Positions 1 through 64,000 of a stretch of 64,000 nucleotides of DNA are shown here, in pieces; position 1 is the first letter of the stretch, and the number at the start of each line of letters is the position of its first letter. Location of the stretch: the NCBI RefSeq assembly GCF_003018235.1, contig NZ_CP027437.1; one strand, written 5' to 3'. The notes beneath the pieces were generated by a model that did not search any database, had not been told where the DNA came from, and saw only the letters and a program-made list of their open reading frames with translations. The position numbers were made by a program, and so were the translations under genes. Source of the stretch: Escherichia coli (GTDB taxonomy: Bacteria > Pseudomonadota > Gammaproteobacteria > Enterobacterales > Enterobacteriaceae).

Positions 1-836
1 TTGTCGACGTTAAACAATGCCCCATTTTAGTGCCCCAACTTGAAGCATTGCTGCCCAAAGTCAGGGCATGCCTGGACAGCTTACAAGCTATGCGCCATCT
101 TGGTCATGTTGAACTGGTACAGGCAACCAGCGGCACGCTGATGATTTTGCGCCATACCGCACCGCTAAGTTCGGCTGATCGCGAAAAACTGGAACGCTTT
201 TCGCATTCTGAAGGCCTGGATCTGTATCTCGCCCCCGATAGTGAGATACTCGAAACCGTCGCTGGTGAGATGCCCTGGTATGACTCAAACGGGTTGCGCT
301 TAACTTTTAGCCCGCGCGATTTTATTCAGGTCAATGCGGGTGTGAACCAAAAAATGGTAGCGCGTGCGTTGGAATGGCTGGATGTGCAACCTGAAGATCG
401 CGTACTGGATCTGTTCTGCGGTATGGGCAACTTTACACTGCCATTGGCGACACAAGCTGCCAGTGTGGTGGGTGTAGAAGGCGTTCCGGCGCTGGTGGAA
501 AAAGGCCAGCAGAATGCGCGTCTTAATGGCTTACACAATGTGACGTTTTATCACGAAAATCTTGAAGAAGATGTCACAAAGCAGCCGTGGGCGAAAAACG
601 GCTTCGATAAAGTGTTGCTGGACCCGGCGCGAGCAGGTGCCGCAGGTGTTATGCAGCAAATTATAAAACTGGAACCTATTCGTATAGTTTATGTATCCTG
701 TAACCCTGCAACGCTGGCTCGGGATAGCGAAGCGTTATTAAAAGCAGGATATACCATTGCGCGACTGGCGATGCTGGATATGTTCCCACACACGGGACAT
801 CTGGAATCGATGGTACTTTTCTCGCGCGTTAAATAG
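1..836 (+). CDS. rlmD: 23S rRNA (uracil-C5)-methyltransferase RlmD/RumA, 3' part only; gene start lies upstream of the window
   Basis: Frame open from window edge to stop at 834-836; SAM-methyltransferase motif ([14 protein letters not shown]); sits directly upstream of relA. Confidence 0.9.
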
Positions 837-883
837 TTACGATTTGCCGATTTCGGCAGGTCTGGTCCCTAAAGGAGAGGACG

Positions 884-3118
884 ATGGTTGCGGTAAGAAG
901 TGCACATATCAATAAGGCTGGTGAATTTGATCCGGAAAAATGGATCGCAAGTCTGGGTATTACCAGCCAGAAGTCGTGTGAGTGCTTAGCCGAAACCTGG
1001 GCGTATTGTCTGCAACAGACGCAGGGGCATCCGGATGCCAGTCTGTTATTGTGGCGTGGTGTTGAGATGGTGGAGATCCTCTCGACATTAAGTATGGACA
1101 TTGACACGCTGCGGGCGGCGCTGCTGTTCCCTCTGGCCGATGCCAACGTAGTCAGCGAAGATGTGCTGCGTGAGAGCGTCGGTAAGTCGGTCGTTAACCT
1201 TATTCACGGTGTGCGTGATATGGCGGCGATCCGCCAGCTGAAAGCGACGCATACCGATTCTGTTTCCTCCGAACAGGTCGATAACGTTCGCCGGATGTTA
1301 TTGGCGATGGTCGATGATTTTCGCTGCGTGGTCATCAAACTGGCAGAGCGTATTGCTCATCTGCGCGAAGTAAAAGACGCGCCGGAAGATGAACGCGTAC
1401 TGGCGGCAAAAGAGTGCACCAATATCTACGCGCCGTTGGCGAACCGTCTTGGGATTGGACAACTGAAATGGGAGCTGGAAGATTACTGCTTCCGTTATCT
1501 CCACCCGACCGAATACAAACGCATCGCAAAACTGCTGCATGAACGCCGTCTCGACCGCGAACACTATATCGAAGAGTTTGTCGGTCATCTGCGCGCTGAG
1601 ATGAAAGCTGAAGGCGTTAAAGCTGAAGTGTATGGTCGTCCGAAACACATCTACAGCATCTGGCGCAAAATGCAGAAAAAGAACCTCGCCTTCGATGAGC
1701 TGTTTGATGTGCGTGCGGTACGTATTGTCGCCGAGCGTTTACAGGATTGTTATGCCGCACTGGGGATAGTGCACACTCACTATCGCCACCTGCCGGATGA
1801 GTTTGACGATTACGTCGCTAACCCGAAACCAAACGGTTATCAGTCTATTCATACCGTGGTTCTGGGACCAGGTGGCAAAACCGTAGAGATCCAAATCCGC
1901 ACCAAACAGATGCATGAAGATGCAGAGTTGGGTGTTGCTGCGCACTGGAAATATAAAGAAGGCGCGGCAGCTGGCGGCGCACGTTCGGGACATGAAGACC
2001 GAATTGCCTGGCTGCGTAAACTGATTGCGTGGCAGGAAGAGATGGCTGATTCCGGCGAAATGCTCGACGAAGTACGCAGCCAGGTCTTTGACGACCGGGT
2101 GTATGTCTTTACGCCGAAAGGTGATGTCGTTGATTTGCCTGCGGGATCAACACCGCTGGACTTCGCTTACCACATCCACAGTGATGTCGGACACCGCTGC
2201 ATCGGGGCAAAAATTGGCGGGCGCATTGTGCCGTTCACCTACCAGCTGCAGATGGGCGACCAGATTGAAATTATCACCCAGAAACAGCCGAACCCCAGCC
2301 GTGACTGGTTAAACCCAAACCTCGGTTACGTCACAACCAGCCGTGGGCGTTCGAAAATTCACGCCTGGTTCCGTAAACAGGACCGTGACAAAAACGTTCT
2401 GGCTGGGCGGCAAATCCTTGACGACGAGCTGGAACATCTGGGGATCAGCCTGAAAGAAGCAGAAAAACATCTGCTGCCGCGTTACAACTTCAATGATGTC
2501 GACGAGTTGCTGGCGGCGATTGGTGGCGGGGATATCCGTCTCAATCAGATGGTGAACTTCCTGCAATCGCAATTTAATAAGCCGAGTGCCGAAGAGCAGG
2601 ACGCCGCCGCGCTGAAGCAACTTCAGCAAAAAAGCTACACGCCGCAAAACCGCAGTAAAGATAACGGTCGTGTGGTGGTTGAAGGTGTCGGTAACCTGAT
2701 GCACCACATCGCGCGCTGCTGCCAGCCGATTCCTGGAGATGAGATTGTCGGCTTCATTACCCAGGGACGCGGTATTTCAGTACACCGCGCCGATTGCGAA
2801 CAACTGGCGGAACTGCGCTCCCATGCGCCAGAACGCATTGTTGACGCGGTATGGGGTGAGAGCTACTCCGCCGGATATTCGCTGGTGGTCCGCGTGGTGG
2901 CTAATGATCGTAGTGGGTTGTTACGTGATATCACGACCATTCTTGCCAACGAGAAGGTGAACGTACTTGGCGTTGCCAGCCGTAGCGACACCAAACAGCA
3001 ACTGGCGACTATCGACATGACCATTGAGATTTACAATCTGCAAGTGCTGGGCCGCGTGCTGGGTAAACTCAATCAGGTGCCAGACGTTATCGACGCGCGT
3101 CGGTTGCACGGGAGTTAG
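884..3118 (+). CDS. relA: GTP pyrophosphokinase, (p)ppGpp synthetase I
   Basis: 744-aa ORF with RBS aaggagagg upstream; RelA/SpoT family sequence; synteny with mazEF. Confidence 0.95.
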   Translation: MVAVRSAHINKAGEFDPEKWIASLGITSQKSCECLAETWAYCLQQTQGHPDASLLLWRGVEMVEILSTLSMDIDTLRAALLFPLADANVVSEDVLRESVGKSVVNLIHGVRDMAAIRQLKATHTDSVSSEQVDNVRRMLLAMVDDFRCVVIKLAERIAHLREVKDAPEDERVLAAKECTNIYAPLANRLGIGQLKWELEDYCFRYLHPTEYKRIAKLLHERRLDREHYIEEFVGHLRAEMKAEGVKAEVYGRPKHIYSIWRKMQKKNLAFDELFDVRAVRIVAERLQDCYAALGIVHTHYRHLPDEFDDYVANPKPNGYQSIHTVVLGPGGKTVEIQIRTKQMHEDAELGVAAHWKYKEGAAAGGARSGHEDRIAWLRKLIAWQEEMADSGEMLDEVRSQVFDDRVYVFTPKGDVVDLPAGSTPLDFAYHIHSDVGHRCIGAKIGGRIVPFTYQLQMGDQIEIITQKQPNPSRDWLNPNLGYVTTSRGRSKIHAWFRKQDRDKNVLAGRQILDDELEHLGISLKEAEKHLLPRYNFNDVDELLAAIGGGDIRLNQMVNFLQSQFNKPSAEEQDAAALKQLQQKSYTPQNRSKDNGRVVVEGVGNLMHHIARCCQPIPGDEIVGFITQGRGISVHRADCEQLAELRSHAPERIVDAVWGESYSAGYSLVVRVVANDRSGLLRDITTILANEKVNVLGVASRSDTKQQLATIDMTIEIYNLQVLGRVLGKLNQVPDVIDARRLHGS

Positions 3119-3134
3119 GCCGAAATTAGCTCGT

Positions 3135-3173
3135 ATCTACAATGTAGATTGATATATACTGTATCTACATATG
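3135..3173 (+). promoter_or_regulatory. mazEF promoter/operator region with palindromic repeats
   Basis: Perfect palindrome atctacaatgtagat at 3135-3149 and repeated tatctacat at 3161-3170; -10-like tatact at 3155-3160; directly upstream of mazE. Confidence 0.6.
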
Positions 3174-3195
3174 ATAGCGGTTTGAGGAAAGGGTT

Positions 3196-3444
3196 ATGAT
3201 CCACAGTAGCGTAAAGCGTTGGGGAAATTCACCGGCGGTGCGGATCCCGGCTACGTTAATGCAGGCGCTCAATCTGAATATTGATGATGAAGTGAAGATT
3301 GACCTGGTGGATGGCAAATTAATTATTGAGCCAGTACGTAAAGAGCCCGTATTTACGCTTGCTGAACTGGTCAACGACATCACGCCGGAAAACCTCCACG
3401 AGAATATCGACTGGGGGGAGCCGAAAGATAAGGAAGTCTGGTAA
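3196..3444 (+). CDS. mazE: Antitoxin MazE
   Basis: 82-aa [22 protein letters not shown]..., AbrB/MazE fold; overlaps mazF start (ATGGTAA). Confidence 0.95.
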
Positions 3445-3779
3445 TGGTAAGCCGATACGTACCCGATATGGGCGATCTGATTTGGGTTGATTTTGACCCG
3501 ACAAAAGGTAGCGAGCAAGCCGGACATCGTCCGGCTGTTGTCCTGAGTCCGTTCATGTACAACAACAAAACAGGTATGTGTCTGTGTGTTCCTTGTACAA
3601 CGCAATCAAAAGGATATCCGTTCGAAGTTGTTTTATCCGGTCAGGAACGTGATGGCGTAGCGTTAGCTGATCAGGTAAAAAGTATCGCCTGGCGGGCAAG
3701 AGGAGCAACGAAGAAAGGAACGGTTGCCCCAGAGGAATTACAGCTCATTAAAGCCAAAATTAACGTGCTGATTGGGTAG
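3444..3779 (+). CDS. mazF: Endoribonuclease toxin MazF
   Basis: 111-aa [25 protein letters not shown]..., PemK/MazF family. Confidence 0.95.
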   Translation: MVSRYVPDMGDLIWVDFDPTKGSEQAGHRPAVVLSPFMYNNKTGMCLCVPCTTQSKGYPFEVVLSGQERDGVALADQVKSIAWRARGATKKGTVAPEELQLIKAKINVLIG

Positions 3780-3850
3780 GTGTTACTAACTCACTTCTAT
3801 TCTGGTCACAGGTTTCCACCTGACAGACCCGCAATTTTCAGGACATTCTA

Positions 3851-4642
3851 ATGAATCAAATCGACCGTTTGCTCACTATTATGCAGCGCCTGCGCGACCC
3901 GGAAAACGGCTGCCCGTGGGATAAAGAGCAGACATTTGCCACCATTGCACCTTACACCCTTGAAGAAACCTACGAAGTGCTGGACGCTATTGCCCGTGAA
4001 GATTTTGACGATCTGCGCGGTGAACTCGGCGATCTACTGTTCCAGGTGGTTTTTTACGCACAAATGGCCCAGGAAGAAGGGCGCTTTGATTTTAATGATA
4101 TTTGCGCCGCGATTAGCGATAAATTAGAACGTCGCCATCCGCATGTTTTTGCTGACAGTTCTGCCGAAAACAGTAGTGAAGTGCTTGCCCGTTGGGAGCA
4201 AATCAAAACCGAAGAGCGCGCGCAGAAAGCGCAGCATTCGGCGCTGGACGATATTCCTCGTAGTTTACCAGCCTTAATGCGTGCACAAAAAATCCAGAAA
4301 CGTTGCGCCAACGTTGGTTTTGACTGGACGACGCTTGGTCCGGTAGTCGATAAAGTCTACGAAGAGATCGACGAGGTGATGTACGAGGCACGGCAGGCTG
4401 TTATCGACCAGGCTAAACTGGAGGAGGAAATGGGCGACCTGCTGTTTGCCACGGTCAATCTGGCTCGTCATTTAGGGACAAAAGCGGAAATCGCATTGCA
4501 AAAAGCGAACGAAAAATTCGAGCGTCGTTTTCGCGAAGTGGAGCGTATTGTTGCCGCGCGTGGACTGGAAATGACAGGTGTTGACCTCGAAACAATGGAA
4601 GAAGTCTGGCAACAGGTAAAACGGCAGGAAATTGATCTCTAA
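3851..4642 (+). CDS. mazG: Nucleoside triphosphate pyrophosphohydrolase MazG
   Basis: 263-aa ORF, MazG NTP-PPase family; downstream of mazEF. Confidence 0.93.
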   Translation: MNQIDRLLTIMQRLRDPENGCPWDKEQTFATIAPYTLEETYEVLDAIAREDFDDLRGELGDLLFQVVFYAQMAQEEGRFDFNDICAAISDKLERRHPHVFADSSAENSSEVLARWEQIKTEERAQKAQHSALDDIPRSLPALMRAQKIQKRCANVGFDWTTLGPVVDKVYEEIDEVMYEARQAVIDQAKLEEEMGDLLFATVNLARHLGTKAEIALQKANEKFERRFREVERIVAARGLEMTGVDLETMEEVWQQVKRQEIDL

Positions 4643-4655
4643 GGGAATTACGTGG

Positions 4656-4697
4656 TCAAGCGCGATTTGTGTCATTTTTTAAATGACAAGCGCTTGA
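4656..4697 (+). repeat. Inverted repeat / stem-loop in the mazG-pyrG spacer (possible mazG terminator or pyrG leader element)
   Basis: tcaagcgc...tgtcattt ttt aaatgaca...gcgcttga, nested inverted repeat; no clean T-tract. Confidence 0.3.
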
Positions 4698-4784
4698 TTT
4701 GCGTCAAAAACATTTACCCCAAAGGGGCTATTTTCTCACTCCTGATTTCAATAGTGCGCTGGCGAAGAGGAGGGATAATGAAAG

Positions 4785-4814
4785 TTTGTGGCACAGGTCA
4801 TGTTCGGGTATACT
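4785..4814 (+). promoter_or_regulatory. Candidate sigma70 promoter for pyrG
   Basis: -10-like tatact at 4809-4814 with weak -35 tttgtg about 18 bp upstream; about 55 bp before the pyrG start. Confidence 0.3.
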
Positions 4815-4854
4815 GCTTTCCCGTCCTGGTTATTCCATCGTCTTTTCAACCTAA

Positions 4855-6507
<1,653 letters not shown>

Positions 6508-6526
6508 GTAAAAAAGTTAGAACGGC

Positions 6527-6558
6527 AACGCGTACCCTGGGTACGCGTTGTTTGTCTG
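6527..6558 (+). terminator. Stem-loop between pyrG and eno (partial terminator or processing site)
   Basis: aacgcgtac cctgg gtacgcgtt hairpin followed by gtttgtctgg; T-tract imperfect. Confidence 0.4.
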
Positions 6559-6579
6559 GAGTTTCAGTTTAACTAGTGA

Positions 6580-7893
<1,314 letters not shown>

Positions 7894-7912
7894 GTCTGAC
7901 TTTATCTGATTT

Positions 7913-7944
7913 AAAAATGCCAGCCTTCGGGCTGGCATTTTTTA
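7913..7944. terminator. Bidirectional rho-independent terminator between convergent eno and ygcG
   Basis: aaaaatgccagcc ttcg ggctggcatttttt: GC stem flanked by A-run and T-run. Confidence 0.85.
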
Positions 7945-7952
7945 TGGTTGAG

Positions 7953-8825
7953 TTACCAGCGACCGGACGCGCCGCCACCGCCAGAAGAACCGCCCCCGCC
8001 GCTAAATCCGCCGCCACTTGAGCCGCCACCGGAACCGCTGTTGTCTGAATGATAACTTCTACCAGATGCTTTTTTCTGAAGTACACATAAACAGGTAAAG
8101 ACCATAATGGTGGTGAAAGTAAAAAAGAAGAAAAATACAGCAATGGAAAAAGTTTTATCGGAGAACAGGAATAAATCTAAAAGATAGATTGCTGAAATAC
8201 AGACACTGCTTTTACATGCGCGACAAAAATTACTGCCTTGATGAAAAAACCAGAAAGGGAAGAACATCACTGCAAATACCCAAAAAATAGCAAAGTAGTA
8301 ATGATCGCTGGAATACGCTGATTCACTTTCTGAAGGATTAGCCGAATATTGGTGTTGTGAAGTGAGTTGGTTATTTAAAGCGATTATAGCTAACTCTAAT
8401 CCCTTAGCTAATTTTTGTTGTTTAAATGCGGGTATCATGTTGCTACGGATGATATCTCCAGCCAGAGCATCGGTTACCTTTTCTTCCAGCCCATAACCTA
8501 CCTGGATGCGGACAGCACGATCCGACAAGGCAACAATGATCAGTATCCCATCATTGCGTTTGGCATCTCCTAAACGCCAATTGTTAAAAACCCTTGTAGC
8601 ATATTGTTCAATTGTCTCGTCTTTGGTTGTGGGAATAATTAATACAGCAATTTGTACTTGGGTATTATTGAAAATAGATTCTAACTTCCGCGTCAGTTCT
8701 TTCTTTTCTTGTGAGTTTAAGCTACTCGTAAGATCCGTAACTTGTTGCTGTAATGATGGGACAATAGTTGGTTGGGCTGCAACAAAGGAACACACGAATG
8801 TAAACATTAGTATGAAATAGCGCAT
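7953..8825 (-). CDS. ygcG: TPM-domain membrane protein with Gly/Ser-rich C-terminal tail
   Basis: ORF 7953-8894; start set at [18 protein letters not shown] (signal-peptide-like) giving 290 aa; C-terminus [20 protein letters not shown]. Confidence 0.8.
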
Positions 8826-9118
8826 TATAAATTTCTCATTAAATCTGGATAAATAAATTGACGGCGGCATCGGTAATTTGAGATTCGTTATCATTAAAAA
8901 CGAACACAGAAAAAATAAATATAAATTTGGTGAATGTTTTTGACATGATTAAATCCCTTTACTTTATTTATTTCTGACATAATACGTTACTCCCTTTTAT
9001 TATTAACGATCTGTTTCTCATTTTTCTTTAAACCTGCCTGTAACAGAATGTTAATAAGACATGATTGTTGTGGCAGGATCTGCAATAATTAACAATTATC
9101 CACTTCACAGAGAATGCT

Positions 9119-9790
9119 ATGCAGTACCCGATTAACGAGATGTTCCAGACCCTGCAAGGTGAGGGTTACTTTACCGGCGTCCCCGCTATTTTTATTCGTT
9201 TACAGGGATGCCCGGTCGGCTGTGCCTGGTGCGACACCAAACACACATGGGAAAAGCTTGAGGATCGGGAAGTTTCCCTTTTCAGCATTCTGGGTAAAAC
9301 GAAAGAGAGTGATAAGTGGGGAGCAGCAAGCAGTGAAGACTTACTCGCAGTCATCGGTCGTCAGGGATACACCGCGCGTCACGTGGTGATTACGGGTGGT
9401 GAGCCTTGCATTCATGATTTGCTACCACTGACTGATCTGCTCGAAAAGAACGGTTTTAGCTGCCAGATCGAAACCAGTGGTACTCATGAGGTACGCTGCA
9501 CACCGAATACCTGGGTTACCGTATCACCAAAGCTGAACATGCGCGGCGGCTATGAAGTGTTGTCACAGGCACTGGAGCGAGCCAACGAAATCAAGCATCC
9601 AGTGGGACGCGTACGTGATATTGAAGCACTGGATGAACTTTTGGCGACGCTGACCGATGATAAACCGCGAGTCATTGCACTGCAGCCGATTAGCCAAAAG
9701 GATGATGCCACACGATTGTGCATTGAAACCTGCATTGCGCGTAATTGGCGTTTGTCGATGCAAACACATAAATATCTAAATATTGCCTGA
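9119..9790 (+). CDS. queE: 7-carboxy-7-deazaguanine synthase (radical SAM), queuosine biosynthesis
   Basis: 223-aa ORF with CPVGCAWCDTKH radical-SAM cysteine motif. Confidence 0.93.
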   Translation: MQYPINEMFQTLQGEGYFTGVPAIFIRLQGCPVGCAWCDTKHTWEKLEDREVSLFSILGKTKESDKWGAASSEDLLAVIGRQGYTARHVVITGGEPCIHDLLPLTDLLEKNGFSCQIETSGTHEVRCTPNTWVTVSPKLNMRGGYEVLSQALERANEIKHPVGRVRDIEALDELLATLTDDKPRVIALQPISQKDDATRLCIETCIARNWRLSMQTHKYLNIA

Positions 9791-9999
9791 TTAAACATTT
9801 ATAAGCGTTATAAATGGGTGGAACCTGTAAAGATTTCTACTCATTTATATTGTTTGTCGCCTCTGAAAACTCCTCCATTTTACCCATCCAGGGCTAATCA
9901 TTAGCATTCTCTACAAATTCTGCGGCATTAATTTTTCGCTGGAGTGAAAATTATTGCGGTAAAGTTTGGTAGATTTTAGTCGGTATAGGATTACTTTAA

Positions 10000-10128
10000 A
10001 TATTTAGCTTTTCAATCAATGAATTAAGTGCTCTTTAACATAATGGATGTGTTGTTTGTGTGATACTGTAAAGTTGGTAGATTGTGACTGGCTTAAAAAA
10101 TCATTAATTAATAATAGGTTATGTTTAG
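10000..10128 (+). promoter_or_regulatory. AT-rich CRISPR leader (approximate bounds)
   Basis: AT-rich non-coding stretch abutting the first, leader-proximal repeat; the degenerate repeat is at the opposite end of the array. Confidence 0.5.
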
Positions 10129-10400
10129 AGAGTTCCCCGCGCGAGCGGGGATAAACCGGCCGTCGCCGGATCAGCCTGGCTATGCCAGCAGAGTTCCCCG
10201 CGCCAGCGGGGATAAACCGGACGAACAAAATAAAAACCAACTGAATGATGCGAGTTCCCCGCGCCAGCGGGGATAAACCGCGAACCCTTGAACCGATAAG
10301 GGCGCTGTTTTGGAGTTCCCCGCGCCAGCGGGGATAAACCGGATAGGTGTTACACATATGACCTGGCACTGGCGAGTTTCCCGCGCCAGCGGGGATAACC
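10129..10400 (+). CRISPR. Type I-E-style CRISPR array, 5 repeats and 4 spacers
   Basis: 29-nt repeat gagttccccgcgccagcggggataaaccg at 10129 (variant cgcgag), 10190, 10251, 10312, plus degenerate terminal repeat at 10373-10400; four 32-nt spacers at 10158-10189, 10219-10250, 10280-10311, 10341-10372. Confidence 0.95.
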
Positions 10401-10447
10401 ATTCAGGTATGTTCAGGCCGGGCAGTTTCCCGCCCGGCCTTCCTCAC

Positions 10448-11925
10448 TTACGCATTCGACCAGCTCTGGATCGAATCCGCATTCCCCAATTCCCCATGCA
10501 TCACTTCATACGATTTTTTCAGGATTACATCAGTATGTTTGGTTAACTCCTTGAAAATGCTTTTATTCATCGCGTCGTAGCGTTTGGCACTGTTCTCAAC
10601 AGGCATAAAGATATCTTTCACGCGAACCATTTTGTCGACAGCCGTTGCGTAATCCGGGTATAGCCCCAGACCTACCGCCGTATTAATCGCTGCCCCCAGA
10701 CTTGCACAACCATTAATGGCGTTACGGCGTGCCGGAAGGTTGAACACGTCGGCAAAAATCTGCATAAACAGATCGCTGTTCGAACCGCCGCCAGTAATGA
10801 TCACATGCTTTGCAAAGTGATTCATTTCATTACACATATTGTCGTAATTGTTCTTCAGCGTCAGGCCACGCTTTCCAGTATCGAACGATATATCCATGCG
10901 TAATCCATGCTGGAATCAAAGCCAATCATAATCCCGCGTTTGTACGGTTCCCACGGATTGGTCAGCCAGTCCAGCACCGTCATCAGACCATTACAGCCTG
11001 GCGGCACACAAGACGCTTTTTTGTTGAGCAAATCTTCCGGTGAAAGATCCTGTGCTTTGGCATCCTGAATTAACGACTCGCCTAACATGTCGCGTAGCCA
11101 GCTCACCGTCCACATGCCTTTGCGAATACCGTAACCTTCATACAGCAAGGTTTGCGGAATAGAAGACATAATCGGCCAGTACGCTACCGGATCTTTCGGT
11201 AGTAATTTGCCGTTCATCATCAACGCGATGTAAGTGCCAAGAGAAATTACCGCAGTTTCATCATCCAGTAACCCGGCTCCCAGTGCTTCTACCGGTTTAT
11301 CACTGGTGGTACAAACAACCGGCAGCCCAGCCGGGAAATGTGTCGCCAGCGCGGCTTGAGGAGTGATATGCCCAAGAACAGTGCCCGGCATTTGCACATC
11401 AAACAGCATATGACGGGGGATATTAAACTTCTCCATGACTGCGGCATCTTCACTCCATGCCCAGGTCTTATAATCCACCGGCCACTGACCAAAATAGTTG
11501 GCGATATTGTCTTTAAACTCGCCGGTTAAGCGATGCGTCAGATAACCTGAAAAAGAGGTGACATATGCCACGTCAGGATTCGTATGTTCGTAAGGGCGTG
11601 TAACGCGTGCATCCTGCCAGCTAATCAACGGCGCAGCTGGCGTGCCATCGGCTTTCAATAACGCACGGCAGCAACGGATGGATCCCAGACCAATACCGAC
11701 AATATCTTCTTTATTCCCGGCAAACTGACTCATCAAATCGTGACCGGCAAAACATAATGATGCCCATAAATCGTCGTCAGGATGTTCTGCGGTATCGGCA
11801 TCTGGCGTGTGCATCGGCTGCAATAAGCCTTTGCCTTCGCAAACCACATTACCTTCCAGATCATACATCACCACTTTTGTGCTCTGACTTCCGCCATCAA
11901 TCCCTATGATGTATTTTTTCGACAT
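10448..11925 (-). pseudogene. ygcE: FGGY-family sugar kinase gene split by a frameshift (two ORFs overlapping at 10861-10897)
   Basis: N-terminal ORF 10861-11925 ends ...YRSILESVA*; the other frame continues ...LTLKNNYDNM... to 10448; restoring one C in the minus-strand run gtggcc-ctgacg rejoins them into a 492-codon frame. Confidence 0.7.
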
Positions 11926-11951
11926 GATTTTTCTCCTGTAATTTTCTGGAC

Positions 11952-13229
11952 TTACTTGCTGCTAGCCATAGCAGGGGCGCTATCAGCAGTACGAATTTTT
12001 TGGAACAGCAAAAAGGTAAAGACGATCACCATGGCAAGCGCCGCCATGCCCATCAGCCACATATTGCGGTAGGCTTCTGCAGCGGGCAGGGTGTCTTGCC
12101 AGTAGCCGATAATCGGGTAAACGAAGACATCCGGCAGGAATCCAATCACCGAACAAATACCTACCGTGGTGCCCATAATGTAAGACGGTGTTCTCGCTTC
12201 GCCAGGGCAGGCCCAGTACAGCCCGCGTGAGGCGTAACAGGTGAATCCCAGCAGTAAAATCAGGCCAATCCCCATCGCGACCGATTGCGGGTTAGAGTTC
12301 GTGACGAGCAGGGCAGTTAACGCCAGCAAGCCGAGTACGGAAAGGATTTGGATCACGCGGGTAGGGGATTTCACTTTGCTGTAAGTGGTGATAATGCCGC
12401 CAAGCGGACCGCACAGTGCGCGGAAGATTTTGTTGATCACAATCCCCATGTAGCTCGCCGCCACCAGCGACATACCGTACATTTCGGTCAGATAGTTGGT
12501 GGAGTAACTCAGAATGGCGTAGATGGTGAAGACACCAAAAATCACCATGCTGCAATACCAGGTGGTGCTGATGCGCAAAACGGCCAGGATGTCGCTAAGC
12601 TGGAATGACTGTTTTTCTTCGTTATTGGTATTGCGTAGGTTGTTGTTATCGCTAACAAAAAACCAACACAAAATGCCCAGCAGAATGTAAACCACACTAT
12701 AGATAATAATGACCGTTTTCAGGCTGGCGCTGTCATCCGGTGCAAAGCGAGAAAAGACCCACATGGTAAACACCGCCAGCGACATTACACCGACGCCGCG
12801 CAGCCCTTCCATCCAGCCCATAATTTTCCCTTGCTCGCTATGATCGCCCAGCAACGATGCGGCTTTAATCGACACCGACCACAGCATTAAAATCGTCGTT
12901 ATCGCAAAGGCGACCTGAATACAGAGCATTACCCACAGCGGTGGATATGTTGCCATTAACAGACCCAGTAATCCGGTAATGATCATCGCGGAAGTAATCA
13001 TTTTGCGGTGTGAAAATTTATCGGCAATAACGCCGCTGGGGGCATAAAGAATAATAGCCGCAATACCAAAGGTACTCATTATTAAACCTATCTCGGTATT
13101 GCTGAATCCCATAAATTTCGCCATGGGAATTTGATAAATATAACGTAAATAAGCCAGGTCGAAACTAACGCCGCCGCTAAAACTAATTATCGCGAGGGTT
13201 ATCCAACGGCGATATGAGTTGTGTTGCAT
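11952..13229 (-). CDS. yqcE: MFS-family transporter
   Basis: 425-aa ORF with multiple hydrophobic helices; synteny next to ygcE. Confidence 0.85.
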   Translation of the reverse strand: MQHNSYRRWITLAIISFSGGVSFDLAYLRYIYQIPMAKFMGFSNTEIGLIMSTFGIAAIILYAPSGVIADKFSHRKMITSAMIITGLLGLLMATYPPLWVMLCIQVAFAITTILMLWSVSIKAASLLGDHSEQGKIMGWMEGLRGVGVMSLAVFTMWVFSRFAPDDSASLKTVIIIYSVVYILLGILCWFFVSDNNNLRNTNNEEKQSFQLSDILAVLRISTTWYCSMVIFGVFTIYAILSYSTNYLTEMYGMSLVAASYMGIVINKIFRALCGPLGGIITTYSKVKSPTRVIQILSVLGLLALTALLVTNSNPQSVAMGIGLILLLGFTCYASRGLYWACPGEARTPSYIMGTTVGICSVIGFLPDVFVYPIIGYWQDTLPAAEAYRNMWLMGMAALAMVIVFTFLLFQKIRTADSAPAMASSK

Positions 13230-13407
13230 ATCGTATTCCCATTTGTAATAGACAAAAAAAAGAGAAAAGTAAGCCGCCCTTTCAGGTGGATTACTTTTCT
13301 CAGGTCTCTAGTAATTGCAATAAGAAATAACATGGAAAGTAGTGGTGTTGTGTGAGAGTAATCACGCTTCTGCTTTTTAAAATTATTTGACAATTCGAAT
13401 ATCACAC

Positions 13408-13423
13408 TGTGATTACGATCACA
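13408..13423. promoter_or_regulatory. Candidate CRP binding site in the yqcE/ygcW divergent region
   Basis: tgtgattacgatcaca = TGTGA-N6-TCACA, perfect match to both CRP consensus half-sites. Confidence 0.5.
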
Positions 13424-13440
13424 TTAGCGATTATGCCCTT

Positions 13441-13523
13441 ATGATAAAAATTATCTCCAGTTACCAGAGATAATGAGAAAGGTAACTTCCCTCTCGCGGG
13501 GGAAGTTACCTTTCTTTTTTTTT
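13441..13523 (+). promoter_or_regulatory. Attenuator-like leader upstream of ygcW: hairpin, alternative pairing, intrinsic terminator, possible 10-codon leader ORF
   Basis: Hairpin 1 attatctc/gagataat (13450-13474); terminator stem ggtaacttccc/gggaagttacc (13481-13510) followed by a 13-nt T-rich tract (tttc + 9 T, 13511-13523); agttacc in the hairpin-1 loop is complementary to the terminator 5' arm; ORF MIKIISSYQR at 13441-13473. Confidence 0.45.
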
Positions 13524-13547
13524 GCCTTACGGAAATTGGAGCTAACT

Positions 13548-14333
13548 ATGTCAATCGAATCTCTCAATGCGTTCTCAATGGATTTTTTCTCCCTGAAAGG
13601 TAAAACCGCAATTGTTACCGGCGGGAATAGCGGTTTAGGCCAGGCATTTGCCATGGCGCTGGCCAAAGCAGGCGCAAATATCTTTATTCCAAGCTTCGTT
13701 AAAGATAACGGTGAAACAAAGGAAATGATTGAAAAACAGGGTGTTGAGGTGGACTTCATGCAGGTGGATATCACCGCAGAAGGCGCGCCGCAGAAGATAA
13801 TCGCCGCCTGTTGCGAACGTTTCGGTACCGTCGATATTCTGATTAACAATGCCGGTATTTGTAAGCTGAATAAGGTGCTGGACTTCGGTCGTGCCGACTG
13901 GGACCCGATGATTGATGTGAACCTGACCGCCGCATTCGAGTTAAGCTATGAAGCTGCAAAAATTATGATCCCGCAGAAAAGCGGTAAAATCATTAATATC
14001 TGTTCATTATTCTCTTACTTAGGTGGACAATGGTCACCTGCATATTCTGCCACTAAACATGCTCTTGCCGGGTTCACCAAAGCTTATTGTGATGAACTAG
14101 GTCAATATAATATTCAGGTAAATGGTATTGCTCCGGGATATTACGCTACCGATATCACTCTGGCGACCCGTAGTAATCCAGAAACTAACCAGCGCGTTCT
14201 TGATCATATTCCGGCAAACCGTTGGGGCGATACTCAGGATTTAATGGGCGCAGCCGTATTCCTCGCAAGTCCGGCATCGAATTATGTCAACGGACATTTA
14301 TTAGTGGTTGATGGCGGTTATTTAGTGCGCTAA
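13548..14333 (+). CDS. ygcW: Short-chain dehydrogenase/reductase (SDR) family oxidoreductase
   Basis: Start set at MSIESLNAF... (261 aa) with RBS ggag; TGGNSGLG Rossmann motif. Confidence 0.85.
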   Translation: MSIESLNAFSMDFFSLKGKTAIVTGGNSGLGQAFAMALAKAGANIFIPSFVKDNGETKEMIEKQGVEVDFMQVDITAEGAPQKIIAACCERFGTVDILINNAGICKLNKVLDFGRADWDPMIDVNLTAAFELSYEAAKIMIPQKSGKIINICSLFSYLGGQWSPAYSATKHALAGFTKAYCDELGQYNIQVNGIAPGYYATDITLATRSNPETNQRVLDHIPANRWGDTQDLMGAAVFLASPASNYVNGHLLVVDGGYLVR

Positions 14334-14402
14334 TCCATAACGGTGGTTTCTGTTTTCTCTTATTAATGATTATTCCATTTTTATTATCAGGAAGGAATTA
14401 CT

Positions 14403-15857
14403 ATGTCTTTATCTCGCGCAGCGATTGTCGACCAGCTAAAGGAAATTGTTGGTGCAGATCGCGTAATTACCGATGAAACAGTATTAAAGAAGAACAGTAT
14501 TGACCGTTTTCGCAAATTTCCGGATATTCATGGCATTTATACTTTGCCGATTCCGGCAGCGGTCGTAAAACTCGGTTCCACAGAACAAGTATCCCGTGTG
14601 CTGAATTTTATGAATGCGCACAAAATTAACGGTGTGCCGCGTACCGGTGCTTCCGCTACCGAAGGTGGGCTGGAAACCGTTGTGGAAAACTCGGTGGTGC
14701 TCGACGGCTCTGCCATGAATCAAATCATTAATATTGATATTGAGAATATGCAGGCCACGGCGCAATGCGGAGTTCCGCTGGAAGTGCTGGAAAACGCGTT
14801 GCGTGAAAAAGGTTACACCACGGGGCATTCTCCGCAGTCAAAGCCGCTGGCGCAGATGGGCGGCCTGGTAGCAACCCGCAGTATCGGGCAGTTCTCCACA
14901 CTCTACGGCGCAATCGAAGATATGGTCGTTGGTCTGGAAGCAGTATTGGCTGATGGCACCGTAACACGCATTAAAAACGTACCACGCCGCGCGGCAGGCC
15001 CGGACATTCGTCACATCATCATCGGCAACGAAGGTGCATTGTGCTATATCACTGAAGTAACTGTGAAAATCTTTAAGTTCACCCCGGAAAACAACCTCTT
15101 CTACGGCTATATCCTGGAAGACATGAAAACCGGCTTCAACATCCTGCGTGAAATCATGGTGGAAGGGTATCGTCCGTCGATCGCTCGTTTGTATGACGCT
15201 GAAGATGGCACCCAACACTTCACCCATTTTGCTGACGGAAAATGCGTGCTGATCTTTATGGCTGAAGGTAACCCTCGCATTGCGAAGGCGACGGGCGAAG
15301 GGATTGCTGAAATCGTGGCACGTTACCCGCAATGCCAGCGAGTGGACAGCAAGCTGATCGAAACCTGGTTTAACAACCTGAACTGGGGACCGGATAAAGT
15401 GGCCGCTGAACGTGTGCAGATCCTCAAAACCGGCAACATGGGCTTTACCACCGAAGTGTCCGGCTGCTGGAGCTGCATCCACGAAATCTACGAAAGCGTT
15501 ATTAACCGTATTCGTACCGAGTTCCCGCACGCCGACGACATCACCATGCTGGGCGGTCACTCCTCTCACAGCTACCAGAACGGCACCAACATGTACTTCG
15601 TTTACGACTACAACGTTGTTGACTGTAAGCCGGAAGAGGAAATCGACAAGTACCACAATCCGCTCAACAAAATCATCTGCGAAGAAACCATTCGCCTCGG
15701 CGGTTCGATGGTGCACCACCACGGTATTGGTAAACATCGCGTTCACTGGAGCAAACTGGAACACGGCAGCGCGTGGACGTTGCTGGAAGGTCTGAAAAAA
15801 CAGTTCGATCCTAACGGCATTATGAATACGGGTACTATCTATCCGATTGAAAAATAA
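14403..15857 (+). CDS. ygcU: FAD-linked oxidase (alkyl-DHAP synthase-like)
   Basis: 484-aa ORF; FAD-binding PCMH-type domain. Confidence 0.85.
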   Translation: MSLSRAAIVDQLKEIVGADRVITDETVLKKNSIDRFRKFPDIHGIYTLPIPAAVVKLGSTEQVSRVLNFMNAHKINGVPRTGASATEGGLETVVENSVVLDGSAMNQIINIDIENMQATAQCGVPLEVLENALREKGYTTGHSPQSKPLAQMGGLVATRSIGQFSTLYGAIEDMVVGLEAVLADGTVTRIKNVPRRAAGPDIRHIIIGNEGALCYITEVTVKIFKFTPENNLFYGYILEDMKTGFNILREIMVEGYRPSIARLYDAEDGTQHFTHFADGKCVLIFMAEGNPRIAKATGEGIAEIVARYPQCQRVDSKLIETWFNNLNWGPDKVAAERVQILKTGNMGFTTEVSGCWSCIHEIYESVINRIRTEFPHADDITMLGGHSSHSYQNGTNMYFVYDYNVVDCKPEEEIDKYHNPLNKIICEETIRLGGSMVHHHGIGKHRVHWSKLEHGSAWTLLEGLKKQFDPNGIMNTGTIYPIEK

Positions 15858-15950
15858 TGTGTGAGGCAGCGTTCCGCTATGACGGGGCGTTGCCTTTTCG
15901 GCTTCTCAGGCGAGAAGCCGTTCTTATTACCGGACAATGAAGGGGTAAAG

Positions 15951-17288
15951 ATGAACACTTCACCGGTGCGAATGGATGATTTACCGCTTAACCGTTTTCA
16001 CTGTCGAATTGCTGCGCTCACTTTCGGCGCGCACCTGACCGACGGTTATGTTCTCGGCGTCATTGGTTACGCCATTATTCAGCTTACGCCCGCCATGCAA
16101 CTGACGCCGTTAATGGCGGGAATGATTGGCGGCTCGGCGCTCCTTGGTTTGTTTCTTGGCAGCCTGGTTCTTGGATGGATCTCCGACCATATTGGTCGGC
16201 AAAAAATCTTCACCTTCAGCTTTTTGCTGATTACGCTCGCTTCGTTTTTACAATATTTTGCCACCACGCCAGAGCATCTTATAGGACTACGCATTTTGAT
16301 TGGCATTGGTCTGGGAGGCGATTACTCAGTAGGTCACACTTTGCTGGCTGAATTTTCTCCGCGCCGCCATCGCGGTGTTTTGCTGGGCGCGTTCAGCGTG
16401 GTGTGGACCGTAGGCTATGTGTTAGCAAGTATTGCCGGACATCACTTTATTAGCGAAAGCCCGGAGGCCTGGCGCTGGCTGCTGGCATCGGCAGCTCTGC
16501 CCGCGTTGTTGATTACGTTATTACGCTGGGGAACGCCAGAATCGCCACGCTGGCTACTGCGCCAGGGGCGTTTTGCAGAAGCTCACGCTATCGTGCATCG
16601 CTATTTTGGTCCCCATGTTTTACTGGGCGATGAAGTGGCAACGGCGACCCATAAACACATCAAAACCTTGTTCTCTTCGCGCTACTGGCGGCGCACAGCG
16701 TTTAACAGCGTCTTCTTTGTCTGCCTCGTAATCCCATGGTTTGTGATTTATACCTGGCTGCCAACTATCGCCCAGACTATTGGACTGGAAGATGCGCTGA
16801 CTGCCAGCCTGATGCTTAATGCGTTGTTAATTGTGGGCGCGCTGTTGGGATTAGTTCTGACGCACCTGCTGGCACATCGCAAATTTTTGCTGGGAAGTTT
16901 TTTGCTGCTGGCGGCAACGCTGGTCGTGATGGCCTGTTTGCCTTCCGGCAGTTCATTAACGCTGCTGCTTTTTGTTCTCTTCAGCACCACCATTTCGGCA
17001 GTCAGTAATCTGGTGGGCATTTTGCCTGCGGAAAGTTTTCCTACTGACATTCGCTCGCTGGGCGTCGGTTTTGCCACCGCCATGAGTCGACTTGGCGCGG
17101 CGGTAAGTACTGGCCTGCTGCCGTGGGTGCTGGCGCAGTGGGGAATGCAAGTCACCTTATTGCTCCTGGCGGCAGTGTTGTTGGTTGGTTTTGTTGTGAC
17201 CTGGCTATGGGCACCAGAAACCAAAGCACTCCCGCTGGTGGCGGCGGGAAATGTAGGAGGTGCGAATGAACATTCTGTTAGCGTTTAA
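15951..17288 (+). CDS. ygcS: MFS-family transporter
   Basis: ORF 15861-17288; start set at MNTSPVRMDDLPLNRF (445 aa); 12-TM-like hydrophobic profile. Confidence 0.8.
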   Translation: MNTSPVRMDDLPLNRFHCRIAALTFGAHLTDGYVLGVIGYAIIQLTPAMQLTPLMAGMIGGSALLGLFLGSLVLGWISDHIGRQKIFTFSFLLITLASFLQYFATTPEHLIGLRILIGIGLGGDYSVGHTLLAEFSPRRHRGVLLGAFSVVWTVGYVLASIAGHHFISESPEAWRWLLASAALPALLITLLRWGTPESPRWLLRQGRFAEAHAIVHRYFGPHVLLGDEVATATHKHIKTLFSSRYWRRTAFNSVFFVCLVIPWFVIYTWLPTIAQTIGLEDALTASLMLNALLIVGALLGLVLTHLLAHRKFLLGSFLLLAATLVVMACLPSGSSLTLLLFVLFSTTISAVSNLVGILPAESFPTDIRSLGVGFATAMSRLGAAVSTGLLPWVLAQWGMQVTLLLLAAVLLVGFVVTWLWAPETKALPLVAAGNVGGANEHSVSV

Positions 17289-18045
17289 AGCCGAACCGGA
17301 TGCCGGAATGCTGGCGGAAAAAGAGTGGCAGGCGGCGGCTCAGGGTAATAGCGGACCGGATGTTTCGCTACTGCGAAGTTTACTCGGTGCTGATGAACAG
17401 GCTGCCGCCGCGCTGCTGTTGGCGCAGAGAAAAAACGGTACGTCGATGTCTTTAACCGCGTTGAGCATGGGGGATGAACGGGCGTTGCACTGGCTGCGCT
17501 ATCTCATGGCTCTTGGGTTTGAGGAAGCTGTATTGCTGGAGACGGCGGCAGATCTGCGCTTTGCGCCGGAATTTGTCGCTCGCCATATTGCCGAATGGCA
17601 GCGTCAGAATCCGCTGGATCTGATAATTACCGGCTGCCAAAGCAGCGAAGGGCAGAATGGGCAAACGCCATTTTTGCTGGCGGAAATGCTGGGCTGGCCC
17701 TGCTTCACCCAGGTGGAGCGTTTCACTCTCGACGCGCCGTTTATCACCCTCGAACAGCGTACTGAACATGGGCTGCGCTGTTGCCGGGTTCGCTTGCCTG
17801 CGGTGATTGCCGTGCGTCAGTGCGGTGAAGTGGCCTTGCCAGTACCGGGAATGCGTCAGCGAATGGCGGCGGGGAAAGCAGAAATTATCCGTAAAACTGT
17901 TGCTGCCGAATCGCCAGCGATGCTGTGTCTGCAACTGGCAAGAGCAGAGCAACGACGCGGAGCGACGCTGATTGATGGGCAAACGGTAGCAGAAAAAGCG
18001 CAAAAGCTATGGCAGGACTATTTACGCCAAAGGATGCAGCCATGA
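17266..18045 (+). CDS. ygcR: Electron-transfer flavoprotein beta-subunit-like protein (FixA-like)
   Basis: ORF 17260-18045; start set at MNILLAFK; ETF-beta family; overlaps ygcQ start. Confidence 0.8.
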   Translation: MNILLAFKAEPDAGMLAEKEWQAAAQGNSGPDVSLLRSLLGADEQAAAALLLAQRKNGTSMSLTALSMGDERALHWLRYLMALGFEEAVLLETAADLRFAPEFVARHIAEWQRQNPLDLIITGCQSSEGQNGQTPFLLAEMLGWPCFTQVERFTLDAPFITLEQRTEHGLRCCRVRLPAVIAVRQCGEVALPVPGMRQRMAAGKAEIIRKTVAAESPAMLCLQLARAEQRRGATLIDGQTVAEKAQKLWQDYLRQRMQP

Positions 18046-18902
18046 ATATCGCAATTGTGACAATAAATCAGGAGAATGCCGCAATAGTGAGCTGGCTGGC
18101 AGAACAGGATTTCAGCGGTTGTACCCTGGCACACTGGCAGATTGAACCTCAGCCCGCTGTGGCGGAACAGGTACTGGATGCGCTGGTGGAACAGTGGCAG
18201 CGAACGCCTGCGGACGTTGTTATCTTTCCGCCGGGAACGTTTGGCGATGAACTGTCGACCCGGCTGGCCTGGCGTTTACATGGTGCAAGCATCTGCCAGG
18301 TGACTTCGTTAGATATTCCAACCGTAAGCGTGCGCAAATCCCACTGGGGAAATGCGCTAACGGCGACGCTGCAAACAGAAAAACGCCCGCTATGCCTTTC
18401 GCTGGCACGTCAGGCGGGAGCAGATAAAAACGCCACGTTGCCCTCTGGTATGCAGCAACTGAACATTGTCCCAGGTGCGCTTCCCGACTGGCTGGTTAGC
18501 ATAGAAAACCTGAAAAATGTTACCCGCGACCCATTAGCTGAAGCCAGACGGGTGCTGGTGGTGGGGCAGGGCGGAGAGGCAGATAACCAGGAAATCGCTA
18601 TGCTGGTAGAAAAGCTGGGAGCCGAAGTGGGCTACAGTCGGGCGCGAGTGATGAACGGTGGCGTTGATGCCGAAAAAGTGATTGGTATTTCCGGACATTT
18701 GCTGGCACCTGAGGTGTGTATTGTTGTTGGCGCTTCCGGCGCAGCAGCGTTAATGGCGGGCGTACGCAATAGCAAGTTTGTGGTGGCGATTAATCATGAC
18801 GCCAGTGCAGCGGTATTTTCACAGGCAGATGTTGGCGTGGTTGATGACTGGAAAGTGGTGCTGGAGGCACTGGTGACAAACATTCACGCAGATTGCCAAT
18901 AA
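18042..18902 (+). CDS. ygcQ: Electron-transfer flavoprotein alpha-subunit-like protein (FixB-like)
   Basis: ORF 18009-18902; start set at MNIAIVTINQ; ETF-alpha C-terminal FAD-binding region. Confidence 0.8.
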   Translation: MNIAIVTINQENAAIVSWLAEQDFSGCTLAHWQIEPQPAVAEQVLDALVEQWQRTPADVVIFPPGTFGDELSTRLAWRLHGASICQVTSLDIPTVSVRKSHWGNALTATLQTEKRPLCLSLARQAGADKNATLPSGMQQLNIVPGALPDWLVSIENLKNVTRDPLAEARRVLVVGQGGEADNQEIAMLVEKLGAEVGYSRARVMNGGVDAEKVIGISGHLLAPEVCIVVGASGAAALMAGVRNSKFVVAINHDASAAVFSQADVGVVDDWKVVLEALVTNIHADCQ

Positions 18903-18904
18903 CG

Positions 18905-19015
18905 TGCAGCCGGATGATCCTGCCTACGGTTCTGGGCTGGGGACTTGTAAGCCTGATAAGACGCGTCAAGCGTCGCATCAGGCGCTGAATGTCGGATGTG
19001 GCGTGCAGCCTACAA
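18905..19015. repeat. REP/BIME-type palindromic repeats between convergent ygcQ and ygcP
   Basis: gcctgataagacgcgtcaagcgtcgcatcaggc and cggatgtggcgtgcagcctac-type REP units. Confidence 0.7.
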
Positions 19016-19049
19016 ATCACACCAAATTCAACTTGTTACGATTATCCCG

Positions 19050-19625
19050 TCAAAGCAATTTTTTCGCTAACGTCCAGACCCCGGTATTCGTGGTGGAAAG
19101 CGCCACGACACCTGCGTTAATCGCATTACGCGCATCTTCTTCATCGCACACCAGCCCGCCAGCAATCAGCGGTTGGCGGATTTTCTCCGTTACCCAGCCC
19201 AGCACTTTGGGCATACAGCCAGGCAGGATCTCAATACAATCCGGATTCGATTGCGCAACTTGCTTATCAATGTTGTGAAACGAAATCGAATCAACAATAA
19301 ACAGGCGATGAATACAGAAAAAACCTTCCGCTCTTGCCGCTTTCAGCATTGAGGCTTTGGTACTGATAATGCCGTCCGCCTCGGTCACCAGTTTCAGAAA
19401 CTGAATCACCACTTCTTTGTTCGATGCGCCTTCCAGCAAATCAACATGAATAAAGGCATATTTTCCGGCGTGTTTAATCTTTTTCACGATTTGACTAATG
19501 GTGCAGATATTGCCGTACAACACGGAAATAAACTGGCATTCAGAATCGATTGCCAGTTGCAGGCTGGCATTATCTTTAACGGCAGCAATCACCGGATTCT
19601 GGCGGAGCAGGTGTAAGAGGGGCAT
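19050..19625 (-). CDS. ygcP: GlpP-like antiterminator-family regulatory protein
   Basis: 191-aa ORF; G3P-antiterminator (GlpP) family similarity. Confidence 0.8.
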   Translation of the reverse strand: MPLLHLLRQNPVIAAVKDNASLQLAIDSECQFISVLYGNICTISQIVKKIKHAGKYAFIHVDLLEGASNKEVVIQFLKLVTEADGIISTKASMLKAARAEGFFCIHRLFIVDSISFHNIDKQVAQSNPDCIEILPGCMPKVLGWVTEKIRQPLIAGGLVCDEEDARNAINAGVVALSTTNTGVWTLAKKLL

Positions 19626-19641
19626 AAATTATCCTTATTAT

Positions 19642-19902
19642 TTATCCAAAGCGGTAGGTGATGCCGAATCCGGAAGGCGGATAGCGCCACTGTTGTAGTG
19701 TTGATTCGTCACACAGCAAACGGCAGGTGCCACACTCCAGGCAGCCGCGATAATCAACGCGTAAGTCACCTTCCGGTGTGAGCGAAAAAAGACCTGCCGG
19801 ACAGGCGTTAATCAACCGTTGTACCATCTGACGCTCAACGGAGTCAGCCGGAACAATGTGCGGCGCATCGGCAACGCGCCAGAGATTACGGGCTACAGAC
19901 AT
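19642..19902 (-). CDS. ygcO: Ferredoxin-like protein (FixX-like)
   Basis: ORF 19642-19938; start set at MSVARNLW (86 aa); CxxC...C cysteine pattern. Confidence 0.75.
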   Translation of the reverse strand: MSVARNLWRVADAPHIVPADSVERQMVQRLINACPAGLFSLTPEGDLRVDYRGCLECGTCRLLCDESTLQQWRYPPSGFGITYRFG

Positions 19903-21164
19903 CGCAGACTCCTGATAACATCGCCCGCCAGATGCCACAGGCCGTGACGACGTAAATGACGCCAGAATAACTGGCGCAGCGATGGAACAGGTTTATCACC
20001 CTGATCCCATAAATCGCGGGAAATATCCTGCATTAACGCAGGCCACGCACGGTACCATCCAGGGCGTTGCAAAAGCGCCGGAACATGCTGATAACGTTGT
20101 AGAACATCCCATAGCAGGCTGCGCTCGACGTTGTGATGATAAAGCGGAAACAGATTTTGCGGCTCGCGGTGCTGGCAGGCGCTTATCAGCGTTTGTGCCG
20201 CCGCCTGTGCGCCAGCCAGCGCCATATCCATACCGCGCACGGAAATTCCGGTATTGACGCAACTGCGCAACGCATCGCCCACCAGCAGCCAGCCGTTACC
20301 GGCGTATTGCACTGGCATACTGTGCAAGCCACCTTCTGGCACCAGATGCGCACCATACTCCAGTGATTCCGTGTTTTTGATAAGCGGGCGCACTGCCGGA
20401 TGCGTTTTAAAGCGAGCCAGCAGCTCGCTTGCCGGAACACGACTTTGCGTAAGGGAAGAGAGCGGGCAAACAATCCCTAACGAGAGCGTTTGTTGATTAG
20501 TATAAAGAAATGCGCCGCCGGGTAAGTCATCACAGATCCTGCCGCTGAACAGCAACGCTGCGCCTTCGTTATTCTCCAGATGAAAACGTTCTTCAATAGC
20601 GGATGTTTCCAGCGACAGCACTTCTTTGATCCCCAACGCCATCGCTTCGCCAGCAGGACGAGTCACTAACCCGTGACGTTCAGCCAGGACGCTGTTGGCA
20701 CCTTCTGCCAGCACCACATAACGGGCGCGGAGAATATCGTCACCACAAATGACACCACACACCCTGCCGTTTTCTTCATACAGCGCATCCACCGTCGCAC
20801 CAGGGATGCATTCGACACCTTCTTTTTCGGCTTCGGCAACCAGCCACGGATCGAACCGTGCACGTAATACACTCCAGGATTCACCGCCGGGCTGTAAGCT
20901 GGAAAACGTCGTTGCGCCATCCGGCGTTAGCAGAGAAAGGCTTTCGTGAGTGATGCGTCGTTCAAGAGGCGCGGTCAGATGAAATTGCGGGAGGAGTTCC
21001 GCGAGTGCATGGGTATATAACCGCCCGCCGGAAAGATTTTTGCTGCCGGGGATTTCAGCGCGTTCCAGTAACAAAACGGATAAACCCGCTCGCGCGCAGT
21101 GTAACGCGCAAGCGGTGCCTGCAATACCGGCACCAATAATAATAATGTCGCAGTCGTCTTCCAT
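19893..21164 (-). CDS. ygcN: FAD-dependent oxidoreductase (FixC/ETF-QO-like)
   Basis: ORF 19893-21194; start set at MEDDCDIIIIGAGIAGTACAL (FAD-binding GxGxxG). Confidence 0.8.
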   Translation of the reverse strand: MEDDCDIIIIGAGIAGTACALHCARAGLSVLLLERAEIPGSKNLSGGRLYTHALAELLPQFHLTAPLERRITHESLSLLTPDGATTFSSLQPGGESWSVLRARFDPWLVAEAEKEGVECIPGATVDALYEENGRVCGVICGDDILRARYVVLAEGANSVLAERHGLVTRPAGEAMALGIKEVLSLETSAIEERFHLENNEGAALLFSGRICDDLPGGAFLYTNQQTLSLGIVCPLSSLTQSRVPASELLARFKTHPAVRPLIKNTESLEYGAHLVPEGGLHSMPVQYAGNGWLLVGDALRSCVNTGISVRGMDMALAGAQAAAQTLISACQHREPQNLFPLYHHNVERSLLWDVLQRYQHVPALLQRPGWYRAWPALMQDISRDLWDQGDKPVPSLRQLFWRHLRRHGLWHLAGDVIRSLRCL

Positions 21165-21241
21165 GTCATGCCCCGGATATCCAGAACACAACACCCTAAC
21201 ATAGCGTTACTTAAGGGAAATTGACCGCCGACATACTCTTA

Positions 21242-21607
21242 TCATTCGCCGCGATAGATGCAACCTGCGGTGCAGGTTTCTTTCACCATAACCGCACTTA
21301 ACAGCGGAACAACCGGTTTAACCTGATCCCAAATCCATTTTGCTAAAACTTCGCTGGTTGGGTTTTCCAGACCTGGAATATCATTGAGATAATGGTGATC
21401 GAGGCGCTCATAAGTTGGCTTAAACGCCGCTTTCAGTTCAGCGAAATCGATAATCCAGCCCGTATGCGGATCGACTTCCCCGGTAATTTCCAGTCGCACC
21501 ATAAAGGAATGCCCGTGCAGGCGACCACATTTATGCCCTTCCGGGACGTGTGGTAAGCGGTGAGCGGCTTCGAAGGTGAAATCTTTAAATAACGTGGTGG
21601 ACATCAT
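21242..21607 (-). CDS. queD: 6-carboxy-5,6,7,8-tetrahydropterin synthase (queuosine biosynthesis)
   Basis: ORF 21242-21691; start set at [18 protein letters not shown] (121 aa); PTPS family CxxxHGH motif. Confidence 0.9.
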
Positions 21608-21922
21608 AATTTCTCTACAGGACGATAAAACCGCCGTAGAGTACCGGAAAGGCTGTTTTTTCGCATTATCTAAAACGACTTTGTTGCGCAAAATCGCTGA
21701 TTTATCTTAATGATTGGCTAAATTCATTTGTTTTTCATTGGGTTGGTTAATCTGTTTTGTTGTTAAAGACTATTGCTAAAACAGGTTAGTCGATTTGGTT
21801 ATTAGTTATCGCTATCCCGTCTTTAATCCACACCGTTCACCCCGTTAACCTTACCTTCTCTTCTGTTTTATGGGCGCTGACAGGGCGCAGAAACAGCTTT
21901 GCTTACTGGAACATAACGACGC

Positions 21923-23722
21923 ATGACGACACAGGTCCCACCTTCCGCGTTGCTTCCGTTGAACCCGGAGCAACTGGCACGCCTTCAGGCGGCCACGACC
22001 GATTTAACTCCCACCCAGCTTGCCTGGGTTTCTGGCTATTTCTGGGGCGTGCTCAACCAGCAGCCTGCTGCGCTTGCAGCGACGCCAGCGCCCGCCGCAG
22101 AAATGCCGGGTATAACTATTATCTCCGCTTCGCAAACCGGCAATGCGCGCCGGGTTGCTGAAGCATTACGCGATGATTTATTAGCGGCAAAACTGAACGT
22201 TAAGCTGGTGAACGCGGGCGACTATAAATTCAAACAAATCGCCAGCGAAAAACTGCTTATCGTGGTGACGTCAACGCAAGGGGAAGGGGAACCGCCGGAA
22301 GAAGCCGTCGCGCTGCATAAGTTCCTGTTCTCCAAAAAAGCGCCAAAGCTGGAAAACACCGCGTTTGCCGTGTTTAGCCTCGGCGATAGTTCTTATGAAT
22401 TTTTCTGCCAGTCCGGGAAAGATTTTGACAGTAAGCTGGCGGAACTGGGCGGTGAACGCCTGCTCGACCGTGTCGATGCCGACGTTGAATACCAGGCTGC
22501 TGCCAGCGAGTGGCGCGCCCGCGTGGTTGATGCGCTTAAATCGCGTGCGCCTGTCGCGGCACCTTCGCAATCCGTCGCTACTGGCGCGGTAAATGAAATC
22601 CACACCAGCCCGTACAGCAAAGACGCGCCGCTGGTGGCGAGCCTCTCTGTTAACCAGAAAATTACCGGGCGTAACTCTGAAAAAGACGTTCGCCATATCG
22701 AAATTGACTTAGGTGACTCTGGCCTGCGTTACCAGCCGGGTGACGCGCTGGGCGTCTGGTATCAGAACGATCCGGCACTGGTGAAAGAACTTGTCGAACT
22801 GCTGTGGCTGAAAGGCGATGAAACTGTCACCGTTGACGGCAAAACCCTGCCGCTGAACGAAGCGCTACAGTGGCACTTCGAACTGACCGTCAACACCGCC
22901 AACATTGTTGAGAACTATGCCACGCTTACCCGCAGCGAAACGCTGCTGCCGCTGGTGGGCGATAAAGCGAAGTTACAGCATTACGCCGCGACCACGCCGA
23001 TTGTCGACATGGTGCGTTTCTCTCCGGCGCAACTGGATGCCGAAGCGCTGATTAATCTGCTGCGCCCGCTGACCCCGCGCCTGTATTCCATCGCCTCCTC
23101 GCAGGCGGAAGTCGAGAACGAAGTACACGTCACCGTTGGTGTGGTGCGTTACGACGTGGAAGGCCGCGCCCGTGCCGGTGGTGCCTCCAGCTTCCTCGCG
23201 GACCGCGTGGAAGAAGAGGGCGAAGTCCGCGTATTTATCGAACATAACGACAACTTCCGCCTGCCAGCCAACCCAGAAACCCCGGTGATTATGATTGGCC
23301 CAGGCACCGGCATCGCGCCGTTCCGAGCCTTTATGCAGCAGCGCGCCGCTGACGAAGCGCCGGGTAAAAACTGGCTGTTCTTTGGCAATCCGCACTTTAC
23401 GGAAGATTTCCTCTACCAGGTGGAATGGCAGCGCTACGTCAAAGAGGGCGTGCTGACGCGTATCGATCTTGCCTGGTCGCGCGATCAAAAAGAAAAAATT
23501 TACGTACAAGACAAACTGCGCGAACAGGGCGCGGAGCTGTGGCGCTGGATCAATGACGGTGCCCACATTTATGTCTGCGGCGACGCTAATCGCATGGCGA
23601 AAGACGTTGAGCAGGCACTTCTGGAAGTGATTGCCGAATTTGGTGGCATGGACACCGAAGCGGCGGATGAATTTTTAAGTGAGCTGCGCGTAGAGCGCCG
23701 TTATCAGCGAGATGTCTACTAA
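21923..23722 (+). CDS. cysJ: Sulfite reductase [NADPH] flavoprotein alpha subunit
   Basis: 599-aa ORF with flavodoxin and FAD/NADPH-binding domains; stop overlaps cysI start. Confidence 0.97.
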
Positions 23723-25434
23723 TGAGCGAAAAACATCCAGGGCCTTCAGTGGTCGAAGGAAAACTGACAGACGCCGAGCGCATGAAGCTTGAAAGCAACT
23801 ACCTGCGCGGCACCATTGCGGAAGATTTAAACGACGGTCTGACCGGTGGTTTTAAGGGCGACAACTTCCTGCTGATCCGCTTCCACGGCATGTATCAGCA
23901 GGATGACCGCGACATCCGCGCCGAACGTGCTGAACAGAAGCTGGAGCCACGTCATGCAATGCTGTTGCGCTGTCGTCTGCCGGGTGGGGTGATTACCACC
24001 AAACAGTGGCAGGCGATCGATAAATTTGCCGGTGAAAACACCATCTATGGCAGCATTCGCCTGACCAACCGCCAGACGTTTCAGTTCCACGGCATTCTGA
24101 AAAAGAACGTCAAACCGGTGCACCAGATGCTGCACTCGGTCGGTCTTGATGCGCTGGCGACTGCTAACGACATGAACCGTAACGTGCTGTGCACTTCGAA
24201 CCCGTTCGAGTCGCAGCTGCACGCGGAAGCCTATGAATGGGCGAAGAAAATCTCTGAACATCTGCTGCCTCGTACCCGCGCGTATGCAGAGATCTGGCTC
24301 GATCAGGAAAAAGTCGCCACTACTGATGAAGAGCCGATCCTTGGTCAGACCTACCTGCCGCGTAAGTTCAAAACCACGGTAGTGATCCCGCCGCAGAACG
24401 ATATCGATCTGCACGCCAACGACATGAACTTCGTGGCGATCGCCGAAAACGGCAAGCTGGTGGGCTTTAACCTGCTGGTGGGCGGTGGGCTTTCCATCGA
24501 GCACGGCAACAAGAAAACCTACGCCCGCACCGCGAGTGAGTTTGGCTATCTGCCGCTGGAGCATACACTGGCAGTGGCGGAAGCCGTCGTGACAACTCAG
24601 CGTGACTGGGGTAACCGAACCGATCGTAAAAATGCCAAAACCAAATACACGCTGGAGCGCGTGGGGGTTGAGACGTTTAAAGCGGAAGTGGAGCGTCGCG
24701 CGGGGATCAAATTTGAACCGATCCGTCCGTATGAGTTCACCGGACGCGGCGATCGTATTGGTTGGGTTAAGGGCATTGATGATAACTGGCACCTGACGCT
24801 GTTTATCGAAAATGGTCGCATCCTTGATTATCCGGGGCGTCCGCTGAAAACTGGCCTGCTGGAGATCGCGAAGATCCACAAAGGTGATTTCCGCATTACG
24901 GCGAACCAGAATCTGATCATCGCCGGTGTGCCGGAAAGCGAGAAAGCGAAGATCGAGAAGATCGCCAAAGAGAGCGGGTTAATGAATGCCGTCACGCCGC
25001 AGCGTGAAAACTCAATGGCCTGCGTGTCATTCCCGACTTGCCCGCTGGCGATGGCCGAAGCCGAGCGTTTCCTGCCGTCTTTTATCGACAACATCGATAA
25101 TTTAATGGCGAAACATGGTGTCAGCGATGAGCATATCGTGATGCGTGTAACAGGCTGCCCGAACGGTTGTGGTCGCGCGATGCTGGCGGAAGTGGGCCTG
25201 GTGGGTAAAGCGCCGGGTCGCTACAACCTGCATCTTGGCGGCAACCGCATTGGGACACGTATCCCACGGATGTATAAAGAAAACATCACCGAGCCGGAAA
25301 TCCTGGCGTCGCTTGATGAACTGATAGGGCGCTGGGCGAAAGAGCGCGAAGCGGGTGAAGGCTTCGGCGACTTTACGGTGCGTGCGGGCATCATTCGCCC
25401 GGTGCTCGATCCGGCGCGCGATTTGTGGGATTAA
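23722..25434 (+). CDS. cysI: Sulfite reductase [NADPH] hemoprotein beta subunit
   Basis: 570-aa ORF; nitrite/sulfite reductase siroheme Fe-S family. Confidence 0.97.
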
Positions 25435-25450
25435 CCATCAGCCCGGTCTT

Positions 25451-25486
25451 GTAGGCCTGATAAGACGCGTGAGCGTCGCATCAGGC
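25451..25486. repeat. REP element between cysI and cysH
   Basis: gtaggcctgataagacgcgtgagcgtcgcatcaggc palindromic unit. Confidence 0.7.
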
Positions 25487-25507
25487 AAGGCAAACAGTGA
25501 GGAATCT

Positions 25508-26242
25508 ATGTCCAAACTCGATCTAAACGCCCTGAACGAACTGCCGAAGGTAGATCGCATTCTGGCGCTGGCAGAAACTAACGCCGAACTGGAAAAACTG
25601 GATGCTGAAGGCCGCGTTGCCTGGGCGCTGGATAATCTGCCCGGTGAATATGTACTTTCTTCCAGTTTCGGCATTCAGGCGGCGGTGAGCCTGCATCTGG
25701 TGAATCAGATTCACCCGGATATCCCGGTGATCCTGACCGATACGGGTTATCTGTTCCCGGAAACCTACCGCTTTATTGACGAGTTAACGGACAAACTCAA
25801 GCTCAACCTGAAAGTGTACCGCGCTACCGAAAGCGCCGCCTGGCAGGAAGCGCGCTACGGCAAACTGTGGGAGCAGGGTGTTGAAGGCATTGAAAAGTAC
25901 AATGACATCAACAAAGTCGAACCGATGAACCGGGCGCTGAAAGAACTGAATGCGCAAACGTGGTTTGCTGGCCTGCGCCGCGAACAATCCGGCAGTCGCG
26001 CCAATTTACCGGTGCTGGCAATTCAGCGTGGCGTATTTAAAGTGCTGCCGATTATCGACTGGGATAACCGAACGATATATCAGTATCTGCAAAAACATGG
26101 CCTGAAATATCACCCATTATGGGACGAAGGATATTTATCGGTCGGTGATACCCATACAACCCGTAAATGGGAACCCGGCATGGCGGAAGAAGAAACGCGT
26201 TTCTTTGGCTTAAAAAGAGAATGTGGTTTACACGAAGGGTAA
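25508..26242 (+). CDS. cysH: Phosphoadenosine phosphosulfate (PAPS) reductase
   Basis: ORF 25355-26242; start set at [14 protein letters not shown] (244 aa); C-terminal ECGLH motif. Confidence 0.95.
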
Positions 26243-26260
26243 ATGTTATCCGGATAAATT

Positions 26261-26299
26261 AAACGCCTCTGTCAGAAATGATGGGGGCGTTTTTATTTT
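26261..26299 (+). terminator. Rho-independent terminator after cysH
   Basis: aaacgcc...ggcgttt stem followed by ttttatttt. Confidence 0.6.
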
Positions 26300-26409
26300 G
26301 CGAGCAGCATTCCTGATTTTAAACGTGAACGCCGCTGGAAGAATCAACAGGTATAGAATGGTGTCGGGTGCTTGAGGCTGTCTGGCGTTAAGCATTCGCG
26401 AGGTTCCAG

Positions 26410-26514
26410 ATGGACAAAAGCCCCAGGCGATATTTCTATCAACCTGAGGCCAGCGTTCGAACCCAAACAATTCGAATGTTAGTCTCTTCTTTGCAGGGAG
26501 GCAAGACATGCTGA
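26410..26514 (+). CDS. mok-like leader ORF overlapping the hok-like start (34 codons)
   Basis: ATG at 26410, stop TGA at 26512-26514 overlapping the downstream ATG (acATGcTGA); translation [34 protein letters not shown]. Confidence 0.4.
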
Positions 26515-26660
26515 CAAAATATGCCCTTGTGGCAATCATAGTGCTGTGTTTTACAGTACTGGGATTCACGCTGATGGTAGGCGACTCGTTGTGTGAGTTG
26601 AGTATCAGAGAACGTGGTATGGAGTTTAAGGCAGTTCTCGCTTACGAATCGAAGAAGTAG
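26508..26660 (+). CDS. Hok/Gef-family membrane toxin (type I toxin-antitoxin), 50 aa
   Basis: [50 protein letters not shown]: single TM helix plus conserved LCEL..R.G..E..A..AYES.K tail; below the ORF-track size cutoff. Confidence 0.8.
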
Positions 26661-26786
26661 CCACCACGCGGGGGTAAAACCCCGCGTACTGAATTGTTAA
26701 AGTTTGGCCTCCTGCACCCCTTTTTTATACTCTGTTTCTGGTGGCATTGATTTCCTGCAGGCAAGGGAGTAATCATTTCAAACCCA

Positions 26787-27824
26787 TCAAGACGCCTTCG
26801 CCAGCTCCTTCACCAGCGGTAGCATTATCCGCATAACATCACGGCAGCGACGTTCTATTCTTCCTGGAAGTGCCTTATCAATATGTTGTTGATTATCCAG
26901 TCTTACGTCATGCCAGCTATTTCCCGCAGGGAATGCAGCTGTTTTTGCGCGTTGCTGATAACCATCCTTATTCCCAAGATTCCAATTTGTTGCTTCTACC
27001 GAAAGTACGGCAATACCGGCTTTGTCGAAAACTTCGGCGTCATTACAACAGCCAGTACCCTTCGGATAATTTTTATTCAAACCCGGATTGGTCGTTGCGG
27101 CAATTCCATGACTACGCGCAATTGCCAGCGCCCTGTCGCGCGTTAATTTCCTTACTGCTTCAGGGGTTTTTACGCCGCTGTTGAAATACAATTTATCGCC
27201 AACAATTAAGTTATCGAGATTAATCACCAGCAGCGTATTTTTCTTTTCGGTGTCACTCATCCGCTTGAGTAAATTCTCAGCACCTAATTTCCCTTCCTCT
27301 TCACCACTGGTCGCCACAAATCGAATACCATACTCGGTAGGCGTATTTTTCAGGCGTTCTGCCAATTCCAGCATGACACCTAAACCTGCAGCGTTATCAT
27401 CCATTCCTTGTAACGTCAGTCCGCCGAGATTGGCATCGGCGTCAGCATCGCTCAGCGGGGCGTAAGTATCCAGATGCGCCATAATGATGATCTGCTGCGG
27501 CGCTTTGCCTTCATGAGCGGCAATCACCGTACTTCCCGTCACGTTATGCCAGCTCTTGCGATTATCGCGGGCGGTATAAATATACCGACTATTAAATGTC
27601 CGAATATCACTGCGATAACCCATTTGCTGAAACTGTTGGCGAATATAATCGGCAGATAACATTTCTGCTGGAGTTCCGGTCATGCGTCCCGGAAAGAAAG
27701 TAGCAATATGTCGTGCCTGAGTATTAGCAAAATCGCCAGGTTTAGATGACGAGGCGTGTACGGGGAGAATAAAGCATACGCCGAGCGCCAGGGCAGCGGT
27801 ACGGTGGCGCAATGCGGAAAACAT
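26787..27824 (-). CDS. iap: Alkaline phosphatase isozyme conversion aminopeptidase
   Basis: 345-aa ORF with signal peptide; M28 peptidase family; convergent with cysH. Confidence 0.9.
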   Translation of the reverse strand: MFSALRHRTAALALGVCFILPVHASSSKPGDFANTQARHIATFFPGRMTGTPAEMLSADYIRQQFQQMGYRSDIRTFNSRYIYTARDNRKSWHNVTGSTVIAAHEGKAPQQIIIMAHLDTYAPLSDADADANLGGLTLQGMDDNAAGLGVMLELAERLKNTPTEYGIRFVATSGEEEGKLGAENLLKRMSDTEKKNTLLVINLDNLIVGDKLYFNSGVKTPEAVRKLTRDRALAIARSHGIAATTNPGLNKNYPKGTGCCNDAEVFDKAGIAVLSVEATNWNLGNKDGYQQRAKTAAFPAGNSWHDVRLDNQQHIDKALPGRIERRCRDVMRIMLPLVKELAKAS

Positions 27825-28075
27825 AGTGAGTCCTTAAATACCATGCAAATTTTTTTACCGCCATAGTATGAAACTGCCGATGCGCTAAAACAATTTCAAA
27901 TCTTCCTAAACGCCCGAAATCCGGTGCCTTAAGCACTTTTTGATATTAGCTTTGCCAAATCGTTATTCCGTTAAGGAACTACTCATTCTAATTGGTAATT
28001 TCATTCGTTCTCCTGCGCTCCCTATAGTCGAAACATCTGATGGCAAGAAAATAGCGGTATTGCAAAGGAACGGTT

Positions 28076-28984
28076 ATGGATCAAAAACGACTTACTCACC
28101 TGCGGCAACTGGAGGCGGAAAGCATCCACATTATTCGCGAGGTGGCGGCAGAATTCTCAAATCCGGTGATGCTCTACTCTATCGGTAAAGATTCCAGCGT
28201 CATGCTGCATCTGGCGCGCAAGGCGTTTTATCCAGGTACGCTGCCTTTCCCGTTGCTGCATGTCGATACCGGCTGGAAATTCCGCGAGATGTATGAGTTC
28301 CGCGATCGTACGGCTAAAGCCTACGGCTGCGAGCTGCTGGTGCATAAAAACCCGGAAGGCGTGGCGATGGGGATTAATCCATTCGTTCATGGCAGCGCGA
28401 AACATACCGATATTATGAAAACTGAAGGCCTGAAACAGGCGCTGAATAAATACGGTTTTGATGCCGCCTTCGGTGGTGCACGCCGCGACGAAGAGAAATC
28501 CCGCGCTAAAGAGCGAATCTACTCTTTCCGTGACCGCTTCCATCGCTGGGATCCGAAAAATCAGCGCCCGGAGCTGTGGCACAACTACAACGGGCAAATT
28601 AACAAAGGCGAAAGCATTCGCGTCTTCCCGCTCTCTAACTGGACCGAGCAGGATATCTGGCAATACATCTGGCTGGAAAATATCGATATTGTTCCGCTGT
28701 ATCTCGCTGCGGAACGACCGGTTCTGGAACGCGACGGTATGTTGATGATGATTGATGACAACCGTATCGACCTGCAACCGGGCGAAGTGATTAAAAAACG
28801 GATGGTGCGTTTCCGTACGCTGGGCTGCTGGCCGCTGACCGGCGCGGTGGAGTCAAATGCGCAAACACTGCCGGAGATCATCGAAGAGATGCTGGTCTCC
28901 ACCACCAGTGAACGTCAGGGCCGCGTGATTGACCGCGACCAGGCGGGGTCTATGGAGCTGAAAAAACGTCAGGGGTATTTTTAA
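28076..28984 (+). CDS. cysD: Sulfate adenylyltransferase subunit 2
   Basis: 302-aa ORF; PAPS-reductase-like fold. Confidence 0.97.
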
Positions 28985-28985
28985 G

Positions 28986-30413
28986 ATGAACACCGCACTT
29001 GCACAACAAATCGCCAATGAAGGCGGCGTCGAAGCCTGGATGATTGCGCAACAACATAAAAGCCTGCTGCGTTTTCTGACCTGTGGTAGCGTCGATGACG
29101 GCAAAAGTACCCTGATTGGTCGCCTGTTGCACGATACCCGCCAAATCTACGAAGATCAGCTCTCATCGCTGCATAACGACAGTAAACGTCACGGCACCCA
29201 GGGCGAAAAACTGGATCTGGCACTGCTGGTGGACGGCCTGCAAGCTGAGCGCGAACAGGGCATCACCATTGACGTGGCTTACCGTTATTTCTCTACCGAG
29301 AAGCGTAAATTTATTATCGCCGATACCCCAGGGCACGAGCAGTACACTCGCAATATGGCGACTGGCGCATCGACATGTGAACTGGCGATCTTACTGATCG
29401 ATGCCCGTAAAGGCGTGCTCGATCAAACCCGTCGTCACAGTTTTATCTCCACACTGTTGGGGATCAAACATCTGGTCGTGGCGATCAACAAAATGGATCT
29501 GGTGGATTACAGTGAAGAGACGTTCACCCGTATTCGTGAAGATTATTTGACCTTTGCCGGGCAGCTGCCGGGTAATCTGGATATCCGCTTTGTGCCGCTC
29601 TCTGCACTGGAAGGCGACAACGTGGCTTCGCAAAGTGAAAGTATGCCGTGGTACAGCGGTCCGACACTGCTCGAAGTGCTGGAAACCGTGGAGATCCAGC
29701 GAGTGGTGGATGCCCAGCCAATGCGCTTCCCGGTGCAGTACGTTAATCGCCCGAATCTCGATTTTCGTGGCTACGCCGGAACGCTGGCATCCGGTCGCGT
29801 GGAAGTCGGGCAACGTGTAAAAGTGCTGCCCTCTGGTGTGGAATCAAACGTCGCGCGGATCGTGACTTTTGATGGCGATTGCAAAGAAGCCTTTGCCGGA
29901 GAAGCGATCACCCTGGTGCTGACGGATGAGATCGACATCAGCCGTGGCGATCTGCTGCTGGCGGCAGACGAAGCGTTACCGGCTGTGCAGAGCGCGTCGG
30001 TGGATGTGGTATGGATGGCGGAACAGCCGCTTTCCCCGGGCCAGAGTTATGACATCAAAATTGCCGGTAAGAAGACGCGTGCTCGTGTTGATGGCATTCG
30101 TTATCAGGTTGATATTAATAACCTTACCCAACGCGAAGTTGAAAACCTGCCGCTGAACGGCATCGGCCTGGTGGATCTCACTTTTGACGAGCCACTGGTG
30201 TTAGATCGTTATCAGCAAAATCCGGTTACCGGTGGGCTGATTTTTATCGATCGCCTGAGCAATGTGACCGTGGGTGCCGGTATGGTGCACGAGCCAGTTA
30301 GCCAGGCAACTGCTGCGCCATCTGAATTCAGTGCATTCGAACTGGAATTGAATGCCCTGGTTCGTCGCCACTTTCCGCACTGGGGCGCGCGCGATTTGCT
30401 GGGGGATAAATAA
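28986..30413 (+). CDS. cysN: Sulfate adenylyltransferase subunit 1 (GTPase)
   Basis: 475-aa ORF with GTP-binding motifs ([18 protein letters not shown]). Confidence 0.97.
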
Positions 30414-31018
30414 TGGCGCTGCATGACGAAAACGTCGTCTGGCATAGCCATCCGGTCACTGTGCAACAACGCGAGCTACACCACGGTCATCGTGGTGTAG
30501 TGCTGTGGTTTACCGGCCTCTCCGGGTCCGGTAAATCAACGGTCGCCGGGGCGCTGGAGGAGGCGTTACATAAACTCGGCGTCAGTACGTATCTGCTGGA
30601 TGGCGACAATGTTCGCCACGGATTATGCAGCGATCTCGGTTTTAGCGATGCCGATCGTAAAGAGAATATCCGTCGCGTCGGTGAAGTGGCGAATTTGATG
30701 GTTGAAGCCGGACTGGTGGTGCTGACCGCATTCATCTCGCCACACCGCGCCGAACGCCAGATGGTTCGTGAACGCGTAGGAGAAGGGCGCTTTATCGAAG
30801 TGTTTGTCGATACGCCGCTGGCGATTTGCGAAGCCCGCGATCCAAAAGGCTTATATAAGAAAGCGCGTGCCGGTGAACTGCGCAACTTTACGGGAATAGA
30901 TTCCGTTTACGAAGCGCCTGAATCGGCAGAAATTCATCTCAATGGTGAACAATTAGTAACAAATTTGGTACAGCAATTATTAGATCTGTTGAGACAGAAC
31001 GATATTATCAGATCCTGA
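30413..31018 (+). CDS. cysC: Adenylylsulfate (APS) kinase
   Basis: 201-aa ORF with P-loop GLSGSGKST; start overlaps cysN stop. Confidence 0.97.
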
Positions 31019-31067
31019 GACACCACCGGGTTTCCATGCCCGGTTCGTCAAAGTAACAGGATCAAAT

Positions 31068-31391
31068 ATGCGTAATAGCCATAACATTACACTAACAAAT
31101 AACGACAGCCTTACTGAGGATGAAGAAACCACATGGTCACTGCCTGGTGCCGTGGTCGGTTTTATCTCCTGGTTATTTGCGCTGGCGATGCCGATGTTGA
31201 TTTATGGCTCTAACACGCTGTTTTTCTTTATCTACACCTGGCCTTTCTTTCTGGCACTGATGCCTGTCGCGGTAGTGGTGGGGATTGCGCTGCATTCATT
31301 GATGGACGGAAAGCTACGCTACAGTATTGTTTTCACCCTGGTGACAGTAGGCATTATGTTTGGCGCACTGTTTATGTGGCTACTGGGCTAA
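31068..31391 (+). CDS. ygbE: Small inner-membrane protein YgbE
   Basis: 107-aa ORF with hydrophobic helices; synteny. Confidence 0.8.
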   Translation: MRNSHNITLTNNDSLTEDEETTWSLPGAVVGFISWLFALAMPMLIYGSNTLFFFIYTWPFFLALMPVAVVVGIALHSLMDGKLRYSIVFTLVTVGIMFGALFMWLLG

Positions 31392-31584
31392 TTTGTACTT
31401 TCTTGTCTCCTCTGTTCATAATTCAAACCGTAACTAATAATGAGATTATGTTCTGCACGCCCTGGGTATACGTAACAATGGACAAATGTGGTACATTTGC
31501 CCGCGTTGTCGCGGTATCCCCAACAGAGGATGTAGAGTCGTCTTCGGATGCATGGGATGATGATGCCGTTTTTCAGGGGGCAGG

Positions 31585-31896
31585 ATGGGTAAACTAACGC
31601 TGCTGTTGCTGGCTATTCTGGTCTGGCTACAGTATTCGCTGTGGTTCGGTAAGAACGGTATACATGACTATACCCGCGTCAATGATGATGTGGCGGCACA
31701 GCAAGCTACAAACGCGAAACTTAAAGCGCGAAACGATCAACTTTTTGCCGAAATTGACGATCTCAATGGCGGCCAGGAGGCGCTCGAAGAGCGTGCGCGT
31801 AATGAACTCAGCATGACCAGGCCGGGCGAAACTTTTTATCGTCTGGTGCCTGACGCGTCGAAGCGCGCACAGTCTGCGGGGCAAAACAATCGATAA
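31585..31896 (+). CDS. ftsB: Cell division protein FtsB
   Basis: 103-aa ORF, N-terminal TM then coiled coil. Confidence 0.9.
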
Positions 31897-31914
31897 ATCA
31901 GCCCGGGAATTAAC

Positions 31915-32625
31915 ATGGCAACCACTCATTTGGATGTTTGCGCCGTGGTTCCGGCGGCCGGATTTGGCCGTCGAATGCAAACGGAATGTCCTAAGCAATA
32001 TCTCTCAATCGGTAATCAAACCATTCTTGAACACTCGGTGCATGCGCTGCTGGCGCATCCCCGGGTGACACGTGTCGTCATTGCCATAAGTCCTGGCGAT
32101 AGCCGTTTTGCAAAACTTCCTCTGGCGAATCATCCGCAAATCACCGTTGTAGATGGCGGTGATGAGCGTGCCGATTCCGTGCTGGCAGGTCTGAAAGCCG
32201 CTGGCGACGCGCAGTGGGTATTGGTGCATGACGCCGCTCGTCCTTGTCTGCATCAGGATGACCTCGCGCGATTGTTGGCGTTGAGCGAAACCAGCCGCAC
32301 GGGGGGGATCCTCGCCGCACCAGTGCGCGATACGATGAAACGTGCCGAACCGGGCAAAAATGCCATTGCTCATACCGTTGATCGCAACGGCTTATGGCAC
32401 GCGCTGACGCCGCAATTTTTCCCTCGTGAGCTGTTACATGACTGCCTGACGCGCGCTCTAAATGAAGGCGCTACCATTACCGACGAAGCCTCGGCGCTGG
32501 AATATTGCGGATTTCATCCGCAGTTGGTCGAAGGCCGCGCGGATAACATTAAAGTCACGCGCCCGGAAGATTTGGCACTGGCCGAGTTTTACCTCACCCG
32601 AACCATCCATCAGGAGAATACATAA
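31915..32625 (+). CDS. ispD: 2-C-methyl-D-erythritol 4-phosphate cytidylyltransferase
   Basis: 236-aa ORF; synteny with ispF. Confidence 0.95.
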
Positions 32626-33104
32626 TGCGAATTGGACACGGTTTTGACGTACACGCCTTTGGCGGTGAAGGCCCAATTATCATTGGTGGCGTACGCATTC
32701 CTTACGAAAAAGGATTGCTGGCGCATTCTGATGGCGACGTGGCGCTCCATGCGTTGACCGATGCATTGCTTGGCGCGGCGGCGCTGGGGGATATCGGCAA
32801 ACTGTTCCCGGATACCGATCCGGCATTTAAAGGTGCCGATAGCCGCGAGCTGCTACGCGAAGCCTGGCGTCGTATTCAGGCGAAGGGTTATACCCTTGGC
32901 AACGTCGATGTCACTATCATCGCTCAGGCACCGAAGATGTTGCCGCACATTCCACAAATGCGCGTGTTTATTGCCGAAGATCTCGGCTGCCATATGGATG
33001 ATGTTAACGTGAAAGCCACTACTACGGAAAAACTTGGATTTACCGGACGTGGGGAAGGGATTGCCTGTGAAGCGGTGGCGCTACTCATTAAGGCAACAAA
33101 ATGA
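32625..33104 (+). CDS. ispF: 2-C-methyl-D-erythritol 2,4-cyclodiphosphate synthase
   Basis: 159-aa [16 protein letters not shown]... Confidence 0.95.
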
Positions 33105-34130
33105 TTGAGTTTGATAATCTCACTTACCTCCACGGTAAACCGCAAGGCACCGGGCTGCTGAAAGCCAATCCGGAAGACTTTGTGGTGGTGGAAGATTTGG
33201 GCTTTGAGCCTGATGGTGAAGGTGAGCATATTCTGGTTAGAATCCTCAAAAACGGCTGCAATACCCGTTTTGTGGCGGATGCACTGGCGAAATTCCTGAA
33301 AATTCATTCCCGTGAAGTCAGCTTCGCTGGGCAAAAAGACAAACATGCTGTTACGGAACAGTGGTTATGCGCTCGCGTGCCGGGCAAGGAAATGCCCGAT
33401 CTGAGCGCCTTTCAACTGGAAGGCTGCCAGGTGCTGGAGTATGCGCGGCACAAGCGCAAGCTGCGTTTAGGCGCGCTGAAAGGTAACGCCTTTACCCTGG
33501 TTCTGCGCGAAGTGAGCAATCGCGATGACGTTGAACAACGTCTGATCGATATTTGCGTAAAAGGTGTACCGAACTACTTCGGTGCCCAACGTTTTGGGAT
33601 TGGCGGTAGCAACTTGCAGGGCGCGCTGCGCTGGGCGCAAACCAATACTCCGGTGCGCGATCGCAATAAACGGAGTTTTTGGTTGTCGGCAGCCCGCAGT
33701 GCGTTGTTTAATCAGATTGTTGCTGAGCGCCTCAAAAAAGCAGACGTTAATCAAGTTGTTGACGGCGATGCGCTACAATTAGCCGGACGTGGTAGCTGGT
33801 TTGTCGCAACCACCGAAGAACTGGCGGAATTACAGCGTCGCGTCAACGATAAAGAGCTGATGATAACCGCCGCATTGCCGGGCAGTGGCGAATGGGGAAC
33901 TCAGCGTGAAGCGTTGGCATTCGAACAAGCAGCTGTCGCCGCAGAAACTGAATTACAAGCCTTACTGGTGCGCGAAAAAGTTGAAGCCGCGCGCAGAGCG
34001 ATGCTGCTGTATCCGCAACAATTAAGCTGGAACTGGTGGGATGACGTCACCGTAGAAATCCGTTTCTGGCTTCCGGCGGGAAGTTTTGCAACCAGCGTTG
34101 TCAGGGAACTTATCAACACAACAGGTGATT

Positions 34131-34150
<20 letters not shown>
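33101..34150 (+). CDS. truD: tRNA pseudouridine13 synthase
   Basis: 349-aa ORF; TruD family. Confidence 0.93.
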
Positions 34151-35512
<1,362 letters not shown>

Positions 35513-35651
35513 AACGTGAGGAAATACCTGGATTTTTCCTGGTTATTTTGCCGCAGGTCAGCGTATCGTGAACATCTTTTCCAGTGTTCAGTATGGTGCC
35601 TTGCACGGTAATTATGTCACTGGTTATTAACCAATTTTTCCTGGGGGATAA

Positions 35652-36791
35652 ATGAGCGCGGGAAGCCCAAAATTCACCGTTCGCCGCATTGCGGCTTTGT
35701 CACTGGTTTCGCTATGGCTGGCAGGCTGTTCTGACACTTCAAATCCACCGGCACCGGTCAGCTCCGTTAATGGCAATGCGCCTGCAAATACCAATTCTGG
35801 TATGTTGATTACGCCGCCGCCGAAAATGGGGACGACGTCTACAGCGCAGCAACCGCAAATTCAGCCGGTACAGCAGCCACAAATTCAGGCTACTCAACAA
35901 CCGCAAATCCAGCCAGTACAGCCAGTAGCTCAGCAGCCGGTACAGATGGAAAACGGACGCATCGTCTATAACCGTCAGTATGGGAACATTCCGAAAGGCA
36001 GTTATAGCGGCAGTACCTATACCGTGAAAAAAGGCGACACACTTTTCTATATCGCCTGGATTACTGGCAACGATTTCCGTGACCTTGCTCAGCGCAACAA
36101 TATTCAGGCACCATACGCGCTGAACGTCGGTCAGACCTTACAGGTGGGGAATGCTTCCGGTACTCCAATCACTGGCGGAAATGCCATTACTCAGGCCGAC
36201 GCAGCAGAGCAAGGAGTTGTGATCAAGCCTGCACAAAATTCCACCGTTGCTGTTGCTTCGCAACCGACAATTACGTATTCTGAGTCTTCGGGTGAACAGA
36301 GTGCTAACAAAATGTTGCCGAACAACAAGCCAACTGCGACCACGGTCACAGCGCCTGTAACGGTACCAACAGCAAGCACAACCGAGCCGACTGTCAGCAG
36401 TACATCAACCAGTACGCCTATCTCCACCTGGCGCTGGCCGACTGAGGGCAAAGTGATCGAAACCTTTGGCGCTTCTGAGGGGGGCAACAAGGGGATTGAT
36501 ATCGCAGGCAGCAAAGGACAGGCAATTATCGCGACCGCAGATGGCCGCGTTGTTTATGCCGGTAACGCGCTGCGCGGCTACGGTAATCTGATTATCATCA
36601 AACATAATGATGATTACCTGAGTGCCTACGCCCATAACGACACAATGCTGGTCCGGGAACAACAAGAAGTGAAGGCGGGGCAAAAAATAGCAACCATGGG
36701 TAGCACCGGAACCAGTTCAACACGCTTGCATTTTGAAATTCGTTACAAGGGGAAATCCGTAAACCCGCTGCGTTATTTGCCGCAGCGATAA
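35652..36791 (+). CDS. nlpD: Murein hydrolase activator lipoprotein NlpD (LysM plus M23 domains); the rpoS promoter is expected inside its 3' half
   Basis: 379-aa ORF with lipobox LAGCS, Q/P-rich repeats, LysM and C-terminal M23 peptidase-like domain. Confidence 0.95.
35851..35940 (+). repeat. In-frame tandem repeats encoding QQPQIQ(P/A)V units within nlpD
   Basis: Three to four imperfect ~24-nt direct repeats (cagcaaccgcaaattcagccggta ...). Confidence 0.8.
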
Positions 36792-36853
36792 ATCGGCGGA
36801 ACCAGGCTTTTGCTTGAATGTTCCGTCAAGGGATCACGGGTAGGAGCCACCTT

Positions 36854-37846
36854 ATGAGTCAGAATACGCTGAAAGTTCATGATTTAAATGAAGATGCGGA
36901 ATTTGATGAGAACGGAGTTGAGGTTTTTGACGAAAAGGCCTTAGTAGAAGAGGAACCCAGTGATAACGATTTGGCCGAAGAGGAACTGTTATCGCAGGGA
37001 GCCACACAGCGTGTGCTGGACGCGACTCAGCTTTACCTTGGTGAGATTGGTTATTCACCACTGTTAACGGCCGAAGAAGAAGTTTATTTTGCGCGTCGCG
37101 CACTGCGTGGAGATGTTGCCTCCCGCCGCCGGATGATCGAGAGTAACTTGCGTCTGGTGGTAAAAATTGCCCGCCGTTATGGCAATCGTGGTCTGGCGTT
37201 GCTGGACCTGATCGAAGAGGGCAACCTGGGGCTGATCCGCGCGGTAGAGAAGTTTGACCCGGAACGTGGTTTCCGCTTCTCAACATACGCAACCTGGTGG
37301 ATTCGCCAGACGATCGAACGGGCGATTATGAACCAAACCCGTACTATTCGTTTGCCTATTCACATCGTAAAGGAGCTGAACGTTTACCTGCGAACCGCAC
37401 GCGAGTTGTCCCATAAACTGGACCACGAACCAAGTGCGGAAGAGATCGCAGAGCAACTGGATAAGCCAGTTGATGACGTCAGCCGTATGCTTCGTCTTAA
37501 CGAGCGCATTACCTCGGTAGACACCCCGCTGGGTGGTGATTCCGAAAAAGCGTTGCTGGACATCCTGGCCGATGAAAAAGAGAACGGTCCGGAAGATACC
37601 ACGCAAGATGACGATATGAAGCAGAGCATCGTCAAATGGCTGTTCGAGCTGAACGCCAAACAGCGTGAAGTACTGGCACGTCGATTCGGTTTGCTGGGGT
37701 ACGAAGCGGCAACACTGGAAGATGTAGGTCGTGAAATTGGCCTCACCCGTGAACGTGTTCGCCAGATTCAGGTTGAAGGCCTGCGCCGTTTGCGCGAAAT
37801 CCTGCAAACGCAGGGGCTGAATATCGAAGCGCTGTTCCGCGAGTAA
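36854..37846 (+). CDS. rpoS: RNA polymerase sigma factor RpoS (sigma-38)
   Basis: ORF 36818-37846; start set at [17 protein letters not shown] (330 aa); codon 33 is GAG (Glu) at 36950-36952. Confidence 0.97.
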
Positions 37847-37861
37847 GTAAGCATCTGTCAG

Positions 37862-37898
37862 AAAGGCCAGTCTCAAGCGAGGCTGGCCTTTTTCTTTT
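37862..37898 (+). terminator. rpoS rho-independent terminator
   Basis: aaaggccagtctc aagc gaggctggccttt stem followed by tttcttttg. Confidence 0.85.
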
Positions 37899-37965
37899 GG
37901 TTGGGGAGCCGGTGTGTTTGTGGGCTGGATAAGCCGCAATAGCGTCTCATCCGGCAATTTGCACC

Positions 37966-38373
37966 CTATGTGTTCATCATCTTGCGCACTAGCTGCATAA
38001 ACAGCTCCTGCTCTTCTCCACTCAAACGCCCCAAAAATTCCTCATCCACGCTGTCACCTATCGGTATCGCCGCAGCAAGTATCTTTTCGCCTTCGGCAGT
38101 CAGCCAGACAAAGCGTCGCCGCTTGTCAGCGGCGTCATGTTCACGTCTGACTAAGCCACGATTTTCCATTCTTGCCAACATTTCTGCCAGCGTTGCTTTG
38201 GTGCTGACGGCTGCTTCCATCAGTGCCACCTGTTCGATACCAGGTTTATCAGCAATGGCGCGCATCACCGCGTACTGTGGTTTGGTCAGATCAGGTAACT
38301 CGTGCTGCCAGCGGGCCGTGTGTTGCTGAAAAAGCTGTCGTAACTGATGGAACGCTTTATTTCGTAACGCCAT
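37966..38373 (-). CDS. MarR/SlyA-family transcriptional regulator
   Basis: 135-aa ORF with winged-helix MarR-like region; divergent from the decarboxylase operon. Confidence 0.8.
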   Translation of the reverse strand: MALRNKAFHQLRQLFQQHTARWQHELPDLTKPQYAVMRAIADKPGIEQVALMEAAVSTKATLAEMLARMENRGLVRREHDAADKRRRFVWLTAEGEKILAAAIPIGDSVDEEFLGRLSGEEQELFMQLVRKMMNT

Positions 38374-38488
38374 GTAAACTCCGGGCTAATTCTCTGTCGC
38401 TATCATAGCGGTTTTTCAGTGACGAAGAAGATGTTGTTACTTTTCAATCCTTGCCGCTGTGGAAATGAAGGAGTATGTTAATAATAAC

Positions 38489-38502
38489 GTTCGTATACGA
38501 AC
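38489..38502. promoter_or_regulatory. Candidate operator: 14-bp perfect palindrome between the regulator and decarboxylase operon
   Basis: gttcgtatacgaac is its own reverse complement; 18 bp upstream of the UbiX-like start. Confidence 0.45.
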
Positions 38503-38519
38503 AATTAAGAGAGTAAGCA

Positions 38520-39113
38520 ATGAAACTGATCGTCGGGATGACAGGGGCTACCGGTGCGCCTCTTGGTGTGGCATTACTGCAAGCGCTGCGGGAGATGCCG
38601 AATGTCGAGACTCATCTGGTGATGTCGAAGTGGGCGAAAACCACTATTAAACTGGAAACGCCTTACAGCGCTCGCGATGTTGCCGCCCTCGCAGACTTCA
38701 GCCATAACCCGGCGGATCAGGCGGCGACTATCTCTTCCGGCTCCTTTCGTACCGACGGCATGATCGTTATTCCATGCAGTATGAAAACGCTCGCCGGTAT
38801 CCGCGCTGGTTACGCCGATGGCCTGGTGGGGCGCGCGGCGGACGTCGTGCTCAAAGAAGGCCGCAAACTGGTGCTGGTGCCGCGTGAAATGCCGCTTAGC
38901 ACAATCCATCTCGAAAATATGCTCGCACTTTCGCGCATGGGCGTGGCGATGGTGCCGCCGATGCCTGCCTTTTATAACCATCCCGAAACGGTAGATGACA
39001 TTGTCCACCACGTGGTAGCCCGCGTGCTGGATCAATTTGGCCTCGAACATCCTCACGCCAGGCGCTGGCAAGGATTGCCGCAGGCCCGGAATTTTTCTCA
39101 GGAGAATGAATAA
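38520..39113 (+). CDS. ecdB: UbiX-like flavin prenyltransferase (Pad1 / decarboxylase B subunit)
   Basis: 197-aa ORF MKLIVGMTGATGAPLGVALLQAL...; symbol from memory of O157-type annotation. Confidence 0.85.
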   Translation: MKLIVGMTGATGAPLGVALLQALREMPNVETHLVMSKWAKTTIKLETPYSARDVAALADFSHNPADQAATISSGSFRTDGMIVIPCSMKTLAGIRAGYADGLVGRAADVVLKEGRKLVLVPREMPLSTIHLENMLALSRMGVAMVPPMPAFYNHPETVDDIVHHVVARVLDQFGLEHPHARRWQGLPQARNFSQENE

Positions 39114-40540
39114 TGGCATTTGATGATTTACGCAGCTTTTTACAGGCGCTTGATGACCACGGCCAGTTACTGAAAATCAGCGAAGAGGTGAACGCGGAAC
39201 CGGATCTGGCAGCCGCAGCCAACGCCACCGGGCGTATCGGCGACGGCGCGCCCGCGCTTTGGTTTGATAATATTCGCGGCTTTATCGATGCCCGCGTGGC
39301 AATGAACACCATCGGTTCCTGGCAGAACCACGCGATTTCCCTCGGCCTGCCGCCAAACACCCCGGTTAAAAAACAGATTGATGAGTTTATCCGCCGCTGG
39401 GATAACTTCCCCATTACCCCGGAGCGCCGCGCTAATCCAGCCTGGGCGCAGAACACCGTCGATGGCGACGAGATCAACCTGTTCGATATTCTGCCGCTGT
39501 TTCGTTTAAACGACGGTGATGGCGGTTTCTATCTCGATAAAGCGTGCGTGGTTTCCCGCGATCCGCTCGACCCGGATAACTTCGGCAAGCAGAACGTCGG
39601 CATCTACCGCATGGAAGTGAAGGGCAAACGTAAGCTCGGCCTGCAACCGGTGCCGATGCACGATATCGCTCTGCATCTGCATAAAGCGGAAGAACGCGGT
39701 GAAGATCTGCCGATTGCCATCACCCTGGGTAACGATCCGATCATCACCCTGATGGGCGCCACGCCGCTGAAATACGATCAGTCTGAGTACGAAATGGCGG
39801 GCGCGCTGCGCGAAAGCCCGTACCCGATCGCCACCGCCCCGCTGACCGGTTTTGATGTGCCGTGGGGCTCGGAAGTGATCCTCGAAGGGGTTATCGAAAG
39901 TCGTAAACGTGAGATTGAAGGGCCGTTCGGTGAGTTTACCGGCCACTACTCCGGCGGGCGTAACATGACCGTGGTGCGTATCGATAAAGTCTCTTACCGT
40001 ACCAAACCGATTTTCGAATCGCTCTATCTTGGTATGCCGTGGACCGAAATCGACTACCTGATGGGGCCTGCCACCTGCGTGCCGCTGTATCAGCAACTGA
40101 AAGCCGAGTTCCCGGAAGTGCAGGCGGTAAACGCCATGTACACCCACGGCCTGTTGGCGATTATCTCCACCAAAAAACGCTACGGCGGCTTTGCCCGCGC
40201 GGTGGGCCTGCGTGCAATGACCACGCCGCACGGTCTGGGCTACGTGAAGATGGTGATTATGGTCGATGAAGACGTTGATCCGTTCAACCTGCCGCAGGTG
40301 ATGTGGGCGCTCTCCTCGAAAGTGAACCCGGCAGGCGACCTGGTGCAGTTGCCAAATATGTCCGTGCTGGAACTCGACCCTGGCTCAAGCCCGGCGGGGA
40401 TCACCGACAAGCTGATTATCGACGCCACCACGCCTGTCGCCCCGGACAACCGTGGTCACTACAGCCAGCCGGTGGTGGATTTACCGGAAACCAAAGCCTG
40501 GGCTGAAAAACTGACCGCTATGCTGGCCGCACGTAAATAA
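39113..40540 (+). CDS. ecdC: UbiD-family (prFMN-dependent) aromatic acid decarboxylase, C subunit
   Basis: 475-aa ORF, UbiD family; start overlaps the UbiX-like stop; symbol from memory. Confidence 0.85.
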   Translation: MAFDDLRSFLQALDDHGQLLKISEEVNAEPDLAAAANATGRIGDGAPALWFDNIRGFIDARVAMNTIGSWQNHAISLGLPPNTPVKKQIDEFIRRWDNFPITPERRANPAWAQNTVDGDEINLFDILPLFRLNDGDGGFYLDKACVVSRDPLDPDNFGKQNVGIYRMEVKGKRKLGLQPVPMHDIALHLHKAEERGEDLPIAITLGNDPIITLMGATPLKYDQSEYEMAGALRESPYPIATAPLTGFDVPWGSEVILEGVIESRKREIEGPFGEFTGHYSGGRNMTVVRIDKVSYRTKPIFESLYLGMPWTEIDYLMGPATCVPLYQQLKAEFPEVQAVNAMYTHGLLAIISTKKRYGGFARAVGLRAMTTPHGLGYVKMVIMVDEDVDPFNLPQVMWALSSKVNPAGDLVQLPNMSVLELDPGSSPAGITDKLIIDATTPVAPDNRGHYSQPVVDLPETKAWAEKLTAMLAARK

Positions 40541-40550
40541 GGAGAACAAG

Positions 40551-40787
40551 ATGATTTGTCCACGTTGTGCCGATGAACAGATTGAAGTGATGGCGAAATC
40601 GCCGGTAAAAGATGTCTGGACGGTCTACCAGTGCCAGCATTGCCTCTATACCTGGCGCGATACCGAACCGCTACGCCGCACCAGCCGCGAACATTATCCC
40701 GAAGCGTTCCGCATGACGCAGAAAGATATTGATGACGCGCCGATGGTGCCGAGCATCCCGCCGCTGCTGGCGGAAGGTAAGCGCTAA
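40551..40787 (+). CDS. ecdD: Decarboxylase small subunit D (Cys-rich, zinc-ribbon-like)
   Basis: 78-aa ORF MICPRCADEQ...CQHC; typical third gene of bsdBCD/kpdBCD-type operons; symbol from memory. Confidence 0.75.
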   Translation: MICPRCADEQIEVMAKSPVKDVWTVYQCQHCLYTWRDTEPLRRTSREHYPEAFRMTQKDIDDAPMVPSIPPLLAEGKR

Positions 40788-40790
40788 ATA

Positions 40791-40818
40791 AAAAGTCCGA
40801 TGCCCATCGGACCTTTTT
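40791..40818. terminator. Bidirectional terminator between the decarboxylase operon and convergent ygbN
   Basis: aaaa gtccgatg ccc atcggac ctttttatt: hairpin flanked by A- and T-runs. Confidence 0.7.
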
Positions 40819-40825
40819 ATTAAGG

Positions 40826-42190
40826 TCAAATTACCGCCCATACGCACCAGGTAATTAAGAATCCGGTAAAACCGAGAATGGTCGTTAACACTGTCCAGGT
40901 TTTCAGACCGTCTGCTACCGACAACCCCAGATATTTGGTCACAATCCAGAACCCTGAGTCATTAATATGTGACGCGCCAAGCCCACCAAAGCAGGCTGCC
41001 AGCGTCACCAATACGCACTGAATCGGATTCAATCCCATCACCGCTTCTGAGAGTAACCCGCCGGTTGTCAGGATTGCTACGGTTGCTGACCCCTGCGATG
41101 CACGCAGCGCCAGTGAAATAATAAATGCGGCTGGTAACAGAGGCAGGTCAATCATTTGTAGCATGTTGGCAAGGGCTTTGCCGACGCCCGATTCCACCAG
41201 CACTTTGCCAAATACCCCTCCAGCACCAGTAACCAAAATCACTACCGCCGCAGTGGGAAGGGCTGAGCCCATAATGTCGCTGGTGTGTTGTAAGCTCCAG
41301 CCGCGACGTAAAGCCAATAACCAGAATGCCAGCACCAGCGCAATCATTAGAGCTACCATTGGTGAGCCGATCAGCTGTAGCGTACCAAGCAGGGGATGCG
41401 AAGGCGGCATCAGTGTTGCGGAAACCGTACCCGCCATGATAATCGCGATAGGAATAACAATTAGCGAGGTGACCAGCGCGACGCCCGGTGGATTTATTTT
41501 ATCGCTTAATTTTGTCGCGCCTTCCTCACTGGCCGGAGCCAGTTGCATCTGTTCCAGTACTTCCACCGACATCGCATATTGGCGCTTATTGATTATTTTC
41601 GCTGCAAAGTAGCCAACAATCCCTACTGGAATAGAAATCGCAATACCGATGATGGTTAGCCAGCCGATGTCTGCGTGGAGTAACCCCGCTGCGGCGACAG
41701 GGCCTGGATGCGGCGGTACCGCCACATGAACAGTTAGCATGATTCCAGCGACAGGCAGGCCAAATTTGAGTGGCGATATTTTGGCAACCTTGGCAAAACC
41801 GTAAATGATTGGCGCAAGAATAATAAAGCCGACATCAAAGAAGACGGGAATACCGAGGAAGAACGCTGCCAGAGTCAGCGCAGCGATAGTTCGTTTGTCA
41901 CCTAACTTGCGACTGAAATAATTAGCCAGTGACTCTGCACCACCAGAGTGTTCGATCATACGCCCCAGCATAGCACCCAGACCAATAATAATAGTGACGG
42001 AACCAAGCACACCGCCCATCCCGGCGATCATCACTTTACCCACTTCGCCCGCTGGTATACCCGCCGCAAGTGCGACTAACAGGCTGACGAGGAGCAGAGC
42101 AACGAATGGTTGTACCTTTGCCTTGATGACCAGCAGCAACAGCATGATTACGCCAGTTAACGCAATGCATAACAATGTAATTGTGGACAT
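40826..42190 (-). CDS. ygbN: GntP-family permease (putative acid-sugar transporter)
   Basis: 454-aa polytopic membrane ORF; synteny with ygbM-ygbI. Confidence 0.88.
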   Translation of the reverse strand: MSTITLLCIALTGVIMLLLLVIKAKVQPFVALLLVSLLVALAAGIPAGEVGKVMIAGMGGVLGSVTIIIGLGAMLGRMIEHSGGAESLANYFSRKLGDKRTIAALTLAAFFLGIPVFFDVGFIILAPIIYGFAKVAKISPLKFGLPVAGIMLTVHVAVPPHPGPVAAAGLLHADIGWLTIIGIAISIPVGIVGYFAAKIINKRQYAMSVEVLEQMQLAPASEEGATKLSDKINPPGVALVTSLIVIPIAIIMAGTVSATLMPPSHPLLGTLQLIGSPMVALMIALVLAFWLLALRRGWSLQHTSDIMGSALPTAAVVILVTGAGGVFGKVLVESGVGKALANMLQMIDLPLLPAAFIISLALRASQGSATVAILTTGGLLSEAVMGLNPIQCVLVTLAACFGGLGASHINDSGFWIVTKYLGLSVADGLKTWTVLTTILGFTGFLITWCVWAVI

Positions 42191-42278
42191 GGGAAACCCT
42201 GTCTGAAAGTTATAGTTAACCTACCCCATCCGTAGATGGGGGGATGTATGGGTACGTTGTAATTAGGGATTTAACGAA

Positions 42279-43055
42279 TTAGCGCCAGGCGTCAAACCAG
42301 CCAAGCCCTTCTTCGGTGAGGCCACGAGGTTTATATTCACAACCGATCCAGCCCTGATATCCCACCTCATCGAACAGGCGGAACAGCCACGGATAGTTGA
42401 TTTCTCCATCGTCCGGTTCATGTCGATCAGGTAGTCCGGCAATTTGTACGTGCGCATATTTCCCGGCGTAGTCGCGGATTAAATGCGTCAGGTTGCCATC
42501 TACTTTTTGCGCATGAAAAGTATCTAGTTGAATAAACACGTTATCTCGCGCAACTTCTTCAACAATAGCCAGTGCCTGATACTGGCTGGAGAAGAGATAA
42601 TGAGGCTTAACGCCGGGGCTGAGTGCTTCAACTAATATTCGCTTGCCGTGTGGCGCAAAGCGGTCGGCAGCGTAGCGGAGATTATCGATAAATACTGCCC
42701 TGTACCGTTCAGCATCTTCGCCAGCGGGCACGACGCCTGCCATCACATGGACTTGTTCACAATTGAGCGCCAATGCATATTCCAGTGCCAGGTCGATGTC
42801 TGCGTGTGCTTCGTGCTCACGTCCGGGAAGGGCGGATAATCCCCATTCCCCCGCATTAATATCTCCGGGAGCGGTATTGAACAGCGCCAGTGTCAGATGG
42901 TTTTGCTCCAGTTGCTTTTGGATTTGCAGGGTGGAGTAGTCATAGGGAAACAGAAATTCCACAGCATCGAACCCGGCTTTTCGCGCTGCGGCGAAGCGTT
43001 CAATAAAAGGCACTTCGGTGAACATCATGGATAAATTAGCTGCAAAACGAGGCAT
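42279..43055 (-). CDS. otnI: 2-oxo-tetronate isomerase (hydroxypyruvate isomerase family)
   Basis: 258-aa ORF; xylose-isomerase-like TIM barrel; former ygbM. Confidence 0.85.
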
Positions 43056-43059
43056 TGCA

Positions 43060-43698
43060 TTAACTCCTTAATTCCGCAATTTCACCTGCGGTCAGATAAC
43101 GGATCGGGCGATCACCGAGAATAAAAATCAGCTTTGCCGTTTCCTCCAGCTCTTCCATATTGTTGGCGGCTTCTTGCAGGCTTTCACCGCAAACCACTGG
43201 GCCATGATTTGCCAGTAAAAAAGCCTGATTGTCTGCTGCCAGTTCCGCCAGATCCTGTGCGATGCGTTTATCGCCCGGTCGGTAATAAGGCACCAGCGGG
43301 ATATTTCCCATCCGCATCACCACGTATGGTGTGAACGGACGAATAACGTTGCTGCTGTCCAGCCCTTGCAGGCAGGAAAGCGCCGTCGACCATGTGCTGT
43401 GCAAATGCACCACCGCTTTACAGCGCGGATTGTTGCGATACAGCGCCAGATGAAAGAGCACCTCTTTCGAGGGTTTGTCACCACTTAACCATTCGCCATC
43501 CGCGGCGACTTTGGAAAGCCGCTGCGGATCGAGATTGCCCAGGCATGAACCTGTCGGTGTCGCCAGTAAATTCCCGTCAGGTAAAAGCAGCGACAGATTG
43601 CCAGCCGAACCGGTTGCATAGCCGCGCTGAAAGAATGAACTGGCAATCCGCGTCATCTCCTCTCGCAAAGACTGCTCTACTTTTGCGAAATCGCTCAT
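43060..43698 (-). CDS. otnC: 3-oxo-tetronate 4-phosphate decarboxylase (class II aldolase/adducin family)
   Basis: 212-aa ORF; former ygbL. Confidence 0.85.
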
Positions 43699-44957
43699 GA
43701 TAAAAACTCTCTTTGGGCTCGTGAAAAAAAGGCGTCATCACCGAAGTTGCCAGATTTAAGGGCGAGTGAGACAGGCTTATCCAGTGCGTTTACCCACGGC
43801 ACGCCGGGGGAAATGGTTGGGCCAATATGAAACCCTTTTATTCCCAGGCTCTGTGTGACTACGCCGGAGGTCTCACCGCCTGCGACAATAAAGCGTGTTA
43901 CGCCTTCCGCGGCTAACCGCGTCGCTAGTTGAGAAAACAGTGTTTCTACTGCCTGACTGGCTTTTTGTGCACCGTATTGCTGTTGAATTGCTGCCAATGC
44001 GTCAGTGCTGGCGGTGGCAAAAACCAGTGGAGCAAGTACACTTTCCTGGCCCAGAACCCACTCTGCCAGTTCGTGTGCATAAGCGGCCAGAGTTTCAATT
44101 GAGAGGCAGCGTGCCACATCAACTTCACGGGCTGGTGCAATTTGACGGTAATGTGCTACCTGGCGGTTGGTCATTTGAGAGCATGAACCGGAGAGCACTA
44201 CGCCGCGCCCAGCGAGCGGATGCCCTGCTTTGCGAGCCTGGTTACCGTTTTCTTGCGCCCACTGCCGGGCAAGGCCAATCGCCAGACCAGAACCGCCCGT
44301 TACCAGTGGGGCATCGCGCAAGGCTTCTCCCTGAATTTCCAGATGGTGTTCGGTCAGCGCATCAAGCACCGCGTAGCGGTAGCCCTCTTGCTGTAAGCGA
44401 GCCAGCTCTTGACGAACGGCATCCACACCTTGTTCGAAAACATGTGCCGAAACGACGCCGCAGCGCCCTGTGGATTGCGCTTCAACCAGACGGGGAAGAT
44501 AGCTGTCGGTCATGGGATTTACCGGGTGATGGCGCATCCCGGATTCGGCCAGCAGTTGATTCATTACGAACAAATACCCCTGATAAACCGTACGTCCGTT
44601 GACCGGCAGGGCCGGAGAGAAGACCGTAAACGGCGTGTCGAGAGCATCCATTAATGCATCGGTAACCGGGCCGATATTACCTTTCGCCGTACTGTCGAAA
44701 GTAGAGCAGTATTTGAAATAGATCTGTTTGCAACCTTGCTGTTGCAACCAGCTCAGAGCCGCCAGCGATTGCTGTGTGGCTTCAACCACCGGACAGGAAC
44801 GCGTTTTCAGGCTGATCACCAGTGCGTCGATTGCTTCCGGCATTTTACTTGTTGGAACACCGTTAATTTGTACCGTTGGTAGACCGTTTTCCACCAGAAA
44901 ACTGGCGATATCCGTCGCGCCGGTAAAATCATCGGCGATAACGCCAATCTTGATCAT
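43695..44957 (-). CDS. otnK: 3-oxo-tetronate kinase (four-carbon acid sugar kinase family)
   Basis: 420-aa ORF starting MIKIGVIADDFTGATD; former ygbK; exact start not verified. Confidence 0.8.
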   Translation of the reverse strand: MIKIGVIADDFTGATDIASFLVENGLPTVQINGVPTSKMPEAIDALVISLKTRSCPVVEATQQSLAALSWLQQQGCKQIYFKYCSTFDSTAKGNIGPVTDALMDALDTPFTVFSPALPVNGRTVYQGYLFVMNQLLAESGMRHHPVNPMTDSYLPRLVEAQSTGRCGVVSAHVFEQGVDAVRQELARLQQEGYRYAVLDALTEHHLEIQGEALRDAPLVTGGSGLAIGLARQWAQENGNQARKAGHPLAGRGVVLSGSCSQMTNRQVAHYRQIAPAREVDVARCLSIETLAAYAHELAEWVLGQESVLAPLVFATASTDALAAIQQQYGAQKASQAVETLFSQLATRLAAEGVTRFIVAGGETSGVVTQSLGIKGFHIGPTISPGVPWVNALDKPVSLALKSGNFGDDAFFSRAQREFLS

Positions 44958-45862
44958 GATTTCGCTCCCGGTAGAGTGATGCCAGAGAAAATCTTGATAA
45001 CTGCGCTATCGTCTTCTTTCCCGTAACCCGCGTTACTGGCGCTGGTGAACATATTCAATGCTGTTGAGGCCAATGGCAGCGGGAAGTGCAGGGCTTTGGC
45101 TGTATCGGCAACCAGACCAAGATCCTTAACAAAAATATCGACGGCTGAATGCGGGGTGTAATCGCCATCCACCACATGACGCATCCGGTTTTCGAACATC
45201 CAGGAATTTCCGGCGGCATTGGTCACGACGTCATACATCACATCCAGCGGGATCCCCGCACGGGCTGCAAGTGCCATCGCTTCGGCTCCGGCAGCAATAT
45301 GTACGCCCGCTAACAACTGGTGAATAATTTTTACGGTCGAACCTAGTCCCGGTTCTGCACCTATGCGATAAACTTTTCCGGCAACGGCTTCCAGCACAGG
45401 TGCCAGTCGTTCAAAGGCAATATCGCTACCGGAGGCCATGACAGTCATTTCACCGTTAGCGGCTTTTACTGCACCACCAGAAACTGGCGCATCCAGCATT
45501 TCCAGATCGAATCCAGCCAGAGCGGTAGCAATTTCTTGCGCATCAGCACTAGCGATAGTGGAAGAAACCATTACTGCCGTACCGGGTTTCAGATGTTGTG
45601 CAACGCCTGTTTCACCAAACAGCACCTGTTTAACCTGGGCCGCATTGACCACCAGCACCAGCAGAGCGTCCAGTTTTTCGGCAAACGTCGCGGCGTTATC
45701 AGAAACCCCGCAAGCACCTGCCTCTTTCAACGTAGCGCAGGCATTGCTGTTCAGGTCTGCGCCCCAGGTAGAAAGACCTGCGCGGACACATGACAGTGCT
45801 GCTCCCATTCCCATTGACCCTAAGCCAACGATACCGACATGAAACTCAGATCCCGTTTTCAT
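44954..45862 (-). CDS. ltnD: L-threonate dehydrogenase (3-hydroxyisobutyrate dehydrogenase family)
   Basis: 302-aa ORF with N-terminal Rossmann GLGSMGMG; former ygbJ. Confidence 0.85.
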   Translation of the reverse strand: MKTGSEFHVGIVGLGSMGMGAALSCVRAGLSTWGADLNSNACATLKEAGACGVSDNAATFAEKLDALLVLVVNAAQVKQVLFGETGVAQHLKPGTAVMVSSTIASADAQEIATALAGFDLEMLDAPVSGGAVKAANGEMTVMASGSDIAFERLAPVLEAVAGKVYRIGAEPGLGSTVKIIHQLLAGVHIAAGAEAMALAARAGIPLDVMYDVVTNAAGNSWMFENRMRHVVDGDYTPHSAVDIFVKDLGLVADTAKALHFPLPLASTALNMFTSASNAGYGKEDDSAVIKIFSGITLPGAKS

Positions 45863-46027
45863 CTGCTCTCCTTGTTAATTTAAGTGATATTTTGTTTGAT
45901 ATTGTGAATATAAGCGCTGGAAGATAACGATATGGTGAGCTGATTCACATAAATTAACATTGCGTGTTATTTTATGTGAACTAAGTGTTAGTTGCGCCGC
46001 GCACGTTTCGCAGGCAAATAGCGTAGA

Positions 46028-46825
46028 ATGTCAGCAGGACAAAGGAAGGAGCAAAAGTTGATACCCGTAGAGCGTCGCCAAATCATCCTTGAGATGGTAG
46101 CTGAAAAAGGCATTGTCAGTATTGCTGAACTAACGGACAGAATGAATGTGTCACATATGACCATTCGTCGGGATTTACAAAAACTGGAGCAGCAGGGAGC
46201 CGTTGTGCTGGTGTCCGGAGGCGTCCAGTCTCCGGGACGCGTGGCGCATGAACCTTCTCATCAGGTAAAAACTGCGCTGGCAATGACGCAAAAAGCGGCT
46301 ATTGGCAAGCTGGCGGCAAGTCTTGTTCAGCCGGGACGTTGTATCTATCTGGATGCGGGAACGACCACGCTAGCGATAGCACAGCATCTGATTCACATGG
46401 AGTCACTGACTGTGGTCACAAACGATTTCGTTATTGCGGACTACTTGCTCGACAACAGTAATTGCACAATTATTCACACTGGCGGTGCAGTGTGTCGGGA
46501 AAACCGTTCCTGTGTCGGGGAAGCCGCTGCGACCATGCTGCGCAGCCTGATGATTGATCAGGCTTTTATTTCTGCATCGTCATGGAGTGTGCGGGGGATT
46601 TCTACGCCAGCGGAAGATAAAGTCACGGTGAAACGGGCGATTGCCAGTGCCAGCCGCCAGCGAGTTTTGGTCTGTGATGCGACGAAATATGGTCAGGTGG
46701 CGACATGGCTGGCGTTACCATTAAGCGAGTTTGATCAGATTATTACAGACGACGGTTTGCCGGAGAGTGCCAGTCGCGCGCTGGCGAAGCAGGATCTCTC
46801 TTTGCTGGTAGCGAAAAATGAATAA
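46028..46825 (+). CDS. ygbI: DeoR-family transcriptional regulator
   Basis: 265-aa ORF with HTH (VSHMTIRRDL); an alternative TTG start 30 bp downstream would give 255 aa. Confidence 0.85.
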   Translation: MSAGQRKEQKLIPVERRQIILEMVAEKGIVSIAELTDRMNVSHMTIRRDLQKLEQQGAVVLVSGGVQSPGRVAHEPSHQVKTALAMTQKAAIGKLAASLVQPGRCIYLDAGTTTLAIAQHLIHMESLTVVTNDFVIADYLLDNSNCTIIHTGGAVCRENRSCVGEAAATMLRSLMIDQAFISASSWSVRGISTPAEDKVTVKRAIASASRQRVLVCDATKYGQVATWLALPLSEFDQIITDDGLPESASRALAKQDLSLLVAKNE

Positions 46826-46848
46826 TGGCCTGCAATAACACCGGGTTA

Positions 46849-46888
46849 CTCATGCTTCACAGAAGAAGCATGAGACTACTTTATTTTA
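46849..46888. terminator. Terminator hairpin between convergent ygbI and pphB
   Basis: ctcatgcttc acagaa gaagcatgag perfect 10-bp stem followed by ctactttatttta. Confidence 0.7.
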
Positions 46889-47532
46889 TAAAATGACAGC
46901 CGCCCGCTTTTCGGCGATCCGGTATCAATATAAATCTGGTTTGCGAACGTCTGAATGTTATCAAACATCATATGTCCAAATATAAAATAATCAGCGCCGT
47001 TTATTTGTTGTAACTCGCCATTAAGCGATTTCTGCACACGATCATCAGGCCAGAGTAATTCTCTCTCCGCTATTTCTTTGCCAAAGAGATATTCACTCCC
47101 CGGATAATCTGCATGTGCGATGACATATTTTATTATGTCGTTAGTGATTTCAATAATATGTGGAAGGCGATGAAATTTCAGCAACAGATTTATTGCTTCT
47201 TGTTGTTCCGTCTCATTTAATTCAAAGAACCAGTCGCCGCCGCTGGCAAGCCACATATTTCCATCGCCAGTTTCGAATGCCTCAAGCGCCATCGCTTCAT
47301 GGTTGCCTTTAACCGATGTAAACCAGGGCTGGTTTAACAGGCGTAGTACGTTAAGACTCTCCGGCCCACGATCAATATTATCGCCGACAGAAATAAGTAA
47401 GTCGGTTTCAGGGCAAAAAGAGAGTTGATGTAAGCGGGATTGTAATAATTGATAGTCACCATGAATATCACCAACGGCCCATATATAACGATAGTGATGG
47501 GCATTAATTTTTTGATAGCGTGTAGATGGCAT
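46876..47532 (-). CDS. pphB: Serine/threonine protein phosphatase 2
   Basis: 218-aa ORF with metallophosphatase motifs GDIHG, GDNIDRG, GNHE. Confidence 0.9.
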   Translation of the reverse strand: MPSTRYQKINAHHYRYIWAVGDIHGDYQLLQSRLHQLSFCPETDLLISVGDNIDRGPESLNVLRLLNQPWFTSVKGNHEAMALEAFETGDGNMWLASGGDWFFELNETEQQEAINLLLKFHRLPHIIEITNDIIKYVIAHADYPGSEYLFGKEIAERELLWPDDRVQKSLNGELQQINGADYFIFGHMMFDNIQTFANQIYIDTGSPKSGRLSFYKIK

Positions 47533-47637
47533 GGTTTTACCCTGTAAAATAAGATTTCCTATTATACAGGGTATTTTTATTTGATTCGTCAGTTGTCGTT
47601 AATATTCCCGATAGCAAAAGACTATCGGGAATTGTTA

Positions 47638-50199
47638 TTACACCAGACTCTTCAAGCGATAAATCCACTCCAGCGCCTGACGCGGAGTCAGTGAATCCGG
47701 GTCGAGATTTTCCAGTGCTTCGACCGCAGGCGAAGTTTCTTCTGGCACTGACAGCAAAGACATTTGCGTACCATCCACTTGCGTAGCGGCGGCGTTCGGC
47801 GAAATGCTTTCCAGCTCACGCAGTTTTTGCCGTGCGCGCTTAATAACCTCTTTTGGCACGCCCGCCAGAGCTGCAACTGCCAGGCCGTAGCTTTTGCTCG
47901 CCGCGCCATCCTGCACGCTGTGCATAAAGGCAATGGTGTCGCCGTGCTCCAGTGCATCGAGATGCACGTTAGCCACGCCTTCCATTTTCTCCGGTAACTG
48001 GGTCAGCTCGAAATAATGGGTAGCAAACAACGTCAACGCTTTAATCTTATTCGCCAGATTTTCCGCGCACGCCCACGCCAGCGACAGACCATCGTAAGTG
48101 GAAGTTCCACGCCCAATCTCATCCATCAGCACCAGACTGTACTCGGTGGCGTTATGCAGAATATTGGCGGTTTCGGTCATTTCCACCATAAAGGTTGAAC
48201 GCCCGGATGCCAGATCATCCGCTGCCCCTACGCGGGTAAAGATGCGATCGATAGGTCCAATCTCGACTTTTTGTGCCGGTACATAGCTGCCGATGTAGGC
48301 CATCAGCGCAATCAGTGCGGTCTGGCGCATATAGGTACTTTTACCGCCCATATTCGGACCGGTAATGATCAACATGCGACGTTGCGGCGACAGGTTCAGC
48401 GGGTTGGCGATAAACGGCTCATTCAGCACCTGTTCAACCACCGGATGGCGGCCTTCGGTGATGCGAATACCCGGTTTATCAATAAAGGTCGGGCAGGTGT
48501 AGTTCAGCGTATAGGCCCGTTCTGCCAGGTTCACCAGCACGTCGAGTTCCGCCAGCGCGCTCGCGCTCTGTTGCAACGCTTCCAGATGCGGCAACAGCAG
48601 GTCGAACAACTCTTCATAAAGCTGTTTTTCCAGTGCCAGTGCTTTGCCTTTTGAAGTGAGAACTTTGTCTTCGTACTCTTTTAGCTCTGGAATAATGTAG
48701 CGCTCGGCGTTTTTCAGCGTCTGGCGACGCATGTAATTGATGGGTGCCAGATGGCTTTGTCCACGGCTGATCTGAATGTAATAACCATGAACCGCGTTAA
48801 AGCCGACTTTCAGCGTGTCCAGGCCAGTACGTTCACGCTCGCGGACTTCCAGACGCTCCAGATAATCGGTCGCGCCGTCAGCCAGCGCGCGCCACTCATC
48901 CAGCTCTTCGTTATAGCCCGGTGCGATAACACCACCGTCGCGTACCAGCACTGGCGGTGTGTCGATGATTGCTCGCTCCAGCAGATCGCGCAGCTCGGCA
49001 AACTCGCCCATTTTTTCACGCAGCGCCTGTACCGGAGCGCTATCGACATTTTCTAATAGCGCACGCAGCTCCGGCAGTTGCTGGAAAGCGTGACGCATAC
49101 GGGCCAGATCGCGTGGGCGAGCAGTTCGTAAAGCCAGACGCGCCAGAATACGTTCCAGGTCGCCGACCTGACGCAGTACCGGCTGCAGCTCGGCGGTGAA
49201 ATCCTGCAATGCGCCAATAGTTTGCTGGCGCTCAAGCAAGACGCGGGTATCGCGCACTGGCATATGCAGCCAGCGTTTCAGCATACGGCTGCCCATCGGC
49301 GTGACGGTGCAGTCGAGCACAGAAGCCAGCGTATTTTCCGCACCACCCGCCAGGTTCTGGGTGATTTCCAGATTACGACGCGTCGCGGCATCCATAATGA
49401 TGCTGTCCTGCTCACGTTCCATGGTGATGGAACGAATATGCGGCAGAGTCGTACGTTGGGTATCTTTCGCATACTGCAACAGACAACCGGCAGCACAAAG
49501 TCCGCGCGGCGCGTTCTCGACGCCAAAACCGACCAGATCGCGGGTGCCAAATTGCAGATTCAACTGCTGGCGCGCGGTGTCGATTTCAAACTCCCACAGC
49601 GGGCGACGGCGCAGGCCGCGACGGCCTTCAATTAACGACATTTCAGCAAAATCTTCTGCATACAGCAGTTCCGCCGGATTAGTGCGTTGCAGTTCTGCCG
49701 CCATCGTTTCCCGGTCAGCCGGTTCGCTCAGGCGAAAACGACCGGAACTGATATCCAGCGTCGCGTAGCCGAAACCTTTGCTGTCCTGCCAGATAGCCGC
49801 CAGCAGGTTATCCTGACGCTCCTGCAACAGCGCTTCATCGCTGATGGTGCCCGGCGTAACGATACGCACAACTTTGCGCTCAACCGGACCTTTGCTGGTC
49901 GCTGGATCGCCAATTTGTTCGCAGATGGCAACGGACTCGCCCTGATTCACCAGTTTGGCGAGGTAGTTTTCCACCGCATGGTAGGGGATCCCCGCCATCG
50001 GGATCGGCTCTCCCGCCGAAGCACCGCGTTTGGTCAGTGAAATATCCAGCAGTTGCGACGCGCGTTTTGCGTCGTCATAAAACAGTTCATAAAAATCACC
50101 CATCCGGTAAAACAGCAGGATCTCGGGATGCTGGGCTTTCAGCTTGAGATATTGCTGCATCATGGGCGTATGGGCATCGAAATTTTCTATTGCACTCAT
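47638..50199 (-). CDS. mutS: DNA mismatch repair protein MutS
   Basis: 853-aa ORF; Walker [10 protein letters not shown]. Confidence 0.98.
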
Positions 50200-50445
50200 G
50201 GGGTTATGTCCGGTTCCCTGATATTAAATGGGGTGTGATGGTTTTTATTTTCGTTGTAATCACATAAGGCGCACATGATACCGGAGTTAATCATTTCAGG
50301 GGAAGAAGCGAACGGCGAGTTCTTGATGCTGGTTCCGGGAAAGATGCTGTTTTGCAGCTTTTGCGTGATGCTTATGAAGCAAGTACGCAAAATTGTATCG
50401 GTTGGCTAACCCTTCTTCTTTAGAGTCATAGTGCCCTTTAAGATT

Positions 50446-50468
50446 AAGTTGTAATATAAATGCATCTT
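50446..50468. promoter_or_regulatory. Candidate NsrR operator upstream of ygbA
   Basis: aagttgtaata t aaatgcatctt: right half matches the NsrR half-site AAATGCATCTT, left half is a 7/11 match. Confidence 0.45.
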
Positions 50469-50485
50469 AATGAGGTGGAGGCAGC

Positions 50486-50830
50486 ATGTCCGGCAAGCGT
50501 ATCTCTCGTGAAAAACTGACGATTAAAAAAATGATCGATCTTTATCAAGCGAAATGCCCGCAGGCGTCAGCGGAGCCGGAGCATTACGACGCGCTGTTTG
50601 CCTACGCGCAAAAGCGGCTGGATAAATGTGTGTTCGGCGAAGAGAAACCAGCCTGTAAGCAGTGTCCGGTGCACTGTTACCAGCCTGCAAAGCGTGAAGA
50701 GATGAAACAGATTATGCGTTGGGCCGGGCCGAGAATGCTGTGGCGTCATCCGATCTTAACCGTGCGTCATCTCATCGATGACAAGCGTCCGGTGCCGGAG
50801 TTGCCAGAAAAATATCGTCCAAAGAAATAA
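50486..50830 (+). CDS. ygbA: Nitrosative-stress-associated protein YgbA
   Basis: 114-aa ORF with cysteine motifs CPQ...CKQCPVHC. Confidence 0.85.
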   Translation: MSGKRISREKLTIKKMIDLYQAKCPQASAEPEHYDALFAYAQKRLDKCVFGEEKPACKQCPVHCYQPAKREEMKQIMRWAGPRMLWRHPILTVRHLIDDKRPVPELPEKYRPKK

Positions 50831-50868
50831 ATCTGCCGGAGAGCCATACTCTCCGGCAAATAAGGCGT

Positions 50869-51297
50869 TTACGCTTTGGTGGCAATCAGGATGGCTGATG
50901 CTTTGATCAATGCAATAACGCGCGAGCCAGTGGTGAGTTTCATTTCATCCTGACTTTCATTTGTTACCACTGCCACAATTTCAAAACCCGCATCCGTTTT
51001 GATATGGACAGTGGCGTTCACTGCGCCTTCGGTGATTGTCGACACGCTGCCAGCAAACTGGTTGCGAGCAGAGAATTTTAGTCCACAGTCTTCCGTTGCC
51101 AGCGTTACCCACGGGGCTTTAATCAGGGCAATCGCTTCTTTCCCTTTCGCCAGACCCAGCGCTTGCTGGCTGCTGTGAGTCACAATTGCCACCAGCTTTG
51201 CACCACCTGCCAGCGTCAGTTCTACTTCATCATTCACAGCGCCCATTGCTACTGCGCTAACTGTTCCGGTTAATTGATTTCTTGCTGAAACTGCCAT
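50869..51297 (-). CDS. Di-Mop (tandem TOBE) molybdate/tungstate-binding protein, molbindin
   Basis: ORF 50869-51336; start set at MAVSARNQLTG with RBS aaggagg (142 aa); two ~70-aa halves each beginning SARNQ(L/F)(T/A)G...V. Confidence 0.8.
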   Translation of the reverse strand: MAVSARNQLTGTVSAVAMGAVNDEVELTLAGGAKLVAIVTHSSQQALGLAKGKEAIALIKAPWVTLATEDCGLKFSARNQFAGSVSTITEGAVNATVHIKTDAGFEIVAVVTNESQDEMKLTTGSRVIALIKASAILIATKA

Positions 51298-51341
51298 ACT
51301 GCCTCCTTTCATTGAATGTTGATCGAGTATAACCACATCTG

Positions 51342-53420
51342 TTAAATCAATGCCGATTTATCAATTCCAAGCCGCTTCATCCGTGACAGCAGGGTCGTGC
51401 GTTTCAGCCCCAGACGTTGCGCAGCGCCTTTAGGCCCGGCAACCACGCCGTTGGTTTCTTTCAGCACGCGAACAATCAACTGATATTCATCTTCGCCCTC
51501 CTGGGCGACAACCGTTGCGGCAGGCGGCGTTTCAGGCTCCGGTAAAGCAATATCAGGCAATGACAGCTGCAGCACGTTGCCGCGTGTTAGCAATACCGCG
51601 CGCTCAATGACATTTTCCAGTTCGCGTACGTTACCCGGCCACTCCATGTTGCTCAAGGTGCGCAGCGTCTCCGCAGGAATGCTGTCGATATTGCGCCCCA
51701 GACGACGGGCAATTTTGAAGGTAAAGGCTTTCGCCAGCAGCGGAATATCTTCCGGACGCTCGCGTAGTGGCGGCAGGTGGATCGGGAATACATTCAGGCG
51801 GTAATAGAGATCGCTACGGAACTCACGGTCGGCGACCATTTTTTTCAGATCGCGGTTAGTTGCGGCGATTAGACGCACGTCCGTCTGAATGATTTTGTTG
51901 CTGCCGAGACGTTCAAACTCCTGTTCCTGTAATACACGCAGCAACTTCGGCTGTAACTCCAGTGGCATATCGCCCACTTCGTCGAGGAACAGGGAGCTTT
52001 TATCCGCCAGTTCAAAACGACCGATACGCTGGGCGCTGGCACCGGTAAAAGCCCCACGCTCATGACCAAACAGATCGCTCTCCAGCAATCCGGCAGGCAT
52101 TGCCGCGCAGTTCATTTTGACCATGCGGCGATTATTACGCCCACTGAGATTATGGATAGCACGGGCAATCAGCTCTTTACCCGTGCCAGTTTCACCGAGG
52201 ATCAGCACGGTACTGTCACTTTGCGCCACCATTTCAACTTGTTTAAGTACGCTGTACATGGCTTCGCTGCGGCCAATAATCTCGCCAAATTCACTATCAA
52301 CATTGTTGAGCTGCTCGGTCAGGGCGAGGTTTTCATCAACCAGCCGTTCTTTCAGACGATGAATTTCCTGATAGGCGAGGGCGTTATCGACAGCGATTGC
52401 CACACGTTCGGCAATCTGGCGCAGTAAGCTCAGATTGGTAGTGGTAAATACTTTCTCTTCGCATTGCGCCAGTTTCAGCACGCCCAGCATGGTGTTGCCA
52501 GACATCAGCGGTAACAGGCACAAGGTTTGAATCTGGTTGCCCCAGGTGTCGAACAACATGCGTTCATAGGGGGCTAAATCGTCCCGCTCGTGGAGATTAA
52601 TCAACAACATCTCTTTACTTTTGAACACGCGTTCGGTGAGGGTTCCGGCTTCATCGACTTCGCTCTGTTCGTGGGCGGGATGTTGTTTATCAAGATAGTG
52701 AGTGGAGTAGATGTTGAGTTTGTTTTTACGGTGGCTGCGTAAGACAATGCTGATATCGTCAATGTCGAAATAGTAATGGATTTCTTTGGCGACTTCGCTG
52801 ACCAGTTCGTCCATATCCAGGCGGGAAAGCACCGCGTTGGTAATGGCAACCAGGATGCGGAAGTTATCGCGCTCCCGGCATAACAACTCATAGTCGACAT
52901 TATTGACGACGCGGCTCTGGATTTGTTCGGTGACGACAGAAACGATCTGCGTAAATGTTTGCAGACGATTGAACTCTTTTTCGCTCCAGGGGCGATCGTC
53001 ATAACGAATAAATTCACAGCCACCAAAAATATGCCCTTCCGCCGCCAGTGGCATCAGGCAATAGTGACCAAATTTTGGGTATAGCCCACCTGCGGCCAGC
53101 TGCGGCCAGGTTTCACAAAATTCTTCGTAACTGCAATGCAGCGTATCAGGGCGCGACAAAATGCTGCGTACCGGACCGTGTGCCAGAACAGTTTCGTCTT
53201 CATATTTAATGGGGGTGTCTTTTTCACGCGATGCGTAATAAGACGCACGTTGAGTCTGCGCTTGCCACAACACAATAGCCGCGTTGTCGGCGAGCGCAGA
53301 ACGCTTTACCAGTTGCGAAAGAGCCTCACACAGCGAGGCCAGATCGGGCTGCTGCAATAGTGTCCGAGTGATGTCGAACAACCCTTGTTGTCCGAGATCA
53401 CTCATCGGTGTATATGACAT
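51342..53420 (-). CDS. fhlA: Formate hydrogenlyase transcriptional activator (sigma54-dependent)
   Basis: ORF 51342-53456; start set at MSYTPMSDLGQQGLFD; GAF domains, AAA+ sigma54-interaction domain (GETGTGKE, GAFTGA) and C-terminal HTH. Confidence 0.95.
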   Translation of the reverse strand: MSYTPMSDLGQQGLFDITRTLLQQPDLASLCEALSQLVKRSALADNAAIVLWQAQTQRASYYASREKDTPIKYEDETVLAHGPVRSILSRPDTLHCSYEEFCETWPQLAAGGLYPKFGHYCLMPLAAEGHIFGGCEFIRYDDRPWSEKEFNRLQTFTQIVSVVTEQIQSRVVNNVDYELLCRERDNFRILVAITNAVLSRLDMDELVSEVAKEIHYYFDIDDISIVLRSHRKNKLNIYSTHYLDKQHPAHEQSEVDEAGTLTERVFKSKEMLLINLHERDDLAPYERMLFDTWGNQIQTLCLLPLMSGNTMLGVLKLAQCEEKVFTTTNLSLLRQIAERVAIAVDNALAYQEIHRLKERLVDENLALTEQLNNVDSEFGEIIGRSEAMYSVLKQVEMVAQSDSTVLILGETGTGKELIARAIHNLSGRNNRRMVKMNCAAMPAGLLESDLFGHERGAFTGASAQRIGRFELADKSSLFLDEVGDMPLELQPKLLRVLQEQEFERLGSNKIIQTDVRLIAATNRDLKKMVADREFRSDLYYRLNVFPIHLPPLRERPEDIPLLAKAFTFKIARRLGRNIDSIPAETLRTLSNMEWPGNVRELENVIERAVLLTRGNVLQLSLPDIALPEPETPPAATVVAQEGEDEYQLIVRVLKETNGVVAGPKGAAQRLGLKRTTLLSRMKRLGIDKSALI

Positions 53421-53493
53421 TTTGTTCTTCCAGGAAAGCACCGCAAAGCGGTGCAAAAGGTCATTGACTAACTATAGGAGATTTAGAATTTTA

Positions 53494-54504
53494 TTAGCAT
53501 ATACGCGGAAGCGGTTCGGCGTGCGGTAGATCGAGGGTTCGTTTCACGCCATACAGACCGGCAAGACGAACACCTTTACGTTCCACCACTTCACCAATCA
53601 GCGCCGCGTCTTTCCCCAGTGGATGGGAATGTAACGCTGCCAAAACTTGCTCTGCCGCGTTGCGTTCAACGGCGATCACCAGTTTGCCTTCGTTGGCAAA
53701 GTTAAGTGCGTCCAGTCCCAGCAGTTCGCAAACGCCGCGCACAGCAGGTTTAACCGGCAGTGCCGCTTCTGAAAGTTCAATACCACAACCGCAGGCTGCC
53801 GCGAACTCATGTACCACCGCGTTTACACCACCACGGGTGGCATCACGCAGCGCTTTCACGCCGGGAATGTCACGCAGCGTCTGAATAAGCGGCGTTAGTA
53901 CCGCACAGTCGCTGACCAGTTCGCCATCCAGCCCCAGCTGCTCACGCAGGTTAAGGATAGTCGCCCCGTGATCGCCGAGCGTGCCGCTCACCAGCAATAC
54001 ATCGCCTGCGGTTAGCGTCTGTGCGCCCCAGTGAATATTCGCCGGAATTGCGCCCATGCCAGCGGTGTTGATAAACAGTTTATCTGCCGCGCCGCGCTGC
54101 ACCACTTTAGTATCGCCAGTGACGATGGCAATGCCTGCCGCGCGCGCGGTTTCTGCCATGCTGGTCACGACGGCTTTCAGTGTCTCCATCGGCAATCCTT
54201 CTTCGAGGATAAAGCCACAGGAGAGATAGCGCGGAATAGCGCCACTGACCGCAACGTCATTGGCTGTGCCGCAAATCGCCAGATTGCCGATATTACCGCC
54301 AGGAAAGAACAGCGGGTCAATGACGTAACTGTCGGTGGAGAACGCCAGACGGTCGCCTTCCGCTACCAGCTGCGCCAGATCAAGACGGGCCTGATCTTCC
54401 TGCTCTGCCAGCCACGGGTTGGCAAAGGCTTCCATAAACAGGCTGTTGATTAATTGCTGCATCGCCTGGCCGCCGCTGCCGTGGGCGAGTTGGATATTCT
54501 TCAC
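53494..54504 (-). CDS. hypE: Hydrogenase maturation protein HypE
   Basis: 336-aa ORF ending in ...PRIC. Confidence 0.95.
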   Translation of the reverse strand: MKNIQLAHGSGGQAMQQLINSLFMEAFANPWLAEQEDQARLDLAQLVAEGDRLAFSTDSYVIDPLFFPGGNIGNLAICGTANDVAVSGAIPRYLSCGFILEEGLPMETLKAVVTSMAETARAAGIAIVTGDTKVVQRGAADKLFINTAGMGAIPANIHWGAQTLTAGDVLLVSGTLGDHGATILNLREQLGLDGELVSDCAVLTPLIQTLRDIPGVKALRDATRGGVNAVVHEFAAACGCGIELSEAALPVKPAVRGVCELLGLDALNFANEGKLVIAVERNAAEQVLAALHSHPLGKDAALIGEVVERKGVRLAGLYGVKRTLDLPHAEPLPRIC

Positions 54505-55622
54505 GCTTCACTCTCCTGCTGACGATACTGATACCACGCGGCGCACGCTCCTTCGGAGGAAACCATCAGCGCACCAAACGCGGTTTGAGGATTACAGGTG
54601 TTACCAAACAGCGGGCATTGATGCGGCTTACATTTGCCCGTTAATACTTCGCCACAACGTGCGCGCGGGTCATCGCAGACCTGCTGCGGTGCCGGGCGGA
54701 AATGCGCTTCGGCATCGAATCGTTGATAATCCGGCGTCAGGTGTACACCAGAAGATTCAATCACGCCTAAGCCGCGCCATTCGCTGTCGCCGTTGACACA
54801 GAACACATCGGCAATCGCCTGTTGCGCCAGCAGGTTACCGGCATCCGGCACCACCCGACGATACTGATTCTCTACCTTGCTGTGGGCCGCTATTTTCTGC
54901 TCCACCAGCATGACCACGCCTTGCAGTAGATCAAGCGGTTCGAAACCAGCCACCACCAGCGGACGATGAAAATCGCTGGCGATAAAATTATAGGCATCAG
55001 TGCCGATCACCATACTGACGTGGCCGGGCGCGAGGAACGCGTCGATACCGTTATCCGGCTCTTCCAGCAAACTGCGCAGCGTCGGGATAAGCGTAATATG
55101 CTGGCAGAAGAAGTAAAAATTCTGCACATCACGCGCTTTCGCCTGTTGCAGAGTGATGGCCGTCGTCGGCATGGTGGTTTCAAAACCTAAGCCGAAGAAC
55201 ACCACTTTGCGGGTTGGATTCTCCTGCGCCAGTTTCAACGCATCCATCGGCGAGTAAACGATGCGCACATCGGCACCGCGTGCTTTTGCCTGCAACAGCG
55301 ATCCCTGTTTCCCCGGCACGCGCATGGCGTCGCCAAAGGTACAGAAGATGACTTCCGGATGGCTGGCAATCTCCACGCAGGTGTCGATTCTACCCATCGG
55401 CAGTACACACACCGGGCAACCGGGACCGTGGATAAACTCAACGTTTTCCGGTAGCAACTGGTCGAGGCCGAATTTAAAAATGGCGTGGGTATGACCTCCA
55501 CACACTTCCATAATCCGCAGAGGGCGTTCGGCGGTGTAAGAGAGATGTGAAGCACGTTCGCGCAGATGCTCAATTAACTGCATCACCTGTTCCGGCGCGC
55601 GATATTCATCAACAAAACGCAT
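54501..55622 (-). CDS. hypD: Hydrogenase maturation protein HypD
   Basis: 373-aa ORF with CGxH and CPVC motifs. Confidence 0.95.
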   Translation of the reverse strand: MRFVDEYRAPEQVMQLIEHLRERASHLSYTAERPLRIMEVCGGHTHAIFKFGLDQLLPENVEFIHGPGCPVCVLPMGRIDTCVEIASHPEVIFCTFGDAMRVPGKQGSLLQAKARGADVRIVYSPMDALKLAQENPTRKVVFFGLGFETTMPTTAITLQQAKARDVQNFYFFCQHITLIPTLRSLLEEPDNGIDAFLAPGHVSMVIGTDAYNFIASDFHRPLVVAGFEPLDLLQGVVMLVEQKIAAHSKVENQYRRVVPDAGNLLAQQAIADVFCVNGDSEWRGLGVIESSGVHLTPDYQRFDAEAHFRPAPQQVCDDPRARCGEVLTGKCKPHQCPLFGNTCNPQTAFGALMVSSEGACAAWYQYRQQESEA

Positions 55623-55894
55623 TATTTTTCCTCGCCATACAACAGCGCACCGACATCCGGCTCAACGTCAAACATGTTTTGTAAGGCGTCGAGAGTGTCG
55701 CGCGCTTCGGCTTCATTAATTACGCTCATGGCAAAGCCAACGTGGACCAGTACCCACTGGCCCACGCGTGGCTGACCGTTTTCATCGCAGCTGCCGACTA
55801 GCGTTAAATCGACATCGCGCTGAATGCCGCAGACGTCGACTTTCGCCTGGTTGCCGTCAATGGTGCGGATCTGGCCGGGAACGCCTATGCACAT
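55622..55894 (-). CDS. hypC: Hydrogenase maturation chaperone HypC
   Basis: ORF 55622-55921; start set at MCIGVPGQ (90 aa). Confidence 0.9.
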
Positions 55895-56757
55895 CGCTGT
55901 GTCTCCAGCCAGTTCAGCCACTGGTCCATCCCTTCGCCGCTGGTGGCGGAAATAAGGATGATTTCAATTTCTGGATTGACTTCGCGGGCGCAGGCGATGC
56001 ACTTCTCAACGTCAAAGTTGAGATACGGCAGCAAGTCAACTTTGTTGAGCAGCATCAGCGAAGCTGCGGCAAACATATGCGGATATTTCAGCGGTTTGTC
56101 TTCACCTTCGGTAACGGAAAGCACCGCCACTTTGTGTTTTTCACCGAGATCGAAGCTGGCCGGGCACACGAGGTTGCCGACGTTTTCGATAAACAGAATA
56201 CCGTTATCGTCCAGTGGCAGGCGCGGCGCGGCGTCGGCAATCATCTGTGCGTCAAGATGGCAGCCTTTACCGGTGTTCACCTGAATCGCTGGTGTGCCGG
56301 TAGCGCGAATGCGTGCGGCATCGTTCACGGTTTGCTGGTCGCCTTCAATAACCGCGCACGGAACGCTGTCTTTCAGGCGCATTAAGGTTTCCGTCAGCAG
56401 GGTGGTTTTACCGGAACCAGGGCTGGAAACCAGGTTGAGCACCAGTTGCTTGCGGGCAGCAAAGCGCGCGCGGTTGCGTTCAGCCAGACGGTTGTTTTTG
56501 TCCAGCACGTCAATTTCAACTTCCAGCATCCGGCGCTGGCTCATGCCCGGCGCGTGAGTGCCCGCTTCGCCATGACCGTAATGCAGGTCGCCTTCTTCAG
56601 TCTGGCTGGGGGTAAATTCAGGCGTTTTAATGCCGGTGATTTTCATCTTCGGGCGTGCCGCCGGGGCAAATGGCGCGCTACGAAACGCGGAATGAGGGTT
56701 ATGTTCATCACCCTCGATATACAGGTTGCCTTCACCGCAACCGCATGTTGTACACAT
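55885..56757 (-). CDS. hypB: Hydrogenase nickel incorporation GTPase HypB
   Basis: 290-aa ORF with N-terminal CxxCGC metal motif and G-domain. Confidence 0.95.
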
Positions 56758-56760
56758 CGC

Positions 56761-57111
56761 TCACTCCTGGTCTATTTCTATCCGCCGAATCTGTAAACCG
56801 TCGTCTGCCACAATCTGTAGCATGTCACCATGACACTGTGGACAGCGGCGGACGCGCTGGGTCAGTAGCGTCACATACTGTTGGCATGTTTCACACCAGC
56901 ATTCGGCCTCTTGTTCTTCGAGGTGCAGTTTACAACCTTCCGCCACGCTGCCGCGGCAAACCAGATCAAAACAAAAGGCAAGAGAGCTGGTTTCGACACA
57001 AGAAAATGCGCCAATTTTGAGCCAGACCCCAGTTACGCGTTTTGCGCCGTGTTTTGCGGCCTGCTGTTCGATCAATTCCAGTGCCCGTTGGCAGAGGGTT
57101 ATTTCGTGCAT
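56761..57111 (-). CDS. hypA: Hydrogenase nickel incorporation protein HypA
   Basis: ORF 56761-57123; start set at MHEITLCQ (116 aa); zinc motif CxxC...CxxC. Confidence 0.93.
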   Translation of the reverse strand: MHEITLCQRALELIEQQAAKHGAKRVTGVWLKIGAFSCVETSSLAFCFDLVCRGSVAEGCKLHLEEQEAECWCETCQQYVTLLTQRVRRCPQCHGDMLQIVADDGLQIRRIEIDQE

Positions 57112-57141
57112 ATCGCCTCCCATTAACTATTGCCAGCTACA

Positions 57142-57158
57142 AGCAATAATTGTGCCAG
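57142..57158 (-). promoter_or_regulatory. Sigma54 (-24/-12) promoter for the hyp operon
   Basis: Minus-strand ctGGcacaattattGCttg (GG-N10-GC with TTGC), about 30 bp upstream of hypA. Confidence 0.7.
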
Positions 57159-57192
57159 TGTTGATTATCCCTGCAGTGAATAATGTCGATGA

Positions 57193-57213
57193 TGTCGAAA
57201 TGACACGTCGACA
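57193..57213. promoter_or_regulatory. Inverted repeat between the divergent sigma54 promoters (candidate FhlA upstream activating site)
   Basis: tgtcga aatgacacg tcgaca inverted repeat. Confidence 0.45.
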
Positions 57214-57270
57214 CGGCGACGAAATTCATCTTTAGCTTAAAAATCGCTTTAATAACAATGAATTAAAAGT

Positions 57271-57286
57271 TGGCACAGAAAATGCT
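57271..57286 (+). promoter_or_regulatory. Sigma54 (-24/-12) promoter for the hyc operon
   Basis: tGGcacagaaaatGCt (GG-N10-GC), about 37 bp upstream of hycA. Confidence 0.7.
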
Positions 57287-57322
57287 TAAAGCTGGCATCT
57301 CTGTTAAACGGGTAACCTGACA

Positions 57323-57784
57323 ATGACTATTTGGGAAATAAGCGAGAAAGCCGATTACATCGCACAGCGGCATCGTCGCCTACAGGACCAGTGGCACATC
57401 TACTGCAATTCGCTGGTTCAGGGGATCACGTTATCGAAAGCGCGCCTGCATCACGCCATGAGCTGCGCGCCGGACAAAGAACTCTGTTTCGTCCTTTTTG
57501 AACATTTTCGTATTTACGTCACCCTGGCGGATGGCTTTAACAGCCACACCATCGAGTATTACGTCGAAACAAAAGATGGTGAAGACAAACAGCGGATTGC
57601 GCAGGCGCAACTGAGCATTGACGGCATGATTGATGGCAAGGTCAACATCCGCGATCGCGAACAGGTTCTGGAACACTATCTCGAAAAAATCGCTGGCGTT
57701 TACGACAGCTTATACACCGCCATTGAAAACAATGTGCCGGTGAATTTAAGCCAACTGGTAAAGGGACAAAGCCCGGCAGCATGA
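57323..57784 (+). CDS. hycA: Formate hydrogenlyase regulatory protein HycA
   Basis: 153-aa ORF; first gene of hyc operon by synteny. Confidence 0.9.
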   Translation: MTIWEISEKADYIAQRHRRLQDQWHIYCNSLVQGITLSKARLHHAMSCAPDKELCFVLFEHFRIYVTLADGFNSHTIEYYVETKDGEDKQRIAQAQLSIDGMIDGKVNIRDREQVLEHYLEKIAGVYDSLYTAIENNVPVNLSQLVKGQSPAA

Positions 57785-57908
57785 GCTGAGGCTTTGCCCG
57801 TTTTGCAGGCGTTACGCCTGTTTGGGGATGGGCGTGTCGATGAGTGTCGAAAATGACATTTCATCGGCATGTTTTCGTCAAAAATGACAATCACCTGAGG
57901 AATGCCTG

Positions 57909-58520
57909 GTGAATCGTTTTGTAATTGCTGACTCCACGCTCTGTATCGGCTGCCACACCTGTGAGGCCGCCTGTTCAGAGACGCATCGCCAGCACGGCCT
58001 GCAATCAATGCCGCGCCTGCGAGTGATGCTCAATGAAAAAGAATCTGCGCCGCAGCTCTGTCACCACTGTGAAGATGCGCCCTGTGCGGTGGTTTGCCCG
58101 GTTAACGCCATCACCCGCGTTGATGGGGCCGTGCAGTTGAATGAAAGTCTGTGCGTAAGCTGCAAACTGTGCGGCATCGCCTGCCCGTTTGGCGCAATTG
58201 AATTTTCCGGCAGCCGTCCGCTGGATATTCCTGCAAATGCCAATACCCCGAAAGCGCCACCGGCACCGCCTGCTCCGGCGCGTGTCAGCACATTGCTTGA
58301 CTGGGTGCCAGGTATTCGCGCGATCGCCGTCAAATGTGACCTTTGTAGTTTTGATGAACAAGGTCCGGCCTGCGTGCGGATGTGCCCGACTAAAGCCCTG
58401 CATCTGGTGGATAACACCGATATCGCCCGCGTCAGCAAACGTAAGCGTGAGCTGACCTTTAACACGGACTTTGGCGATCTCATCTTGTTTCAGCAGGCTC
58501 AAAGTGGAGAGGCTAAATGA
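57909..58520 (+). CDS. hycB: Formate hydrogenlyase 4Fe-4S ferredoxin subunit
   Basis: 203-aa ORF with multiple CxxCxxCxxxCP motifs. Confidence 0.95.
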   Translation: MNRFVIADSTLCIGCHTCEAACSETHRQHGLQSMPRLRVMLNEKESAPQLCHHCEDAPCAVVCPVNAITRVDGAVQLNESLCVSCKLCGIACPFGAIEFSGSRPLDIPANANTPKAPPAPPAPARVSTLLDWVPGIRAIAVKCDLCSFDEQGPACVRMCPTKALHLVDNTDIARVSKRKRELTFNTDFGDLILFQQAQSGEAK

Positions 58521-60343
58521 GCGCAATTTCCCTGATCAATAGCGGCGTGGCGTGGTTTGTCGCCGCCGCTGTTCTGGCATTTCTCTTTTCTTTTCAAAAG
58601 GCGCTAAGCGGCTGGATAGCCGGAATTGGCGGCGCGGTGGGTAGTCTGTATACGGCAGCCGCGGGCTTCACTGTACTGACTGACGCGGTTGGCGTGAGCG
58701 GTGCGCTGTCGCTGGTAAGCTACGATGTGCAAATCTCTCCGCTTAACGCGATTTGGCTGATTACGCTCGGTCTGTGCGGTCTGTTTGTCAGCCTCTACAA
58801 CATTGACTGGCATCGCCACGCGCAGGTGAAGTGCAACGGCTTGCAGATCAATATGTTGATGGCTGCCGCCGTCTGCGCCGTCATCGCCAGCAACCTCGGC
58901 ATGTTCGTGGTAATGGCTGAAGTCATGGCCTTGTGTGCGGTGTTCCTTACCAGCAACAGCAAAGAGGGCAAACTGTGGTTTGCGCTGGGGCGTCTTGGCA
59001 CTCTGCTGCTGGTGATTGCTTGCTGGCTGCTGTGGCAGCGTTACGGCACGCTGGATCTGCGCCTGCTGGATATGCGTATGCAACAGCTGCCGCTCGGTTC
59101 CGATATCTGGCTGCTCGGTGTGATTGGCTTTGGCCTGCTGGCCGGGATTATTCCGCTGCACGGCTGGGTGCCGCAGGCACATGCTAACGCCTCTGCGCCA
59201 GCTGCCGCGTTGTTTTCTACGGTGGTGATGAAAATCGGCCTGCTGGGCATTTTAACCCTGTCGCTGCTGGGCGGTAACGCACCGCTGTGGTGGGGGATCG
59301 CGCTGCTGGTGCTCGGCATGATCACCGCGTTCGTCGGCGGTCTGTATGCGTTGATGGAACATAATATCCAACGTTTGCTGGCTTACCACACCCTGGAGAA
59401 TATCGGCATTATCCTGCTGGGGCTGGGCGCTGGCGTAACGGGTATCGCGCTCGAACAACCGGCGCTGATTGCCCTTGGTCTGGTCGGTGGTCTGTACCAT
59501 CTGCTTAACCATAGCCTGTTCAAAAGCGTACTGTTCCTCGGGGCGGGGAGCGTCTGGTTCCGTACCGGGCATCGCGATATCGAAAAACTCGGTGGTATTG
59601 GCAAGAAAATGCCGGTTATCTCCATCGCCATGTTAGTCGGGCTGATGGCAATGGCTGCGCTGCCGCCGCTGAACGGGTTTGCCGGGGAATGGGTTATCTA
59701 TCAATCCTTCTTCAAACTGAGCAATAGTGGCGCGTTTGTTGCCCGTCTGCTGGGGCCGCTGCTCGCTGTGGGGCTGGCAATTACCGGTGCGCTGGCAGTG
59801 ATGTGTATGGCGAAAGTCTATGGCGTCACGTTCCTCGGCGCGCCGCGTACCAAAGAAGCCGAAAACGCCACCTGTGCGCCGCTCCTGATGAGCGTAAGCG
59901 TAGTGGCACTGGCGATTTGCTGCGTAATTGGCGGTGTTGCTGCGCCGTGGCTGCTGCCGATGCTCTCTGCTGCTGTACCTCTGCCGCTGGAGCCTGCTAA
60001 CACCACCGTTTCTCAACCCATGATCACATTGCTGCTGATTGCCTGCCCGCTGCTGCCATTCATCATTATGGCTATTTGCAAAGGCGATCGCTTGCCGTCG
60101 CGTTCCCGCGGCGCGGCCTGGGTGTGCGGCTACGACCATGAAAAATCAATGGTGATTACTGCTCACGGTTTTGCCATGCCGGTGAAACAGGCGTTTGCGC
60201 CGGTGCTGAAACTGCGCAAATGGCTGAATCCGGTGTCGCTGGTACCGGGCTGGCAGTGCGAGGGGAGTGCGTTGCTGTTCCGCCGGATGGCGCTGGTTGA
60301 ACTGGCGGTGCTGGTGGTGATTATTGTTTCACGAGGAGCCTGA
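58517..60343 (+). CDS. hycC: Formate hydrogenlyase membrane subunit 3 (NuoL/Mrp antiporter-like)
   Basis: 608-aa polytopic membrane ORF. Confidence 0.95.
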   Translation: MSAISLINSGVAWFVAAAVLAFLFSFQKALSGWIAGIGGAVGSLYTAAAGFTVLTDAVGVSGALSLVSYDVQISPLNAIWLITLGLCGLFVSLYNIDWHRHAQVKCNGLQINMLMAAAVCAVIASNLGMFVVMAEVMALCAVFLTSNSKEGKLWFALGRLGTLLLVIACWLLWQRYGTLDLRLLDMRMQQLPLGSDIWLLGVIGFGLLAGIIPLHGWVPQAHANASAPAAALFSTVVMKIGLLGILTLSLLGGNAPLWWGIALLVLGMITAFVGGLYALMEHNIQRLLAYHTLENIGIILLGLGAGVTGIALEQPALIALGLVGGLYHLLNHSLFKSVLFLGAGSVWFRTGHRDIEKLGGIGKKMPVISIAMLVGLMAMAALPPLNGFAGEWVIYQSFFKLSNSGAFVARLLGPLLAVGLAITGALAVMCMAKVYGVTFLGAPRTKEAENATCAPLLMSVSVVALAICCVIGGVAAPWLLPMLSAAVPLPLEPANTTVSQPMITLLLIACPLLPFIIMAICKGDRLPSRSRGAAWVCGYDHEKSMVITAHGFAMPVKQAFAPVLKLRKWLNPVSLVPGWQCEGSALLFRRMALVELAVLVVIIVSRGA

Positions 60344-60345
60344 GA

Positions 60346-61269
60346 ATGAGTGTTTTATATCCGTTAATTCAGGCGCTGGTGTTATTTGCCGTTGCGCCGC
60401 TGCTCTCCGGTATAACCCGCGTGGCGCGCGCCCGCTTGCATAACCGTCGCGGGCCGGGCGTGTTGCAGGAGTATCGCGACATTATCAAACTACTGGGTCG
60501 CCAGAGCGTTGGCCCGGATGCCTCCGGCTGGGTGTTCCGCCTGACGCCGTATGTGATGGTGGGCGTCATGCTGACTATCGCTACTGCGCTGCCGGTGGTG
60601 ACCGTTGGTTCTCCGCTGCCGCAGCTGGGCGATTTGATCACTTTACTGTATCTCTTTGCCATCGCGCGTTTCTTCTTTGCCATTTCCGGTCTGGATACCG
60701 GTAGCCCGTTTACCGCTATCGGCGCGAGCCGTGAAGCGATGCTTGGCGTGCTGGTCGAACCGATGCTGCTGCTTGGTCTGTGGGTTGCCGCACAGGTTGC
60801 CGGTTCCACCAACATCAGCAACATCACCGACACCGTTTATCACTGGCCGCTGAGCCAGAGCATTCCGCTGGTGCTGGCGCTTTGTGCCTGTGCGTTCGCC
60901 ACTTTTATCGAAATGGGCAAACTGCCGTTCGACCTGGCGGAAGCCGAGCAGGAGTTGCAGGAAGGTCCGCTCTCTGAGTATAGCGGCAGCGGCTTTGGCG
61001 TCATGAAATGGGGCATCAGCCTGAAACAGCTGGTGGTGTTGCAGATGTTCGTCGGGGTGTTTATTCCGTGGGGACAAATGGAAACCTTCACCGTCGGTGG
61101 GCTGCTGCTGGCGCTGGTGATTGCCATCGTCAAACTGGTGGTCGGCGTCCTGGTTATCGCGCTGTTCGAAAACAGCATGGCCCGTCTGCGTCTTGATATT
61201 ACTCCGCGCATTACCTGGGCTGGGTTTGGCTTTGCATTTTTAGCGTTCGTCTCCTTGCTGGCGGCGTGA
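60346..61269 (+). CDS. hycD: Formate hydrogenlyase membrane subunit 4 (NuoH-like)
   Basis: 307-aa membrane ORF. Confidence 0.95.
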   Translation: MSVLYPLIQALVLFAVAPLLSGITRVARARLHNRRGPGVLQEYRDIIKLLGRQSVGPDASGWVFRLTPYVMVGVMLTIATALPVVTVGSPLPQLGDLITLLYLFAIARFFFAISGLDTGSPFTAIGASREAMLGVLVEPMLLLGLWVAAQVAGSTNISNITDTVYHWPLSQSIPLVLALCACAFATFIEMGKLPFDLAEAEQELQEGPLSEYSGSGFGVMKWGISLKQLVVLQMFVGVFIPWGQMETFTVGGLLLALVIAIVKLVVGVLVIALFENSMARLRLDITPRITWAGFGFAFLAFVSLLAA

Positions 61270-61286
61270 TTAAAGAGAGTTTGAGC

Positions 61287-62996
61287 ATGTCTGAAGAAAA
61301 ATTAGGTCAACATTATCTCGCCGCGCTGAATGAGGCATTTCCGGGCGTCGTGCTGGACCACGCCTGGCAGACCAAAGATCAGCTGACTGTCACCGTAAAG
61401 GTGAACTATCTGCCGGAAGTAGTGGAGTTTCTCTATTACAAGCAGGGTGGCTGGCTGTCGGTGCTGTTTGGTAACGACGAACGCAAACTGAATGGTCATT
61501 ACGCCGTTTATTACGTGCTGTCAATGGAGAAGGGGACTAAGTGCTGGGTAACGGTGCGCGTCGAAGTTGACGCCAACAAACCGGAATATCCGTCCGTAAC
61601 GCCGCGCGTTCCGGCGGCGGTATGGGGCGAGCGTGAAGTGCGCGATATGTACGGTTTGATTCCGGTAGGGCTGCCGGATGAACGTCGTCTGGTGCTGCCG
61701 GATGACTGGCCGGATGAACTTTATCCGCTGCGTAAAGACAGCATGGATTATCGTCAACGTCCGGCACCGACTACCGATGCTGAAACCTACGAGTTCATCA
61801 ACGAACTGGGCGACAAGAAAAACAACGTCGTGCCGATTGGTCCGCTGCACGTCACTTCCGACGAACCGGGTCACTTCCGTCTGTTCGTCGATGGCGAAAA
61901 CATTATCGACGCCGACTACCGCCTGTTCTATGTCCATCGCGGCATGGAAAAACTGGCGGAAACCCGCATGGGTTACAACGAAGTGACCTTCCTCTCTGAC
62001 CGTGTGTGCGGGATCTGCGGCTTTGCTCACAGCACCGCCTACACCACGTCGGTGGAAAACGCGATGGGTATTCAGGTGCCAGAACGTGCGCAGATGATCC
62101 GCGCCATTCTGCTGGAGGTGGAACGCCTGCACTCGCATCTGCTCAACCTCGGCCTCGCCTGCCACTTTACCGGCTTTGACTCCGGCTTTATGCAGTTCTT
62201 CCGCGTGCGTGAAACCTCCATGAAAATGGCAGAGATCCTTACCGGTGCGCGTAAAACCTACGGCCTGAACCTGATCGGCGGGATTCGTCGCGATCTGCTG
62301 AAAGATGACATGATCCAGACCCGCCAGCTGGCGCAACAGATGCGTCGTGAAGTGCAGGAGCTGGTGGATGTGCTGCTGAGCACACCGAACATGGAACAAC
62401 GCACCGTCGGTATTGGTCGTCTGGACCCGGAAATCGCTCGCGACTTCAGTAACGTTGGCCCGATGGTCCGTGCCAGCGGTCACGCCCGTGATACCCGTGC
62501 CGATCACCCGTTTGTTGGTTATGGCCTGCTGCCAATGGAAGTCCACAGCGAGCAGGGCTGCGACGTTATTTCCCGTCTGAAAGTGCGTATCAACGAGGTC
62601 TATACCGCGCTGAACATGATCGACTACGGTCTGGATAACTTGCCGGGCGGCCCGCTGATGGTGGAAGGCTTTACCTACATTCCGCACCGTTTCGCGCTGG
62701 GCTTTGCCGAAGCGCCGCGCGGCGACGATATCCACTGGAGCATGACCGGCGACAACCAGAAGCTGTACCGCTGGCGCTGCCGTGCGGCGACCTACGCGAA
62801 CTGGCCGACCCTGCGCTACATGCTGCGCGGCAACACCGTTTCCGATGCGCCGCTGATTATCGGTAGCCTGGACCCTTGCTACTCCTGTACCGACCGCATG
62901 ACGGTGGTCGATGTACGTAAGAAGAAGAGCAAAGTGGTGCCGTACAAAGAACTCGAGCGCTACAGCATTGAGCGTAAAAACTCGCCGCTGAAATAA
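61287..62996 (+). CDS. hycE: Hydrogenase 3 [NiFe] large subunit
   Basis: ORF 61266-62996; start set at MSEEKLGQHYL (569 aa); RxCGxCxxxH and DPCxSC nickel-binding motifs. Confidence 0.95.
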   Translation: MSEEKLGQHYLAALNEAFPGVVLDHAWQTKDQLTVTVKVNYLPEVVEFLYYKQGGWLSVLFGNDERKLNGHYAVYYVLSMEKGTKCWVTVRVEVDANKPEYPSVTPRVPAAVWGEREVRDMYGLIPVGLPDERRLVLPDDWPDELYPLRKDSMDYRQRPAPTTDAETYEFINELGDKKNNVVPIGPLHVTSDEPGHFRLFVDGENIIDADYRLFYVHRGMEKLAETRMGYNEVTFLSDRVCGICGFAHSTAYTTSVENAMGIQVPERAQMIRAILLEVERLHSHLLNLGLACHFTGFDSGFMQFFRVRETSMKMAEILTGARKTYGLNLIGGIRRDLLKDDMIQTRQLAQQMRREVQELVDVLLSTPNMEQRTVGIGRLDPEIARDFSNVGPMVRASGHARDTRADHPFVGYGLLPMEVHSEQGCDVISRLKVRINEVYTALNMIDYGLDNLPGGPLMVEGFTYIPHRFALGFAEAPRGDDIHWSMTGDNQKLYRWRCRAATYANWPTLRYMLRGNTVSDAPLIIGSLDPCYSCTDRMTVVDVRKKKSKVVPYKELERYSIERKNSPLK

Positions 62997-63005
62997 GGAA
63001 TCGCC

Positions 63006-63548
63006 ATGTTTACCTTTATCAAAAAAGTTATCAAAACCGGCACGGCGACCTCGTCTTATCCGCTGGAGCCGATTGCGGTTGATAAAAACTTCCGTGGTAA
63101 GCCAGAGCAGAACCCGCAGCAGTGCATCGGCTGCGCGGCCTGCGTCAATGCCTGCCCGTCAAACGCCTTAACGGTTGAAACTGACATCGCCACAGGAGAG
63201 CTGGCCTGGGAGTTTAATCTCGGGCGCTGCATCTTCTGTGGACGCTGCGAAGAAGTTTGCCCGACGGCGGCGATCAAACTGTCGCAAGAGTACGAACTGG
63301 CGGTGTGGAAGAAAGAAGACTTCCTGCAACAGTCCCGCTTCGCGCTGTGCAACTGCCGCGTCTGCAATCGTCCTTTCGCCGTCCAGAAAGAGATCGACTA
63401 CGCCATTGCGCTGCTTAAGCACAATGGTGACAGCCGCGCGGAAAACCACCGCGAAAGCTTTGAGACTTGCCCGGAATGTAAGCGCCAGAAATGCCTGGTG
63501 CCGTCCGACCGTATTGAACTGACTCGCCATATGAAAGAGGCCATCTGA
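63006..63548 (+). CDS. hycF: Formate hydrogenlyase iron-sulfur subunit
   Basis: 180-aa ORF with two 4Fe-4S motifs (CIGCAAC..CP, CIFCGRC..CP). Confidence 0.95.
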
Positions 63549-64000
63549 TGAGCAATTTATTAGGCCCCCGTGACGCCAACGGCATTCCGGTCCCGATGAC
63601 GGTGGATGAATCCATCGCCAGCATGAAGGCGTCGTTACTGAAAAAAATCAAACGTTCTGCCTACGTTTACCGCGTGGACTGCGGCGGCTGCAACGGCTGC
63701 GAAATCGAAATTTTCGCCACGCTTTCGCCGCTGTTTGATGCAGAACGCTTCGGCATTAAAGTCGTTCCTTCACCGCGTCATGCGGATATTTTACTGTTTA
63801 CCGGCGCGGTCACCCGTGCAATGCGATCCCCTGCGCTGCGTGCGTGGCAGTCCGCGCCGGACCCGAAAATCTGTATCTCCTACGGTGCCTGCGGTAACAG
63901 TGGCGGGATCTTCCACGATCTCTACTGCGTGTGGGGCGGTACGGATAAAATCGTCCCGGTAGATGTCTACATCCCTGGCTGCCCACCAACGCCTGCCGCT
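63548..64000 (+). CDS. hycG: Hydrogenase 3 small subunit, 5' part (runs off window end)
   Basis: ATG at 63548 overlaps hycF stop (ATGA); translation [17 protein letters not shown]... with [10 protein letters not shown]; no stop before window end. Confidence 0.9.

Follow-up and report, generated by a model that had tools for sequence, protein, structure and literature searches.

The closest known counterpart of the regulation considered here is the GlpP system of Bacillus subtilis, in which GlpP together with glycerol-3-phosphate (G3P) acts on the glpD leader and brings about read-through. To our knowledge, no GlpP-type antitermination has been described in E. coli. The glpD 5'UTR of B. subtilis contains, in this order, GGTC, CTGAGATGAGGAGA, GACC and a terminator (PMC9604022, supplement). 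We analysed a window of 64,000 nucleotides of E. coli DNA, i.e. the whole stretch to which all positions below refer, which contains the ygc/yqc genes. These genes form a real catabolic cluster that is still uncharacterised, and two unannotated RNA leaders probably switch it on in response to the GlpP-like protein that the cluster itself encodes.

On the plus strand, ygcW (13548..14333) codes for a KduD-like short-chain dehydrogenase (SDR), ygcU (14403..15857) for a VAO/PCMH-fold flavoenzyme of the alkyl-DHAP-synthase (ADPS) type with FAD_binding_4 and FAD-oxidase_C domains, ygcS (15951..17288) for a Sugar_tr-type MFS transporter, and ygcR (17266..18045) and ygcQ (18042..18902) for divergent beta and alpha subunits of an electron-transfer flavoprotein (ETF). 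According to the ORFs of the window, ygcR overlaps ygcS and ygcQ on either side. Between ygcU and ygcS lies a GC-rich 9-bp hairpin (15899..15920, plus strand; -15.6 kcal/mol, z -2.7) with a weak T tract behind it, which could serve for processing or as an attenuator within the operon. The convergent operon on the minus strand consists of ygcP (19050..19625; GlpP family), ygcO (19642..19902; FixX-like ferredoxin) and ygcN (19893..21164; FixC-like FAD oxidoreductase with an ETF-QO ubiquinone-binding domain). The gene queD lies upstream of ygcN on the same strand, and a terminator scan of the 77-nt gap between them revealed no terminator-like site.

The genes, protein types and coordinates of the first-pass annotation, which ran from the ygcW start codon (13548) to that of ygcN (21164), agree with the ORFs and the Pfam/NCBIfam matches. 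These limits are nevertheless too narrow, as the functional unit reaches further left, to the divergent minus-strand operon of yqcE (11952..13229; MFS transporter of the anion:cation symporter-like group, first gene) and ygcE (10448..11925; FGGY-family kinase of the conserved core, identified from ORFs and Pfam/NCBIfam), together spanning 10448-13229, and to the 318-bp regulatory region between yqcE and ygcW (13230-13547). In the window, ygcE is frameshifted by a 1-bp deletion at ~10864/10865, which yields ORFs 10861-11925 and 10448-10897, and the pathway may therefore be dead in this strain. The deletion was absent from all 5,364 complete E. coli genomes checked. Among 5,426 complete E. coli genomes, 5,425 match the 9-kb stretch of the cluster, and in 5,086 the coverage is 80% or more. 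The gene names agree with those of RefSeq. The first annotation of the function as uncharacterised was upheld: a full-text literature search by gene name found no functional study of any ygc/yqc gene of the cluster, none of its 10 proteins reached an NCBIfam equivalog cut-off, and YgcU is still termed 'an FAD-binding oxidoreductase' in a 2026 paper (PMC13012123).

The divergent region carries two copies of a conserved leader of ~67 nt, one per operon. The covariance model R1 located the yqcE leader attenuator at 13254..13318 on the minus strand (75.3 bits, E 2e-12; aligned in A2) and the ygcW leader attenuator at 13457..13523 on the plus strand (74.3 bits, E 3e-12). Approximately 40 bp upstream of the yqcE leader start, a CRP-like site, TGTGAGAGTAATCACG (13351..13366), can be read from the sequence, and a CRP consensus site, TGTGATTACGATCACA (13408..13423), lies ~40 bp upstream of the ygcW leader start, with a -10-like TATGAT at 13440-13445 on the ygcW side. 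Both sites are conserved across Enterobacterales. A PhyloScan prediction places a Crp site in the yqcE/ygcW region (PMC1794230), and Crp activation of the yqcE-ygcE operon has been reported (PMC8085971).

Each leader contains a strong intrinsic terminator, placed in both operons between promoter and start codon, and an overlapping antiterminator helix; since the two helices share positions, they are mutually exclusive. In the ygcW leader, positions 13460-13465 pair with 13481-13486 around the loop AGAGATAATGAGAAA to form the antiterminator, and the terminator stem of 17-19 bp (13475-13516) is followed by a T9 tract. In the yqcE leader, ~13310-13315 pairs with 13290-13295, and the terminator stem (~13262-13301) is followed by a T8 tract (13254-13261). 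The ygcW and yqcE leaders fold with -35.2 kcal/mol (z -6.9) and -22.3 kcal/mol (z -4.0), and their antiterminator helices by themselves with -6.7 and -1.4 kcal/mol, respectively. The conserved part on the 5' side of the terminator consists of one hairpin of ~30 nt. No Rfam match was found for the ygcW leader, and the motif corresponds neither to an annotated RefSeq feature nor to an Rfam entry.

Both helices are supported by an alignment of 63 leader sequences from several phyla. Five pairs of the 6-bp antiterminator core are unpaired in none of the 63 sequences and the sixth in three, with compensatory switches between G-C (41) and A-U (22) and between U-A (50) and C-G (9). The observed covariation was reached by 0 of 500 shuffles, and slid controls paired in at most 56%. 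The terminator, which RNAalifold recovered independently, shows nine pairs with compensatory changes, and 0 of 500 shuffles reached the observed value on any of five measures. In the 64-kb window the covariance model gave exactly two matches (E ~1e-12), and in 63 related loci it gave ~114 strong ones, nearly all immediately 5' of the SDR operon, the yqcE/kinase operon, BCCT/Opu genes, an MttB operon or ygcU. Operons for enzymes and for transporters are preceded by the motif in Proteobacteria, Bacillota and Actinomycetes; the covariance-model search found no copy before ygcNOP. All 55 related loci with a GlpP-like gene contain the motif, and it is found in 0 of the 20 loci without a called GlpP-like gene, which include Desulfobacula and of which several are short contigs. 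YgcP itself matches G3P_antiterm (PF04309) with an E-value of 1.9e-62 and the Listeria GlpP structure 3KTS over its full length (E 8e-28), including the C-terminal GGL...STTN segments. The first-pass designation as a GlpP-like regulator holds as to family, but YgcP is not incidental to the cluster: it is matched to two conserved leader attenuators that had been missed, and is proposed as the antiterminator for both.

Among 83 related loci, the SDR YgcW, the FGGY kinase YgcE and YgcU form a conserved core, kept in 74 to 81 loci from E. coli to clostridia and halophilic bacilli (ygcW in 76, the kinase gene in 74), with the gene order P-W-E-U in Bacillota. YgcW and YgcU are 63-80% and 65-73% identical, respectively, across phyla. 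YgcE scores 98 bits against a GlpK cut-off of 590 and is nearer to XylB and LsrK. The best solved relatives of YgcU are ADPS enzymes (E 5e-40), which also make up its top 28 Foldseek matches. The YgcU structure model is poor (pLDDT 66). ADPS residues R419, Y578 and H615-617 align with R262, Y398 and H438-440 of YgcU, which are invariant in the YgcU family, and a co-resident YgcU paralogue, OX2, carries instead the EHG motif of D-lactate dehydrogenases. Judged by these alignments, YgcU is neither the plain FAD-linked oxidase it had been taken for nor a hydroxy-acid dehydrogenase, and bears alkyl-DHAP-synthase catalytic residues.

The ETF/FixCX part is the least conserved, variable periphery of the module. 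YgcR and YgcQ are only 27-41% identical across phyla, as against 63-80% for YgcW/YgcU, and score 45-74 bits against cut-offs of 240-600; YgcN (365-382 bits on FixC models) and YgcO (84 bits on FixX) are also below curated cut-offs. YgcQ retains its FAD domain and the key ET-FAD residues, so that the loss of FAD-binding residues, which would have spoken against the original proposal, is not seen. In the Escherichia clade, however, ~35 residues are missing from its domain I, as is the counterpart of the human alpha-H286 histidine; together with the poor conservation of both subunits, this suggests that the ETF branch may be in decay or have another function. The first proposal of a dehydrogenase that feeds an ETF agrees with the FAD enzyme YgcU and with ETF beta/alpha genes directly 3' of ygcU in 61-62 of the 83 loci, but this ETF is variable, and halophilic Bacilli and one Pantoea carry the module without a linked one. 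The proposed onward transfer to quinone is consistent with the ubiquinone-binding domain of YgcN and the FixX-type Cys motif of YgcO (CPAG...CLECGTCRLLC), and applies at most to Enterobacterales, to which YgcNO are restricted among the related loci. The transporters vary as well: yqcE is present in 47 loci and ygcS only in Enterobacterales, outside of which they are of the BCCT or OpuC type.

On balance, we regard it as probable that ygc/yqc is one inducible catabolic regulon for a small polyol-like compound, controlled by leader antitermination. Two divergent CRP-type promoters, of yqcE-ygcE and ygcWUSRQ, each transcribe the ~67-nt leader, which by itself folds into the strong intrinsic terminator, so that the default state is OFF. 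For the ON state, a short upstream AGTTACY can base-pair with the terminator's 5' arm instead, a helix too weak to win unaided. YgcP, made from the separate ygcNOP operon and loaded with a phosphorylated pathway intermediate, may bind this hairpin and its purine-rich loop (AGAGA...GAGAAA) and allow read-through, by analogy with GlpP on glpD in B. subtilis. The substrate would enter through MFS transporters in Enterobacterales and through BCCT or OpuC-type carriers elsewhere, and would be oxidised by YgcW at a secondary alcohol and phosphorylated by YgcE at a primary one, the order of these two steps being a guess. The product would be a dihydroxyacetone-phosphate-like ketol phosphate with a C1 substituent, which, as such or in its reduced form, could act as inducer and also serve YgcU as its substrate. 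Through flavin chemistry of the alkyl-DHAP-synthase type at C1, YgcU might then oxidise it or release the substituent, leaving a triose phosphate. Where the oxidation is net, electrons would exit via the dedicated ETF YgcRQ and, in Enterobacterales, pass through YgcN/YgcO to quinone. The leader-controlled cluster offers a direct way to find the substrate.

Alternatively, YgcU might be an ordinary D-lactate, glycolate or D-2-hydroxy-acid dehydrogenase delivering electrons to YgcRQ and YgcNO, with the SDR, the transporters and the GlpP-like protein as loose accessories. Its fold is indeed common to GlcD, LctD and D-LDH, the ETF genes follow directly, LctBCD-type dehydrogenase-ETF complexes are established (7QH2 is among the matches) and YgcN/O are FixC/FixX-like. 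We nevertheless consider this unlikely, because YgcU has the Arg/Tyr/His-His-His set of ADPS instead of a Glu-His motif, a true hydroxy-acid-type OX2, sometimes with its own LctBC-like ETF, adjoins the ygcU gene in anaerobes, kinase and SDR are better conserved than the ETF, and the same leader RNA precedes both the kinase/transporter operons and the SDR/YgcU operon. Less probable again is a reverse flow, from the quinol or NADH pool via YgcNO/YgcRQ to YgcU, as proposed for FixABCX and carnitine reduction in E. coli. YgcU would here reductively cleave a C-N, C-S or C-O bond beside the substrate carbonyl, so that, for example, an onium-substituted ketol phosphate would lose trimethylamine or an alcohol. 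The BCCT or OpuC-type transporters outside Enterobacterales, the MttB-family methyltransferases within the same motif-controlled regulon in some Bacillota and the many strictly anaerobic hosts would suit such a reaction, and E. coli has two paralogous FixABCX-like sets tied to reductive or anaerobic metabolism. Yet aerobic halophilic Bacilli carry the module without an ETF, the ADPS family offers no precedent for a reductase, and quinone reduction is the usual direction of ETF-QO-type enzymes.

The remaining readings turn on YgcP. A second, GlpP-controlled glycerol/G3P route, with YgcE as glycerol kinase, YgcP as G3P sensor and YgcU plus ETF as a G3P dehydrogenase suited to anaerobic conditions, could account for the family of YgcP, the layout shared with the glpD leader, the glycerol-kinase similarity of the FGGY kinase YgcE and the binding of DHAP derivatives by ADPS; the G3P/DHAP potential is also similar to that of lactate/pyruvate, a couple handled by ETF-linked dehydrogenases. 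It appears very unlikely, given the score of YgcE far below the GlpK cut-off and its proximity to XylB and LsrK, and it would leave unexplained the strongly conserved SDR and the BCCT/OpuC/MFS transporters found instead of a carrier of the GlpF or GlpT type. Moreover, E. coli already has glpK, glpD and glpABC under GlpR. Least probable of all is a leader that acts as a riboswitch for a metabolite, or as an ordinary terminator with no relation to YgcP, which would then have another role. The position of ygcP outside the leader-controlled operons would fit, but the co-occurrence of motif and GlpP-like gene (55/55 against 0/20 loci) and the layout common to the GlpP-dependent glpD leader argue against it, and a single hairpin of ~30 nt is too small for known aptamers. 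Because the flanking genes diverge, there is also no upstream transcript for the leader terminators to end.

Taken as an inducible regulon read by YgcP, the cluster resembles several known systems in part. It has the same four protein types as FixABCX/EtfABCX, including E. coli fixABCX and ydiQRST, and YgcN shares the ETF-QO ubiquinone-binding domain. The initial label 'FixABCX-type' did not hold, however: all scores are under the curated (equivalog) cut-offs, the ETF subunits are highly divergent, the four genes are split over two convergent operons, and the CX pair joins the module in Enterobacterales only. As in the LctBCD lactate dehydrogenase-ETF complexes, the gene of a VAO-fold flavoenzyme directly precedes those of ETF beta and alpha, and the hosts include acetogens and sulfate reducers, but the Glu-His motif of hydroxy-acid dehydrogenases is missing from YgcU and the N-terminal ferredoxin domain from YgcQ, and a separate LctD/LctBC-like set (OX2 and a second ETF) adjoins ygcU in several loci. 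ADPS/AGPS (EC 2.5.1.26), the flavoenzyme of ether-lipid synthesis, is the top sequence and fold match of YgcU, which has all of its catalytic residues, invariant in the YgcU family. YgcU differs in its length of 484 aa, without the ADPS N-terminal region, and in its location in a CRP-dependent catabolic operon with kinase, SDR and transporters, followed by ETF genes. This location suggests a net electron transfer that ADPS does not perform; since the ADPS reaction is redox-neutral overall, chemistry of this kind has no obvious need for a dedicated ETF.

The KduD/GolD-like SDR, FGGY kinase, transporter and catabolite control are also those of the erythritol, threitol, ribitol and xylitol operons, but the ygc core has an ADPS-like flavoenzyme instead of an isomerase, aldolase or epimerase, and RNA antitermination instead of a DeoR- or SorC-type repressor. 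With the glpD, glpFK and glpTQ leaders of B. subtilis, finally, the system has in common the PF04309 regulator family, the promoter-proximal intrinsic terminator, an upstream segment able to pair with the terminator 5' arm around a purine-rich NGAGA...GAGA loop, and a regulon including a kinase that would make the phosphorylated inducer. Its helix, in contrast, is GTTAC/GTAAC instead of GGTC/GACC, the genes controlled lie outside the glp set, G3P is probably not the ligand, and the system is found in Gammaproteobacteria including E. coli, where the regulator is encoded beside ETF:quinone oxidoreductase genes.

The first-pass annotation had placed eight ygc genes in the window, and the ORF list together with Pfam and NCBIfam scans reproduced all of them at the same positions; the RefSeq gene names for the cluster are also the ones it had used. 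On the plus strand lie ygcW (13548-14333), which codes for an SDR, ygcU (14403-15857), whose product carries FAD_binding_4 and FAD-oxidase_C domains, the MFS transporter gene ygcS (15951-17288), and ygcR (17266-18045) and ygcQ (18042-18902) for ETF beta and ETF alpha, respectively. The minus strand carries ygcP (19050-19625; G3P_antiterm family), ygcO (19642-19902; FixX-like) and ygcN (19893-21164; FixC-like with an ETF-QO ubiquinone-binding domain). A 9-bp GC-rich hairpin followed by a weak T tract (15899-15920, plus strand; -15.6 kcal/mol, z -2.7) occupies the ygcU-ygcS gap; it could make the transporter and ETF genes behind it less strongly expressed, or serve as a processing site. Between the convergent ygcQ and ygcP lies a sub-threshold match to Rfam naRNA4, a REP-derived family (18950-19033; 37.7 bits, the gathering score being 59.5), which is probably a REP element. 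Only 77 nt separate the queD stop from the ygcN start on the same strand (21165-21241, minus strand), an arrangement common to 23 Enterobacterales loci. As this gap is short and the terminator scan detected no terminator-like site in it, ygcNOP, including the regulator gene, may be partly co-transcribed with queD.

The 9-kb cluster stretch was matched in 5,425 of 5,426 complete E. coli genomes, with a coverage of at least 80% in 5,086 of them. Its top identity among these genomes was 98.6%, and the window may therefore stem from a Shigella-like or otherwise unsampled lineage. In ygcE (10448-11925, minus strand), the loss of 1 bp at about 10864/10865 (GTGGC-CTGACG, compared to GTGGCGCTGACG in E. 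coli BEC1) leaves two ORFs in place of one. This deletion is absent from all 5,364 complete E. coli genomes compared and is either a private pseudogene mutation or a sequencing error; provided that it is real, the pathway may be inactive in this genome. The view that the function of the cluster is uncharacterised was borne out. A full-text literature search for the ygc/yqc names, for the combination of alkyl-DHAP synthase (ADPS), ETF, FGGY kinase and antiterminator, for BCCT with FGGY, and for betaine-lipid catabolism found no functional study or assignment, and YgcU is still an anonymous FAD oxidoreductase in a 2026 paper (PMC13012123). All cluster proteins fall below the NCBIfam equivalog cut-offs, as do the neighbouring BCCT, Opu and MttB proteins of related loci; YgcW is KduD-like, with a score slightly below the KduD cut-off.

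The 318-bp region between the divergent ygcW and yqcE genes contains two leaders with strong intrinsic terminators. In the ygcW leader (13457-13523, plus strand), the terminator scan identified a 17-19-bp stem (13475-13516) followed by T9, with a promoter-like site ahead of it and the start codon of ygcW behind. Since yqcE is transcribed divergently, this terminator cannot end another gene, and the possibility that the leader terminators are the ends of neighbouring genes was ruled out by the divergence of the flanking genes. A second copy of the motif precedes yqcE (13254-13318, minus strand). Both leaders end in T8-T9 tracts and keep their position throughout the Enterobacterales loci. Among 68 related loci compared, a strong terminator was present at the same position upstream of the SDR gene in every Enterobacterales locus and also in Photobacterium, Sporomusa, Geosporobacter, Dethiosulfatibacter and Bacillota MAGs. 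The leader consensus reads xAGTTACY, AGAGA, N3-5, GAGAAARGTAACTTCC, a loop, GGAAG..GCTTTTCTC and T6-9. The element is found in 5,063 of 5,426 E. coli genomes, mostly with at least 99% identity, and has no RefSeq annotation beneath it. An Rfam scan of 9000-23000 at E values up to 1 gave no match at the leaders (the hits being the REP-derived naRNA4-like one and two chance matches), and no family in Rfam 15 matches the element. The promoters are of the CRP type, with candidate CRP sites approximately 40 bp upstream of each leader (TGTGATTACGATCACA, 13408-13423, and TGTGAGAGTAATCACG, 13351-13366), in agreement with an older Crp-site prediction (PMC1794230) and with the reported Crp activation of yqcE-ygcE (PMC8085971).

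An alignment of 63 leader sequences revealed two mutually exclusive helices, each with compensatory changes. The antiterminator is formed by AGTTACY pairing with RGTAACT over 6-7 bp and shares bases with the 5' arm of the terminator. It pairs at 93.9% overall and shows compensatory changes in three of its pairs; the six core pairs are standard almost throughout, exceptions being confined to one pair in 3 of the 63 sequences. One pair is G-C in 41 sequences and A-U in 22, and a second is U-A in 50 and C-G in 9. Covariation as strong as that observed arose in none of 500 shuffles, and slid controls pair at 56% at most. In the terminator, nine pairs show changes on both sides, none of 500 shuffles attained the observed values on any of five measures, and the helix was independently recovered by RNAalifold. 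The seed pattern of the alignment made no demand for complementarity at the covarying positions, and the covariation is thus not due to the selection of seeds. The terminators fold with -35.2 kcal/mol (z -6.9) in the ygcW leader and -22.3 kcal/mol (z -4.0) in the yqcE leader, compared to -6.7 and -1.4 kcal/mol, respectively, for the antiterminator helices alone. With terminators so much stronger, termination is the default, and a factor is needed to stabilise the alternative helix.

The distribution of the motif was determined with a covariance model in a search space of 1.54 Mb, consisting of the window and 83 related loci. The window gave exactly two strong matches, the two leaders (75.3 and 74.3 bits, E ~1e-12), and none before ygcN or elsewhere. 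The related loci gave approximately 114 strong matches, spread over 63 of them, and in about 102 of the 114 the gene directly downstream is the SDR gene or yqcE. The remaining matches precede a BCCT gene (5), ygcU (4), an Opu operon (1), an MttB operon (1) or an unassigned ORF (1). All 55 loci with a gene for a GlpP-like protein also carry the motif. Eight loci, several of them short or truncated contigs, have the motif without a called GlpP-like gene, and in 20 loci, including Desulfobacula, neither was called. In the Saccharopolyspora loci the motif scored 43-47 bits (L078, 9073-9137; L080, 7728-7790) and ORF clustering called no GlpP-like gene; in this high-GC DNA, ORF calling may have overlooked the regulator, or its gene may lie elsewhere. 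YgcP itself matches Pfam PF04309 (G3P_antiterm) with an E value of 1.9e-62 (210 bits against a 27-bit cut-off) and gives a full-length alignment to the structure of Listeria GlpP (3KTS; E 8e-28, residues 11-184).

ORF clustering in the 83 loci showed YgcU in 81, the SDR in 76 and the FGGY kinase in 74, an enzyme triad that is conserved across phyla, followed by ETF beta (62), ETF alpha (61), the GlpP-like protein (55), yqcE (47), ygcS (43), the FixC-like protein (35) and the FixX-like protein (26), the last two and ygcS being confined to Enterobacterales. YgcU is 65-73% identical in Desulfobacterales, Sporomusa, Clostridia, halophilic Bacilli, Photobacterium, SAR324 and Actinomycetes; the corresponding ranges between E. 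coli proteins and their orthologues in other phyla are 63-80% for YgcW, 45-59% for YgcE, 39-61% for YgcP and 27-41% for YgcR and YgcQ. With E. coli YgcE, the Sporomusa and Geosporobacter kinases share 59% identity, but the Serratia and Rahnella kinases only 48-49%, which hints at gene replacement or horizontal transfer inside the cluster. In Bacillota, the gene order, in the letters of the ygc genes, is P-W-E-U(-R-Q), and in Halobacillus, Thalassobacillus, Virgibacillus, Alkalihalobacillus and one Pantoea the module has no ETF within 10 kb. Anaerobes often have an additional oxidase paralogue, OX2, which contains the EHG motif of D-lactate dehydrogenase and is at times accompanied by an LctBC-like ETF of its own. 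Outside Enterobacterales the transporters are of the BCCT (14 loci) or OpuC-type ABC families, and MttB-family and pterin-binding methyltransferases are sometimes part of the motif-controlled set; the BCCT, OpuC and MttB-type neighbours score far below the equivalog cut-offs for betaine, choline and carnitine. In two Bacillota MAGs (L074, 13969-14030, minus strand, and L071) the motif lies ahead of an operon for an MttB-family methyltransferase, a PanB-like hydroxymethyltransferase, an OpuC-type transporter and a proline-racemase-family protein, which links the regulon to quaternary-amine demethylation. No further conserved pathway enzyme was found among the Pfam-annotated neighbours in Halobacillus, Virgibacillus, Dethiosulfatibacter, Pantoea and others, where the extra neighbours are unrelated flanks (moeAB, gsi, asparaginase, methyltransferases).

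The first-pass annotation had described the cluster as a FixABCX-type dehydrogenase system that feeds electrons through an ETF to quinone. All four subunit types are indeed present, but the scores miss the thresholds of the FixABCX models (61 against 549 bits for FixB, 42-45 against 350-445 for ETF beta, 365 against 610 for FixC and 84 against 166 for FixX) and the genes lie in two convergent operons. Neither are the subunits inherited together, as the YgcN and YgcO types occur in 35 and 26 loci, all Enterobacterales, compared to 61-62 for the ETF genes. The ETF-to-quinone reading is partly right, but it was centred on the least conserved component of the cluster. The loss of FAD-binding residues, which had been named as evidence against an ETF, was not observed: YgcQ retains the ET-FAD residues (human numbering) R249 (SR), T266 as Ser (IGISG), GxSG (GASGA) and AIN-D (AINHD). 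Human H286 is the exception: its counterpart in YgcQ is another residue (Leu in E. coli), and all YgcU-linked ETF alpha sequences examined likewise have no His at that alignment position. As regards the second FAD and the NADH site that the small subunit of a bifurcating ETF carries, the nucleotide loop G-x-Q-S-x-x-G...Q-T is retained in YgcR, while at the E. coli N terminus VKxVPD has become FKAEPD and NPxDE has become GADEQ. About 35 residues of domain I are lost from YgcQ in the Escherichia, Klebsiella and Mixta clade (L008 and L021, compared to L033, L038 and L043). E. coli and Klebsiella proteins are 94-97% identical for YgcW and YgcU, 74% for YgcR and 59% for YgcQ; this last value, together with the losses in YgcQ, suggests that the constraint acting on the ETF has been relaxed or is shifting.

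YgcU consists of a VAO/PCMH FAD-binding domain (PF01565, E 4.7e-36) and a cap (PF02913, E 3.5e-19). Its closest solved relatives are ADPS enzymes (E 5e-40), with glycolate oxidase and LctD behind. ADPS residues R419, Y578 and H615-617, for which the PDB mutant entries R419H and Y578F confirm the identity of the catalytic residues, align with R262, Y398 and H438-440 of YgcU, and the latter are invariant in the alignment of the YgcU family and missing from OX2. YgcU (484 aa) is without the N-terminal region of ADPS, the alignments beginning at ADPS residue 138 (Dictyostelium) or 215 (mammal). An AlphaFold2 model made from a 14-sequence alignment was weak (pLDDT 66, active-site loops below 50) and served as a fold check only; its top 28 Foldseek matches are all ADPS.

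Taken together, the 55 of 55 co-occurrence, the full-length match of YgcP to GlpP and the glpD-like layout indicate that both leaders are probably GlpP-type attenuators and that YgcP is the proposed antiterminator. The published B. subtilis glpD 5'UTR reads GGTC, CTGAGATGAGGAGA, GACC, leading into a terminator (PMC9604022 supplement), and a comparison by eye found its layout and purine-rich loop to be like those of the YgcP leaders. YgcP would bind the leader RNA in a ligand-dependent manner, for which the co-occurrence is indirect support, and would stabilise the antiterminator when carrying a phosphorylated intermediate. We consider a protein-independent riboswitch highly improbable, given that the motif accompanies the GlpP-like gene in all 55 loci that have one. 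Nearly as improbable is a second route for glycerol or G3P; the regulator family would fit it, but the kinase YgcE has XylB and LsrK as its nearest NCBIfam relatives, GlpK being distant. In the proposed GlpP-type system, YgcW and YgcE would convert an imported polyol-like compound into a C1-substituted, DHAP-like ketol phosphate, from which YgcU, by covalent flavin chemistry at C1, would free or oxidise the substituent to leave triose phosphate. Electrons, where produced, would pass to YgcRQ and, in Enterobacterales, onward via YgcNO to quinone. The association with BCCT, OpuC and MttB suggests that in many organisms the substituent bears a quaternary ammonium or similar group. Glycerophosphocholine was judged an unlikely substrate, as simple phosphodiesterases already handle it. 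Far more speculatively, and with low probability in our view, the SDR, FGGY kinase and ADPS-like core might be an unknown pathway that reverses the first steps of ether-lipid biosynthesis, cleaving the non-hydrolysable C1 bond of a substituted glycerol to give triose phosphate and the freed moiety and sensed through GlpP-family RNA-binding proteins of a new ligand class, the Enterobacterales version (MFS, ETF-to-quinone) acting on a gut-relevant analogue. Its candidate substrates would be the head groups that deacylated betaine lipids carry in ether linkage (glyceryl-trimethylhomoserine and relatives), or else related glyceryl ethers, thioethers or onium compounds.

Some nine E. coli y-genes without function, present in about 94% of complete genomes, are thereby recast as one regulon with a defined and testable switch. 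New here are the pair of unannotated, probably GlpP-type leader attenuators, their cross-phylum regulon and the ADPS-like nature of YgcU. To our knowledge, no GlpP-type antitermination system has been described in E. coli before, and the leaders with YgcP would be the first. Fused to a reporter in a ygcP+ ygcE+ strain, the leaders should give a signal with the true substrate, which would provide a biosensor and make the function of the cluster tractable. What matters is the triad of SDR, kinase and ADPS-like enzyme, with ETF and FixCX at the periphery. In anaerobes from marine, soda-lake and gut habitats, the module is associated with transporters of the osmolyte type and with MttB methyltransferases, which points to an unrecognised degradation route for an abundant, possibly onium-bearing, glycerol-like compound. 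The enzymology would be new if YgcU truly uses covalent flavin chemistry of the ADPS type in catabolism.

A plain hydroxy-acid dehydrogenase of the LctBCD type, which the glycolate oxidase and LctD matches would favour, is unlikely: such enzymes have the Glu-His motif EHGxG, whereas YgcU has HHHG, the EHG being in OX2, and their ETF alpha has a ferredoxin domain, whereas YgcQ is without Fer4, unlike the second ETF in two related loci (L004 and L063). ADPS has an N-terminal extension, a long-chain acyl/alkyl tunnel and a setting in ether-lipid biosynthesis, whereas YgcU lacks the extension and its setting is catabolic. ADPS is also non-redox and without an external acceptor, whereas dedicated ETF genes adjoin and follow ygcU in 61-62 of the 83 loci, yet aerobic Bacilli have the module without ETF. 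Reverse electron flow for a reductive cleavage is quite unlikely in view of these Bacilli. GlpP antitermination is itself already known; here it would control a polyol-type catabolic operon, with a realistic chance that new enzymology is hidden in it.

Follow-up and report, generated by a model that had tools for sequence, protein, structure and literature searches.

The 544-bp spacer between cysH and iap in the analyzed DNA (the window, a stretch of 64,000 nucleotides of Escherichia coli) is very probably occupied by hokX/sokX, a type I toxin-antitoxin locus of the E. coli chromosome, with CRISPR-I in a cas-less arrangement that has been published. The identity of the locus as hokX/sokX, taken by itself, is practically certain. 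The module lies directly downstream of cysH and in the same orientation, and its protein is a RefSeq HokX allele, as in the cysH-linked hokX/sokX. The locus, its name, its position adjacent to cysH and the cas-less arrangement are all already known from the literature and from RefSeq annotation, since PMC3903273, PMC7232551 and PMC12736100 describe both the locus and the arrangement. The practical value of the analysis lies in a correction concerning the relation of hok to cas; as a discovery, it carries little weight.

The genes cysH (25508-26242, plus strand) and iap (26787-27824, minus strand) are convergent, and the spacer between them spans positions 26243-26786. An earlier note on this DNA, made from the sequence, had described a gap of about 545 bp with a Hok/Gef-type ORF, and the ORF was found at 26508-26660 with the peptide exactly as quoted there. 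The order in the cas-less arrangement is cysH, hok/sok, a short junction and iap. Next to cysH and in the coding part of the module, the following features were read:

26261-26302, plus strand: cysH (cysJIH operon) terminator of the intrinsic type, with a 14-bp stem-loop and a T-run behind it, from the terminator scan.
26496-26501, plus strand: hok Shine-Dalgarno (SD) sequence GGGAGG, 6 nt before the ATG, read from the sequence and kept in all relatives.
26508-26660, plus strand: hokX coding sequence, 50 aa, with one N-terminal transmembrane (TM) helix and the conserved SLCEL...AYESKK tail.

The terminator is part of the neighboring cysH and not of the hok module, and it was kept in every aligned E. 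coli allele. Weak Rfam matches within it (PyrR, ctRNA_p42d and Spot_42) fell under their gathering scores and were rejected; they are due to the terminator hairpin.

The reading of the spacer as a Hok/Gef type I toxin module was supported by family models for both the protein and the RNA. When the 50-aa peptide was subjected to the HMM search proposed in the earlier note, it matched Pfam HOK_GEF (PF01848) with an E value of 3.5e-11 and 43 bits, residues 5-46 covering model positions 1-42 of 42. The leader of its mRNA matched Rfam RF01794 with 111.1 bits. Among the NCBIfam models, HokA and the Hok subfamily scored best, each under its curated cut-off (57.7 versus 89 bits for HokA, NF007290; 41 versus 73 bits for the Hok subfamily). 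Identity with the HokA equivalog was thus ruled out, and HokX is therefore a separate paralogue. In RefSeq, the identical protein is WP_000956460.1 (VCSW7, BL21, TB06052), named "Hok/Gef family protein", a label that RefSeq applies to the same protein at the same position in thousands of genomes. Relative to the more frequent B2/O157 protein WP_000956458.1, the allele present here carries F15C. HokX possesses the hydrophobic N-terminal helix, the Cys/LCE motif and the A(Y/C)E tail of the Hok/Gef architecture. In an alignment with HokA, HokB, HokC, plasmid Hok and two HokX-like proteins, residues C14, T16, L28, E30 and A45 were invariant, and SLCEL and AYESKK were present. A degenerate-pattern scan of species-representative genomes yielded 28 HokX-like copies in 24 DNA stretches.

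The coding sequence is flanked by elements of a predicted hok mRNA and its promoter:

26354-26359, plus strand: putative -10 box TAGAAT of the hok promoter, lying 6 nt ahead of the predicted start of the mRNA.
26366-26727, plus strand: predicted hokX transcript in full length, about 362 nt, running from the 5' end of tac to the U-run after fbi.
26366-26523, plus strand: 158-nt leader of the hok mRNA, Rfam RF01794, full model 1-157, which takes in tac and ucb, the hairpin targeted by Sok and the hok SD.
26366-26379, plus strand: tac element GGGUGCUUGAGGCU, at the mRNA 5' end, RF01794 alignment positions 1-14.
26666-26687, plus strand: GC-rich 3' UTR hairpin ACGCGGGG-GTAAAA-CCCCGCGT, from predicted folds, an IS186/IS421 insertion hot spot.
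26706-26719, plus strand: fbi element GGCCUCCUGCACCC, complementary to tac with 6 bp, a 2x2 internal loop and 6 bp, and followed by a U-run at 26721-26726.

RF01794 was the sole Rfam family found in the window. Its match to the leader (gathering score 59, E value 4.8e-26) covers the full model; the boxes tac and ucb are included, as is the hairpin targeted by Sok, all of which characterize the structured leader of the hok/sok paradigm. Although named "sok", this family is a sense-strand family and describes the hok mRNA leader; it also matches the K-12 hokB and hokC leaders and a plasmid hok leader in the same orientation, with 94-118 bits. The ends of the mRNA are predictions: the 5' end was set to position 1 of the RF01794 match and the 3' end to the point at which cas-E1 (O157) and cas-less sequences diverge. 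The fold z-score of the transcript so delimited was -3.9. At an equal distance from GGGTGC, a -10-like hexamer (TAGAAT, TATGAT or TAAAAT) was present in 26 related loci. The hok promoter is presumed to be weak because it has no good -35 box.

The earlier note had taken gcttgaggct (26370-26379) for the 5' tac element, and this was correct, as the string lies inside the motif GGGTGCTTGAGGCT at 26366-26379, which aligns to RF01794 positions 1-14. The tac element was invariant in 7 aligned E. coli sequences and nearly invariant in 26 relatives; across 11 E. coli alleles, a single substitution was seen (T26379C in strain TB06052). Its complement fbi, the 3' partner expected from the hok/sok paradigm, was found as well. 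The duplex of tac with the 3' UTR was calculated at -24.1 kcal/mol, a value equalled by 0.3% of shuffled 3' UTRs. In 26 of 26 relatives, the best partner of tac was the same 3'-terminal site, despite divergent 3' UTRs, and in one Klebsiella group, a U7 to C change in tac was paired with a U to G change in fbi. Forcing the tac-fbi pairing cost 0.9 kcal/mol (-129.3 versus an MFE of -130.2 kcal/mol). In the unconstrained MFE fold, the 3' element pairs with the hok SD and not with tac. Strong SD pairing of this kind is confined to Escherichia alleles, and Klebsiella and other relatives lack it; as every one of these alleles and relatives possesses the tac-fbi pairing, the pairing with the SD is probably incidental.

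Opposite the leader, on the minus strand, lies the antitoxin part of the locus:

26410-26468, minus strand: SokX antisense RNA, 59 nt, identical to K-12 sokX.
26476-26504, minus strand: putative sokX promoter, with -35 TTGCCT (26504 to 26499), a 17-nt spacer and -10 TAACAT (26481 to 26476).

A Sok-like RNA on the minus strand within the leader had been anticipated by the earlier note around 26380-26460. Strand and location in the leader held true, while the position had to be revised to 26468-26410, where the minus strand is 100% identical to the annotated K-12 ncRNA sokX (b4701). In the K-12 reference, this sRNA gene is annotated between cas3 and cysH. From its 5' end, SokX has a short hairpin, then an unpaired stretch, and last a terminator hairpin with CUUUUGU; its predicted fold, terminator hairpin included, amounts to -23.8 kcal/mol. 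The transcriptional start site, a G at 26468, lies 7 nt downstream of the -10 box, in agreement with the 5' end annotated for sokX, and the hok SD on the opposite strand overlaps with the -35 box. With 8 of 12 consensus positions, the sokX promoter is just under the scan threshold; in 26 relatives, the -10 box reads TAACAT or TACTAT and the -35 box is conserved. Judged by its sequence, SokX has the properties of a Sok RNA, i.e., a length of about 60 nt, its own promoter and terminator, and complementarity to the leader, with the promoter boxes assigned by eye. Since the consensus promoter scan reported neither the hok nor the sok promoter, and both were placed by eye and by homology, both are regarded here as putative. 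SokX reads have been reported from K-12 Ribo-seq libraries (PMC7580957), and a sok_15/sokX transcript has been listed in EDL933 (PMC5331693).

A mechanism for the locus can be proposed by analogy, with its steps borrowed from the plasmid R1 hok/sok paradigm. The weak promoter with its -10 box at 26354-26359 would give rise to a stable mRNA of about 362 nt, which would be kept closed and untranslated by pairing of the 5' tac with the 3' fbi. Slow trimming from the 3' end would take off fbi and let the leader refold, and tac would then pair with the AAAGCCCC box at 26416-26423, following the Rfam consensus structure. The 59-nt SokX, made from its own promoter on the opposite strand, would pair with the leader at 26410-26468 and thereby direct the duplex to decay. 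Upon a drop in SokX, the 50-aa Hok would be made, insert into the inner membrane and collapse the membrane potential. In the R1 paradigm, translation of hok depends on mok. Here hokX departs from the paradigm, and if it is translated at all, initiation directly at its own strong SD is the most likely route. Whether the locus bears the features needed for R1-type translation was read from two sites upstream of hok:

26410-26514, plus strand: ORF of 34 codons, earlier called mok-like; its TGA overlaps the hok ATG (ATGCTGA).
26457-26459, plus strand: UCG at the canonical mok start position, in frame with hok and 17 codons upstream of it, 7 nt after GAGG (26446-26449).

The mok-like ORF proposed in the earlier note exists and overlaps hok out of frame; its conservation as a coding sequence could not be upheld. 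It is intact in the window, in the VCSW7, AST215 and BL21 alleles and in the K-12 leader, whereas the B2 and O157 alleles shorten it to 18 codons. TB06052 has ACG in place of its ATG, by which a G-U pair of the leader stem becomes G-C. This change strengthens the leader stem, which suggests RNA structure and not coding as the constraint. In hokX-like loci outside the Escherichia/Pseudocitrobacter clade, the ATG is absent. This ORF is thus probably not a conserved gene.

The UCG at 26457-26459 aligns in the Rfam alignments with the AUG of mokB, mokC and plasmid mok, all of which start 7-8 nt after a conserved GAGG box. Several Klebsiella hokX-like copies have an AUG at exactly this position, which opens an in-frame extension of hok. 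In every allele of the Escherichia/Pseudocitrobacter clade that was read, the position is UCG or CCG, so that the Escherichia clade has no canonical mok start. Accordingly, a mok frame of the R1 type, starting in the Sok target and overlapping hok, was not found. As an alternative mok, a 12-codon ORF from ATG 26476 was considered and rejected: it is conserved in E. coli alleles, its ATG lies within the -10 box of Sok (TAACAT) and has no SD, the codon is ATA in one Klebsiella group, and the P. vulneris group has the ORF in the hok frame.

Since the canonical mok start is missing and hok translation of R1 is mok-dependent, hokX could be silent. The locus would then be a relic that was inherited by descent and is silent or attenuated, with no active toxin and only SokX and an inert mRNA being made. 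This explanation is a serious competitor, albeit less probable than a still-functional module that is translated from its own SD, which is favored by a modest degree. The likelihood that this hokX copy can still make active toxin is likewise estimated, from its sequence features, to be slightly better than even. The upstream frames speak for a relic, as the Klebsiella relatives have kept the mok AUG that all Escherichia/Pseudocitrobacter alleles lack, and the other upstream ORF is truncated or without a start in several alleles.

The toxin itself also provides an argument for attenuation. HokX carries Gly25 after the TM helix, as do all Escherichia/Pseudocitrobacter alleles, whereas HokA, HokB, HokC, plasmid Hok and the two aligned HokX-like relatives have Arg at this position. 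The basic residue that follows the TM helix in these proteins is thus missing from HokX. In other HokX-like proteins, residue 25 is mostly Arg, with Cys and His in two Klebsiella copies. From this small alignment, we infer that Arg after the TM helix may be a defining Hok trait, and its replacement by Gly25 may weaken the HokX toxin.

Losses of the locus point in the same direction. The 3' hairpin is interrupted by an IS421 end in a BL21 derivative and in E. albertii, with loss of fbi in the BL21 derivative. This agrees with the reported inactivation of the hok of E. coli B (hokX) by an insertion element (PMC7232551). The GC-rich hairpin site has been described as the IG2-IG3 boundary and as an IS186 hot spot (PMC3903273). 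Because of these insertions and the loss of the coding sequence in K-12, the hokX locus is judged dispensable. According to Pedersen and Gerdes 1999, cited in PMC7232551, none of the hok loci of K-12 is active.

On the other hand, frameshifts and stop codons would be expected to build up in a relic, and the hokX reading frame was intact in every allele read. Across 11 E. coli alleles, the 9 sites that vary fall into 8 codons; 7 of the sites are synonymous and 2 non-synonymous. The dN/dS of hokX versus distant relatives was 0.08-0.25 (median about 0.14) over the first 37 codons, to which the calculation was restricted because the pattern used to search the collection fixed the last 13 HokX residues and biased the full-length value. 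Among most Escherichia species and clades, dN/dS was 0.05-0.15; the value of 0.29 for one near-identical allele is based on two differing sites. As judged from these substitutions, the hokX coding sequence is under purifying selection. Furthermore, the strong and ideally spaced SD is conserved, as are tac and fbi and both the promoter and the terminator of Sok. The functional module with translation from its own SD is preferred on these grounds.

A further-reaching scheme appears rather unlikely. According to it, a mok-less hokX would be kept by selection; the 3' element, which in Escherichia alleles only is complementary to both tac and the SD, would gate translation; the Arg would have been lost in favor of a non-killing role; and in strains of the K-12 type, the hokX promoter, leader and SokX would control cas3.

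The spacer has also been viewed in relation to cas. The statement of the earlier note that no cas gene is present in the window was borne out for type I-E across the 64 kb: tblastn with the eight cas-E1 proteins of O157:H7 and K-12 Cas3 as queries, i.e., Cas3 in the E1 and E2 variants, CasA-E, Cas1 and Cas2, gave no match. No CRISPR repeat was found in the cysH-iap interval, the only repeats of the window being the CRISPR-II array at 10130-10402. The window thus holds no type I-E CRISPR-I (iap-cysH) locus. The hok coding sequence is the only gene between cysH and iap in the window, where cas-E genes are absent, and it could be supposed that the hok module took over from the cas operon. The genome comparison makes this explanation very improbable. 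In O157:H7, the same hok gene sits between cysH and cas3 of a complete cas-E1 operon, i.e., beside cysH, in the same orientation and directly upstream of cas3. The homology of O157 to the window stops at 26727, exactly at the U-run after fbi, which is the end of the hok unit. In K-12, which carries cas-E2, homology extends over cysH, the promoter, the leader, sokX and the hok ATG and breaks after this ATG; the hok coding sequence has been lost, and cas3 starts about 90 nt past the break, so that the hok ATG is fused upstream of cas3. The contrast with K-12 implied by the earlier note, with hok standing in place of cas, was therefore not sustained: O157:H7 has hok followed by cas3, and K-12 retains the hok leader and sokX.

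The distribution in E. coli was in line with these two strains. The interval was matched in part by 5425 of 5426 complete E. coli genomes, and 3371 of them hold at least 80% of it, with synteny and 95-99% DNA identity of the hokX locus. The exact hok-iap junction of the window was present in only 1129 of the 5426 genomes, ST131, JJ1886 and NC101 among them. The cas-less arrangement is thus common, occurring in about a fifth of sequenced strains, and is ordinary. The sequence that sets it apart is the following:

26728-26775, no strand assigned: 48-bp junction segment, with the hok unit ending on one side and, on the other, the iap-proximal sequence that is shared with cas-positive strains.

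The core of this segment was found in 1127 of the 5426 complete genomes and in no cas-positive genome, and nearly all copies were 100% identical. Outside cas-less genomes, the 48-bp junction had no blastn match, a result that would also be expected if hok had replaced cas. Its local alignment with the O157 region from cas3 to iap was not significant, with a score of 22 compared with a mean of 21 and a maximum of 30 for shuffled sequences.

The published record leads away from a replacement, too. Nine CRISPR-I arrangements have been catalogued by Almendros et al. 2014, with hok sok present except in cas-E2 strains, and the cas-less arrangement has been derived by deletion from a cas-E1 arrangement that already carried hok/sok (PMC3903273). 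The hokX homologue of NRG857c, a B2 strain, has been described as hok-5, located between cysH and iap (PMC7232551). Among 237 UPEC strains, hok and sokX were located beside cysH in 90%, with or without cas, and the remainder had sokX alone, as in K-12 (PMC12736100). The comparison of the cysH-iap interval between genomes with and without cas, which the earlier note had suggested, likewise placed hok beside cysH in both states. These alignments indicate that the hok module is a resident neighbor of cysH that predates, or is independent of, gain and loss of cas. Its presence therefore says nothing about a replacement of CRISPR-Cas. Lastly, that the 50-codon ORF arose by chance in an intergenic spacer is hardly conceivable, since, short as it is and under the usual gene-calling floors, it combines the Pfam and Rfam matches with RefSeq annotation in thousands of genomes and purifying selection.

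Compared with named systems, the locus is closest to the cysH-linked hokX/sokX, i.e., hokX of E. coli B and hok-5 of AIEC NRG857c, with which it shares position, orientation, protein, SokX and junction. Nothing of substance differs from the known hokX; the differences are F15C relative to WP_000956458.1 and the 34-codon upstream ORF that is kept here.

The plasmid loci R1 hok/sok (parB), pnd and srnB/flm likewise encode a single-TM-helix toxin of some 50 aa that carries the LCE...AYE tail, and share with hokX the structured leader with tac, the 3' fbi and a short antisense RNA that is transcribed within the leader from a promoter of its own. In contrast to these loci, hokX is chromosomal, its protein is only about 43% identical to plasmid Hok, the canonical mok start is missing and Gly takes the place of the post-TM Arg. 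Post-segregational killing, the role of plasmid hok/sok, offers no obvious role for hokX on the chromosome.

Among the K-12 loci, the leaders of hokB and hokC share RF01794 with hokX (110-118 bits), and K-12 Sok RNAs of 57-59 nt are located at the place equivalent to SokX. HokA of K-12, the nearest NCBIfam model, is 50% identical to HokX. The AUG of mokB and mokC, 7-8 nt past the GAGG box, corresponds to UCG in hokX.

HokX-like loci with 82-100% protein identity to HokX occur in the Klebsiella oxytoca complex, Pseudescherichia, Pseudocitrobacter and Enterobacter spp., and show the same layout of leader, tac, fbi and Sok promoter. Some of them are tandem duplicates. Unlike hokX, some Klebsiella copies keep the in-frame 17-codon Mok extension and Arg25. 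Most of these loci lie away from cysH, and linkage to cysH was seen only in Escherichia, Pseudocitrobacter and strain RIT691.

K-12 carries a fusion in which cas3 is preceded, at a distance of about 90 nt, by the promoter of hokX with its complete leader, by sokX and by the start codon of hok, whose reading frame ends after four further codons. Since the promoter, the leader and sokX are all retained there, the arrangement is one in which the hokX promoter could drive transcription of cas3, and SokX could have an influence on this gene. A link between SokX and cas3 was absent from the papers returned by a literature search on hokX/sokX. The features referred to here and below are as follows.

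L002 (comparison stretch), 3001-3353: K-12 fusion of hokX leader and sokX to cas3
L004 (comparison stretch), 720-1078: the same fusion
Window, 26728-26775: 48-bp junction segment between hok and iap, with the palindrome CCTGCAGG
Window, 9990-10402: orphan type I-E CRISPR-II array including its AT-rich leader
L005 (BL21 derivative), 1920-2110: IS186/IS421 end in the hokX 3' hairpin
L019 (E. albertii type strain): IS186/IS421 end in the hokX 3' hairpin

The 48-bp junction was limited to the 1127 cas-less E. coli genomes, with 100% identity in nearly all of them, and similarity to the O157 region from cas3 to iap was not detectable. The segment may be either a deletion scar or the ancestral sequence of the empty site. 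The CRISPR-II array was kept even though the window lacks cas-E genes; it comprises four good repeats (at 10130, 10191, 10252 and 10313), a fifth, degenerate repeat at about 10374, and four spacers.

At the 3' end of hokX, both the BL21 derivative and E. albertii have the same end of IS186/IS421 inserted at the GC-rich hairpin, with loss of fbi. In the E. albertii type strain, the leader 5' of the hok ATG was likewise replaced. Besides its complementarity to tac, the 3' element shows complementarity to the SD region of hok (26493-26505 with 26703-26715), which is confined to Escherichia alleles. This pairing, at -20.9 kcal/mol, is the MFE choice, and it was not conserved in other genera.

HokX of Pseudocitrobacter spp. 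(L022, L023, L027) was identical to that of the window and CysH was 97-99.5% identical, while iap was only about 82% identical where covered (L022, L023) and was not detected in L027, which is a short stretch. This near-identity of HokX and CysH next to a divergent iap suggests that the cysH-hok segment has undergone recombination or horizontal transfer, or else that the contigs are mis-assigned. Tandem duplication of hokX-like loci was seen in Enterobacter sp. JUb54 and Klebsiella spallanzanii (L031, L032, L033), with roughly 0.5-1.2 kb between the two copies.

Comparison of the window with hokX-like loci of relatives (L033, L035, L039, L041) revealed UCG or CCG at 26457-26459 in all Escherichia/Pseudocitrobacter alleles, whereas several Klebsiella hokX-like loci carry the canonical in-frame mok AUG; thus, the Escherichia/Pseudocitrobacter clade lacks a recognisable mok. 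Codon 25 of HokX (26580-26582) encodes Gly. HokA, HokB, HokC and a plasmid Hok, as well as most HokX-like relatives, possess Arg at this position after the TM helix, and its replacement by Gly may attenuate the toxin.

Follow-up and report, generated by a model that had tools for sequence, protein, structure and literature searches.

An intact rpoS gene with the common Glu33 codon in a non-K-12 Escherichia coli

As the sigma factor of stationary phase and general stress, sigma-S guides RNA polymerase to the promoters of these conditions and is regulated through its transcription, its translation (Hfq and small RNAs) and its proteolysis (RssB/ClpXP). A stretch of 64,000 nucleotides of E. coli DNA (hereafter the window) contains its gene, rpoS, with a glutamate codon at position 33. 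This raises the question of which kind of rpoS allele the strain carries, what codon 33 and the neighbouring rpoS-mutS interval tell about its lineage, and how far an intact gene speaks for a functional general stress response. That codon 33 is polymorphic, that Glu33 is wild type and that the rpoS-mutS interval is mosaic has been on record since about 2000-2004, and a wild-type rpoS with Glu33 is already known and ordinary. We put the probability that the feature is just this, the ordinary wild-type rpoS allele of a natural non-K-12 E. coli encoding sigma-S, at about 95%. The gene itself comprises the following elements:

36854..37846, + strand: rpoS coding sequence, 330 aa, intact, with ATG at 36854-36856 and TAA at 37844-37846
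36950..36952, + strand: rpoS codon 33, the wild-type GAG (Glu)
37860..37893, + strand: intrinsic terminator-like hairpin with 15 pairs and then a T-run, 14 nt past the rpoS stop

The preliminary description of this DNA had claimed an intact rpoS at 36854-37846, and its coordinates proved exact: between the ATG at 36854 and the TAA at 37844-37846 the rpoS frame runs through 330 sense codons without a stop. The mechanical list of open reading frames (ORFs) gave a frame 12 codons longer, beginning at an in-frame ATG at 36818. The start at 36854 is supported by the annotation of identical DNA, by the Shine-Dalgarno sequence and by a match to the RpoS equivalog model over its full length. That match (NCBIfam NF004207) reached 604.6 bits with a cut-off of 394 and placed residues 1-329 on profile positions 1-329, and TIGR02394 scored 480.7 bits against a cut-off of 378.7. 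The RpoS protein stayed below the respective cut-offs of both the RpoD and the RpoH models. Sigma-70 regions 1.2, 2, 3 and 4 (Pfam PF00140, PF04542, PF04539 and PF04545) were found on the identical 330-aa proteins of three relatives (L006, L010 and L011), and solved E. coli sigma-S chains align from end to end, with chain 6kj6_F differing solely at residue 33 (E here, Q there). The genomic context is the canonical pcm-nlpD-rpoS order with the leader inside nlpD. Three antisense ORFs within rpoS (- strand; 36852-37292, 37280-37957 and 37384-37746) are called in no annotated genome and were rejected as by-products of GC-rich coding sequence.

A match to rpoS was present in 5,414 of 5,426 complete E. 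coli genomes. Its 993 nt are 100% identical in 17 of these, where the gene is annotated as rpoS with product WP_000081550.1, and 99.9% identical to E2348/69 and many more complete genomes. The protein is identical to the wild-type RpoS with Glu33 of natural and pathogenic isolates (WP_000081550.1), as is the nlpD-rpoS order, and the strains vary in their silent-site haplotype only. Compared with rpoS of K-12 MG1655 (b2741, Gln33 encoded by CAG; locus L002), 982 of the 993 nt are identical, and length, position, Shine-Dalgarno sequence and proximal leader are alike. The 11 differences fall at gene positions 97, 163, 264, 270, 357, 462, 504, 549, 564, 573 and 819. Only the one at position 97 (CAG to GAG, Q33E) changes the protein; the other ten are synonymous. 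Alignment with reference alleles thus upheld the statement that the allele carries no inactivating change, Q33E being the sole amino-acid difference from MG1655. A natural nonsense allele was seen in a relative whose rpoS-mutS interval is arranged alike (L018, GCA_002968075.1, positions 17113-18105), in which rpoS codon 3 is changed from CAG to TAG and the gene caller gives a shortened product of 325 aa; the window is without such a null change.

Whether the gene is also expressed normally depends in part on the sequence in front of it, where the following features lie:

35652..36791, + strand: nlpD (379 aa), upstream of rpoS, from the ORF and RefSeq annotation of homologous loci
36253..36281, + strand: putative intragenic rpoS promoter, TTGCTT at 36253-36258, a 17-nt spacer and TATTCT at 36276-36281
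36287..36853, + strand: rpoS 5' untranslated leader of 567 nt, its length taken from PMC10948607
36842..36846, + strand: Shine-Dalgarno sequence AGGAG, 7 nt before the ATG and identical to K-12

The main promoter of rpoS and the greater part of its leader lie within nlpD, and a tblastn alignment of NlpD with the K-12 protein contained zero amino-acid mismatches. The main start site of rpoS lies 567 nt before the start codon, with its promoter inside nlpD (PMC10948607). Position -567 corresponds to 36287 in the window, and from the hexamers 5-6 nt upstream of it we infer that TTGCTT and TATTCT form the rpoS promoter. A sigma-70 consensus scan of 36100-38000 returned no promoter-like site, but the putative -35 element has three of six consensus matches in both the window and K-12, which is under the threshold of the scanner, and the scan is silent on function. 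Within this element, position 36257 is T in the window and G in K-12 and TUM14771 (TTGCGT to TTGCTT), a change that is synonymous in nlpD. The T occurs in 325 of the 5,426 genomes (about 6%), including IAI39, SMS-3-5 and CE10, which we take to be phylogroup F strains. Neither G nor T fits the -35 consensus at this position, and we treat the T as a benign natural polymorphism. There is a slim chance that the G-to-T change measurably alters rpoS transcription and in this way adds to the known strain-to-strain variation in sigma-S level.

Six positions in the 704 nt upstream of the rpoS ATG set the window apart from MG1655, and every one of them falls within nlpD. Three of these are in the leader, at 36560, 36671 and 36692. 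The last 161 nt before the ATG, together with the Shine-Dalgarno sequence, are identical to K-12, and this part of the leader includes the region with which small RNAs pair. The long leader is known to fold such that the ribosome-binding site is blocked, and small RNAs open this fold (PMC10948607). In a predicted RNA fold of the proximal leader, upstream leader sequence pairs with the start codon and with the nucleotides immediately 5' of the Shine-Dalgarno sequence, at a z-score of -1.75 versus shuffled sequences, which is not significant, and the fold was given no weight beyond the identity to K-12. Rfam at gathering thresholds over the whole window gave nothing in or beside rpoS; its sole match was sok at 26366-26523.

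Given the identity with K-12 and established knowledge of the gene, rpoS is transcribed mainly from the promoter within nlpD with a leader of 567 nt. This leader folds over the ribosome-binding site until Hfq-dependent small RNAs open the fold, and the product is a full-length sigma factor of 330 aa, sigma-S. The reading frame is intact, the encoded protein is the common wild-type RpoS and the proximal expression signals are intact. Judged by the sequence identity to functional alleles, it is plausible that sigma-S reaches a normal level in this strain and drives a stress response of normal strength. Outside the window lie the regulators by which the amount and the activity of sigma-S are set (RssB, Hfq, DsrA/RprA/ArcZ, Crl and the Ira proteins). 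An intact rpoS is necessary but not sufficient for a functional general stress response, because sigma-S levels depend on factors outside the window and are reported to be strain-specific in E. coli (PMC3074542).

A rival reading is that rpoS is intact while the general stress response is attenuated through lineage-specific rpoS expression or sigma-S stability. Possible sources of such an attenuation are the -35 polymorphism at 36257, the leader polymorphisms at 36560, 36671 and 36692, or regulators encoded at other sites of the chromosome or genome at large. The six differences from MG1655 before the ATG, one of them in the putative -35 element, and the strain-specific sigma-S concentrations reported across E. 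coli (PMC3074542) would agree with it. However, the -35 polymorphism swaps one non-consensus base for another and is common to 325 natural genomes, the leader nearest to the start codon is identical to K-12, and no disruptive change was seen in the sequence. We consider an attenuated response unlikely and prefer the reading of an ordinary wild-type allele, against which nothing in the sequence speaks.

Glutamate at codon 33 (GAG, 36950-36952), which had been reported together with the view that this codon is a polymorphic site of laboratory E. coli lineages (amber or Gln in some K-12 derivatives), was confirmed by the sequence and its translation; residues 32, 33 and 34 of RpoS are all Glu (E32-E33-E34). 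To see how common this state is, we took a census of the 5,426 complete E. coli genomes with 55-mers that carry the first base of the codon at position 28, where each 28-nt megablast seed must contain that base. Codon 33 is GAG in 5,058 genomes, from natural isolates of many kinds (about 93% of the genomes with rpoS). It is CAG in 228 genomes, and the 40 of these that were listed are all MG1655 or its laboratory or evolved derivatives. The remaining 128 genomes have TAG, and the matches listed are mostly K-12 derivatives (W3110, J53, AG100, HMS174 and S17-1) and also include BLR(DE3). The three counts sum to 5,414, exactly the number of genomes with rpoS.

The census agrees with the literature. 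K-12 strains have TAG at codon 33 in some cases and Glu, Tyr or Gln in others, TAT being among the codons (PMC2700278; PMC1852560). GAG is the usual codon in natural non-K-12 isolates and was found in every VTEC strain tested (PMC2700278), as in every isolate of PMC1852560. BLR(DE3) is a B strain in which about 85 kb around recA derive from K-12 by transduction, and this DNA brought in an rpoS with the nonsense mutation at codon 33 (PMC5454202). The allele of the W3110 type, rpoS(Am33), which is found in W3110, J53, BLR(DE3) and others, is hit at the same codon, but there a TAG stop at codon 33 lowers sigma-S activity (PMC5454202), whereas in the window this codon is a sense codon and the frame is full-length. 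Glu33 is the ancestral state and the majority state of the species, and Gln33 and amber33 are peculiar to K-12 laboratory stocks. The GAG at 36950-36952 is neither of the two codons, CAG or TAG, that mark the K-12 laboratory alleles.

It follows from the presence of GAG in 5,058 of 5,414 genomes that Glu33 alone excludes only the K-12 laboratory alleles. That Glu33 is an informative lineage marker for the source strain is thus highly doubtful: it does rule out the MG1655-type (CAG) and W3110-type (TAG) alleles, but a codon shared by 93% of the genomes with rpoS does not tell natural lineages apart, and the silent-site haplotype and the neighbouring island are more informative on lineage.

Lastly, the preliminary description had named a sequencing error at codon 33 as something that could refute its claim, and that the GAG is an artefact of sequencing or assembly hiding a true CAG or TAG seems very unlikely, to the point of being negligible, because two independent assemblies are identical at rpoS: an SRA-derived one (L017, Logan SRR18885539) is 100% identical over window positions 33695-54957 (21,263 bp), rpoS included, and an NCBI draft (L022, GCA_038099465.1) has 2 mismatches in 12.2 kb (99.98%) with an identical rpoS, while among 16 other loci with an rpoS alignment that covers codon 33, 15 also have GAG, the exception being K-12 MG1655 with CAG, and the source strain is clearly not K-12 given its 11 rpoS differences and its different rpoS-mutS interval.

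What remains for the question of lineage is the interval between rpoS and mutS, where the window contains:

37966..38373, - strand: MarR-family ('slyA-like') regulator, first gene of an approximately 2.9-kb rpoS-proximal segment, from the ORF, the L003 annotation and Pfam MarR on relatives
38520-39113, + strand: non-oxidative hydroxyarylic acid decarboxylase subunit B (kpdBCD/ecdBCD)
39113-40540, + strand: non-oxidative hydroxyarylic acid decarboxylase subunit C (kpdBCD/ecdBCD)
40551-40787, + strand: non-oxidative hydroxyarylic acid decarboxylase subunit D (kpdBCD/ecdBCD)
40826-45862, - strand: ygbN (o454), ygbM, otnC/ygbL, otnK/ygbK and ltnD/ygbJ, from ORFs and the L003 and K-12 annotation
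46058-46825, + strand: ygbI, from ORFs and the L003 and K-12 annotation
46876..47532, - strand: pphB (protein phosphatase 2), from the ORF and the L003 annotation
47638..50199, - strand: mutS, the far boundary of the variable interval; the exact protein is widespread

K-12 lacks the segment with the MarR-family gene and the decarboxylase genes BCD, and ygbN directly follows rpoS there. IAI39 has the MarR and BCD segment but not ygbI-N, and one further locus (L001) shows another variant of the interval, with a TPR gene. The arrangement in the window matches 'pattern IV' of the o454-nlpD or mutS-rpoS region (Ewers et al. 2014; PMC4209514), in which ygbN (o454) is present and kpdD, kpdC, kpdB and the slyA-like gene lie between ygbN and rpoS; it differs from pattern II of K-12 and pattern III of B2 (PMC4209514). 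In the strain collection of that study, patterns I, II and IV were spread among non-B2 groups, while pattern III was almost exclusive to B2 (PMC4209514). The suggestion that the content of the interval carries lineage information was borne out to this extent: the signal is real, with a pattern that is neither that of K-12 nor that of B2, but it is coarse, since pattern IV is spread over several non-B2 groups. The Clermont markers used for phylogrouping lie outside the window.

The allele of the segment is rarer than the segment itself. The approximately 2.9 kb with the MarR-family and BCD genes occur in 2,417 of the 5,426 complete genomes, but no more than 26 of these reach an identity of 99% with the window, and the identity is about 95-96% in a spread sample of the carriers. 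Among the carriers of this segment, the window therefore has a minority allele. In the near-identical sister L022 (GCA_038099465.1, positions 1-833), the place that ygbI has in the window, directly in front of ltnD/ygbJ, is taken by an IS110-family transposase gene, where the alignment with the window ends. The IS110-family gene at the ygbI site indicates that the interval is still rearranging within the lineage.

The wider sequence points to a lineage that has rarely been sequenced. Each of the 5,426 complete RefSeq E. coli genomes differs from the window by 0.8-2.6%. Over 30-52 kb, the best match to a complete genome is 99.2% (TUM14771 and a few others), and over 7.9-30 kb it is 97.4-98.0%. 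Near-identical sequence was found, through exact-protein look-ups, solely in three draft or SRA assemblies (L013, L017 and L022), of which L013 (GCA_012768955.1) is 99.977% identical over 11923-33722. The divergence from TUM14771 is uneven: near rpoS and the genes of the decarboxylase there are 1-5 differences per kb, in mutS 15-27 per kb. Measured against the best complete genome, the mosaic contrast is sharpest between 47000-50000 (mutS; 1.5-2.7%) and 34000-40000 (around rpoS; about 0.1-0.5%). This unevenness fits the known mosaic nature of the mutS-rpoS region and suggests that recombination has taken place there in a rarely sequenced lineage.

Outside the rpoS region, three further observations were made in the window. 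Firstly, between cysH and iap, the sok antisense RNA (Rfam RF01794, 111 bits; 26366-26523) lies with an ORF for a 50-aa Hok/Gef toxin (26508-26660). No cas genes follow the sok/Hok pair at 26366-26660, and none was found anywhere in the 64-kb window. At exactly the sok/Hok site, three close relatives (TUM14771, L003; L012; L015) have an array and a complete type I-E cas3-cas2 operon, so the lineage of the window lacks the cas operon. Secondly, a small orphan CRISPR array at 10129-10406, beside queE/ygcE, consists of four spacers and five type I-E-like repeats that recur every 61 nt, the final repeat being degenerate; the spacer at 10281-10310 had no exact match in GTDB species-representative genomes. 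Thirdly, ygcE (10447-11925, - strand), which encodes an FGGY-family carbohydrate kinase of 492 aa in relatives, has a frameshift after codon 354, due to a 1-bp deletion near 10864/10865 relative to L004, which makes ygcE a pseudogene unless the deletion is an assembly error.

The source of the window is a natural E. coli and not a K-12 laboratory derivative, and the gene of its master stress regulator is undamaged. Because stored and laboratory strains frequently have mutations in rpoS, an intact gene is worth recording for annotation and quality purposes.

Follow-up and report, generated by a model that had tools for sequence, protein, structure and literature searches.

What does a four-gene cassette absent from K-12 do between rpoS and ygbN in this Escherichia coli genome, and was it inserted there as an island? 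In the window, by which we mean the whole 64,000-nucleotide stretch of DNA analysed, a regulator gene and three decarboxylase subunit genes (B, C and D) occupy this interval. We are confident in identifying it as the E. coli operon for non-oxidative hydroxyarylic acid decarboxylase (HAD) that HosA regulates, ancestral beside rpoS in Enterobacteriaceae. Its genes and boundaries are as follows.

36854-37846, plus strand: rpoS, left neighbour of the cassette (RpoS model, 604.6 bits)
37860..37893, plus strand: rpoS intrinsic terminator from a terminator scan, with 13-nt stem arms plus a T run
37894..40786, no strand: DNA absent from K-12 (the cassette polymorphism), about 2,893 bp, from junction alignments
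37922..37958, minus strand: extragenic REP-like palindrome, flanked by the rpoS terminator and the hosA end, GCCGGATGAGACGCTATTGCGGCTTATCCAGCC on the minus strand
37966..38373, minus strand: hosA, MarR-family repressor of the operon, 135 aa, matching PDB 8AGA
38520..39113, plus strand: subunit B, 197 aa, UbiX/Pad1-type flavin prenyltransferase making prenylated FMN (prFMN)
39113..40540, plus strand: subunit C, 475 aa, reversible decarboxylase of the UbiD family that depends on prenylated FMN
40551..40787, plus strand: subunit D, 78 aa, zinc-ribbon subunit with a proline-rich tail
40785..40822, no strand: bidirectional terminator hairpin (GC core 40795-40812) serving D and the convergent ygbN
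40826-42190, minus strand: ygbN, right neighbour (GntP-family model PRK09821, 827.5 bits)

An ORF check of the window found all four cassette reading frames intact and on the strands given in an earlier sequence-only reading, and the four-gene set that it placed between the rpoS terminator and ygbN is borne out by family matches far beyond chance. The regulator is indeed a MarR-family protein encoded divergently (minus strand) from the operon. B, C and D are adjacent, co-oriented plus-strand genes; the start codon of C overlaps the stop codon of B (ATAATGG, an overlap of 1 nt) and the gap between C and D is 10 nt. In alignments with K-12, B2-type and O157 sequences, the rpoS terminator (inverted repeat 37862-37874 / 37879-37891) is the last left-side sequence in common with K-12. 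Where the window has the 2,893 bp, K-12 carries 8 bp, CTGTGCAC, and its rpoS-ygbN spacer is only 93 bp, in agreement with the sequence-only reading that ygbN directly follows rpoS in K-12. On the right, the hairpin at 40785..40822 also exists in K-12 as the ygbN terminator; the cassette end formerly placed at 40822 is the end of this terminator common to D and ygbN. The palindrome at 37922..37958 was named after the REP consensus, and the REP-core pattern also matches three further intergenic sites in the window.

Family calls for the three subunits were made with the NCBI curated cut-offs of NCBIfam VdcB, VdcC and VdcD, and all three exceed these curated models of the three-subunit B-C-D non-oxidative hydroxyarylic acid decarboxylase: B scores 311.8 bits (cut-off 290), C 788.9 bits (cut-off 650, E 1e-237) and D 121.2 bits (cut-off 30). 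Together with the PDB matches, these scores uphold the description of B as UbiX-like, of C as a member of the UbiD family and of D as small and Cys-rich. The margin of B over the VdcB cut-off is modest, and the BagM/FevK model scores B higher (340.1) yet under its own cut-off of 420. Residues S15, E49, R122, K129, R139, E140, Y169 and W200 of P. aeruginosa UbiX, which act in the FMN/DMAP site, have as counterparts in B T11, E46, R105, K112, R122, E123, Y152 and W183, respectively. The Thr at the position of S15 is also found in A. niger PAD1 (PDB 6QLG), and 195 of the 197 residues of B are identical to PDB 1SBZ, the crystallised Pad1 of E. coli O157:H7.

Subunit C matches ShVdcC (PDB 7AE4) at E 3.5e-160. 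Residues His345 and Tyr377 align with the substrate-positioning His349 and Tyr381 of ShVdcC, and the E-R-E motif consists of Arg166, Glu269 and Glu274, the last aligning with the catalytic Glu278. The candidate metal-ligand residues Asn161, His183 and Glu225 are also present and presumably equate to the Mn2+ ligands of Fdc1. C thus has the UbiD active-site residues whose lack had been named as grounds for doubt. Subunit D contains two CxxC knuckles (Cys3, Cys6, Cys28 and Cys31) and matches chain a of 7AE4, ShdD, at E 3e-11; the four matching cysteines of ShVdcD bind zinc (PMC8379154). By analogy, D would bind and activate C. The same C-plus-D architecture and E-R-E motif occur in VdcCD/ShdCD of Sedimentibacter hydroxybenzoicus (structure 7AE4) and BsdBCD of Bacillus subtilis. 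There D, a zinc ribbon with four cysteines, is needed for activity, and 4-hydroxybenzoate and vanillate serve as substrates. These Firmicutes systems are distant, with another genomic context and other regulation, and their D has diverged far beyond C, as the two E values for 7AE4 illustrate.

B and C fall into the superfamilies of UbiX and UbiD of the ubiquinone pathway, with the same folds and prFMN chemistry; structures of UbiD from E. coli match C at E 1e-46, and B passes general UbiX subfamily models (ubiX_pad TIGR00421, 248.5 bits, cut-off 108.9; NF004685, 257.9 bits, cut-off 188) and may well feed prFMN to UbiD too. It is nevertheless highly improbable that B and C are a spare UbiX/UbiD pair acting on 3-polyprenyl-4-hydroxybenzoate. 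Against the UbiD equivalog NF008175, C scores 173.5 bits, far short of the cut-off of 788, and neither a D subunit nor a repressor that senses 4-hydroxybenzoate belongs to the ubiquinone pathway, whose unlinked genes serve a prenylated, membrane-bound substrate. The cassette is also dispensable, because 56% of complete E. coli genomes are without it.

AroY-type protocatechuate decarboxylases were considered as relatives of C and set aside, since they are not its closest solved relatives, ShVdcC being far closer. AroY is likewise a UbiD-family enzyme that needs a B-type prFMN synthase, and co-expressed B and D of Klebsiella and Enterobacter raise its activity, which would be in keeping with C acting on protocatechuate (AroY-type) or gallate (LpdBCD-type) instead of 4-hydroxybenzoate or vanillate. 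We give this very little credence. C passes the curated VdcC model, AroY structures give it E values of only 2e-27 to 1e-24, and the cognate regulator senses 4-hydroxybenzoate; D here is VdcD-type, whereas LpdD has no sequence similarity to VdcD (PMC8379154). AroY itself works without D, which can even harm it. The assignment as a VdcBCD-type decarboxylase of 4-hydroxybenzoate is retained. The elements of the regulatory region are as follows.

38402..38407, minus strand: candidate -10 element for hosA transcription, minus-strand hexamer TATGAT
38451..38479, plus strand: candidate B-C-D promoter, proposed from conservation
38489..38502, no strand: HosA operator, the perfect 14-bp palindrome GTTCGTATACGAAC

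The regulator differs at 3 of 135 residues from the crystallised HosA of EPEC E2348/69 (132 identical to PDB 8AGA, 'Transcriptional regulator HosA', E 7e-84). It keeps all of the reported ligand-contact residues His9, Arg12, Phe15, His18, Lys31 and Asp110 (bioRxiv 10.1101/2024.04.24.590444). The HosA effector is 4-hydroxybenzoate, which is reported to free the UMN026 protein from DNA and to derepress the operon; by likeness to that protein, the allele in the window would be released in the same way. The operator occurs once in the window and is nearly invariant in an alignment of 14 Enterobacteriaceae taxa. The 14-mer and its flanks are contained in HosA probe T_H (supplement of Sci Adv 2018, PMC6261655), and the main text of that paper states that the probe DNA holds a 14-bp palindromic HosA site. 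With the promoter on one side and B on the other, it lies just downstream of the inferred transcription start and precedes the B start codon by 17 nt, a position that agrees with the published one and with 4-hydroxybenzoate-dependent derepression. The positions of both promoters are predictions. The B-C-D promoter would comprise a -35 element TTGCCG (38451-38456), a 17-nt spacer and a -10 element TATGTT (38474-38479), of which the TTG and the TA...T are invariant in the 14 taxa; it was absent from a simple promoter scan because it matches 8 of 12 consensus positions. In the same alignment, TATCATA is the only invariant block near the hosA start. An earlier report that HosA affects motility in EPEC suggests that its regulon may exceed the B-C-D operon.

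We propose that a HosA dimer on GTTCGTATACGAAC, just past the transcription start of the operon, would block RNA polymerase until 4-hydroxybenzoate, bound at the dimer interface, takes HosA off the DNA. B would then prenylate reduced FMN to prFMN, and C, a hexameric UbiD-type enzyme kept active by the zinc-ribbon subunit D, would decarboxylate 4-hydroxybenzoate to phenol in a reversible reaction that uses prFMN (with Mn2+). The sequence-only reading stated that the substrate cannot be told from sequence; here we depart from it, since 4-hydroxybenzoate appears assignable from the HosA effector and from C itself, whose orthologues in Klebsiella and Enterobacter are 96-97% identical to it. Vanillate is very probably converted likewise, to guaiacol. 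The operon is predicted to be active in the window strain. Because enzymes of the VdcCD type are sensitive to oxygen and difficult to activate in heterologous hosts (PMC8379154), it may function in vivo only under certain conditions.

Orthologues in these genera include KpdBCD of Klebsiella pneumoniae and the 4-hydroxybenzoate decarboxylase (EcdBCD) of Enterobacter cloacae, to which the conversion of 4-hydroxybenzoate to phenol is attributed; the activity has been characterised in both species, and strains with these genes form phenol. They occupy the same rpoS-linked position, with the B-C-D order and divergent MarR gene of the window. Among the Klebsiella and Enterobacter species sampled, protein identity to the window is 96-97% for C, 84-90% for B and 86-92% for D, whereas HosA is far more diverged (71-81%). 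A second operator-like site, CGT(A/G)TACGAAC, lies upstream of the -35 element in Klebsiella, Enterobacter, Kluyvera and Pseudocitrobacter and is degenerate in Escherichia. Closer still, the HosA-HAD operon of pathogenic E. coli (UMN026, EPEC E2348/69 and O157:H7) is the same locus, identical in gene order, operator and rpoS-adjacent position; its genes are named hosA/slyA-like, pad1, yclC and yclD. The cassette is thus present in O157, as had been suggested, although O157 is without the ygbI-ygbN cluster that follows D in the window. The operon goes by the names pad1-yclC-yclD, kpdBCD and ecdBCD and is related to vdcBCD, bsdBCD and shdBCD.

Independently broken copies of the cassette are found elsewhere in the species: B is frameshifted in E. 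coli DFL.5 and WP4-S18-ESBL-09, C has an internal stop in an O145 strain and an IS3 in Z1323MEC0002, and CFIAFB20140388 has a large deletion. These frameshifted, interrupted or truncated copies indicate that selection on the cassette is not universal, and would fit decaying, functionless remnants. For the window strain this is most unlikely: its four frames are full length, every functional residue checked is intact and the operator is perfect. C is also under very strong purifying selection across genera, because its protein identity to Klebsiella, Enterobacter and Citrobacter orthologues is 96-98% at a DNA identity of 82-89%.

The mutS-rpoS interval is a documented polymorphic region (PMC4209514), as the sequence-only reading stated, and the window arrangement is 'pattern IV' of that study. 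Among 5,426 complete E. coli genomes, the cassette is present in 2,380 (about 44%), 1,592 of which have the D-ygbN junction seen in the window, while 1,944 have the bare K-12 junction and 1,040 a B2-type replacement. The cassette is accessory within the species: K-12-like lineages have lost it by deletion, and in phylogroup B2 other DNA has replaced it.

The word 'island' had been applied to the locus. It is a presence/absence cassette; the insertion that the word suggests does not stand. Presence and absence within one species could signal recent horizontal acquisition, as could a GC content of 56-59% against 51-53% in the flanks (weak evidence by itself) and an allelic divergence of 4-6% within E. 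coli against about 1% in the flanks, and a preprint has proposed acquisition from Shigella (bioRxiv 10.1101/2024.04.24.590444). We consider such an origin improbable. Of 80 loci sampled in other species, 51 have the cassette within the fetched rpoS flank; these represent more than ten genera, and most also contain mutS. The order rpoS-hosA-B-C-D followed by mutS is found in 39 of the 80 (counting four with pphB before mutS and three without B), and seven further loci have the same order with mutS beyond the reach of the fetched flank. Genera with the rpoS-adjacent cassette and mutS beyond include Citrobacter, Klebsiella, Enterobacter, Kluyvera, Leclercia, Kosakonia, Atlantibacter, Franconibacter and Mangrovibacter; in Salmonella and Phytobacter the cassette is inverted relative to rpoS. 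A tree of hosA and B groups Escherichia with Salmonella and Citrobacter (93.5% bootstrap), which fits vertical descent. No integrase or IS was found among the four cassette ORFs, the window has no tRNA, and the cassette boundaries are not bracketed by direct repeats. Because the gene order is common to most Enterobacteriaceae genera sampled, we conclude that the cassette is ancestral beside rpoS and that K-12-like lineages lost it. Allele exchange by homologous recombination is real, yet distinct from the insertion of an island.

Such exchange may have crossed genus boundaries. Across some 1.7 kb that span C and D, DNA identity between Escherichia and three Pseudocitrobacter genomes is 93-96%, whereas hosA, B, nlpD, rpoS, pphB and mutS around this patch are at a normal intergeneric distance (71-89%). 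Trees built from the two operon halves contradict each other, both with 100% bootstrap. On balance, we favour C-D recombination with Pseudocitrobacter, which would make the cassette a site of exchange between genera besides one of gene loss. The window allele is itself rare, with at least 99% identity in only about 30 of about 2,380 cassette genomes and 94-97% in the remainder, and its D gene is of an allele class unlike that of its closest relatives (95.4% to TUM14771).

The operon, regulator, effector, operator and presence/absence polymorphism are already published, as are structures for three of the four proteins or close relatives, so the locus adds little as a finding and its practical value is limited to annotation, in which a 'pattern IV' rpoS-mutS interval can serve as a non-B2, non-K-12 marker. 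The points worth keeping are the ancestral placement of the cassette beside rpoS, which corrects the reading 'horizontally acquired from Shigella', and the probable intergeneric C-D recombination with Pseudocitrobacter. If this recombination is real and unreported, decarboxylase genes beside mutS have been swapped across genus boundaries by homologous recombination, and the rare allele of the window would be one product of that exchange. The window strain should be able to turn 4-hydroxybenzoate into phenol, a capacity that would bear on the breakdown of parabens and plant phenolics and on phenol production in the gut.

The window is a stretch of E. coli chromosome with rlmD and relA at its left end and the hyc operon at its right; the complete genomes that match it best are 98–99% identical across 23–25 kb. 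As the sequence-only reading had proposed, four genes separate rpoS from ygbN, each an intact ORF on the strand assigned to it.

Features of the cassette (hosA and the B, C and D genes) and its neighbours
36854–37846, + strand: rpoS, left neighbour of the cassette
37966–38373, − strand: MarR-type gene (hosA), 135 residues, intact ORF
38520–39113, + strand: B gene (UbiX/Pad1-type flavin prenyltransferase), 197 residues, intact ORF
39113–40540, + strand: C gene (UbiD-family decarboxylase), 475 residues, intact ORF, its ATG overlapping the stop codon of B
40551–40787, + strand: D gene (zinc-ribbon subunit), 78 residues, intact ORF, 10 nt past C and preceded by an AGGAGA ribosome-binding site
40826–42190, − strand: ygbN, right neighbour of the cassette

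The adjacent rpoS (36854–37846, +) is full length (330 residues) with Glu at codon 33, the form common among natural isolates (Q33E relative to K-12; PMC3074542), and this sigma factor gene therefore looks functional.

The proposed operon of a UbiX-like protein, a UbiD-like protein and a small subunit was confirmed against the NCBIfam models for non-oxidative hydroxyarylic acid decarboxylases, all three products scoring above the curated cut-offs (B, 311.8 bits versus 290; C, 788.9 versus 650; D, 121.2 versus 30). By sequence, the MarR-family protein is HosA: 132 of its 135 residues are identical to PDB entry 8AGA (‘Transcriptional regulator HosA’ of EPEC E2348/69), and His9, Arg12, Phe15, His18, Lys31 and Asp110, which are reported to surround bound 4-hydroxybenzoate (bioRxiv 10.1101/2024.04.24.590444), are all retained. 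The HosA allele of the window has M52, I98 and G119. B differs from the crystallized O157:H7 Pad1 (PDB entry 1SBZ) at two of 197 residues and retains the residues corresponding to the active site of P. aeruginosa UbiX. C aligns with the structure of Sedimentibacter VdcC/ShdC (PDB entry 7AE4) at an E value of 3.5e-160. Its E-R-E motif consists of R166, E269 and E274, the last aligned with the catalytic E278 of ShVdcC; H345 and Y377 are equivalent to H349 and Y381 of ShVdcC, and the candidate metal-ligand residues N161/H183/E225 are present. D aligns with ShdD and carries Cys3, Cys6, Cys28 and Cys31, which correspond to the four cysteines that coordinate zinc in the ribbon of ShVdcD; ShVdcD is an obligatory activating subunit (PMC8379154).

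Taken together, these features indicate that the locus encodes a decarboxylase inducible by 4-hydroxybenzoate. HosA would repress B-C-D until 4-hydroxybenzoate lifts the repression, B would make prenylated FMN, and a C hexamer decorated with D would yield phenol from 4-hydroxybenzoate and, very probably, guaiacol from vanillate. The assignment of 4-hydroxybenzoate as substrate is based on the effector of the regulator, on the 96–97% protein identity of C to orthologues from species of Klebsiella and Enterobacter, two genera in which the activity has been characterized, and on the poor match of C to other enzyme classes: it aligns weakly with AroY-type protocatechuate decarboxylases (E value 2e-27) and scores 173.5 bits against the UbiD equivalog model (cut-off 788). 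4-Hydroxybenzoate decarboxylase activity is described for Klebsiella and Enterobacter, as is phenol production by strains of these genera carrying the B-C-D genes.

The 146 bp spacer between hosA and B contains a single perfect 14 bp palindrome, GTTCGTATACGAAC (38489–38502), which occurs once in the whole window and, together with its flanks, also lies within the HosA probe of a 2018 study (Sci Adv 2018; PMC6261655). That study describes a HosA site, a 14 bp palindrome, from which the protein is released by 4-hydroxybenzoate (Kd ∼4.7 µM). Aligned across 14 Enterobacteriaceae taxa, the spacer shows a nearly invariant palindrome together with an invariant TTG (38451–38453) and TA...T (38474–38479), 17 nt apart; the latter two are candidate −35 and −10 elements of the operon promoter. 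A simple σ70 promoter scan of 37800–40900 listed no site; the placement instead follows conservation in the 14 taxa, and the candidate agrees with the consensus at only eight of 12 positions. The operator would then fall a few bases past the predicted transcription start of B-C-D, near 38486, consistent with the published description of the HosA site as a roadblock downstream of the start (bioRxiv 10.1101/2024.04.24.590444). Another palindrome, GTCGCTATCATAGCGGT (38396–38412), was considered as a second HosA site and rejected: across genera its TATCATA core alone is conserved (38401–38407, invariant in the 14 taxa), which better fits a −10 element, and this block is a candidate −10 of hosA on the opposite strand.

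A second operator-like sequence, CGT(A/G)TACGAAC, is found just upstream of the operon −35 in Klebsiella, Enterobacter, Kluyvera and Pseudocitrobacter (fetched loci L019, L037, L035 and L012, ∼5330–5360 in their own coordinates). The E. coli counterpart (window 38420–38450) is degenerate, so that Escherichia apparently has a single HosA site versus two in these relatives. An Rfam scan of 35000–42500 (E ≤ 0.1) gave nothing beyond a sub-threshold ctRNA match at the rpoS terminator hairpin (26.4 bits versus 50), which we judged to be due to chance.

In K-12, rpoS is followed directly by ygbN across a 93 bp spacer, in agreement with the sequence-only reading. Junction alignments place the DNA missing from K-12 at 37894–40786 (2,893 bp); the rpoS terminator flanks this segment on one side and the ygbN terminator, which is shared with D, on the other. 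We surveyed 5,426 complete E. coli genomes, scoring the cassette as present when at least 80% of it was found. It is present in 2,380, in 1,592 of which D adjoins ygbN as in the window; 1,944 genomes have the bare junction of K-12-like references, which lack the cassette, and 1,040 carry a replacement typical of B2 strains that encodes a flavodoxin and an MBL hydrolase. O157, named beforehand as an example of a carrier, does have the cassette, followed directly by pphB-mutS. The known polymorphism of the mutS-rpoS interval corresponds to the four ‘o454-nlpD patterns’ of PMC4209514: the site states observed are these four, and the window has pattern IV, the EPEC E2348/69 type. The same paper traces the 2.9 kb segment to work of 1999–2000. 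Both the observation and the interpretation of the sequence-only reading are thus upheld, the locus being the published HosA–HAD (hydroxyarylic acid decarboxylase) operon at the published polymorphic site, and since site and pattern are already in PMC4209514 the finding itself was known.

Inactivated cassettes occur in several other E. coli lineages (L007, 6675–7269; L092, 2407–3001; L093, 3001–4428; and the cassette matches H69 and H70). B is frameshifted in strains DFL.5 and WP4-S18-ESBL-09, C has an internal stop in O145 RM12275-C1 and an IS3 element in Z1323MEC0002, and CFIAFB20140388 has a large internal deletion. A TOBE-domain (molybdenum-pterin-binding-like) gene lies between ygbA and fhlA (50869–51336, −); this gene (c3292) is, according to PMC4209514, present in CFT073 and E2348/69 and not in MG1655 or EDL933, which adds another presence/absence polymorphism to the interval. 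Elsewhere in the window, the region between cysH (25355–26242) and iap (26787–27824), 26243–26786, contains no type I-E cas operon and no CRISPR array, its sole ORF being of the Hok/Gef type (26508–26660, 50 residues); strain TUM14771 has cas3-casABCDE at this position. An orphan I-E-type array (five repeats, 61 nt period) lies between queE and ygcE (10129–10406). ygcE itself (10448–11925, −; 492 residues in TUM14771) is split by a frameshift or sequencing error into ORFs of 354 and 149 residues in different frames.

Relatives of C were sought in one genome per species. Among the best 80 loci from other species, 39 show rpoS-hosA-(B)-C-D followed by mutS, and seven more share that order with no mutS within range; they come from genera such as Citrobacter, Klebsiella, Enterobacter, Kluyvera, Leclercia, Lelliottia, Kosakonia, Atlantibacter, Franconibacter and Mangrovibacter. 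The cassette is inverted in Salmonella and Phytobacter, and the copies of Pantoea, Rahnella and Erwinia lie away from rpoS. Hallmarks of an island were not found: there are no mobility genes among the four ORFs, no tRNA within the window and no direct repeats at the cassette boundaries, and the short direct-repeat families present are all internal and look like chance. In bootstrapped neighbour-joining trees, hosA+B groups Escherichia with Salmonella and Citrobacter (93.5%). The shared order across genera, the lack of island hallmarks and this grouping argue that the cassette has long resided between rpoS and mutS, and that K-12-like lineages lost it and B2 strains had it replaced; relative to most genera, the additional element in E. 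coli is the ygbI-ygbN cluster. The elevated GC content of the cassette (56–59%) does not outweigh this evidence for ancestral residence, and the conclusion of the preprint (bioRxiv 10.1101/2024.04.24.590444) that hosA was acquired from Shigella is not supported by the present data.

Twelve of the best 80 loci have hosA-C-D without B (L046, L055, L056, L065, L067, L072, L076, L077, L079, L081, L085 and L086), in Superficieibacter, Pluralibacter, Cedecea, Chimaeribacter, Siccibacter, Rouxiella, Mangrovibacter phragmitis and some Rahnella and Erwinia; these presumably rely on the housekeeping UbiX for cofactor.

The flanking genes of the window are ∼99% identical to other E. coli; the cassette (37894–40786) is 94–97% identical to most E. 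coli copies and at least 99% identical to those in ∼30 of ∼2,380 cassette-bearing complete genomes. Its D gene differs even from the closest relatives (95.4% identity to TUM14771 and 98.7% to ‘isolateA’); D belongs to another allele class than theirs, and the cassette is therefore a mosaic of allele classes. The B2-type replacement, unlike the cassette, is at least 99% identical in 1,042 of 1,043 genomes.

Three Pseudocitrobacter genomes carry a ∼1.7 kb patch of C and D (L008, L011 and L012, each 6001–7700, equivalent to window 39113–40787) with 93–96% DNA identity to E. coli. Their hosA (71%), B (81%), nlpD (80–83%), rpoS (89%), pphB (88%) and mutS (85–86%) show the divergence usual between genera. 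With hosA+B, Escherichia and Pseudocitrobacter are each monophyletic in 100% of replicates and never joined; in the separate C+D tree they form one clade in 100%, with neither monophyletic in more than 3.5%, and this clade is sister to Kluyvera in just 26.5% of bootstraps. Because the two trees conflict, each at 100% bootstrap, they point to homologous recombination between the two genera over the C-D patch; given the low support for the placement beside Kluyvera, the exchange could have run in either direction. L009, a whole 5,967 bp contig of a ‘Citrobacter sp.’ MAG, has the per-segment identity profile of the E. coli DFL.5 cassette, and its bin also contains a genuine Citrobacter-type copy (L016); L009 has probably been misbinned and belongs to E. 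coli.

A literature search found, within the literature covered, no paper tying Pseudocitrobacter to the cassette. What is mildly new here is confined to the family-wide ancestry of the linkage to rpoS and the intergeneric exchange of C and D.

Follow-up and report, generated by a model that had tools for sequence, protein, structure and literature searches.

The perfect 14-bp palindrome that lies between the divergent genes of a MarR-family regulator and of a UbiX-like protein, which we call O1, is, as judged from its sequence, the already known and experimentally characterised operator of the regulator HosA, and its novelty is nil. We consider it highly probable (about 0.93) that O1 is the operator of the divergently encoded HosA and that it serves to block the decarboxylase operon until 4-hydroxybenzoate relieves the repression. 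On our side, this reading is based on sequence, position, the identity of the regulator, the identity to the published site and conservation. The literature contributes the binding, the release by 4-hydroxybenzoate, the repression in vivo and the location of the site downstream of the transcription start. Since site, regulator, effector and target operon were characterised in 2016, the result carries little weight as a discovery; the first reading, made from the sequence alone, had pinpointed the operator to the base. Throughout, "the window" denotes the whole stretch of 64 kb of Escherichia coli DNA that was analysed.

Position and chance expectation of the palindrome

The preliminary description had noted an exact palindrome between the two genes, and the sequence agrees: GTTCGTATACGAAC at 38489-38502 is its own reverse complement. 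The symmetry stops at 14 bp, as c38488 and a38503, the bases on either side, do not form a complementary pair. The distances given at that time are also right. The ATG of the UbiX-like gene at 38520 begins 18 nt past the last base of O1, with 17 nt (38503-38519) in between, and 115 nt (38374-38488) separate O1 from the hosA start codon, which is found on the minus strand at 38373. The spacer between hosA and the decarboxylase genes, which contains O1, is 146 bp long (38374-38519). The coordinates of all features are collected in Table 1.

Table 1. Features of the hosA-decarboxylase region, with window coordinates and the basis of each assignment
Feature	Coordinates	Strand	Basis
hosA, MarR/SlyA-family winged-helix repressor, 135 aa	37966..38373, including stop codon	-	Pfam MarR, E = 3.9e-12
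13-bp palindrome CGCTATCATAGCG near hosA, core CTATSATAG	38398..38410	no strand	conservation
Predicted -35 box TTGCCG of the decarboxylase operon	38451..38456	+	TTG conserved in a MAFFT alignment of 75 spacers; inferred
Predicted -10 box TATGTT, 17 nt past the -35 box	38474..38479	+	TAnnTT conserved across genera; inferred
O1, HosA operator, perfect 14-bp palindrome GTTCGTATACGAAC	38489..38502	no strand	sequence, match to the published site, conservation
HosA-site motif as pattern, GTTCGNNNNCGAAC			
Shine-Dalgarno-like AAGAGAG, 6 nt before the subunit B ATG	38507..38513	+	sequence
Decarboxylase subunit B, UbiX-like flavin prenyltransferase, 197 aa	38520..39113	+	Pfam Flavoprotein, E = 1.1e-44; RefSeq orthologue annotation
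Decarboxylase subunit C, UbiD family, 475 aa	39113..40540	+	Pfam UbiD_N, UbiD, UbiD_C; RefSeq
Decarboxylase subunit D, 78 aa	40551..40787	+	open reading frame; RefSeq

How unusual is a palindrome of this size? In 300 first-order Markov simulations, 5.3 +/- 2.4 perfect palindromes of at least 14 bp are expected in 64 kb, and we observe three; the expectation for the 146-bp spacer is 0.011. Since the window shows no excess of palindromes of this length, the case for O1 rests on its position and its conservation, and not on its symmetry. The two further perfect palindromes of at least 14 bp in the window are GGCATCCGGATGCC at 1026-1039 and the 16-bp AAGAAACGCGTTTCTT at 26190-26205.

The O1 14-mer occurs once in the window. 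Allowing for three mismatches we see three matches against 1.9 expected, which is the chance level, and with regard to other HosA targets in the window we were not able to find any copy of O1 with fewer than three mismatches.

The regulator and its genomic context

By its protein sequence, the regulator beside O1 is HosA. It shares 132 of 135 residues (98%) with HosA of E. coli E2348/69, and the three substitutions relative to the E2348/69 protein (M52, I98 and G119) are conservative. Among the solved structures, it matches PDB entry 8aga, "Transcriptional regulator HosA", with E = 6.9e-84, and the next closest structure is PcaV with E = 5.8e-16. The HosA that was used for crystallography was taken from the record NZ_LT827011.1, that is, from E2348/69 (locus L001 here).

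The gene order is truD-surE-pcm-nlpD-rpoS, followed by hosA on the minus strand and by the genes for the subunits B, C and D on the plus strand; RefSeq genomes show this order in their annotation as well, and the locus corresponds to the rpoS-mutS variable region of enterobacteria. The orthologues of the three plus-strand genes carry the RefSeq name "non-oxidative hydroxyarylic acid decarboxylases" subunit B, C or D. Subunit D, the smallest of them, is kept in 78 of 80 hosA loci (the set is described below). The preliminary description took O1 for a MarR-type dimer operator controlling an island. The first half of this proposal stands, as the HosA gene adjoins the site and the published HosA site is identical to it; the second half has to be narrowed, as the controlled unit is the three-gene decarboxylase operon, together with hosA itself according to the literature, and not a larger island.

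Of 5426 complete E. coli genomes, 2330 contain a match to the spacer, in every case on the chromosome. On its right-hand side, the island has two different contexts in E. coli. It is followed either by a cluster with ygbN (GntP permease), as in this window (40826-42190 onward) and in E2348/69, or directly by pphB-mutS, as in O157:H7 and FDAARGOS_497 (L002, L003 6455-8146). The spacer of FDAARGOS_497 is 100% identical to that of the window.

Several loci show disrupted genes. For example, an annotated frameshift affects rpoS in E2348/69 "variety 2" and in O157:H7 86-24 (L001, L002 2480-3473), and subunit B is frameshifted in FDAARGOS_497 (L003 4147-4741). In E. coli 15.TR.026_OXA (L005), an IS26 beside a class 1 integron (dfrA17, aadA5) replaces hosA and the left part of the spacer, and an IS10A interrupts subunit C; the palindrome and the promoter persist. 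As hosA has been replaced, what remains of the operon in this strain is without its repressor.

Identity with the published HosA site

The 14-bp HosA site is ascribed to Roy & Ranjan (Biochemistry 2016, PMID 26818787). A later study (Sci Adv 2018, PMC6261655) used synthetic DNA with the "14-bp TFBS of HosA" from E. coli UMN026 and reported that UMN026 HosA binds the 14-bp site in EMSA, BLI and ITC experiments, that the affinity is nanomolar, and that 4-hydroxybenzoate releases the protein. Several later in vitro biosensors for 4-hydroxybenzoate reuse the same site. A link of HosA to flagellin has also been reported. In its summary of Roy & Ranjan, a 2024 preprint states that HosA represses the decarboxylase operon and itself, that 4-hydroxybenzoate lifts this repression, and that the palindromic site is located downstream of the transcription start, a placement which suggests that RNA polymerase is blocked sterically.

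We compared O1 with the oligonucleotides printed in table S1 of PMC6261655. These follow the scheme AATAATAAC-GTT(T)CGTATACGAAC-AATTAAGAGA, and their flanks are the same as in the window. One of them, T_H, contains the exact TGTTCGTATACGAACG. The other oligonucleotides show the site as the 15-nt GTTTCGTATACGAAC, with one extra T, although the text of the same paper speaks of 14 bp. A genuine 15-nt site in the UMN026 lineage can be ruled out, because a genome with UMN026-type flanks (L004 2909-3060) reads AATAATAACGTTCGTATACGAACAATTAAGAGAATAAACAATG, that is, the perfect 14-mer without the extra T. The difference in length of 59 versus 58 stems from AAACAATG as compared to the printed AAACATG, and not from the site. 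The extra T in print is either a typographical error, or the oligonucleotides did contain an extra T and still bound HosA.

Promoter and start region

A scan of 37900-38700 for consensus sigma-70 promoters did not call any. The predicted boxes TTGCCG and TATGTT match the consensus in 8 of 12 positions only, and it is for this reason that the scan missed them. The promoter that we propose is based on cross-genus conservation, as in the alignment of 75 spacers TTG(cc) and, 17 nt on, TAnnTT are found directly before the site. From the two boxes we would place the start of transcription at about 38485-38488, 1-4 nt before O1, so that O1 would cover about +2 to +17. O1 is thus predicted to sit at or just after the transcription start, and not upstream of the promoter. 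A start upstream of O1 agrees with the placement of the HosA site downstream of the start in the literature. Further downstream, other genera have GAGG where the window has its Shine-Dalgarno-like sequence.

On the hosA side of the spacer there is another palindrome, CGCTATCATAGCG, located about 25-28 nt before the hosA ATG. Divergent E. coli lineages share it without change, and its core CTATSATAG is kept from genus to genus; read on the hosA (minus) strand, it gives TATGAT. Going by this sequence and placement, it is probably the -10 box of hosA. The terminator scan also flags this palindrome, on the plus strand.

Conservation of the site

Within E. coli, the 14-mer is unchanged in lineages with no more than 88-89% spacer identity to the window (E2348/69, O157:H7 and the UMN026 type). 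Base 38488, directly adjacent to O1, varies among these lineages.

For the wider comparison, we fetched 80 hosA loci via an alignment of HosA homologues, taking one genome per species. The set covers about 20 genera (Escherichia, Citrobacter, Salmonella, Klebsiella, Enterobacter, Kluyvera, Kosakonia, Leclercia, Lelliottia, Phytobacter, Atlantibacter, Rahnella and others), and the proteins range from 59 to 98% identity. Absence of the palindrome from orthologous islands would have spoken against the operator, and this is what we looked for. We see that the site is present with at most two mismatches in all 80 loci, in each case beside the decarboxylase operon. The proposal came through this comparison unrefuted.

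The hosA gene is divergent from the subunit B gene in 75 of the 80 loci. For all but one of these 75, the spacer has a length of 125-199 nt and the site is found 15-36 nt, mostly 15-21 nt, before the ATG. The exception is L075 (Enterobacteriaceae bacterium LSJC7), in which the spacer measures 598 nt instead of the usual 170 or so and the site is still 16 nt away from the operon ATG. We take this to mean that the site travels with the promoter of the operon and not with hosA. Five loci do not have the UbiX-like subunit B gene, and their operon opens with the UbiD-like subunit C. They come from a Pluralibacter MAG, Superficieibacter sp., S. electus, Cedecea sulfonylureivorans and Rahnella victoriana (L055, L066, L071, L074 and L084), and the palindrome is kept in them.

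When 81 sequences are anchored on the site, none of them departs from the common base at positions 2-5 and 10-14, position 1 is a G in 76, and the common variants are confined to positions 6-9. The most frequent form is GTTCGTATACGAAC itself with 27 occurrences, followed by ..ACAC.. (23), ..ATGC.. (11), ..GTAC.. (10) and ..GCATAC.. (4). Expressed as mean information per position, the arms reach 1.97 bits, the centre 1.41 and the flanks 0.41. Furthermore, the fetched loci amount to 493 kb and contain 81 matches with no more than one mismatch. Every one of these is located upstream of hosA, and by our own arithmetic chance alone should yield about 0.08. The motif that results from the survey, with invariant TTCG/CGAAC arms and a tolerant 4-bp centre, could help the engineering of HosA sensors.

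A possible second site

In about 40 of the 74 short spacers (L033, L016, L039, L036 and about 36 more) we find a second HosA-like site, nnnCGTRYRCGAAC, which is partly degenerate (1-4 mismatches) and which we call O2. It precedes the ATG of subunit B by 72-77 nt and O1 by 56-57 bp, and 4-5 nt separate it from the predicted -35 box. O2 is present in Klebsiella, Enterobacter, Kluyvera, Leclercia, Lelliottia, Pseudocitrobacter, Pluralibacter and Phytobacter, and absent or degenerate in Escherichia (including the window), Citrobacter, Salmonella, Kosakonia, Atlantibacter and Rahnella. The counterpart of O2 in the window, GTTGTTACTTTTCA at 38433-38446, matches in 5 of 14 positions, and the spacers of Escherichia are about 25 nt shorter.

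Potentially, the ancestral control region had two HosA sites, O1 and O2, of which O2 was lost in Escherichia, Citrobacter, Salmonella and Kosakonia; we regard this as a tentative scenario with the odds somewhat against it. If O2 is functional, there may be cooperative or looped repression, or autoregulation of hosA, in the genera that bear it, and Escherichia would be a naturally simplified variant with one operator and a different induction behaviour. The presence of O2 outside of Escherichia could be of interest to those who engineer HosA sensors.

Proposed mechanism and alternative explanations

In the mechanism that we consider most likely, a HosA dimer would grip the two half-sites of O1, GTTCG and CGAAC. 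Sitting at about +2 to +17, it would block RNA polymerase at initiation or in early elongation (that is, at the open complex or at promoter escape), rather than by masking the -35 or the -10 box. As long as HosA is bound, the operon for the non-oxidative 4-hydroxybenzoate decarboxylase (B, C and D) would be off. When 4-hydroxybenzoate, the substrate of the decarboxylase, enters the cell and binds HosA, the protein would come off the DNA and the operon would be transcribed.

The predicted start just before O1 would put the palindrome inside the 5' leader of the mRNA, where it could act as an RNA hairpin that tunes the translation or the stability of the decarboxylase message. RNAfold does give a stem of 5 bp with a loop of 4 nt at O1, and the natural variation at positions 6-9 falls exactly into this would-be loop. 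However, the hairpin is weak. Its centroid has -4.9 kcal/mol, and its stability does not exceed that of shuffled sequences (z-score 0.35), 130 of 200 shuffles folding equally well or better; moreover, it reaches neither the Shine-Dalgarno sequence nor the start codon. The sequence of the arms is invariant in about 20 genera, so that compensatory change and covariation are both absent, and this suits a contact with protein better than a constraint on structure. Taken together with the published binding of HosA to double-stranded site DNA (PMC6261655), this makes the hairpin a very improbable explanation. We give the same low credence to the idea that the main binder is a different regulator, such as the paralogue SlyA or some other MarR-family protein, and that HosA is incidental. 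HosA is a homologue of SlyA, and sites of MarR-family proteins can be shared; on the other hand, the site strictly accompanies the hosA-decarboxylase pair (80 of 80 loci), the effector that frees HosA is the operon's own substrate, and the island, and hence the site, is missing from more than half of the complete E. coli genomes. As the site tracks hosA strictly, a further regulator is not required to account for it.

Even less credible, in our view, is the reading of O1 as an intrinsic minus-strand terminator or as a chance palindrome without function. The terminator scan flags 38503-38488 on the minus strand, followed by TTATTATTAA, but the stem has only three G-C pairs, the T-run TTATTATTAA is interrupted, and no transcription unit converges from the right, where the decarboxylase genes are on the plus strand. 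Given so weak a stem and the broken T-run, and since no minus-strand gene lies upstream, we reject an intrinsic terminator at this place. As for chance, 14-bp palindromes do occur at chance frequency across the window, yet chance offers no explanation for arms that are invariant over 80 species while the flanks drift. Our preferred reading is still that O1 is the operator of HosA.

Comparison with known systems

The closest known system is the HosA operator of UMN026 itself. It has the same 14-mer, the same immediate flanks, the same gene order (hosA divergent from B, C and D) and the same place in the rpoS-mutS region. The regulator is the same (98% identical), and the position that we predict for O1 relative to the start would agree as well. 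We could not find any material difference; a few bases between the site and the ATG are not the same (GAGTAAGCA here and GAATAAACA in the UMN026 type).

O1 also has what is generally seen in operators of the MarR family, namely an inverted repeat of about 14-20 bp in the spacer between regulator and target that overlaps the promoter or the start. In the systems of MarR/marO, SlyA, HucR and PcaV there is likewise a short inverted repeat in a divergent spacer, overlapping the promoter or the start, to which the repressor binds as a winged-helix dimer until a small phenolic or aromatic acid frees it. Many MarR systems differ in having two sites, or in having them placed over the -35 and the -10 box, whereas Escherichia has a single, perfectly symmetric 14-bp site just past the predicted start.

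Finally, the bsdA-bsdBCD locus of Bacillus subtilis resembles the hosA locus in that a phenolic acid decarboxylase made of UbiX, UbiD and a small subunit is induced by its substrate and is encoded next to a divergent regulator gene. In contrast to HosA, the regulator there is of the LysR type and works by activation, and its operator is unrelated to O1.

Follow-up and report, generated by a model that had tools for sequence, protein, structure and literature searches.

A conserved array of phased TGT(G/T)A boxes between ltnD and ygbI of Escherichia coli, most likely operators of the repressor YgbI, overlaps a CRP site

Introduction

Which protein reads the TGTGAA and TTCACA motifs that recur between the divergent genes ltnD (ygbJ) and ygbI of Escherichia coli? 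A prediction made from the sequence of this locus proposed that three such motifs are operator half-sites of the DeoR-family regulator YgbI. This E. coli regulator was de-orphaned recently, and because ChIP-exo gave a single target it has no published motif; none was found in our search of the literature. The single genome-wide ChIP-exo site lies between ygbI and ygbJ, deletion of ygbI raised the expression of ygbJ, K, L, M and N by log2 5.6, 5.2, 5.1, 4.6 and 4.0 (15-47-fold), and the authors concluded that YgbI is a repressor (Gao et al. 2021). In ygbI mutants from ALE both the ygbJKLMN cluster and ygbI itself are overexpressed, which is consistent with autoregulation. The copy number of YgbI is 2-6 per cell.

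The regulator-target pair, the repressor role and a CRP site at this locus are already published, and what appears to be new here is only the base-level map of the operators and the promoter. The circuit is ordinary control by a repressor plus CRP, and the map an incremental refinement and not a new kind of element. An operator model would nevertheless make it possible to predict the YgbI regulon in other Enterobacterales, Pasteurellaceae and Aeromonas, and would explain how catabolite control and specific induction are combined in an operon for four-carbon acid sugars (threonate/erythronate, and promiscuously tartrate).

Results

The window, the whole stretch of E. coli DNA that was analysed, is 64,000 nucleotides long. 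Thousands of E. coli chromosomes match its positions 45700-46200 at 99-100% identity, and the two genes are annotated there as ltnD and ygbI (DNA-binding transcriptional repressor YgbI). The L-threonate dehydrogenase gene ltnD occupies 44954-45862 on the minus strand, with its ATG at 45862, is annotated as such in E. coli RefSeq, and scores 473.6 bits with the NCBIfam model ThreonDh (cutoff 350). On the plus strand ygbI, a DeoR-family repressor gene of 255 codons with a TTG start, runs from 46058 to 46825 in the RefSeq (K-12) coordinates; its product scores 481.6 bits with the NCBIfam model trans_reg_YgbI (cutoff 400) and has the Pfam domains HTH_DeoR at the N-terminal (59.4 bits) and DeoRC, the sensor domain, at the C-terminal (173.9 bits). 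Annotation and model scores thus bear out the flanking genes named in the original prediction. The spacer had been taken to end at 46027, which is wrong; with the TTG at 46058 it is 45863-46057, 195 bp with 39% GC. A longer ygbI reading frame, from an ATG at 46028, was abandoned because the mapped ygbI transcription start, at about 46037 and 21 nt upstream of the TTG, falls within it, and the -10 hexamer TAGAAT (cgTAGAAT) of the mapped promoter is found at 46024-46029 on the plus strand (Mendoza-Vargas 2009). The AAATAGCGTAGAAT block at this -10 is kept in close relatives.

The ygbJKLM(N) cluster, which begins with ltnD, is tightly packed. Within 40826-45862 the ltnD/otnK and otnK/otnC pairs overlap by 4 nt each, the gap between otnC and ygbM is 4 nt, and ygbN follows after 88 nt. 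Upstream of ygbM and ygbN no operator-like unit was matched with up to one mismatch (40000-45000). The absence of an internal unit, together with the tight gene packing, favours a single promoter region and transcription unit for the whole cluster, as far as the sequence can tell, over the three separate operons proposed along with the ChIP-exo data (Gao et al. 2021). A search of 45700-46200 against Rfam (E <= 1) gave no RNA element, and no terminator-like site was found in the spacer.

The three motifs are present in the spacer. TGTGAAT starts at 45903 and ATGTGAAC at 45974, both on the plus strand, which places TGTGAA at 45903 and 45975; the motif between them is also there, but ATTCACA starts at 45943 and not at 45944, which is the start of TTCACA (45944-45949). 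At least three copies of TGTGAA were found in 0.015% of dinucleotide shuffles of the spacer, and when post-hoc choice is allowed for, some hexamer occurs at least three times in 47% of the shuffles. Because of the latter figure the triple hexamer, taken alone, is not beyond chance.

What is repeated is a 5-bp TGT(G/T)A-type box that comes back every 10 bp, and not, as had been assumed, a TGTGAA hexamer standing alone. There are eight such boxes and not three, the TGTTA variants having been missed, and they are arranged in 10-bp phase in three blocks, O1, O2 and O3, with starts at 45873, 45883, 45893 and 45903 (plus), 45959 and 45949 (minus), and 45965 and 45975 (plus). The boxes pair up into two-box units with the consensus form TGTTAAnnnnWGTGA. 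O1 (45873-45908, plus strand), the putative YgbI block nearest to ltnD, consists of four direct boxes in exact 10-bp phase, TGTTAA at 45873, AGTGAT at 45883, TGTTTG at 45893 and TGTGAA at 45903, the last being the first motif of the original prediction. O2 (45945-45959, minus strand) is the two-box unit TGTTAATTTATGTGA and O3 (45965-45979, plus strand) the two-box unit TGTTATTTTATGTGA, both exact matches to TGTKA-N5-WGTKA; the third motif is carried by O3. Together they form a 37-bp palindrome, TTCACATAAATTAACA ttgcg TGTTATTTTATGTGAA (45944-45980), in which a repeat finder gave arms of 16 nt (45944-45959 and 45965-45980) that are complementary at 15 of 16 positions (94%) across a gap of 5 nt. 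The palindrome has the second motif at one outer end and the third at the other. Its arm recurs at 45873-45887 as a third copy, TGTTAATTTAAGTGA, and a fourth two-box copy, with one mismatch, is found at 45893.

None of 2000 shuffles held a 16-nt inverted repeat with at most one mismatch, and the three matches to TGTKA-N5-WGTKA in the 64 kb, where 0.61 would be expected for the whole window, are all inside the 195-bp spacer. A ninth box, TGTTA at 45986, lies under the ChIP-exo interval and was not counted; K-12 has CGTTA at this place, and its conservation is 0.37. A role of the palindrome as an RNA hairpin was dropped, because neither the mapped ygbI transcript nor the predicted ltnD transcript includes it. 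Inside ygbI there are two one-mismatch matches to the two-box unit on the minus strand, at 46393-46407 and 46464-46478, 71 bp apart. These may be chance, because the 64-kb window has 11 such matches.

A CRP box, GGTGAgctgatTCACA, is situated at 45934-45949 with its centre at 45941.5, and agrees with the consensus at 9 of the 10 half-site positions. The sequence GGTGAGCTGATTCACA has one mismatch to TGTGA-N6-TCACA and is one of four such sites in the 64 kb. The K-12 allele taTGTGAatcagaTCACCata (ygbI/ygbJ), from which the box in the window differs by one spacer base, was reported as a novel CRP site with a Kd of 8.4 nM in vitro (2026 Footprint-seq preprint). The TGTGA box of O2 is common to the distal half-site, TCACA, of the CRP box. 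The middle motif of the original prediction can thus not be assigned to YgbI alone, because TTCACA at 45944-45949 is also this distal half-site.

Downstream of the CRP box, as read from ltnD's strand, conserved T.Ta columns mark a predicted -10 of the ltnD promoter, TATATT, at 45907-45912 on the minus strand (read from 45912 to 45907), and in every genus the T.Ta block keeps the same distance of 19 nt to the CRP box. From the position of TATATT and the 19-nt gap we infer that ltnD transcription starts near 45900 and that the CRP box is centred at about -41.5, which would be class II geometry. A simple sigma-70 scan gave no promoter on the minus strand and no recognisable -35 for ltnD. The absence of a -35 is as expected for class II CRP promoters. 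In the frame of the predicted start, O1 would extend from about -8 to +28, O2 from -45 to -59 and O3 from -65 to -79.

To follow the boxes in relatives, 80 genomic loci of diverse YgbI orthologues were fetched, of which 67 keep the divergent ltnD-ygbI order. An alignment of 23 genus-level Enterobacterales representatives was nearly gap-free over the ltnD-proximal 100 nt. The conservation that was called for is found here for boxes 1-6: the identity to the E. coli base is 0.86-0.99 for boxes 1-6 (0.86-0.98 for the O1 boxes and 0.91-0.99 for O2), 0.85 for the predicted -10 and 0.81 for the proximal CRP half-site, against 0.27 for the CRP spacer, 0.31 for the stretch between the -10 and the CRP box, and 0.33 for the centre of the palindrome. 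The two halves of the CRP box are kept (GTG 0.91-1.00, TCACA 0.95-1.00) and its spacer is free. The O1 boxes stand in perfect register in 21 of 21 genus representatives, as TGTTAAnnnn(A/G)GTGATnnnnTGTTnnnnnnTGT(G/T)AA. The four-box O1 pattern is matched by 45 of the 67 orthologous spacers, and a fused module of the CRP box and O2 is likewise present in 45 of the 67, where it lies 53-80 nt, in most cases 67-75 nt, away from the start of ltnD. The CRP box can be recognised from Escherichia (Enterobacterales) to Pasteurellaceae, e.g. TGTGATCCACATCACA.

The contrast between boxes and surroundings is also seen in pairwise comparisons, where we set the 50 annotated positions (the eight boxes, the -10 and the proximal CRP half-site) against the 73 positions outside. 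Salmonella differs from E. coli at 1 of the 50 and 37 of the 73 (p = 5e-10), E. albertii at none of the 50 and 15 of the 73 (p = 2e-4), Entomohabitans at 6 and 40, and Edwardsiella at 8 and 48, respectively. The window itself differs from K-12 at four spacer positions, three of them outside the annotated positions and the fourth the T/C at 45986 in the discounted ninth box.

In 55 non-redundant spacers linked to ygbI there were 378 TGTKA boxes, compared to 89 +/- 8 in shuffles, and the distances between boxes on the same strand had their sharpest peak at 10 bp (76 observed, 0.26 expected), followed by 30, 40 and 20 bp; these counts are a measure of conservation and not of independent events, because the spacers share ancestry. 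O3 is kept only in the clade of Escherichia (E. albertii), Salmonella, Entomohabitans and Edwardsiella, and an equivalent inverted unit is found in Pasteurellaceae and Aeromonas. It is absent from the spacers of Pantoea, Erwinia, Pectobacterium and Serratia, which have additional units elsewhere in the spacer, the ygbI -10 included. Since E. coli, Salmonella and Edwardsiella have no units over the ygbI -10, the autoregulation of ygbI is, judging from these layouts, probably wired differently between clades. The box family, as traced by its pattern, reaches well beyond Enterobacterales. In agreement with a conserved DNA target, the HTH segment VSHMT(I/V)RRD of YgbI was invariant among 17 diverse orthologues but for the I/V at one position.

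Some of these spacers have features of their own. Longer spacers, of 216-354 bp, are found in Serratia, Pectobacterium, Dickeya and Pantoea (L009-L022 and L025-L053, immediately upstream of position 3001), with extra units over the ygbI -10, e.g. GTGAATTTATGATAA and TCACAATTATTATCAC, which E. coli, Salmonella and Edwardsiella lack. In Succinivibrionaceae and Anaerobiospirillum (L057, L059, L061, L066 and L069) the spacers are 357-683 bp with many TGTGAA boxes that form runs in 10-bp phase, e.g. TGTTAAAGATTGTGAAATATTGTG, and no obvious fused CRP box was seen in these five. One locus, RKCM01000024.1 (L002), is labelled 'Oscillospiraceae bacterium MAG', and its ygbI-ltnD locus is 99% identical to that of E. 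coli; the contig almost certainly comes from Escherichia and was mis-binned.

The YgbI ChIP-exo interval of 31 bp (NC_000913.2 2859304-2859334, S/N 12.5) maps onto 45980-46010 in the window. For this mapping the offset between NC_000913.2 and NC_000913.3 at the locus is one that we take to be about 1977-1978, and a check against a FliA motif inside ltnD gave 1976.5 at the motif centre. The interval touches the last base of O3, covers no box and is 70-100 bp away from O1, and the sequence under it is poorly conserved, even in Salmonella. That the interval adjoins the boxes, and is not on them, is the main weakness in assigning the boxes to YgbI. We read this displacement as limited resolution, or as border pairing on a large complex.

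Discussion

ChIP-exo found YgbI at a single region of the genome, and the presence there of a conserved repeated box that travels with ygbI orthologues is in line with what the original prediction had proposed, although the unit and the number of boxes are different and one box is not for YgbI alone. Going by its pattern of conservation, the eight-box array most likely represents the operators of YgbI. We think it probable, with some reservation, that the spacer is a compact divergent control region in which a CRP-dependent class II promoter of ltnD is shut by YgbI bound to the phased boxes. The genes ltnD-otnK-otnC-ygbM(-ygbN) would be transcribed leftwards from this promoter, with CRP at 45934-45949 and the start near 45900. 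YgbI would read the 5-bp TGT(G/T)A boxes, one per helical turn, as two-box units of the form TGTTAAnnnnWGTGA. Bound at the four boxes of O1, from the -10 to about +28, it would block the RNA polymerase, and bound at O2, where the TGTGA is common to the distal CRP half-site, it would exclude CRP. O3 would be the inverted partner of O2 that completes the 37-bp palindrome. When glucose is absent and the inducer present, YgbI would come off, CRP would bind and the operon would fire.

It is conceivable, but rather doubtful, that this amounts to a mimicry of half-sites, in which one pentamer serves both as YgbI box and as CRP half-site, so that repressor and activator read one and the same TGTGA at O2. 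A YgbI oligomer on the eight boxes, about 110 bp, would then be a roadblock for the RNA polymerase at O1 and at the same time evict CRP at O2. Such a module would have been kept from Pasteurellaceae to Escherichia, and may recur at other CRP promoters, e.g. idnK.

Other explanations for the repeats have to be considered. All TGTGA/TCACA motifs could be half-sites for several CRP dimers and be unrelated to YgbI, as TGTGA is the CRP half-site consensus, the one true CRP site takes in the middle motif, and weak CRP sites can lean on a single half-site (2026 Footprint-seq preprint). The geometry makes this very unlikely, since the inverted TGTGA-N6-TCACA arrangement is found in the spacer only at 45934-45949 and the other boxes are direct repeats in 10-bp phase. 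Moreover, boxes 1, 6 and 7 are TGTTA and box 3 is TGTTT in E. coli, not TGTGA, and CRP needs the G that TGTT(A/T) boxes lack; conservation also takes in the TTAACA partner box, to which no CRP site extends. It seems likewise unlikely, if a little less so, that the repeats are kept as promoter elements. TTCACA is similar to a -35 (5/6 of TTGACA), and the palindrome would in that case consist of overlapping ygbI and ygbJK promoters placed face to face. Our scan did find TTCACA-18-TATTTT on the plus strand at 45944-45973, with a TG before the -10, and the same ygbI promoter was predicted by Shimada 2014, together with another ygbJK promoter, TTCACA-16-GTTAAT, inside the palindrome, in a fragment from RNA polymerase gSELEX. 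However, the only ygbI start that has been mapped is the one at about 46037 with TAGAAT as its -10, and not at about 45980. Any plausible ltnD -10 is upstream of the O1 boxes, and for none of these, the motif at 45903 included, is there a partner -10 at a distance of 16-18 nt. The TGTTA variants are not -35-like and yet equally conserved, and for the 10-bp phasing of four direct boxes there is no promoter rationale. The operator and the -35 readings are compatible, and an operator over a secondary promoter would give autoregulation.

Finally, the repeats might be a product of chance in an AT-rich spacer without a sequence-specific reader. The spacer has the low GC content and the frequent repeated hexamers in shuffles (39% and 47%, see above) that such a view calls for, and H-NS binding has been flagged for it (Shimada 2014). 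The 16-nt inverted repeat was not reproduced in any shuffle, the two-box unit is confined to this spacer in the 64 kb, the conservation compared to Salmonella is specific to the boxes, and their register is held over 21 genera. This pattern of conservation effectively refutes chance, which we regard as extremely unlikely.

The proposed arrangement has much in common with known members of the DeoR family. GlpR of the E. coli glp regulon is, like YgbI, a DeoR/GlpR-family repressor, and it uses repeated sites over and downstream of the promoter. The GlpR operons have 4-8 sites each, and their expression needs CRP as well as inducer, an AND-gate of repressor release and cAMP-CRP that resembles the control proposed for ltnD. 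The half-site of GlpR is approximately WATGTTCGWT. Unlike GlpR, the ltnD-ygbI spacer has the box TGT(G/T)A, one box is physically common to a CRP half-site, and there is a single operon as target. DeoR of the E. coli deo operon is a paralogous repressor with HTH_DeoR and DeoRC domains, and as here it has multiple operators around one promoter region. Its half-site is TGTTAGAA and its operator the palindrome TGTTAGAA-TTCTAACA. The half-site TGTTAGAA opens with the TGTTA pentamer, as do boxes associated with YgbI. DeoR loops DNA and forms octamers. Its half-sites abut in a compact palindrome of only 16 bp, whereas the arms in the ltnD-ygbI palindrome are 16 nt each and contain two boxes 10 bp apart, and O1 is made up of direct repeats, unlike the inverted DeoR sites. 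As for the activator, class II CRP promoters have CRP near -41.5, a position that at ltnD depends on the predicted start; what ltnD shares with them is the 9/10 match to TGTGA-N6-TCACA, the high-affinity CRP binding in vitro, the fixed 19-nt gap between box and predicted -10, and the lack of a recognisable -35.

VdtR of Brucella, also of the DeoR family and likened to YgbI as a homologue, controls a homologous ltnD/otnK (erythronate/threonate) cluster. It bound several ltnD promoter fragments in EMSA, and neither free L-threonate nor D-erythronate released it in vitro, which suggests that a downstream intermediate is the inducer. The inducer of YgbI would probably be a phosphorylated four-carbon acid-sugar intermediate. 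Unlike the YgbI locus, no motif is defined for VdtR, and in alphaproteobacterial relatives ltnD is not divergent from the regulator.

Other places where YgbI might bind have been named. A 'putative YgbI box' at dgcZ is referred to in a paper on EPEC, on the basis of unpublished laboratory work that saw no regulation. The leu promoter region, suggested as a YgbI target by Reg-Seq, was rejected here, as it had only matches with two mismatches, at background rate. In the same approach, Reg-Seq, YgbI was pulled down on the idnK promoter by DNA-affinity mass spectrometry. The K-12 idnD-idnK spacer (L083:960-990, NC_000913.3 about 4494459-4494489) contains TGTCATTATTTGTGA, a match to the two-box unit with one mismatch, and fused to this match is the CRP-like box TGTGATGAAGATCACG; the two are arranged as O2 and the CRP box are in the ltnD-ygbI spacer. 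The chance of finding such a one-mismatch unit in 216 bp is about 0.04, and as a YgbI target the idnD-idnK unit is suggestive only, going by its sequence.

Two further sites in the window correspond to published ones. The motif inside ltnD that served as a check on the mapping, at 45101-45128 on the minus strand, is identical to the intragenic motif TAAGGATCTTGGTCTGGTTGCCGATACA bound by FliA upstream of ygbK (Fitzgerald et al. 2014). Far from the spacer there are two CRP-type boxes, at 13351-13366 and 13408-13423, 57 bp apart. The latter, TGTGATTACGATCACA, is a perfect match to CRP and is the ygcW/yqcE site, with a Kd of 1.7 nM (2026 Footprint-seq preprint).
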